From NCBI GenBank assembly GCA_964447735.1, contig CAYUTJ010000005.1, forward strand, positions 1 through 29,751: 29,751 bases of DNA, written 5' to 3'. The notes under the pieces are model-generated. The model saw only the letters and a list, made by a program, of their open reading frames with translations. It made no database searches and was not told the origin of the DNA. Position numbers and translations under genes: made by a program. Each line of letters opens with the position of its first letter. Position 1 is the first letter of the stretch. This DNA comes from an uncultured Candidatus Saccharibacteria bacterium. Lineage in GTDB: Bacteria > Patescibacteriota > Minisyncoccia > Minisyncoccales > GBS-2. This document shows positions 1 to 29,751 of the stretch, one piece after another.

Positions 1-50
1 CCTTCACAAGAAGTCAAAGAAAAAAACGCCACCTTTGGTTTTCTCTTCAT
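1..50 (-). CDS. 5' fragment of a probable group 3 (3b/sulfhydrogenase delta or HoxY-like) [NiFe]-hydrogenase small subunit; runs off the window edge
   Basis: Not in the ORF track. ATG at 50 reads MKRKPKVAFFSLTSCEG, matching the K-P-K-V-A-x-F-x-x-x-S-C-x-G-C start of group 3 small subunits (Oxidored_q6 fold). It begins 10 nt after the stop of 61..783. Only 17 codons are visible. Confidence 0.6.
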   Translation of the reverse strand, partial: MKRKPKVAFFSLTSCE

Positions 51-60
51 TTTTTTAATT

Positions 61-783
61 CTATAAAATCTCCCAAAATAAAAAAAGAGGGGGAATCCCC
101 TGAAAGAAAGTTAAGGCTTCTTTTGTGATTTTTAGAAGGTTCTGAAAAGTTTTTTTTGAAATTTTTTCTCTTGCTCTTGAAAGATGAATGGTAACTAAAT
201 GTTCTTTCTTTGGGTCTTTTAAAAATCCTTGATCTACTTTGGAAATTACTTCTCTAAGGACAACTTTTTTCTCTTCCAAATTAAGTTTAAAGGTTTTCAC
301 AAAGAGGATGTTTTTCTCAATCTTTATAATCTCTCCGGGTCTAATTAAGCACTTTGTAATTTCTTGCAAAATTTTCTCTGTTAGAAATTGATTCTTTTTT
401 ATTAACCAAAGGGTTTCGAAGTTATGGTGAGGTTTTCCGTTAATCAATTCCAATAATTTTAATGCTGTTATTTTCTTGTGTGTTATTTCCTTTTTCAGTA
501 AAGTGAATGTTTTTATTTCTTCTTTAGTAACTCTCTTTAAGAATTCATTTCCTAACCAGTAAGCTCTGACTACTCTTTCATTGAAAGGGTCTGAAATTTT
601 GTTTTGATGAGCAATGAATTGATAAAAAAAGAAAGGTTCGAGTTTAATTAAAATCTCTCTTGCTTTTGGCGCTTTCTCAAATTGAGGCTCTTTGGCAAAC
701 TCCAAAATTGTCTTTTTTTCTTTTGCTTTTTTCAATTCTGGACAAGAAAAACTATACAAACAAGCAATTCTTAAACCTTCCAA
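61..783 (-). CDS. DUF6390-family protein (divergent)
   Basis: DPFNERVVRAYWLGNEFL, PHHNF, a C-x-I-R-x-G segment and a C-terminal LVTIH resemble DUF6390 as I recall it. The TTG start is supported by SD GAGGTG 7 nt upstream and an in-frame TGA just beyond. Confidence 0.65.
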   Translation of the reverse strand: MEGLRIACLYSFSCPELKKAKEKKTILEFAKEPQFEKAPKAREILIKLEPFFFYQFIAHQNKISDPFNERVVRAYWLGNEFLKRVTKEEIKTFTLLKKEITHKKITALKLLELINGKPHHNFETLWLIKKNQFLTEKILQEITKCLIRPGEIIKIEKNILFVKTFKLNLEEKKVVLREVISKVDQGFLKDPKKEHLVTIHLSRAREKISKKTFQNLLKITKEALTFFQGIPPLFLFWEIL

Positions 784-790
784 AATCTTT

Positions 791-796
791 CACCTC
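791..796 (-). promoter_or_regulatory. Shine-Dalgarno GAGGTG for the TTG start at 783
   Basis: Plus-strand cacctc at 791-796, with a 7-nt spacer to TTG. Confidence 0.7.
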
Positions 797-810
797 AGGA
801 ACCAAAAGTA

Positions 811-838
811 ATTTTATTAAAGAGTATCTTTTTGTCAA
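811..838 (-). promoter_or_regulatory. sigma70-type promoter TTGACA-N16-TAAAAT for the DUF6390/hydrogenase unit
   Basis: -35 TTGACA at 838-833 (overlaps the TGA of the upstream gene) and -10 TAAAAT at 816-811. Confidence 0.6.
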
Positions 839-1326
839 ATTGAGTATTTATAACCTAATTTTCTTACAATTTCTTTTCTCCATTTTATTCCCTTTTCATC
901 TTCCATTCCTCTTGTCTTTTGACCATCAATCACCCCCAAAATTCCTCTTGATCCATCTTCAGCTTCAGCTATAATCACTTTTACAGGATTTCCAGTAGCA
1001 CAAAAGATTGTGCAAACTTCAGGAACTTGTTTTATTGCATTCAAAACATTAATTGGGAAAGCTCCTTTAATTAAAATCAAAAAGCAATGGCCAGCTCCAA
1101 TTTCAAAGGCTTTTTCTCTTGCCATCTTTCTTAATTCCTCATCGTTTCCTTCATATCTCACTAAACATTCTCCTGAAGATTCTACAAAACCTAAACCAAA
1201 TTTTATTTGAGGAACAGAATTCAAAAGAGATTCTGAAATATCTTCGACTGTCTTTATGAAATGGGATTGTCCTAAAATTAAATTAACATCTTTTGGAACT
1301 TTAATCTCTACAATTTTTATTTCCAT
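835..1326 (-). CDS. adenosine-specific kinase family protein (PAE2307/DUF355-like; function predicted)
   Basis: NLILGQSHFIKTVED, FGLGFVESSG, GAGHCFLI, FPINVLNAIK, IFCATGNP, RGILGVIDG and a C-terminal GYK. Confidence 0.9.
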   Translation of the reverse strand: MEIKIVEIKVPKDVNLILGQSHFIKTVEDISESLLNSVPQIKFGLGFVESSGECLVRYEGNDEELRKMAREKAFEIGAGHCFLILIKGAFPINVLNAIKQVPEVCTIFCATGNPVKVIIAEAEDGSRGILGVIDGQKTRGMEDEKGIKWRKEIVRKLGYKYSI

Positions 1327-1343
1327 AATCTTTTAAAAATTTT

Positions 1344-1365
1344 GACCTTTCATTTTTTAATTATA
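1344..1365 (-). promoter_or_regulatory. -10 TATAAT followed by AAAGGTC leader motif
   Basis: TATAAT at 1365-1360, then 9 nt, AAAGGTC at 1350-1344, then 17 nt to ATG 1326. No convincing -35. Confidence 0.45.
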
Positions 1366-1367
1366 AT

Positions 1368-1393
1368 AAAAGCCCCCACAAGGAAAGAGGGCT
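1368..1393 (-). terminator. probable intrinsic terminator after 1408..1671
   Basis: Minus strand AGCCCTC-tttccttgt-GGGGGCT (7-bp stem with one G-U pair) followed by TTTATT. Confidence 0.55.
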
Positions 1394-1407
1394 ATTTTGT
1401 TTTCAGC

Positions 1408-1671
1408 TTAAAGAGAATTTAAATCTTGATCTATTTCTTTAAATTCTTGATCTAAATTTCCAATATCTATACTCTCTATTTCCTTAAAAATGGTATCTGT
1501 CGAATCTTCCTTTCCAGGTCCTTTAGTTCTAGTTATCTCTTCTGAGACAGGAAGTGAAGAAGGTGTTGTTTTCTTGCTTTGCCAGTAAATCAAACCACCA
1601 ACAATTGAAACCAAAAGGATAATTACCACCAAAGCTATAACATTTGTTTTTGTTTGTGTTTTTTGCTCCAT
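1408..1671 (-). CDS. small single-TM hypothetical protein
   Basis: Hydrophobic stretch VIALVVIILLVSIVGGLIYW and an acidic C-terminus ESIDIGNLDQEFKEIDQDLNSL; 5 nt from the upstream gene. Confidence 0.75.
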   Translation of the reverse strand: MEQKTQTKTNVIALVVIILLVSIVGGLIYWQSKKTTPSSLPVSEEITRTKGPGKEDSTDTIFKEIESIDIGNLDQEFKEIDQDLNSL

Positions 1672-1676
1672 GTTTT

Positions 1677-2441
1677 TTATTCAATAGTTTGAGTGGGGGT
1701 GGCTTGTTGAGTTGTCGTTGTTGTTTGTTCTGTTGTTATCGGAACTTCGTATTCATTCACTCTCGGAATCTGAGCTAAAGCAACGGCTGCTTTGTGAACT
1801 AAATCCCTTGCCTTTTTAACTAATTTCTCAACTGCTTTCAAATCATCATGAAGAGCTTTTCTCAACTTCCCAACATCGGTTCTTAAATTCTCTTCTGTAG
1901 TAATTTGAGGAGGTTCGTAGACTTTTTCAGCTTGTTTTTCTACAGCCTCTTTTGCTTTCTCTATTGCCAAACGAGCTTCGTTAATTGCTGATTCTACTTG
2001 GCTAACATCTTTTCCGTGTAGTTTGGCTTTTGCAGTTCTACTTTCAATCTTTTCTAAAATCAATTCTAGACGATCTAAAACGTTTAAATAGTGATTGGTC
2101 ATTCTTTCATTTAAAGCATTCACCCTTTCATAAATTCTTTCAACAATCTTTTGTTTTGTTTGACTTATCCTCTCTTTCATTCTTTCTCTCAATTGTTGCT
2201 TGAAATCTTCAATCTTTGATTTTATTTTTTCTCTTCTTTCTTTAATTTTGTTTCTCAATTCAATCTGCTTTTGCAAAATTAAATTTTTAAATTCTTCTCT
2301 TTTTTTCCTGAATTCTTCAACTGAAATTTGCCTTTTCTCTCTAATTCTTTCCAAAATTGTATTTCTCCAAGGAGGAGCAGCTACAATTTGAGAGGTCAAA
2401 ACTAAGCTTAAAATCAAACCGACAATTATTTTCTTTCTCAT
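1677..2441 (-). CDS. secreted coiled-coil hypothetical protein with Thr-rich tail
   Basis: Signal peptide MRKKIIVGLILSLVLTSQIVAA, a long E/K/R heptad-rich helix and a TTEQTTTTTQQATPT tail. Confidence 0.8.
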   Translation of the reverse strand: MRKKIIVGLILSLVLTSQIVAAPPWRNTILERIREKRQISVEEFRKKREEFKNLILQKQIELRNKIKERREKIKSKIEDFKQQLRERMKERISQTKQKIVERIYERVNALNERMTNHYLNVLDRLELILEKIESRTAKAKLHGKDVSQVESAINEARLAIEKAKEAVEKQAEKVYEPPQITTEENLRTDVGKLRKALHDDLKAVEKLVKKARDLVHKAAVALAQIPRVNEYEVPITTEQTTTTTQQATPTQTIE

Positions 2442-2460
2442 ATTTCAAAAAAATATTTTT

Positions 2461-2470
2461 CGACCTTTAT
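2461..2470 (-). promoter_or_regulatory. ATAAAGGTCG leader motif
   Basis: AAAGGTC at 2468-2462, 20 nt before ATG 2441. Confidence 0.45.
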
Positions 2471-2476
2471 AATATT

Positions 2477-3319
2477 TTATCTTAACAAAACTATTGCTCC
2501 GTAACCAACAACCTGAATTTTTTCTCCATAGATTGTGTCTCCTGAATTTTGATATTTCAAGAGTTTGGCTTTTCCTTTCAAATTTTTCGAAATTTCCAAA
2601 ATTGTCTTTATTGAATCTTGAGCACAAGCTAGAGTATCGACTTGAAAGAATTTTTCTTTTAATTTTTCGATTTTTTCTTTGAAGATTTTTGGATCTGAAC
2701 TCAAAATGGCATCGATGGTTTCAGAATCTACTTTTTTTGCAATCTCATAAGGTGGATAATGAGATAAATCAGAAGAAACAACTATTAAAATTTTCTTTTC
2801 TCTCATCAATTTTAAAATCGAATTTGCCAAATTTTTCCAATCTTTGTCTTCAGAGCCAAAAATTATTGGTAAAATCTTAAACTCTTTCAAAACTTTTTGT
2901 AAAAAGGGCAATTGAACTTCTAAGGAATGTTCAAAAAGATGGGCAGAATCTCTGATAAAAAATCTTTTTGATTCTTTCAAAAGTTTTTCAGCTAGTTTTT
3001 CATCAATTTTTACTTTTCCTAAAGGAGTTTCCCAAAAGCCTCTTTCCCAAACAGACACTCCATCAAACCTTTCATAATGGGAATCTCCGATTAAAACTAC
3101 GCTCTCAAAATTTTTATTTTCGATTGCTTTGTAACAATGAGCGGCAACAAAGCCTGAAAAAATGTATCCTGCATGAGGAGCTATTATTCCAAAAATTTCT
3201 TCTTTGATTTTTGGAATTTTTGCTTCTTTCAAAAAATTCTCAATCATTCCTTCCAAATTATTCTTTTCTGCAGGATAGAATTGGCCAGCGACAGCTGGAA
3301 ACCTGATTTTTTCTTCCAT
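2477..3319 (-). CDS. amrB: AmmeMemoRadiSam system protein B (MEMO1 family)
   Basis: RFPAVAGQFYP, IAPHAGYIFSG, EHSLEVQLPFLQ, SSDLSHY, YQNSGD and VVGYGA. Confidence 0.92.
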   Translation of the reverse strand: MEEKIRFPAVAGQFYPAEKNNLEGMIENFLKEAKIPKIKEEIFGIIAPHAGYIFSGFVAAHCYKAIENKNFESVVLIGDSHYERFDGVSVWERGFWETPLGKVKIDEKLAEKLLKESKRFFIRDSAHLFEHSLEVQLPFLQKVLKEFKILPIIFGSEDKDWKNLANSILKLMREKKILIVVSSDLSHYPPYEIAKKVDSETIDAILSSDPKIFKEKIEKLKEKFFQVDTLACAQDSIKTILEISKNLKGKAKLLKYQNSGDTIYGEKIQVVGYGAIVLLR

Positions 3320-3320
3320 T

Positions 3321-3857
3321 TTACTCTATGCAACAATCAATTATTTTTTTCACTATTTCACCAAGTTTTGCCAGAAATCCGGTTTTCTTTTTATCATGAA
3401 CATTTAATTGGTTCTCTTCAATCTTTTTCACTTTTCCAATATCTATTAATTTTAAATTTATTCCCCAAAACAAAGACCAAAGTTGATAAGCTTTTGAAAA
3501 AAGATCATGTGCTTTTTCTTTTTTTCCTTGTGAATAATACTTTGTTCCAACCTCTATCAATCTCATTGAAGCAGCTAAAAGATGTTTTGAAATACACCAT
3601 TTCTCAGAACCTGGTTCGACATCCTTTACTAATTTTGCCAAAAGTTCTTTCCTCATTTTCCTTGTCTCATTCAATAAATCAAAATATTTTTCACTTCCTG
3701 TCTTTGCACCTGAAAAGAAAAAATGCTCTTCGATTGAAACTAAATTCATTATCGCTATTGATAAATCCTCATCAGAAGACAAATCTAACTTTCCTTTTTT
3801 TGACTTCTCAATTTTCTCGATTAGGTTTTGAATTTTTTCTTCCAATTTTTCTGCCAT
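3321..3857 (-). CDS. conserved-looking hypothetical helical protein ending in a vicinal Cys pair (DCCIE)
   Basis: DEDLSIAIMNLVSIEEHFFF, EKWCISKHLLAASMRLIEVG and C-terminal IIDCCIE. It sits in operon context (gaps of 1-3 nt). Confidence 0.8.
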   Translation of the reverse strand: MAEKLEEKIQNLIEKIEKSKKGKLDLSSDEDLSIAIMNLVSIEEHFFFSGAKTGSEKYFDLLNETRKMRKELLAKLVKDVEPGSEKWCISKHLLAASMRLIEVGTKYYSQGKKEKAHDLFSKAYQLWSLFWGINLKLIDIGKVKKIEENQLNVHDKKKTGFLAKLGEIVKKIIDCCIE

Positions 3858-3860
3858 AAT

Positions 3861-4394
3861 TTAACAAACTTTTAAGAAAATCAAACTTAATAATACCAAA
3901 ATAAAAAGAGGAATAACAACCTTTTGAAATTTGAAATAAACTTTTCCCTGATTTCTCTTTCTTAAATAAAAATCTAAAAAATAACCCATTAAAAGACCGA
4001 TAGATCCTGAAAATATCCCAAAAATTAATTTATCAATTCCTAAAAATTTGTTCTGAGGATGTCCCAAAATTCCTAACCAGTAAAATGGTAAAATTGCTAT
4101 CCCATACCAGAAAATAAATATCAAAGGCTTTCTTCCAAAAAACTTGATTTTTCTTTTATCTAATTCATCAATCGTCCAGATCACTAAAGAAATTAAAAAA
4201 CCTCCAATCCAAGTTCCAGAAATTAAATCATCGATACCGAGATATCTACATAATCCAACCCCGCTAGCAACTGCAACTGTACAAACCGGACAAAAAGCAA
4301 AAATAGAGAAAGGTAAAGAAAGTGTAATAAAAAAAATTTTCCCTATCATGAAAATCTTTTTAATCTTAACAAATTCTTTATTTTTTGAAAACAA
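3861..4394 (-). CDS. multi-TM hypothetical membrane protein with CPVC motif; true start may be ATG 4349
   Basis: FAFCPVCTVAV, LGIDDLISGTWIGG and about 4 hydrophobic segments. Confidence 0.8.
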   Translation of the reverse strand: MFSKNKEFVKIKKIFMIGKIFFITLSLPFSIFAFCPVCTVAVASGVGLCRYLGIDDLISGTWIGGFLISLVIWTIDELDKRKIKFFGRKPLIFIFWYGIAILPFYWLGILGHPQNKFLGIDKLIFGIFSGSIGLLMGYFLDFYLRKRNQGKVYFKFQKVVIPLFILVLLSLIFLKVC

Positions 4395-5139
4395 GAGAAA
4401 CTAAAAATATAAAAAAGTTAGCCAAAATGATTGTAGGACCTGCAGAGATATTAAAAATTTTGTAAAAGAAAATGCCAAAAAGAGAACTTAAAATACCAAA
4501 AAGGATTCCATAAAAAGAATACCAAAATAAATTCTTACTCAAATTTCTAGCAGAAGCTGCTGGAATTGCTACTAAAGCTGCTGTCAATAACCCCCCAACA
4601 ACTTTCACTCCTAAAGCAACAATAATGGCAATACAAAGCAAATATAAAAAATTATATTTTTTGACATCAATTTTTTCTGATTTTGCTAAATCCTCAGAAA
4701 TTGAAATTAAAACCATTTTTTTGTAAATAGATTTTGTCAACAAAAAAACAAAAAGACATAACAAAAAAGTAATTAAAGTATCTAGAAATTTCACTTTGGA
4801 AATATCCCCAATTAAAGCTTCTTCTGCTTTTTCAATCGGCAAAAATAAAAGAGAGATTGAAACACCGGTGGCAAAAACAATCGCAGTTAAAGCTTCCAAA
4901 GGTAACTTTGTTTTTCTTTCAAAAAGCCAAATTAAAAAAATTCCCAAAATGACAAAAGGAAAAGCTCCCAAAGAAACATCAAATCCAAAAATTAAAGCTA
5001 AAGTTATTCCTGGTAAAGTTAAATGTCCCAAAGGACCTGCAACCAAGGACATTCTTTTAGATAACATTAAAGTTCCCAAATAACCTGCTGTCGCCCCAAT
5101 AGAAACTCCACAAATTAAACTTAATAAAATTTGCTCCAT
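4378..5139 (-). CDS. metal ABC transporter permease (ZnuB/MntB, ABC-3 family)
   Basis: RMSLVAGPLGHLTLPG, SEDLAKSEKI (EAA-like loop), VGGLLTAALVAIPA, SAGPTIIL and multiple TM segments. Confidence 0.9.
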   Translation of the reverse strand: MEQILLSLICGVSIGATAGYLGTLMLSKRMSLVAGPLGHLTLPGITLALIFGFDVSLGAFPFVILGIFLIWLFERKTKLPLEALTAIVFATGVSISLLFLPIEKAEEALIGDISKVKFLDTLITFLLCLFVFLLTKSIYKKMVLISISEDLAKSEKIDVKKYNFLYLLCIAIIVALGVKVVGGLLTAALVAIPAASARNLSKNLFWYSFYGILFGILSSLFGIFFYKIFNISAGPTIILANFFIFLVSLVFKK

Positions 5140-5140
5140 A

Positions 5141-5833
5141 TTAGTGTTGGTGATAATGTTGATAAAACCTCAATTCTTGACCGTAAAGTTTTTGTAAATT
5201 TTCCAAAGTTAAAATTTCCTTTGGGCTTCCTTGACAAATTGGACATTTATTCAAACAAATTACATAGTTTGAAAATTTAAAGACAACGCTTAAATCATGA
5301 GTTACCAACAAAATGGTCAAATTTTTTTCTTTTTTTAATCTTTCCAAAAGTTTATAAATTGATTCTTGACCTGAAATGTCAATTCCTGACATTGGTTCAT
5401 CGAAAAGCAAAACTTCTGGATTTTTCAAAAGGGCAAAACCTACCAAAATTCTTTGGAATTGACCAGAAGATAAATTAGCAATTTTTTTATTTAAAAAATC
5501 ATCTGAAAATCCAATTGAATTCAAAATCTTTTTTATTTCTTTTTCTCTTTCTTCTTTCAATTTAAAAAACTCTTTAACTGACATTGGAAGAGTTTTTATA
5601 AAGGGTAATCTTTGAGGAACATAACCTACTTTTATTCCCTCTTTCCATTTAATTTCTCCTCTATAGGGAAGAATTCCCAAAAGAGTTTTTAACAAAACTG
5701 TTTTCCCTGCTCCGTTGGGTCCCAAAATTGTAATTGTGTCTCCTTCTTTAACTTTAAAAGATAAATTACAAATAATCTTTTCTCTGTCTAATTCAACAGT
5801 TAAGTTTTTAACTTCTAAAATTGTATCTTTCAT
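5141..5833 (-). CDS. metal ABC transporter ATP-binding protein (ZnuC/MntA-like)
   Basis: Walker A GPNGAGKT, GYVPQ, signature LSSGQ, Walker B LLFDEP, THDL and a His-rich end YQHYHQH. Confidence 0.92.
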   Translation of the reverse strand: MKDTILEVKNLTVELDREKIICNLSFKVKEGDTITILGPNGAGKTVLLKTLLGILPYRGEIKWKEGIKVGYVPQRLPFIKTLPMSVKEFFKLKEEREKEIKKILNSIGFSDDFLNKKIANLSSGQFQRILVGFALLKNPEVLLFDEPMSGIDISGQESIYKLLERLKKEKNLTILLVTHDLSVVFKFSNYVICLNKCPICQGSPKEILTLENLQKLYGQELRFYQHYHQH

Positions 5834-6105
5834 TTTTTTATTTTGATTGCTTTTCCCTCAATTAAAGCTTCAGCTACTTTTTTTCTCGCTGAATTCAAAA
5901 TTCTTTGAAGGGTGCTTTGCGAAATTCCCATTTTCTTTGCAGCACTAATTTGATTTAATCCTTTAAAATCACAAAGTCTCAGGGTTTCCAATTCATCTAC
6001 TGTTAATTCTATTTCCTCTAACATCGACAAAGGAATAGCTCTTGGTTTAAAATAAACAGCTTTGGGATCAAAATAGATTCTTCTTGGTTTTCTTGGTCTT
6101 GCCAT
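5830..6105 (-). CDS. DUF134 (UPF0251) predicted HTH DNA-binding protein
   Basis: MARPRKPRRI, YFKP, DELETLRLCD, AAKKMGISQSTLQRILNSARKKVAEALIEGKAI. Confidence 0.92.
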   Translation of the reverse strand: MARPRKPRRIYFDPKAVYFKPRAIPLSMLEEIELTVDELETLRLCDFKGLNQISAAKKMGISQSTLQRILNSARKKVAEALIEGKAIKIKK

Positions 6106-6107
6106 TT

Positions 6108-7181
6108 TTATTCTCTTCTCAAATGAATTTTACAATTAGGACAAATTAAAGTAGCACAAGGAACACCAGGTTGATGGATTATTTTATAGCCACATTTTGG
6201 ACAAACACAAAAGCCCCCAGGACCTAAACCTCGAGCTCCTCTAAATCTCCCTCTAAATCTCCCTCTTCTTCTCCAACCAAATCCTCTACCATAAATTGGC
6301 ATTCCAAAAACAGGAGCTGGACGATAAAAACTAGTTGTTGTTTCGTGACTTTTAATTTGAATTGCCACATAAACTAAATTGTCAATTTCTTTCATCAGTC
6401 TTTCTCTTAAATTTTCTGAGATTTTCGTTGCTTGATCTACATTCAAATTTTGGGGCAATTTTATTTCTAAATTAGCAGTGATTGCTGAGCCTTTCTTTTG
6501 AGTTTTCAAATTTGAAATTTCAACTCCTTGATTCTTTGCAATTTCTTTAATTTTATTTTCTATCTCAGGAGGAGCTGAAACATCAAGCAAAGAATCAACA
6601 GCTTCTTTTCCAATTGAAAAAGATTCTTTAATAATATAGAGACCAACCAAAAATGCTAAAATTGAATCTGTAAAAACCCAGAATTTATTCAAAATCAATC
6701 CCAAAAAAATTACCAAAGATGACAAAACATCGACTCTTGAATGAACCCCATCTGAAATTAAAGCAACTGAATTTTCCTTTTTACCAAAATGAATTTTCAA
6801 TCTTGACATTACTTCATTTAAAATTGCAGAAAATCCCATAATAGAGAGAGCTAAAATCGGAAGTTGAATTGGAGAGGGATTTTTAAATTTTTTCCACGAT
6901 TCATAAAGTATTAAAATTCCAGTTGTCAATAAAATTAAAGTGATGAAAAGTCCAGCTAAAACTTCAAATTTAAAATGACCGTAAGGATGCCTCTTGTCTG
7001 CTGGTTTTTTCGAAATTTTAATACCAACAAAAGAAATCAAAGAAGAAAAAATATCTCCTAAGGAATGAAAACCTTCTGCTAAAACAGCGGTTGATTTTGA
7101 AAAAATCCCCCCAAGAATTTTTGTTATTGCCAAGATAACATTTGCCAAAACTGAAATTAAAGCTACTTTTTCTTTATCCAT
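6108..7181 (-). CDS. cation diffusion facilitator (CDF) fused to a Gly/Arg-rich linker and a Cys-rich Zn-ribbon-like tail
   Basis: TM2 HSLGD, TM5 HSRVD, PADKRHPYGH, cytosolic dimerisation domain ending IQIK, then GRGFGWRRRGRFRG and GPGGFCVCPKCG..H..GVPC...CPNC. Confidence 0.9.
   Translation of the reverse strand: MDKEKVALISVLANVILAITKILGGIFSKSTAVLAEGFHSLGDIFSSLISFVGIKISKKPADKRHPYGHFKFEVLAGLFITLILLTTGILILYESWKKFKNPSPIQLPILALSIMGFSAILNEVMSRLKIHFGKKENSVALISDGVHSRVDVLSSLVIFLGLILNKFWVFTDSILAFLVGLYIIKESFSIGKEAVDSLLDVSAPPEIENKIKEIAKNQGVEISNLKTQKKGSAITANLEIKLPQNLNVDQATKISENLRERLMKEIDNLVYVAIQIKSHETTTSFYRPAPVFGMPIYGRGFGWRRRGRFRGRFRGARGLGPGGFCVCPKCGYKIIHQPGVPCATLICPNCKIHLRRE
6238..6266. repeat. 12-bp tandem duplication (cctctaaatctc x2 plus 5 nt) encoding RGRFRGRFRG
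   Basis: Direct reading of the sequence. Confidence 0.8.
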
Positions 7182-8037
7182 AAATTTTCTTTATAATTTT
7201 TTTAAAAAGCATACCATATTGAGGATTTAATTCAACTATAGGTCTTTTTTTTGTCAAAGAATCAATAAAATCTTGATTGAAAGGAATTTTTCCTAAAATT
7301 TTAATTTTGCTTTTTTTTGCAAATTTTTCTATTTTTTTTGTAAATTTTTTTGAAAGATTGAATTTATTGATCAAAATTCCATGAGGAATTTTAAAATGAT
7401 CTGCTAAATATAAAATTCTTTTTAGATCAAAAAGGGCAGAGGGTGTAGGTTCAGTTACTGCTATAATATAATCTGTTCCTACCAAAGAAGCAATTACCGG
7501 ACATCCAATTCCAGGGGCCGAATCTATAATTTCGATTTCAGAGTTCGTTCTTTTGGCTTCTTTTTGAGCAAATTTTCTCAATTCTTGAACAACTTCTCCT
7601 GAAGAAAGCTCTCCTAATTTAAGTTCACCTGAAACTAAATTAACTTTATAATTTTTGCCAATGTAAATTTTTCCGATTTCTTTTTTTGATTCTTTTATTG
7701 CGCCAAAGGGACAAGCAACAATGCAGGCTTTGCAACCTATGCAAAGATCTTTTATAAAAACTGGATATTTTCCTTTAACATAAACAATTGCATTTTGTTT
7801 GCAAACTTTGGCACATTCTCCACATTTTCTACATTTTCTACGATCGAATTTAGGAATGACCTGAAAAATCTTTCCTTTTAATTTTCTTTTGACAGAAAGT
7901 AAAATATGGGAGTTTGGACACTCTACATCACAATCTATCAAAAGAGTTCTTTTTTGTTTTGCAAACTCTATTGCTAAAGAAGTAGCTATTGTCGTTTTCC
8001 CAACTCCTCCTTTACCTCCTGTGACTGCAATTTTCAT
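7174..8037 (-). CDS. MinD-superfamily P-loop ATPase with inserted 2x[4Fe-4S] ferredoxin domain (COG1149-like); ATG 8037 preferred over TTG 8043
   Basis: GGKGGVGKTT, DCDVECPN, CRKCGECAKVC, CIGCKACIVACP, DSAPGIGCP and VTEPT. Confidence 0.9.
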   Translation of the reverse strand: MKIAVTGGKGGVGKTTIATSLAIEFAKQKRTLLIDCDVECPNSHILLSVKRKLKGKIFQVIPKFDRRKCRKCGECAKVCKQNAIVYVKGKYPVFIKDLCIGCKACIVACPFGAIKESKKEIGKIYIGKNYKVNLVSGELKLGELSSGEVVQELRKFAQKEAKRTNSEIEIIDSAPGIGCPVIASLVGTDYIIAVTEPTPSALFDLKRILYLADHFKIPHGILINKFNLSKKFTKKIEKFAKKSKIKILGKIPFNQDFIDSLTKKRPIVELNPQYGMLFKKIIKKIYG

Positions 8038-8039
8038 AT

Positions 8040-9698
8040 TCAACTTTTTTCTTTTTTATAAAAAGAATGAACGAAAATGGTTATCAGAGAAATTATGATC
8101 GCTAAAATTAAAATTGAAAAAGCGGTAAAAATACTTTCTAACAATTTTGGTTTAAAAATCAAAACAAATCCTAAAAATAAAATCATAAAGCCAGAAATTA
8201 ACTTTAATCTTCTAACCCAAATTTGACTAAAAGTTTTTCTTCCTAAAGTAATAGCAAAAATCAAAACAATGATAGCTAAAGGAATAACATAAACTAGATT
8301 GTAGAAAACCAAATAGAGATAATATTTAAAGGAAGGCAACTCTCTTAAGGTTAAAATTCTTGTATAAATCATCGGAAAACCGAAAGTGCACAATAATTCA
8401 TAAATGTTTACCGTAGCAGCAATAATTGCTGTCGTTCCAGTTAAAGCCAAAGTAGATTTAGCCAAACTCAAATTTTTCACTCTTTGGATAAATTTTTCTT
8501 TTTGACTTTTTGGTAAAGTTAAAGAAATTCCTTTTTGGAAATAAAAATAATCTTTTATATTGACAATACCGGCAAAAACGGCAATTAAACCAGCAATAAT
8601 AGTTAAAATGGTAATTTTTCCACCTAATTGAAAAACGTTAAGCAAAACTGACATAAACAAAAAGTAAAAAAGAGCAGAGAAAAATATAAAAATACTTCCT
8701 ACCAAAAGAATTTTTCTTCTTGCTCCAGCTAAACCAATTAAAGCAGCCAAAAGAAAAGTTAAAACAAAAAAAGCGCAAGGATTAAAACCGTCTGCCAATC
8801 CTAAGAGGAAGGTTAAAACTGGTAATGAAAATTTTTTAGTTTCTATTTCTCCTAAAAAAGGAATTTTAACTTTCTCTTCTTCAATCGGTCTTTCTGGTTT
8901 AGAAATTTCTCCACTAGGTTTTTCTGAAATGATTTCTTTTTTTGAAATTTTTATTTTTATTGCATTTTCAAAATCTGCTTTTCGAACATAATCTTTTTCT
9001 GAAAAAGAAAGACCGATTTTTTTCCAGATCGCAAAAAGTTCTTCTTTAGAAAAGGCAATAGCTCCCATTTTTAAAGATTGAGGATTAGTAATCTCAAAAT
9101 CTATTCCTTCAAGAGATTTTGCAATGTCAGAAGTAAAAAGTAATTCTTTTAATTTTCGAGAATCAGCTATTTTCTCACCTTTAATTTCTTGAGAAATTTT
9201 TTTGCCATTCCATTGAAAAAGCCAAAGATTTTCATCCAATTTAACTAAAACTCTTCCGTTTGCCCAAATTTTTGGAAAAGCTGGCAAATCACTTAAATTT
9301 AAATCTTCAAAATAAATTGACTCTTCCAATAAGGGACAGGGGTTTTCTTTGTCAATTCTATTTTCTGCTTTTGGAACATCGATTGAGCCTCCAAAGATTT
9401 TAATTTTATCAAAAACAAGTTTTGGAACTGAAGCTAGTGTTTTGTAATCTTGACAAAACTTTCCAAAAAATTTTGAATTTGGGTCGTTTAAATCTCCTCC
9501 CATCCACATATATTCGATCACTACCAAGTGAGGATATTTTTTTGTCCATTCTAATAAAACTTTAGGGTCAGTATAAGCGCAATTTGGACAACCAATGAAT
9601 GTAAAATAAAGAGTGCAAAAATAATCTTTAGCTAAAATCTTTTGAAGAGGAGAGAAAATAAAAATTAGTAAAAAACTGGCAAAAATTAACTTTTTCAT
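8040..9698 (-). CDS. exported thioredoxin/glutaredoxin-like domain fused to a DsbD/CcdA-like TM domain
   Basis: Signal peptide, YFTFIGCPNC (CxxC), and TM Cys motifs GLADGFNPCAF and YELLCTFGFP in a multi-TM C-terminal half. Confidence 0.75.
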   Translation of the reverse strand: MKKLIFASFLLIFIFSPLQKILAKDYFCTLYFTFIGCPNCAYTDPKVLLEWTKKYPHLVVIEYMWMGGDLNDPNSKFFGKFCQDYKTLASVPKLVFDKIKIFGGSIDVPKAENRIDKENPCPLLEESIYFEDLNLSDLPAFPKIWANGRVLVKLDENLWLFQWNGKKISQEIKGEKIADSRKLKELLFTSDIAKSLEGIDFEITNPQSLKMGAIAFSKEELFAIWKKIGLSFSEKDYVRKADFENAIKIKISKKEIISEKPSGEISKPERPIEEEKVKIPFLGEIETKKFSLPVLTFLLGLADGFNPCAFFVLTFLLAALIGLAGARRKILLVGSIFIFFSALFYFLFMSVLLNVFQLGGKITILTIIAGLIAVFAGIVNIKDYFYFQKGISLTLPKSQKEKFIQRVKNLSLAKSTLALTGTTAIIAATVNIYELLCTFGFPMIYTRILTLRELPSFKYYLYLVFYNLVYVIPLAIIVLIFAITLGRKTFSQIWVRRLKLISGFMILFLGFVLIFKPKLLESIFTAFSILILAIIISLITIFVHSFYKKEKS

Positions 9699-9707
9699 TT
9701 TTTTGAT

Positions 9708-10214
9708 TTACTCAGGTAGAATGGCTAAAGTATTGTTAAATCTGTTAATATAATTGAAAAGTCCCATCACTGAAATAATCTCTATAATTTGGGGCTCTGA
9801 AAATTTTTCTCTTAATTTATCAAAAAGTTGAGGATTATCTAAGTGTCCATCTAAAGTTACATCCTTTATCAATTCTAATACTTCTTTCTCTTCTCCTTTC
9901 AATTCTTTAATTTCTTTTATAATTTCATCTGTTGCTCCAAATTTTTTTAACATTTTTGTGGTTACGTCAACACAGAAAGGACATTTTAATGTTTCAGAAA
10001 CTACTAAAGCAATTTTCCATTTCAACAAAGAATCTATGGTACCTTTTCCCATAATGACTTTAAAAAGTTCTACAAATTCCTTCAAAATCTCTGGTCTATG
10101 AGCCATTACCTTTACCCATTCTGGAACTTTTCCAGTATCTTTTTTGAATTTCTCGTAAATTTCTTTAGCAATTTCCTCTACTTGATCTTCTTTTAAAGAA
10201 GAAATCAAAGCCAT
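9708..10214 (-). CDS. carboxymuconolactone decarboxylase/AhpD-like protein with CxxC
   Basis: GKVPEWVKVMAHRPEIL, IALVVSETLKCPFC and EIISVMGLFNYINRFN. Confidence 0.85.
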   Translation of the reverse strand: MALISSLKEDQVEEIAKEIYEKFKKDTGKVPEWVKVMAHRPEILKEFVELFKVIMGKGTIDSLLKWKIALVVSETLKCPFCVDVTTKMLKKFGATDEIIKEIKELKGEEKEVLELIKDVTLDGHLDNPQLFDKLREKFSEPQIIEIISVMGLFNYINRFNNTLAILPE

Positions 10215-10231
10215 GTTAAAATCTTTTTGAA

Positions 10232-10276
10232 GACCTTTATATTTTAAAATATATCCTCTTTTTTAATTTCTTTCAA
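10232..10276 (-). promoter_or_regulatory. internal promoter TTGAAA-N17-TATATT plus AAAGGTC leader motif
   Basis: -35 at 10276-10271, -10 at 10253-10248, then 9 nt, AAAGGTC at 10238-10232, then 17 nt to ATG 10214. Confidence 0.55.
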
Positions 10277-10579
10277 TTCGTTATTTTCAAATTTTTGAAT
10301 GTTATCTTTTATCTTTTCTTTTGTAGCTTTATACATTTTAATTTTATAATTTTTAAATTTCTGATATGCTCTCTCCCCCAAACCAAAAGTGACAACAGCA
10401 TCTACTTTATGACGATACAAAAAATCTGGGGGAAGTTCTTTCCCTTTTAATTCAGGATTTTCGAAAACTTCAAAGGTCTTTTTTTCGGTATCATAAATCA
10501 AAAAATTCTTTGCTCTCCCAAAATGGAAAGCTATTTTGTCTTCTAAATTATCTCCATCTGTAGCAAAAGCAATTTTCAT
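10244..10579 (-). CDS. NifB/NifX (COG1433) FeMo-cofactor-binding-like protein
   Basis: MKIAFAT, HFGRAKNFLIYD, VDAVVTFGLGERA and IKMY. Confidence 0.9.
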   Translation of the reverse strand: MKIAFATDGDNLEDKIAFHFGRAKNFLIYDTEKKTFEVFENPELKGKELPPDFLYRHKVDAVVTFGLGERAYQKFKNYKIKMYKATKEKIKDNIQKFENNELKEIKKEDIF

Positions 10580-10917
10580 TTTTCAAATTTTTCTAATTTT
10601 TGTTCAATAAATTTTTCTAAAGCTTCCTTCACTGTTCCTTCTCCCTGATAAATTTTAATGCCAAACTGACTTAAAACATCAAAAGCTCTCGGTCCAATAT
10701 TTTTACAAATCACAGCCTCTATTCTTCTTTCAGCTAAAAATTGAGAAACTGAAATTCCAGCTCCTCCCATTTGATTTGCAAATTCATTCTCTATTGCTTC
10801 AAAATTTTTAATTTCTCCTTCCTCAATCTCAGCAAAGATAAAATAAGGACACCTAGCAAATACTTCACTCAAATTAGAATCTAAATTTTTTCCAGTTGAA
10901 CTTAAAGCAACTTTCAT
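10576..10917 (-). CDS. NifB/NifX (COG1433) FeMo-cofactor-binding-like protein
   Basis: MKVALSS, FARCPYF, GGAGI, EAVICKNIGPRA and GIKIY. Confidence 0.9.
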   Translation of the reverse strand: MKVALSSTGKNLDSNLSEVFARCPYFIFAEIEEGEIKNFEAIENEFANQMGGAGISVSQFLAERRIEAVICKNIGPRAFDVLSQFGIKIYQGEGTVKEALEKFIEQKLEKFEK

Positions 10918-11147
10918 TTTTTCTTTTCTAACTCTTTTAATCTTTCTTCAATTGCTTCCATTTCTTCTTTTAAACTTTCTAATTCTTCCTTCAACATCTT
11001 CTTTTCCTCTTCAGGAGTCATTTTTTCCCAATATTCAGGAAAAGCCCACCAACCTCTTGGTAACCAAGGAAACCTCCAACATCTCCACCAATATCTTCTA
11101 AATTCTGGATAGGCCCACCAAGGACCGCCTCCCATTCCCCAAGGCAT
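10914..11147 (-). CDS. DUF5320-like small protein (Gly/Trp/Pro-rich N-terminus plus acidic coiled coil)
   Basis: MPWGMGGGPWW, RCWRFPWLPRGWW and EEEKKMLKEELESLKEEMEAIEERLKELE. Confidence 0.75.
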   Translation of the reverse strand: MPWGMGGGPWWAYPEFRRYWWRCWRFPWLPRGWWAFPEYWEKMTPEEEKKMLKEELESLKEEMEAIEERLKELEKKK

Positions 11148-11167
11148 GATTTTTAAAAAAATTAAAG

Positions 11168-11212
11168 CGACCTTTATATTTTGAATATATACCCAAAATA
11201 GTACCTTGTCAA
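11168..11212 (-). promoter_or_regulatory. sigma70 promoter TTGACA-N17-TATATT with AAAGGTCG leader motif
   Basis: -35 at 11212-11207, -10 at 11189-11184, AAAGGTCG at 11175-11168, ATG at 11147. Confidence 0.8.
11177..11200. promoter_or_regulatory. 24-bp imperfect palindrome, candidate operator
   Basis: TATTTTG-AA-TATATA-CC-CAAAATA; 20 of 24 positions are self-complementary; it covers the -10 box. Confidence 0.55.
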
Positions 11213-11224
11213 GTAAAGAAAAAA

Positions 11225-11716
11225 TTAATTTTTATCTATAAATCTTCCATTATCTCGCGTTTTTGCAAGTTTCGAAATTTTTCTTTTAAGCCAACCGATC
11301 TTATTAGTTTTTCTTACATCAAATTCTGGTACATAGGGTTTAATATCTAAGAGAGGGGTTTTGTCTACTATATCTATTCCACTCACATAAAGAAAGTTTT
11401 TCTTCCTTTTTTCTAATTTTACTATTGATATTCCAATAGGATTTGGTCGAGAAGGAGCTCTGGTAGCAAAAATTCCATGTGATTTTTTATCCATGTAAGG
11501 CTTGACTACTAATCTTTGTTTTTTAATTAAATGAAAATGATAAATTAAAATAAGATAGGAAAAACCTTCAATATCCTTTAATCCTCGAGAATATTTCGAA
11601 AAAACTTCTACTATTCCTTTAGTATTTTTTGCTCCCAAAGATTGTATTGGAGTTCCTTGAACTTTTTTAAAGGGAGAATGAACAATTCCTATTGGTTCAT
11701 ATTTTATTTGTTTCAT
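11225..11716 (-). CDS. trmO: tRNA (t6A37)-N6-methyltransferase TrmO/TsaA, short single-domain form
   Basis: PIGIVHSPF, LIYHFH, GIFATRAPSRPNPIGIS and TPLLDIKPY. Confidence 0.92.
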   Translation of the reverse strand: MKQIKYEPIGIVHSPFKKVQGTPIQSLGAKNTKGIVEVFSKYSRGLKDIEGFSYLILIYHFHLIKKQRLVVKPYMDKKSHGIFATRAPSRPNPIGISIVKLEKRKKNFLYVSGIDIVDKTPLLDIKPYVPEFDVRKTNKIGWLKRKISKLAKTRDNGRFIDKN

Positions 11717-11734
11717 TATTAATTTTTATAAGAT

Positions 11735-11947
11735 TTATCTACCAAGAGAACAGAGGGGGCAACTATTTTCCCTAAAATCTTTTCCTTTTTTTGAAATTTC
11801 TGGCCTGTATTCTTCGCATTCTTGATGACAAAAAGGACATTCTGCTACTAATTTCCATTGTTTCCCAAAGATTGAACTTTCCCATTCTTTTTTCTTCCCT
11901 TTGGCTTTAAAAATTTTTTGACAATTTTTACAATAAAATTTTTCCAT
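11735..11947 (-). CDS. small Cys-rich (3x CxxC) Zn-ribbon-like hypothetical protein
   Basis: CKNC, CPFC and CPLC in 70 aa; K/E-rich composition like the real genes. Confidence 0.7.
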   Translation of the reverse strand: MEKFYCKNCQKIFKAKGKKKEWESSIFGKQWKLVAECPFCHQECEEYRPEISKKGKDFRENSCPLCSLGR

Positions 11948-11968
11948 AATTTTTGATAAAATAAATCA

Positions 11969-12910
11969 ATGAAAATCAATCTCAAAAAAAATGTTCCTTT
12001 GAGAAATTATACTACATTCAAAATTGGAGGGAAAGCTCGTTATTTTTTCGTTGCAAAGAAAAAAGAAAATGTAAAAAATGCAATTGAATTTGCAAAAAAG
12101 AAAAGAATTCCCTTTTTTATTTTAGGAGGAGGTAGCAATGTTTTATTCCCTGATGAAGGCTTTAGAGGAATTGTTATAAAATTAGAAATTTTAAATTTTA
12201 AATTAGAAAACAACAAAGTTTTTGTGGGGGCTGGTTATCCATTAACAAAATTAGCTCAAAAATTAGCAAAAAAGAGCTTTTCTGGACTTGAATTTGCAGT
12301 TGGAATCCCAGGAACTATAGGAGGAGCTATTAGAGGAAATGCTGGAGCTTTTGGAAAGGAAATAAAAAATGTAGTAGATGAGGTTGAAGTATTAAAAATT
12401 GAAAATTGCAAATTGAAAATTGAAAAATTAAAAAATAAAGATTGTCAATTTGGCTACAGAGAAAGTATTTTCAAAAAAAAGAAAAATTGGATAATTTTGA
12501 AAGCTACCTTGAAAATAAAAAAAGGAAATAAAAAAAGAATTCAAGAAAAAATAAAAAAAATTTTGTCAAAAAGAATAAAAACTCAACCTCTTGAGTTTCC
12601 CTCTGCAGGATCTGTCTTTAAGAATATTCCTTTGGAAAAAGTTCCCAAGAATGTAAAGGAAAAATTTAAAGATAAAATAAAAAGAGAACCTTTCCCCTGT
12701 TTACCAGCAGCAGTTTTGATAGAAGCTTTGGGGTTGAAAGGATATCAAATTGGAGGAGCTAAAATTTCAGAAAAGCATGCCAATTTTATTATTAACGCAA
12801 AAAAAGCTAAAGCAAAAGATATCTTGCAATTAATAAGGCTGATAAAAAAGAAGGTAAGAAAAAGATTTGGAGTAAATTTAGAATTAGAAATTGAGTTAGT
12901 TAAAGTTTAA
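11969..12910 (+). CDS. murB: UDP-N-acetylenolpyruvoylglucosamine reductase
   Basis: TTFKIGG, LGGGSNVL, GIPGTIGGAIRGNAGAFG, FGYRESIF, SAGSVFKN, SEKHANFIIN and LELEI. Confidence 0.97.
   Translation: MKINLKKNVPLRNYTTFKIGGKARYFFVAKKKENVKNAIEFAKKKRIPFFILGGGSNVLFPDEGFRGIVIKLEILNFKLENNKVFVGAGYPLTKLAQKLAKKSFSGLEFAVGIPGTIGGAIRGNAGAFGKEIKNVVDEVEVLKIENCKLKIEKLKNKDCQFGYRESIFKKKKNWIILKATLKIKKGNKKRIQEKIKKILSKRIKTQPLEFPSAGSVFKNIPLEKVPKNVKEKFKDKIKREPFPCLPAAVLIEALGLKGYQIGGAKISEKHANFIINAKKAKAKDILQLIRLIKKKVRKRFGVNLELEIELVKV
12179..12206 (+). repeat. in-frame 7-bp tandem array in murB
   Basis: aaattag aaatttt aaatttt aaattag, translated as KLEILNFKLE. Confidence 0.6.
12395..12422 (+). repeat. in-frame 7-bp tandem array in murB
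   Basis: aaaattg aaaattg caaattg aaaattg, translated as KIENCKLKIE. Confidence 0.8.
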
Positions 12911-13688
12911 TTTTTCTAAAAATTATCAAAAACCCAGTATGAGCTACCATCCTATCTTTGGGACGCAATGCCCTTCCTCTTTTTTGCCATTCCCTCTGTA
13001 AAGTTTCAAAAATTCCTTCGAGTTCAAAACTTTTTTTAAATTTTTTCTCAACAATATCTACTAAATTAAATACCTGCAAAACAGTCGGTAACCAACAAGC
13101 TAAAATTCCACCTTCTTTTAAAATCTCTTTTACTTTTTGAAGATAATTCCAAGGTTCTACCATATCCAAAATCACTCTATCAAAATTTTTTTCTTTTATA
13201 TCTTCCAAATTCATCTTTTTTAGAACTAAACTTTTAATTTCTTCAGGCTTTTTTCGATAAAATTTTTCAATGTTTTCTTTTGTAGTTTTGACCATATCTT
13301 CTCTCTCATCGATTGCGAAAACTTTTCCTTTTTCTCCGACTGCTCTAACCAAATAACAAGTTAAAGCTCCAGAACCACATCCTGCTTCCAAAACTTTAAT
13401 TCCAGGAGCAATATCTGCTAAAACTAAAATTTGACCTACATCCTTTGGATAAATAATTTGAGAAATTCTCTTTAGTTTTTTTAAAATAAAATCTGCTAAA
13501 GTAGGTTTCAAAATTAAAAGTTCAGCTCCTTTAGAAGAAATTATCTTTCTCCCTATTCCTTTTTTTAAAATTTCCTCATGCAAAATCTTCCCTCTATGAA
13601 ATTCAAAAACTCCTCCTTTTTTTAACGAAATTAAATATTTTCTTTGCTTTTTATCTTTTAATAAAACCAAATCTCCTTCTTTTAACAT
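12900..13688 (-). CDS. trmI: tRNA (adenine-58-N1)-methyltransferase
   Basis: QIIYPKD, VLEAGCGSGALT, ILDMVEPW, PTVLQV and RPKDRMVAHTGFL. Confidence 0.93.
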   Translation of the reverse strand: MLKEGDLVLLKDKKQRKYLISLKKGGVFEFHRGKILHEEILKKGIGRKIISSKGAELLILKPTLADFILKKLKRISQIIYPKDVGQILVLADIAPGIKVLEAGCGSGALTCYLVRAVGEKGKVFAIDEREDMVKTTKENIEKFYRKKPEEIKSLVLKKMNLEDIKEKNFDRVILDMVEPWNYLQKVKEILKEGGILACWLPTVLQVFNLVDIVEKKFKKSFELEGIFETLQREWQKRGRALRPKDRMVAHTGFLIIFRKIKL

Positions 13689-14941
13689 TCTACGAGATAG
13701 TAATTTCTTCTTCCTTTTTTAATCACAAAATATCTTTGATACAAAGCTTCCTTTTTAGTTATCATTTTTTTGATTTCTAAAATTAATTCTCCATTGATAG
13801 AAATTCCTCTCTGCTTTATTAGTCTCTTAGCTTCGCTTTTTGATTTTACCGCTCCGCTTAAAACTAAAAGTTCTAAAACAGGAATTTCTTTTTTGATTTC
13901 TATCTTAGTTGAAGGCACATTGAAAAAAGCTTCTTTGATTTCTTCTTCCTTCAATTCTTTAACATTTCCATAAAACAAAATTTGAGAAATTTTCTCTACT
14001 CTTTTTGCTTCCTCTTTGCCATGAACGATCTTTGTCATTTCTTTAGCTAAAACTTTTTGGGCTTCTTTCTTCTTGGGTTCTTTCTTTAATTTCTTTTCTA
14101 AATCTAAAATTTCTTCTTTCTTTAAAAAAGTAAAATATTTCAAAAAAGAAATCACATCTTTGTCTTGGGTGTTAATCCAAAATTGATAAAATTTATAGGG
14201 TGAAGTTAGCTTTTTGTCCAAAAAGATTGCTCCTTCTTCTGTCTTTCCAAATTTTTTTCCAGATTTTGTCAAAATTAAAGGTAAAGTCAAACCAAAAACT
14301 TCAACTCCTAAAATCTTTCTGACCAAATCTACACCAGAGACAATATTTCCCCATTGATCAGAACCTCCAATTTGAAGAGAACAATTTTCTCTTTTCTTTA
14401 ATTCCAGAAAATCGATTGCTTGCAAAATCATGTAAGAAAATTCGCAAAAAGAAATTCCGGTACTGGATAATCTTCTTTTAACAGATTCTTTAGATAACAT
14501 TTGTGAAAGTTGAAAGTGTTTTCCGTATTCCCTTAAAAAATCAATCAAATTTAAATTTAAAAGCCACTGAGAATTGTCTAAAATTTTTGCAGAATTCTTT
14601 TTTGTTTTGAAATCTAAAAATTTCTCAAGCTGACTTTTAAGTTTATCTCGCCATTCAGCAATTTTTTCTTTAGGGTTTAAAGGTCTTTCTTTTATTTTCC
14701 CCGATGGGTCTCCAATTAAAGCTGTTCCTCCCCCAATCAAGGCAATTGGCTTGTGGCCAAAAATTTGAAATCTTCTTAAAGTTAAAATCAAAAGCAAATT
14801 TCCGACATGAAAAGAAGGAGCAGTTGGATCAAACCCACAATAAAGAGTAATTTTCTCTTTCTTTAATTTTTCTCTCAAACCTTTTTCGTTTGTTGTTTGA
14901 TAAATTAATCCTCTGAACTTTAGATCTTCAAAAATATCCAT
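13682..14941 (-). CDS. tyrS: tyrosyl-tRNA synthetase (bacterial type, with S4 domain)
   Basis: YCGFDPTAPSFHVGN, GGSDQWGNI, KFGKT, SPYKFYQFW and SKSEAKRLIKQRGI. Confidence 0.98.
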   Translation of the reverse strand: MDIFEDLKFRGLIYQTTNEKGLREKLKKEKITLYCGFDPTAPSFHVGNLLLILTLRRFQIFGHKPIALIGGGTALIGDPSGKIKERPLNPKEKIAEWRDKLKSQLEKFLDFKTKKNSAKILDNSQWLLNLNLIDFLREYGKHFQLSQMLSKESVKRRLSSTGISFCEFSYMILQAIDFLELKKRENCSLQIGGSDQWGNIVSGVDLVRKILGVEVFGLTLPLILTKSGKKFGKTEEGAIFLDKKLTSPYKFYQFWINTQDKDVISFLKYFTFLKKEEILDLEKKLKKEPKKKEAQKVLAKEMTKIVHGKEEAKRVEKISQILFYGNVKELKEEEIKEAFFNVPSTKIEIKKEIPVLELLVLSGAVKSKSEAKRLIKQRGISINGELILEIKKMITKKEALYQRYFVIKKGRRNYYLVEC

Positions 14942-14950
14942 TTTTTTATT

Positions 14951-22582: not shown

Positions 22583-23289
22583 AGATATTTTCTGAATTTA
22601 ATGTTTGCGAATTTTTGACCTTCTTTTACAATTTCTAAAATTTCTTCTTCTTTAAATGGAGTAAAAACCTTTCCAGAAATTGTGCTATTTTTTTGGTAGT
22701 TTTGTAAAAAATAAACTTTAGCTTTTCTAATTGCTTTGCAAATTTCTAAAATATCTTCTTTTGTGTGAAATTCTTTCATTATTGTTGTCCTGAATTCATA
22801 ATCTACTTTTCCCTCAAGTAAAATCCCAATAGATTCTTTTATACTCTTAAAAGTTTTTTTTGTCAAAACTTTCCCAGTAATTTCATTGTATTTTTCAAAA
22901 ACTAATTGATGTTTTATATCCATTGCTACATAATCTACCAATCTTTTATCGATCAATTCTTTCAACATTTTCGGATTGGTACCGTTAGTTTCCAACTCCA
23001 CTAAATATTTCAAATTCTTTATTTTTTCAATGAATTTTGGAAGTTGAGGGTTTAAGGTTGGTTCTCCTCCTGAAATCGATACTGCTTCTAAAAATCCTTT
23101 TCTTTCTTTCAAAAAAGAAAAAATTTTATTCTCTGAAATAGGTTTTATCTTTTTTATCTCCTCTGGCAAAACTAAATGAGGGACATAACAAAACTGGCAT
23201 CTTAAATTACAACCTGCCAAAAAAATGATGGCAGAAATTCTGCCAGGATACTCAATCAGACTCTGTTTTTGAAGACCGGCTATAATCAT
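22579..23289 (-). CDS. nrdG: anaerobic ribonucleotide reductase activating radical-SAM enzyme
   Basis: CNLRCQFC, SGGEPT, ETNGT, AMDIK and YEFRTT; directly coupled to nrdD. Confidence 0.93.
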   Translation of the reverse strand: MIIAGLQKQSLIEYPGRISAIIFLAGCNLRCQFCYVPHLVLPEEIKKIKPISENKIFSFLKERKGFLEAVSISGGEPTLNPQLPKFIEKIKNLKYLVELETNGTNPKMLKELIDKRLVDYVAMDIKHQLVFEKYNEITGKVLTKKTFKSIKESIGILLEGKVDYEFRTTIMKEFHTKEDILEICKAIRKAKVYFLQNYQKNSTISGKVFTPFKEEEILEIVKEGQKFANIKFRKYL

Positions 23290-25415
23290 TTAGCCAACGT
23301 ACTTTCTTTAATTTTAAATTCTTTCCTTTGTTTGAATTCTTGCTGTTTTCCCAAATTCCATTGTTGAACTGGTCTGTAGTATCCTACGATTCTTGAATAA
23401 ACTTCGCAAGGTTGTTTTATAGTACATTTCGGACAGAAAAAGTGTTCTCCAGCAATATAACCATGGACAGGGCAAATTGAAAAGGTTGGAGTGATGGTAA
23501 TATAAGGAAGTTTGAAATTCTCAAAAACCTTTTTCACTAATCTCTTCACTCCTTCTCCGCTCTGCATTCTCTCCCCCAAGAAAATATGCAAGACAGTTCC
23601 CCCAGTGTATTTGCATTGAAGTTCTTCTTGCAATTTCAAAGCTTCAAAAATATCATCTGTATAATTTACAGGAAGCTGGGAAGAATTTGTGTAATAAGGA
23701 ACTTTTTTTGTCCCTGCTGTAATAATGTCAGGATATTTTTCTTTATCTTTTAAAGCTAACCTGAAAGCAGTTGATTCAGCAGGAGTAGCTTCAAGATTGA
23801 AAATGTCTCCAGTTTCTTCTTGATACTTAACTAATCTTTCTCTCATAAAATCTAAAACTTCTAGGGCAAATTTCCTTCCTCTTTTGGAAGCGATATTTTC
23901 TCCCATAAAATTTAAGAGGCATTCATTCATCCCTACCAAACCTATAGTTGAAAAGTGATTTGCCCAGTACTTTCCTCTCATTTTCTTTATATCTTGCAAA
24001 TAAAATCTTGAATATGGATAAAGTCCCTTTTCAATATAATTTTCCAAAACTTTTCTTTTAATCTCTAGAGAATTCTTGGCCAGGTCCATAACTTTTGCTA
24101 ATCTCTCAAAAAATTCTTTCTTTGTTTTTGATAAATAACCAATACGAGGTAAATTGATTGTCACCACTCCGATTGAACCTGTTTTAGATCCTGATCCAAA
24201 AAGCCCCCCTCCTCCTCGATTATAAAGTTCTCTCAAGTCAAGACGTAACCTACAGCACATTGATCTTGCATCTTCAGGTTTCATATCAGAATTGATATAA
24301 TTTGCAAAATAATTTGTTCCATATTTTGCGGAAGCTTCAAAAATTCCATTAAAAGCCGGCTCTTCCCATGGAAAATCTTTAGTGATATTTATTGTTGGAA
24401 TCGGAAAATGAAAAGGTCTTCCTTTTGCATCCCCCTCCATGTAAACCTCGTAAAGAGCTTTATCAAAAATTTTCATTTCTTCAGCAAATTCCTCATAAAT
24501 TTCTTCTTGGGGCTTCCCTCCCAAGATTACAGGCTGTTTTGCAAAAACCGGAGAAGGCCTCAAATCCAAAGTGATATTAGTAAAGGGACACTGAAATCCC
24601 ACTCTTGTTGGAATTGCCATATTAAATAGAAATTCTTGTAAAGCCTGCTTTACCTGTTGATAGTTTAAATTGTCATATCTAATGAATGGAGCTAAAAGAG
24701 TATCGAAATTGGAAAAGGAAACCGCACCCGCAGCCTCTCCTTGCAATGTATAAAGAAAGTTGACTACTTGTCCTAAAGCAGCTCTGAAATGTTTGGGAGG
24801 TTTTGATTCTACTTTTCCCGGAACTCCTTGAAATCCTTTAGTTAAAAGATCGTAAAGATCCCAACCAACGCAATAAGGTCCTAAAGTATCAAGATTGTGA
24901 ATATGGAAATCTCCGCTTTCGTAAGCTTCTCTAATTTCTTTTGGGTAAATTTTGTTTAACCAGTATTTCTTGATTATGTAGGCTGTGGCATAATGGTTCA
25001 AGCCCTGCAGAGAAAAAGCCATGTTAGCGTTTTCTTGAACTTCCCAATCTAATTTTTCTAGATACTGGTCCAATCTATCGACTGCTTCCTCTGAATATTT
25101 GATAGCTTCTCTTATCCTTCTTCTTTGCTCTCTATATAAAATATAGGCCTTAGCAGTTTTAACAAGGCCCTCTAAAATTAGAACTTCTTCGACAATATCT
25201 TGAATTTGCTCAATGTTGGGAATTTCTCCTTTTTTGAATCTTCTGTTTAAAATTCTAACTACTCTATCTGAAAGCCTTTTTGCTTTTTTCTTTTCTCCTT
25301 CTCCAGTGATCGTTAATGCTTTAAAAATTGCATCTGTAATTCTTTCTTGTTCAAAAGGAACTATCGTTCCATCTCTCTTTTGAACCTTTTCTATTTTATT
25401 AACCATAGATTTCAT
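23286..25415 (-). CDS. nrdD: class III ribonucleoside-triphosphate reductase with N-terminal ATP cone; start ATG 25415 or 25406 rather than 25448
   Basis: VQKRDG ATP cone, HIHNL, PYC, SMCCRL, NLEATPAES, YTGGTVLH, CPVH..CPKC and glycyl-radical YSRIVGYYRP. Confidence 0.97.
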   Translation of the reverse strand: MKSMVNKIEKVQKRDGTIVPFEQERITDAIFKALTITGEGEKKKAKRLSDRVVRILNRRFKKGEIPNIEQIQDIVEEVLILEGLVKTAKAYILYREQRRRIREAIKYSEEAVDRLDQYLEKLDWEVQENANMAFSLQGLNHYATAYIIKKYWLNKIYPKEIREAYESGDFHIHNLDTLGPYCVGWDLYDLLTKGFQGVPGKVESKPPKHFRAALGQVVNFLYTLQGEAAGAVSFSNFDTLLAPFIRYDNLNYQQVKQALQEFLFNMAIPTRVGFQCPFTNITLDLRPSPVFAKQPVILGGKPQEEIYEEFAEEMKIFDKALYEVYMEGDAKGRPFHFPIPTINITKDFPWEEPAFNGIFEASAKYGTNYFANYINSDMKPEDARSMCCRLRLDLRELYNRGGGGLFGSGSKTGSIGVVTINLPRIGYLSKTKKEFFERLAKVMDLAKNSLEIKRKVLENYIEKGLYPYSRFYLQDIKKMRGKYWANHFSTIGLVGMNECLLNFMGENIASKRGRKFALEVLDFMRERLVKYQEETGDIFNLEATPAESTAFRLALKDKEKYPDIITAGTKKVPYYTNSSQLPVNYTDDIFEALKLQEELQCKYTGGTVLHIFLGERMQSGEGVKRLVKKVFENFKLPYITITPTFSICPVHGYIAGEHFFCPKCTIKQPCEVYSRIVGYYRPVQQWNLGKQQEFKQRKEFKIKESTLAK

Positions 25416-25425
25416 TGTATTTCTT

Positions 25426-26622
25426 TCAAATTTTTTTGTCAATTTCAAAAATTTTTCTTAAAAGATCCATTTGAGAAAGAGTCCCAAGATCCCCTTTTTG
25501 GCAATTTTTTTCAGAAAATTTTTCCACTTTATCTTTTCCGTTGCCAAAAATTAAAACTGGATTTTTCCCAAAAGCATGGCTCTTTTTTAAAGAAGAAGTG
25601 GGGTGGTCTCCGGTAATTACAATTAAAACATCCTTTAGTTTCAAAATTGGTTTTAAGTTTCTATCAATTTTCTCTATAAAATTCTTCTTTCCTAAAAAAT
25701 CTCCATCTTCTGCAAAAGTATCAGTTGCCTTAATATGTAAAAAGATAAAATCAAATTTTCTAATGTTTTTTTTCAAAGCTAAAATCTTTCCTTTGAGATT
25801 AGTATTTTTCATTCCATTAGCCCCTCTAACTTTTATTTCCTTCATCTTTAGATATTTTCCAATTCCTTTGTAAAGAACACCGCCCGCAATAAAAGCTGTT
25901 CTCAATTTATATTTTTCTTTAAAACTCTTAACTTTCCTAAATTTCCCTGCGCCTCTAAGTAAAATAAAATTTGCGGGTAATTTTCCTTCTTTAATTCTTT
26001 TTTTGTTTTGAGGATGATTTTTTAAAATAAATCTTGCTTTTTCAAGAAACTGATTCAAGATTTGAACCGTTCTTTTGGCATTTTTTATCTTCGGCAAAAT
26101 TCTCAAAACTTTGACTCCTACTTTTTTGGGATCGTTTTTGGTAACTTTCTCTGAAAGATTTTTCCCTCTCAAAACCAAAACGATTCTGTGTCCAAAAGAT
26201 TTCTTAACGATAACTTTCGCTCCCTTAACTTTAATTTTGTTTAGTGCAGAAATCAAATTTTCAGTTTTTTCAATCCTCCCTGCCCTCCTATCGATTATTG
26301 TTAGGTCATCATCGACTGTTGCAAAATTCCCTCTAAAACAAATGTCATTCTTTCTCAATTTGAAATTGATACCTAAAGCTTCTAGAACCCCTCTCCCGGG
26401 ATTTGATTTTTTAGGATCGTATCCAAAAATTGCCAAATGAGTATCTTCTGAAGTAGGTAATTTTCCTTTTTCAATCCATGGAATAACTTGACCACAAATT
26501 CCGTTTTTAGCCAAAAAATCTAAATTTGGAGTTTTAGCTGCCTCCAAAGGCGTTTTACCTTTAAACTGAGGAATGGGTTCATCTGCCAATCCGTCAATTA
26601 CAATTAAAATTATTTTTGACAT
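25426..26622 (-). CDS. apgM: cofactor-independent phosphoglycerate mutase, ApgM type
   Basis: IDGLAD, TPLEAAKTPNLD, GYDP, GRGVLEALG, FRGNFAT, DRRAGRI, HIKATD and TGDH. Confidence 0.92.
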   Translation of the reverse strand: MSKIILIVIDGLADEPIPQFKGKTPLEAAKTPNLDFLAKNGICGQVIPWIEKGKLPTSEDTHLAIFGYDPKKSNPGRGVLEALGINFKLRKNDICFRGNFATVDDDLTIIDRRAGRIEKTENLISALNKIKVKGAKVIVKKSFGHRIVLVLRGKNLSEKVTKNDPKKVGVKVLRILPKIKNAKRTVQILNQFLEKARFILKNHPQNKKRIKEGKLPANFILLRGAGKFRKVKSFKEKYKLRTAFIAGGVLYKGIGKYLKMKEIKVRGANGMKNTNLKGKILALKKNIRKFDFIFLHIKATDTFAEDGDFLGKKNFIEKIDRNLKPILKLKDVLIVITGDHPTSSLKKSHAFGKNPVLIFGNGKDKVEKFSEKNCQKGDLGTLSQMDLLRKIFEIDKKI

Positions 26623-27878
26623 TTTATTTTTTCCTCAATTTTTAAAAGCCTATTGTACTTTACGACTCTTTCTCCTCTAGCTGGAGCTCCAAATTTAACA
26701 AAATCTGAAAATATCCCTACTGCAAAATCAGCGACGAAATCATCTGTAGTTTCTCCCGATCTATGAGAAACCATAATTTTGAAACCGAAAGATTTTGCTA
26801 ATCTTACAGCCTCAATGGCCTCTGTTACTGTTCCAATTTGATTTATTTTTATTATAGTACCGTTGCAAAGATTTTTCTCTTTTGCCATTTTAATTCTCTT
26901 TGGATTTGTCACCAAAAGATCATCTCCGATGATTAAAATATTTTTTGAATATTTTTCAGTAAATTCTTTCCAACTTTCAAAATCATCCTCTGAAAAGGGA
27001 TCTTCAATTCCTTCAAGAGGGTATTTTTTAATTAATTTTTGAAGATATTCTTGAAAATCTTTTCTCTCAAAAAAACCAAAACTTGTTTTGTATTTTTTTT
27101 GAACAAAAAAATGAGAAGCTGCTACATCCAAAAAAATTGAAATTTTATTTTGATAATTTAAAAACTTTGCAGATTTTAAAATTAATTCAATTGCTTTTTC
27201 AGGTCTTTTGATGGGAGGGGAAAAACCACCCTCGTCTCCTAAATTAGTGGCTAACTTTCCAAAAGTTTTTTTTAAAATTTCTTTTAGCTTATGATAAATT
27301 TCGGTTCCGATTCTCAAATTTTGAGAAAAACTCTTTGTCTTGGGGCAAACCATAAATTCTTGAAAATCTAAATCATTGCCAGCATGCAAACCTCCATTAA
27401 TGACGTTAAAAGAAGGTCGCGGCATTATTTTATTTTTCAATGAGAAATTGGCAAGATAAGAAATGTATTGATAAAGAGGTAGATTTTTTGCTCTAGCTCC
27501 TGCTTTACAGACAGCTATTGAGACAGGACAAATTGCATTCGCTCCTAATTTTGATTTATTTTCAGTGCCATCCAATTCTATTAGGATTTGATCGATTTTT
27601 CTTTGATTGGTAGGATTTTCTCTTTTCAATTTTTTGGCTATAATTTCGTTTACATTTTTTACTGCTTTCTTCACCCCTTTTCCAAAAAATCTTTTTCTTT
27701 TATCTCTAATTTCCAAAGCCTCAAATTTTCCTTTTGAAGCTCCGGAGGGAACAGAAGCTAAAAAAAGACCAAAATTGGTCTCCAATTCTACTTCAACAGT
27801 CGGATTTCCTCTCGAATCTAAAATTTCCCTTGCTCTTATTTTTTCAATCTTTGGCTTTTTTTTGCTGTAGATAATCAT
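26610..27878 (-). CDS. eno: enolase; start uncertain (nearest ATG 27878)
   Basis: EILDSRGNPTVE, VPSGAS, NVINGGLHA, GDEGGF, IEDPF, GDDL, IKINQIGT, SHRSGET and RGERVVKYN. Confidence 0.97.
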   Translation of the reverse strand: MIIYSKKKPKIEKIRAREILDSRGNPTVEVELETNFGLFLASVPSGASKGKFEALEIRDKRKRFFGKGVKKAVKNVNEIIAKKLKRENPTNQRKIDQILIELDGTENKSKLGANAICPVSIAVCKAGARAKNLPLYQYISYLANFSLKNKIMPRPSFNVINGGLHAGNDLDFQEFMVCPKTKSFSQNLRIGTEIYHKLKEILKKTFGKLATNLGDEGGFSPPIKRPEKAIELILKSAKFLNYQNKISIFLDVAASHFFVQKKYKTSFGFFERKDFQEYLQKLIKKYPLEGIEDPFSEDDFESWKEFTEKYSKNILIIGDDLLVTNPKRIKMAKEKNLCNGTIIKINQIGTVTEAIEAVRLAKSFGFKIMVSHRSGETTDDFVADFAVGIFSDFVKFGAPARGERVVKYNRLLKIEEKIKCQK

Positions 27879-28782
27879 AAGCAGATAGGGCAGCCTTTGC
27901 TCCTTCGCCACAAGCTGTAATTATTTGTTTGTATCTTCCTGCATTGCAATCTCCGGCTGCAAAAATTCCTGGGGTTTTTGTAGCCATTGTTTCAAACTCG
28001 ACTATGATTTCGTTTCTTTTATTAAAATCTACCAAATCTTTAACAAAGGATGTGGCTGGAATATTTCCAATTTCAACAAAAACTCCATCGACAGAAAGTT
28101 CTTTTAAATTCTGAGAAATTCTATCTTGATAGATTAAAGATTTTACAAAATTATCTCCCTTTATTTCTTTAACCTGAGCATTCGCAATCACTTCTATTTT
28201 CCCCGTTCTTTGAGCTTTTTCTTGATTTTCCTTTTCAGCTCTTACTTTATCAAAAAATTCCAAAATATAGATTTTTTCTGCGAAATTTGCTAAAAAAATG
28301 GCTGCTTCGAAACCTGCGTTTCCTCCTCCAATGACTGCTACTTTTTTTCCTTTAAACAAGGGAGCGTCGCAAGTTACGCAGTAACTTACTCCTTTGCCCA
28401 AAAATTCTTTTTCTCCTGGAATCGAAAGAGGACGAGGAGTAGCACCAGAAGCCACAATAATTGTTTTTGCTAGAAATTCTTTATCTTGCTTTGTTTTAAC
28501 AGAAAAGAAATCTTCTTTCTTTTTAACCTCTGTTACCTCATCAATTTCCATTTCAATTTCGTATTTTTTCAAGTGGGAAAGGAATCTCTCTATCAATTCC
28601 TTCCCTGAAATCTCCAAAATTCCAGGGAAATTCTCAATTTTTACTGCTTTTCTATTAATTTGTCCTCCAATTTCTTTTGCGATCAAAAGAAGATTTAATC
28701 TTTGTCTTTTAGCATAAATTGCTGCCGTAATCCCTGCAGGTCCTGCTCCAATTATGATAAGGTCATAAATTTCTTCTTTCAT
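27844..28782 (-). CDS. trxB: thioredoxin-disulfide reductase family flavoprotein
   Basis: GAGPAG, GVSYCVTCD (CxxC), GGGNAG, PGIFAAGD and QIITACGEG. Confidence 0.9.
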   Translation of the reverse strand: MKEEIYDLIIIGAGPAGITAAIYAKRQRLNLLLIAKEIGGQINRKAVKIENFPGILEISGKELIERFLSHLKKYEIEMEIDEVTEVKKKEDFFSVKTKQDKEFLAKTIIVASGATPRPLSIPGEKEFLGKGVSYCVTCDAPLFKGKKVAVIGGGNAGFEAAIFLANFAEKIYILEFFDKVRAEKENQEKAQRTGKIEVIANAQVKEIKGDNFVKSLIYQDRISQNLKELSVDGVFVEIGNIPATSFVKDLVDFNKRNEIIVEFETMATKTPGIFAAGDCNAGRYKQIITACGEGAKAALSAYDYLQQKKAKD

Positions 28783-29657
28783 ATTTCCTTTATAACTTGG
28801 GGAATTGCCTCAATGACATCTGTAGCTGTGAGAGATTCTTTTAATTTTTCTCCAGCTATCTCCCCTGCTTTTCCATTAATAAAAATTGCTGCCTTTGCTG
28901 CCAAAAGAGGTTCTACTTTCCTTGCCATCAAAGCCCCACAAATTCCAGCCAAAACATCGCCGGTGCCTCCAACAGCCATGTAAGGAGAACCCGTGTAATT
29001 TAAATAAACTTTTTCTCCGTCTGAAATAATATCTGGTTTTCCTTTAAATAAAATTGGAGTTTTCAATCTTTTAGCTTCTTCTTTGATAATTTTTGCTTTT
29101 TCTTCTAATGGCAAGTCGAGAGGGACTTTTTTACCAGTTAAAACAAAAAATTCATAGCCATGAGGAGTAAGTAAAAACTTTTTATTTTCTAAAATTTTGG
29201 GTTCTTTTGCGATGGCATGAATTGCATCGGCATCGATAACGAAGGGAATATCTATATTTTTCAAGTATTCTAAAACCGTCTCTTGAGTTTCTCTTGACCT
29301 TCCCAACCCTCCTCCAATTACCCCAGCTACATTTCCGTAAGCTACTTGTTTTGCAGCTTCTGTTTGTTCAATTAGAATTGAAAGGTGTCTTTTTGTTAGC
29401 CACTTTCCTTCTAAAGGATAAGCTGCTAAATTTGGAGAAAAAGAGGAGATAATGTCTGCTGCTCTTCTTGGAGCTATGATTCTTACCATCCCTACTCCAA
29501 CTTTGAAAGCCGCCATCGCATTCAGAGCAGGAGACCCTGAATAAAAATCAGAACCTCCAATGACAATCAAAAGTCCAAAGTCGTATTTTACAAAATATTG
29601 ATTCTCTTTTCTTTTTGGAAAAACTTCTTTTAAAATTTCCTTTTCTATCTTTTCCAT
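28779..29657 (-). CDS. nnrD: ADP-dependent NAD(P)H-hydrate dehydratase (stand-alone)
   Basis: IGGSDFYSGSP, GGGLG, VIDADA, LTPHGYEF and GGTGDVLAG. Confidence 0.92.
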   Translation of the reverse strand: MEKIEKEILKEVFPKRKENQYFVKYDFGLLIVIGGSDFYSGSPALNAMAAFKVGVGMVRIIAPRRAADIISSFSPNLAAYPLEGKWLTKRHLSILIEQTEAAKQVAYGNVAGVIGGGLGRSRETQETVLEYLKNIDIPFVIDADAIHAIAKEPKILENKKFLLTPHGYEFFVLTGKKVPLDLPLEEKAKIIKEEAKRLKTPILFKGKPDIISDGEKVYLNYTGSPYMAVGGTGDVLAGICGALMARKVEPLLAAKAAIFINGKAGEIAGEKLKESLTATDVIEAIPQVIKEI

Positions 29658-29697
29658 AAAATTATTCTAACAAATTTCTTATGTTTAGAAAAATTAG

Positions 29698-29751
29698 CTG
29701 CGGGGTGAGGACTCGAACCTCAACTTCCAGGTCCAGAGCCTGGCGTCCTAC
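29698..29751 (-). tRNA. tRNA-Gln(CUG), 5' end truncated by the window; CCA not encoded
   Basis: Anticodon arm CCAGG-CT-CTG-GA-CCTGG (anticodon at 29736-29734), T arm TGAGG-TTCGAGT-CCTCA, acceptor strand CCCCGCA plus discriminator G, followed by CTA. Confidence 0.93.

What the first reader, a model, noticed from the sequence alone, without database searches (positions are those of the whole stretch)
1408..11212. About 9.7 kb uncharacterised metal/thiol operon (DUF5320, 2x NifX, AhpD-like, Trx-DsbD, Fe-S ATPase, CDF, DUF134, ABC pair, two Cys proteins, MEMO1)
Seen: 15 co-oriented genes with gaps of at most 35 nt, running from a consensus promoter (11212) to a terminator (1393). Most products carry Cys/His ligand motifs. 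Established: DUF134, NifX-like, DUF5320 and COG1149 genes co-occur in anaerobic bacteria and archaea without a known function, and human MEMO1 binds Cu/Fe. Inference: one system couples metal import (ABC), export (CDF), trans-membrane thiol reduction and ATP-dependent metallocluster handling, possibly serving the adjacent hydrogenase. This is the best candidate for an undescribed system here.
Basis: partly seen in the sequence, partly recalled or inferred. Interest (0 to 1): 0.75.

Follow-up and report, generated by a model that had tools for sequence, protein, structure and literature searches.

The report
Composite metal and thiol gene block
The 15 genes are real, but they are two separately conserved gene sets and some passengers packed together in a very compact genome; the first set sits behind a DNA palindrome, found in both bacteria and archaea, that looks like the binding site of the uncharacterised DUF134 regulator.

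Summary
Tight co-orientation means little here, because 35 of 36 genes in the window lie on one strand.

Synteny splits the block in three.
- **g1-g10:** a variant of the Desulfovibrio orange-protein (ORP) cluster, with DUF5320, two MTH1175/ORP-type NifX-like proteins and a COG1149 Fe-S ATPase. It also has a CDF exporter with a six-Cys tail, DUF134 and a ZnuBC-like ABC pair. AhpD-like and Trx/CcdA-like genes are inserted.
- **g11-g12 and g14-g15:** a separate module, widespread in CPR bacteria.
- **Memo:** part of the AmmeMemoRadiSam system.

The main new result is a palindrome, ATGRRTATATAYYCAT, overlapping the -10 of the g1 promoter. It recurs upstream of DUF5320/DUF134 operons in CPR bacteria and DPANN archaea. 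A gene-blind metagenome scan for it found core genes within 2 kb in 62 of 80 loci.

I read DUF134 as a metal- or cluster-responsive repressor of a metal-transport and metallocluster-carrier regulon; this is inferred, not shown.

The hydrogenase link is not supported: 0 of 34 related loci have one nearby.

The parts
11184..11212 (-). Sigma-70-like promoter, TTGACA-17-TATATT
   Evidence: 11 of 12 positions, the best match in 14 kb. It lies in the 77-nt gap between TrmO and g1.
11179..11198 (.). Palindromic operator candidate (core TTGGGTATATATTCAA, 11181-11196) overlapping the -10 hexamer
   Evidence: It is the only site in the window. The same motif lies at a median of 50 nt upstream of DUF5320/DUF134 operons in CPR and DPANN loci. 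In a gene-blind scan, 62 of 80 metagenome hits lie next to core genes.
11168..11175 (-). AAAGGTCG box, 21 nt before the g1 ATG (probable transcript-start or leader box)
10914..11147 (-). g1: DUF5320 protein, 77 aa, with a Trp-rich N-terminus and a coiled-coil C-terminus
   Evidence: PF17253, 32.9 bits, profile positions 37-99 only. It is the first gene after the palindrome in 32 of the 55 operator-gene pairs scored in the metagenome loci.
10576..10917 (-). g2: NifX-like protein of the MTH1175/ORP type (Nitro_FeMo-Co), 113 aa
   Evidence: 1eo1 E 4e-26; orange protein 2wfb E 1.8e-7.
10244..10579 (-). g3: second NifX-like protein, 111 aa, with no cysteine
10232..10238 (-). AAAGGTC box, 17 nt before the g4 ATG (candidate internal start)
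   Evidence: The same box precedes the AhpD homologue in L010.
9708..10214 (-). g4: AhpD/CMD 'peroxidase-related' protein with a CPFC motif, 168 aa; a lineage-specific insert
   Evidence: It accompanies the core in only 1 of 34 related loci.
8040..9698 (-). g5: 552-aa fusion of signal peptide, thioredoxin-fold domain (CPNC), beta-rich domain and polytopic membrane domain with two invariant cysteines (NPC308, C437-T-x-G-x-P)
   Evidence: No Pfam or NCBIfam hit.
7174..8043 (-). g6: COG1149-type MinD/ParA P-loop ATPase with an inserted 2x[4Fe-4S] ferredoxin domain (Orp3/Orp4-like)
   Evidence: It was the anchor for the 34 related loci.
6108..7181 (-). g7: CDF exporter with HxxxD (TM2) and HxxxD (TM5) at the transport site
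   Evidence: YiiP/FieF 8f6k E 8e-31.
6111..6245 (-). C-terminal six-Cys plus His module of g7 (GPGGFCVCPKCGYKIIHQPGVPCATLICPNCKIHLRRE), behind an Arg/Gly-rich linker
   Evidence: The same module is fused to DUF134 or to ferredoxin, or stands alone, in other loci. More than 4,400 protein clusters match it and none has a Pfam family.
5830..6105 (-). g8: DUF134 helix-turn-helix protein (sigma-70 region-4-like), the candidate binder of the operator
5141..5833 (-). g9: ZnuC-like ABC ATPase
4378..5139 (-). g10: ABC-3 (ZnuB/MntB-like) permease; the block encodes no substrate-binding protein
3861..4394 (-). g11: small polytopic membrane protein with a conserved CPVC motif (probable start at 4349); module 2
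3321..3857 (-). g12: highly conserved 178-aa helical protein of CPR bacteria with an invariant C-terminal CC; module 2
2477..3319 (-). g13: Memo / AmmeMemoRadiSam system protein B; a passenger
2461..2468 (-). AAAGGTCG box, 20 nt before the g14 ATG (candidate internal start)
   Evidence: The same box precedes g14 homologues in L010, L047 and L050.
1677..2441 (-). g14: secreted coiled-coil protein, 254 aa; module 2
1408..1671 (-). g15: small single-pass membrane protein, 87 aa; module 2
1362..1393 (-). Terminator-like hairpin (7 bp, 9-nt loop) followed by a U-run

Best explanation
The block is a composite of three parts.

**Part 1, g1-g10.** This is a CPR/DPANN variant of the anaerobe ORP-type cluster.
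- It has two MTH1175/orange-protein-type metallocluster-binding proteins and a MinD-like ATPase carrying two [4Fe-4S] clusters.
- It also has DUF5320, a CDF metal exporter and a ZnuBC-like ABC transporter. A thioredoxin/CcdA-like membrane thiol protein and an AhpD-like protein are inserted.
- It begins at a sigma-70-like promoter whose -10 is embedded in a 16-20 bp palindrome.

Inferred mechanism for part 1:
- DUF134, the only helix-turn-helix protein of the set, binds the palindrome and occludes the promoter.
- A metal or Fe-S signal is sensed through the six-Cys module. That module is fused to DUF134 in many archaea. Here it is attached to the cytoplasmic end of the CDF, which is encoded immediately upstream of DUF134.
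- The regulon balances Fe/Zn import and export and moves metal-sulfur clusters between carriers with ATP. The membrane thiol protein keeps extracytoplasmic cysteines reduced.

**Part 2, g11, g12, g14 and g15.** This is an independent, widespread CPR module. Elsewhere it also includes a secreted glutaredoxin-like CPHC protein. It usually follows a metal transporter, either ABC-3 or a Cu P-type ATPase. Its function is unknown, probably envelope thiol or metal handling.

**Part 3, Memo.** It belongs to the AmmeMemoRadiSam system.

**Shown:** gene content, synteny statistics, the operator motif and its association with DUF134 operons.
**Inferred:** who binds the operator, the signal, the metals, and the direction of ABC transport.
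For: **Synteny**
- In 34 loci anchored on the ATPase, genes within 6 kb are: NifX 30, DUF134 23, CDF 16, g5 membrane domain 9, ABC 5, and DUF5320 7 (14 of 35 loci, source contig included, by clustering).
- The order NifX-NifX-ATPase-CDF-DUF134 is kept in 9 bacterial loci and is permuted in archaeal ones.

**Operator**
- The palindrome (up to 2 mismatches) gives 29 hits in 470 kb, against 5.7 +/- 2.7 in shuffles.
- About 21 of the 29 lie within 300 nt upstream of DUF5320, NifX or DUF134 genes.
- There are 0 hits in 13 loci that lack the core.
- The motif tracks DUF134 presence: 19 of 24 loci against 1 of 11, Fisher p = 1.5e-4.
- In the gene-blind metagenome scan, 62 of 80 loci have a core gene within 2 kb. 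The motif sits at a median of 50 nt upstream of operons starting with DUF5320 (32) or DUF134 (18).
- Genes next to the operator in those loci include the g5 family (12 loci), NifX (8), ZIP (4), ABC-3 (3), CDF, FeoB and thioredoxin.

**Six-Cys module**
- It is present in 23 proteins of 22 of 35 loci. It is fused to CDF, DUF134 or ferredoxin, or stands free.

**Module 2**
- The order ABC - ABC-3 - [Grx-like] - g11 - g12 - g14 - g15 occurs in L047, L048 and L050. In L049 the trio follows CsoR and a Cu-ATPase.

**Internal start boxes**
- They lie before g4 and g14.

**ORP literature**
- PMC6345978 covers the composition of the complex and Fe-S transfer to it. PMC8359166 shows expression only at low redox potential.
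Against: - No binding, expression or metal data exist.
- The operator-DUF134 association is not corrected for phylogeny. DUF5320, which is nearly always the first gene after the motif, could be the binder instead.
- The palindrome's TATATA centre is itself a -10 or TATA element, so part of its conservation may reflect promoter function.
- The window site matches only the inner 14 bp.
- g5's closest orthologues are unlinked to the core and have no operator. Only distant family members are linked.
- The similarity of g5's membrane domain to CcdA is weak: Foldseek probability 0.63, TM-score 0.46, and no Pfam hit.
- The ABC pair lacks a binding protein, so its substrate and direction are unknown.
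- In Desulfovibrio the ORP complex was linked to cell morphology, not metal trafficking.
Confidence: 0.6

Rival explanations
1. One reading: one 15-gene operon encodes a single integrated system that couples metal import, export, trans-membrane thiol reduction and ATP-dependent cluster handling, possibly to mature the adjacent NiFe hydrogenase.
For: - Junctions are tight, with one strong promoter and one terminator-like hairpin.
- L018 holds nearly the same set: core, ABC, Grx-like, g11 and g12.
- A NiFe hydrogenase lies 1.4 kb downstream on the source contig. The module-2 relative L047 also has one nearby.
Against: - The whole window is equally compact and co-oriented.
- g4, g11, g12 and g14 each accompany the core in only 1 of 34 loci. 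Memo and g15 never lie within 6 kb of it.
- Module 2 exists without the core or the operator.
- Internal start boxes lie before g4 and g14.
- A hydrogenase accompanies the core in 0 of 34 loci.
- Memo is fused to AMMECR1 in L010.
Confidence: 0.1
2. The ORP-like core (NifX-like proteins plus the MinD-type Fe-S ATPase) acts in cell division or septum positioning, as proposed for Desulfovibrio. The neighbouring transporters are unrelated.
For: - g6 is a MinD/ParA-family ATPase.
- The literature describes the Desulfovibrio ORP complex as putatively involved in cell division, and MrpORP localises to the cell pole there (PMC6345978, PMC8359166).
Against: - Across bacteria and archaea the operator-marked operons are filled with metal transporters and thiol proteins: CDF, ABC-3, ZIP, FeoB, the g5 family and thioredoxin. 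No division genes appear among them.
- The CDF carries the same six-Cys module that is fused to DUF134 elsewhere.
- No division genes lie in the block.
Confidence: 0.15
3. The juxtaposition is incidental. Apart from the NifX-ATPase pair, the genes are unrelated housekeeping functions packed together by genome streamlining. The palindrome is just a strong promoter element inherited with DUF5320.
For: - The genome is compact.
- The centre of the palindrome is a -10/TATA sequence.
- Many related loci have different neighbours, and some carry insertions: a restriction-modification system and Fic in L013, a transposase in L022.
Against: - The specific flanks ATGRR...YYCAT are conserved between CPR bacteria and DPANN archaea, and they predict DUF134/DUF5320 operons in a gene-blind scan.
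- The ABC pair is found on either side of ATPase-CDF-DUF134 in different lineages, so linkage survives rearrangement.
- The six-Cys module forms fusions with three different partners within the same neighbourhoods.
Confidence: 0.12

Closest known systems
ORP (orange protein) complex and orp operons of Desulfovibrio vulgaris Hildenborough / D. alaskensis G20 (PMC6345978, PMC8359166)
   Same: - Both have a COG1149 MinD-like ATPase with two [4Fe-4S] motifs (Orp3/Orp4) and a small Nitro_FeMo-Co protein of the orange-protein/MTH1175 family (Orp8).
- Both include a small Cys-rich component, occur in anaerobes, and have an unresolved function.
   Different: - The window has one ATPase, not two, and two NifX-like genes.
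- It has no MrpORP fusion, no sigma-54 promoter and no OrpR activator.
- Instead it has a sigma-70-like promoter with a palindromic operator and a DUF134 helix-turn-helix protein, plus DUF5320, a CDF with a six-Cys tail, and an ABC-3 pair in the same string.
- The carriers are CPR bacteria and DPANN archaea.
DsbD/CcdA-ScsB/ScsC thiol-disulfide electron-transfer systems
   Same: - g5 has an extracytoplasmic thioredoxin-fold domain with CxxC. Its profile hits ScsC/DsbA-like 6nen, 6mhh and 4xvw at E about 0.003.
- It also has a polytopic membrane domain with two invariant cysteines next to prolines.
- CcdA (5vkv) is the best membrane-protein fold match by probability.
   Different: - There is no Pfam DsbD or DsbD_2 hit, and the fold match is not significant.
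- The domain order differs: Trx-like domain first, then a beta-rich domain, then about 8 helices.
- The family of more than 1,300 clusters is unannotated.
Bacterial zinc/iron homeostasis sets (ZnuABC or MntABC importer, CDF exporter such as YiiP/FieF or CzcD, under a metal-sensing repressor)
   Same: - It has a ZnuC/ZnuB-like pair and a YiiP-like CDF with an H-D/H-D transport site.
- These sit next to a small DNA-binding protein and behind an operator that overlaps the -10.
   Different: - The block has no ZnuA-type binding protein.
- The regulator is DUF134, not a Fur, Zur, MntR or ArsR family member.
- Importer and exporter lie in one string together with metallocluster carriers.
AmmeMemoRadiSam system (TIGR04336 and partner models)
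   Same: g13 scores 269 bits on the protein B (Memo) model.
   Different: The window holds no AMMECR1 or dedicated radical SAM partner. In relative L010, Memo is fused to AMMECR1 and lies 4 kb away from the core.

Membership tests
ORP (orange protein) cluster | MinD/ParA-type ATPase with two [4Fe-4S] ferredoxin motifs (Orp3/Orp4, COG1149) | tested here: met
   g6: CbiA/ParA plus Fer4 families, with four CxxC motifs at residues 71-107. There is one copy here; more distant loci have two in tandem.
ORP (orange protein) cluster | Small single-domain Nitro_FeMo-Co protein of the orange-protein type (Orp8) | tested here: met
   g2 and g3: PF02579 at 82 and 70 bits. g2 matches 2wfb (ORP) at E 1.8e-7 and is closer to MTH1175 1eo1 at E 4e-26.
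ORP (orange protein) cluster | MrpORP (Orp9): Mrp/NBP35 domain fused to a Di-Nase domain | tested here: not met
   The NF041136 model gives only domain-level hits of 36-59 bits against a cut-off of 450. The block has no such fusion. A plain Mrp/ApbC gene lies in relative L018.
ORP (orange protein) cluster | Sigma-54 promoter and an OrpR enhancer-binding activator | tested here: not met
   No AAA+ or sigma-54 activator domain appears in any block or flanking product. The promoter is sigma-70-like. I did not scan formally for -24/-12 elements.
ORP (orange protein) cluster | Small Cys-rich [2Fe-2S]-binding protein (Orp5 homologue) | not tested
   The six-Cys module on the CDF tail may be the counterpart, but no Orp5/Dde_3197 sequence was available to compare.
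ORP (orange protein) cluster | Physical complex, and a Mo-Cu or Fe-S cluster on the NifX-like protein | not testable with these tools
   This needs anaerobic purification and spectroscopy.
Cation diffusion facilitator (CDF) | Cation_efflux membrane domain, cytoplasmic ZT_dimer domain, and TM2/TM5 metal-site quartet | tested here: met
   PF01545 at 164 bits, PF16916 at 35 bits, TIGR01297 at 242 bits. HSLGD and HSRVD align to site A of YiiP.
ABC-3 / cluster-9 metal ABC importer (ZnuABC, MntABC) | ATPase, ABC-3 permease and a ZnuA/PsaA-type substrate-binding protein | tested here: not met
   The ATPase (ZnuC model, 172 bits, below its cut-off of 306) and the permease (PF00950, 146 bits) are present. 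No product of the block hits a binding-protein family.
DsbD/CcdA thiol-disulfide transporter | Two conserved membrane cysteines in Pro-containing motifs, and a thioredoxin-fold partner | tested here: inconclusive
   C308 (NPC), C437 (CTxGxP) and CPNC are invariant in 42 homologues. ScsC-like profile hit at E 0.003. CcdA fold match: probability 0.63, TM 0.46, E 0.56. No Pfam hit even at E <= 1.
DUF134 (PF02001) | Match to the family profile, including the region-4-like helix-turn-helix | tested here: met
   97.8 bits against a cut-off of 27, plus Sigma70_r4/HTH sub-hits.
DUF5320 (PF17253) | Full-length match (Gly/Arg-rich N-terminus plus coiled coil) | tested here: inconclusive
   32.9 bits against a cut-off of 27, covering profile positions 37-99 only. 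The N-terminus here is Trp-rich, whereas relatives have MPRGDGTGP....
AmmeMemoRadiSam system | Memo (B) together with AMMECR1 (A) and a radical SAM partner | tested here: not met
   B is present (TIGR04336, 269 bits). No A or dedicated radical SAM gene lies in the block. A Memo-AMMECR1 fusion is seen in L010.

The most novel reading that the evidence does not exclude
DUF134 is a cross-domain (CPR bacteria, DPANN and other anaerobic archaea) metal- or Fe-S-sensing repressor. It binds the palindrome ATGRRTATATAYYCAT placed over the -10 or TATA element. Its sensor is the unannotated six-Cys/His module. Where that module sits on the tail of the CDF exporter, as here, the transporter and the transcription factor communicate directly. 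The regulon (DUF5320, ORP-type carriers, CDF, ABC-3/ZIP/FeoB, Trx-CcdA-like protein) would then be a previously unrecognised metal and cluster homeostasis circuit of reduced-genome anaerobes.
Probability: 0.3. Interest if true: 0.75.

Novelty: new variant of a known kind. Interest (0 to 1): 0.58.

Why it matters
- **An experimental handle on old unknowns.** The DUF134 / DUF5320 / NifX-like / COG1149 neighbourhood is one of the most widespread 'conserved hypothetical' clusters of anaerobes. Even the studied Desulfovibrio ORP complex has no settled function. A defined operator, a candidate regulator and a regulon rich in metal transporters make the question testable by EMSA, reporter assays and RNA-seq.
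- **A culturable carrier exists.** Minisyncoccus archaeiphilus carries the core cluster and the operator.
- **Metal and Fe-S economy in CPR and DPANN.** The result bears on how these ultra-small organisms manage metals and Fe-S clusters with minimal biogenesis machinery; the window holds only an IscS-IscU pair.
- **Two large unannotated families.** The scan also flags the g5 Trx/CcdA-like family (more than 1,300 clusters) and the g12 family (more than 7,800 clusters).

Tried and rejected
- **Neighbourhoods of close g5 orthologues (64%, 54%, 53% and 45% identity):** none holds a gene of the block. g5 is therefore not an obligate partner.
- **Fold search of the g5 model (pLDDT 82):** nothing at E <= 0.001, only weak thioredoxin and CcdA matches.
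- **g12 model:** low confidence (pLDDT 63.5), a generic helical bundle with no informative fold match. PDB sequence searches for g11 and g12 gave no meaningful match.
- **Pfam and NCBIfam at E <= 1** for the six-Cys tail, both halves of g5 and the Grx-like protein: only sub-threshold zinc-ribbon or glutaredoxin hits.
- **Hydrogenase and IscSU co-occurrence with the core:** none in 34 loci.
- **Rfam:** only a tRNA fragment at the window edge.
- **Plasmid collection:** no match.
- **Literature on DUF134, DUF5320, COG1149 and MTH1175:** no functional study in the held library beyond the ORP papers. Fievet 2011 (PMC3133258) is not held.
- **First collection scan with the 16-mer IUPAC pattern:** I widened the pattern to 20 nt.
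- **Further operator copies in the window:** none up to 2 mismatches. One 3-mismatch hit at 3757-3772 lies inside g12, and I regard it as chance.

Full report
**1. What is in the sequence**

The interval 1408-11212 holds 15 minus-strand ORFs, which I call g1 to g15.

| Gene | Coordinates | Identity |
|---|---|---|
| g1 | 10914-11147 | DUF5320 |
| g2, g3 | 10576-10917, 10244-10579 | Nitro_FeMo-Co (NifX-like) |
| g4 | 9708-10214 | CMD/AhpD |
| g5 | 8040-9698 | 552 aa, no family hit |
| g6 | 7174-8043 | CbiA/ParA ATPase with two 4Fe-4S motifs |
| g7 | 6108-7181 | CDF |
| g8 | 5830-6105 | DUF134 |
| g9 | 5141-5833 | ZnuC-like ABC ATPase |
| g10 | 4378-5139 | ABC-3 permease |
| g11 | 3861-4394 | membrane protein, no hit |
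| g12 | 3321-3857 | no hit |
| g13 | 2477-3319 | Memo |
| g14, g15 | 1677-2441, 1408-1671 | no hit |

- The family assignments come from Pfam and NCBIfam.
- All junctions are overlaps or gaps of at most 35 nt.
- TTGACA-17-TATATT at 11212..11184 is the best sigma-70-like site in 14 kb.
- A 7-bp hairpin with a U-run follows g15; its energy is -11.4 kcal/mol and its z-score -1.4.

**2. Is the arrangement more than background?**

No.
- The whole 29.7-kb window has 35 of 36 genes on the minus strand with the same overlaps and tiny gaps. These include TyrRS, tRNA-modification enzymes, IscS/IscU, NrdD/NrdG, enolase and thioredoxin reductase.
- Promoter-like sites are no more frequent than in shuffles.
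- Co-orientation and tight spacing therefore cannot show that the 15 genes form one unit.
- A conserved box, (T/A)ATAAAGGTC, lies 17-21 nt upstream of the start codon and just downstream of a -10-like hexamer. On the minus strand of the window it occurs in exactly four intergenic gaps: before g1, before g4, before g14, and before the adenosine-kinase-like gene that follows the hairpin.
- The same box precedes the homologues of g14 (L010, L047, L050), the homologue of g4 (L010), and other first genes in CPR loci.
- I read it as a transcript-start-proximal element. If so, the block has internal starts, giving units g1-g3, g4-g13 and g14-g15. This is an inference from sequence only.

**3. Source and hydrogenase**

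- The window comes from a 73.9-kb metagenome contig (L001). Its gene content is that of a Patescibacteria (CPR) genome: MurB, an archaeal-type MAT and ApgM.
- Past the window edge the contig encodes DUF6390 and then the small and large subunits of a NiFe hydrogenase. A hydrogenase is therefore nearby, but outside the window.
- None of the 34 related loci that carry the core cluster has a hydrogenase within 10 kb. Only the source contig and one close module-2 relative (L047) do.

**4. Synteny test**

I scanned one genome per species for relatives of the g6 ATPase. This gave 34 usable loci from Parcubacteria, Magasanikbacteria, the cultured Minisyncoccus archaeiphilus, and Woese-, Aenigm-, Micr-, Iain- and Nanoarchaeota.

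A tblastn search with all window proteins gave these counts within 6 kb of the ATPase:

| Gene family | Loci of 34 |
|---|---|
| NifX-like | 30 |
| DUF134 | 23 |
| CDF | 16 |
| Homologue of the g5 membrane half | 9 |
| DUF5320 | 7 (14 of 35 loci, source contig included, by clustering) |
| ABC ATPase | 5 |
| ABC-3 permease | 4 |
| AhpD, g11, g12, g14 | 1 each |
| Memo, g15 | 0 |

- The order NifX-NifX-ATPase-CDF-DUF134 is kept in nine bacterial loci.
- Archaeal loci show DUF134-CDF-NifX-NifX-ATPase.
- The ABC pair sits either directly upstream of the ATPase (L011, L029) or directly downstream of DUF134 (L016, L018, and the window). Linkage therefore survives rearrangement.

**5. The unknown gene g5**

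- Its family has more than 1,300 clusters, all 'hypothetical' and without Pfam domains, in Patescibacteria and DPANN archaea.
- In 42 homologues the invariant positions include C37-x-N-C40, D303/N306/P307/C308 and C437/T438/G440/P442.
- A profile search of PDB sequences hits ScsC/DsbA-like proteins over the CxxC domain at E about 0.003.
- An AlphaFold model (pLDDT 82) has a thioredoxin fold, a beta-rich domain and a helical membrane domain.
- Foldseek finds nothing significant. The best matches are thioredoxins and, among membrane proteins by probability, the electron transporter CcdA.
- The 'Trx-DsbD' reading is thus plausible but unproven.
- Close orthologues (45-64% identity) lie in unrelated neighbourhoods. 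More distant family members lie next to the core in many loci. Examples are L019 and L020, directly after the ATPase, and L017, preceded by a WCPGC thioredoxin.

**6. A mobile six-Cys module**

- The last 45 residues of the CDF (GPGGFCVCPKCGYKIIHQPGVPCATLICPNCKIHLRRE) recur in 23 proteins of 22 of the 35 loci (34 related loci plus the source contig).
- They appear as the CDF tail, as a C-terminal extension of DUF134 (L019, L026, L027, L034, L036, L038), fused to a ferredoxin (L043), or alone as a 70-aa protein (L041).
- A profile of the module finds more than 4,400 protein clusters. Most are free 45-80-aa hypothetical proteins of archaea and CPR bacteria, and there is no Pfam or NCBIfam family.
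- The fusions argue that the module works with DUF134.
- From memory, not tested here: Desulfovibrio Orp5 is described as a homologue of a small [2Fe-2S] protein. PMC6345978 says as much, but I could not compare the sequences.

**7. The operator**

- Upstream regions of the DUF5320 genes share a palindrome. In CPR loci it reads TTATGGGTATATA(T/C)TCATAAT. In archaeal loci it is the perfect AATGAATATATATTCATT, sometimes in two copies.
- In the window it lies at 11181-11196, over the -10 hexamer, and it is the only copy.
- With up to two mismatches there are 29 sites in the 470 kb of core loci, against 5.7 +/- 2.7 in shuffles. About 21 of these sit within 300 nt upstream of DUF5320, NifX or DUF134 genes.
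- There are none in the 13 loci that lack the core, including the module-2 loci.
- Motif presence tracks DUF134 presence: 19 of 24 loci against 1 of 11, p = 1.5e-4, not corrected for phylogeny.
- As an independent test I scanned the metagenome collection for the 20-nt degenerate palindrome, without reference to genes.
  - In 62 of the 80 loci read, a core-family gene lies within 2 kb. Most of the remaining loci have the motif at a contig end.
  - The motif lies at a median of 50 nt upstream of an operon that starts with DUF5320 (32 cases) or DUF134 (18 cases).
  - Other genes in those operons are the g5 family (12 loci), NifX (8), ZIP (4), ABC and ABC-3, CDF, FeoB, a YibE/F-like membrane protein and thioredoxin.
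- The palindrome is therefore the hallmark of DUF134/DUF5320 operons, and their cargo is dominated by metal transporters and thiol or cluster proteins.
- DUF134 is the only protein of the set with a DNA-binding fold, so it is the likely binder. This is an inference.

**8. The second module**

- g12 belongs to a very conserved CPR family, with more than 7,800 clusters at 70-88% identity and no annotation.
- Around its homologues the order is ABC ATPase - ABC-3 permease - a secreted glutaredoxin-like CPHC protein of about 128 aa - g11 - g12 - g14 - g15 (L047, L048, L050).
- In L049 the trio of Grx-like protein, g11 and g12 follows CsoR and a copper P-type ATPase.
- These loci have neither the core nor the operator.
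- In the window the Grx-like gene is missing. L018 shows that it belongs to the same family as the N-terminal domain of g5.
- Models and searches for g11 and g12 were uninformative.
- Memo scores as AmmeMemoRadiSam protein B. In L010 it is fused to an AMMECR1 domain, recognisable by its LRGCIG motif.

**9. Comparison with known systems**

- The core matches the ORP cluster of Desulfovibrio in two respects: the COG1149 ATPase and the orange-protein-type NifX-like proteins (PMC6345978).
- It lacks MrpORP and the sigma-54/OrpR control. It adds DUF134, DUF5320, a CDF and ABC-3.
- ORP operons are expressed only at low redox potential, and their function is still described as putative (PMC8359166).
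- The CDF is YiiP-like, with an H-D/H-D site A. From general knowledge of CDFs this favours Zn(II), and possibly Fe or Co.
- The ABC pair lacks a binding protein.

**10. Verdict**

- g1-g10 form a plausible functional set: a new variant of the ORP-type cluster under a conserved operator, with DUF134 as the likely regulator.
- g11-g15 and Memo are separate.
- The hydrogenase link is unsupported.

Noticed in passing
window 11168-11175, 10232-10238, 2461-2468, 1344-1350 (minus strand); also L010, L011, L013, L047, L049, L050: A box, (T/A)ATAAAGGTC(G/A), recurs 17-21 nt upstream of start codons, just after -10-like hexamers, in the larger intergenic gaps of these CPR genomes. It is probably a transcript-start or leader element. 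It is too far from the ATG to be a Shine-Dalgarno site.
   Followed up: partly
L004 11665-12417, L005 4743-5495, L008 11644-13256; L011 1993-3819; L029 4467-6309: Close g5 orthologues are followed by a family-4 uracil-DNA glycosylase and, in L008, by a metallo-beta-lactamase-fold gene as well. The string Trx-FTR fusion, MBL, UDG also sits inside the core neighbourhood in L011 and L029. I cannot explain this recurrent association.
   Followed up: no
window 11225-11716 (TrmO/TsaA); L020 8055-8498, L023 about 13110-13538, L037 7573-8043: A TrmO/TsaA-family gene lies next to the COG1149 ATPase cluster in the window and in three archaeal loci, 4 of 35 in all.
   Followed up: no
window 11735-11947; L050 4438-4656: A 70-aa protein with four Cys pairs (CxxC ... 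CPFC ... CPLC) lies two genes upstream of the block. Its homologue in L050 sits directly upstream of the ABC pair of module 2.
   Followed up: no
L022 8135-9388 (Minisyncoccus archaeiphilus PMX.108 chromosome): A transposase-like ORF of 417 aa on the opposite strand separates the two NifX-like genes in the cultured CPR bacterium. The operator is still present upstream of the first NifX gene (7467-7482).
   Followed up: partly
window 61-783; L001 18916-21659; L047 13665-14552: DUF6390 (sub-threshold HypC-like hit) directly precedes the small subunit of a NiFe hydrogenase both in the source contig and in L047. This looks like a conserved pair, possibly a maturation factor.
   Followed up: partly
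L018 13718-14470 and 16260-18191: In the locus most similar to the window in overall content, an Mrp/ApbC Fe-S carrier ATPase and FeoB flank the Grx-like, g11 and g12 genes. This hints at iron.
   Followed up: no
L013 12310-14627 and 15629-16522: Methyltransferase- and restriction-like ORFs and a Fic-domain gene are inserted between DUF134, the ABC ATPase and the permease in Parcubacteria GBS-2.
   Followed up: no
window 3321-3857 (g12): In a predicted four-helix bundle, the invariant residues include E43-E44-H45, E85, C88, H92, E102 and the C-terminal C175-C176. This may be a metal site. The family is among the most conserved unannotated CPR proteins.
   Followed up: partly
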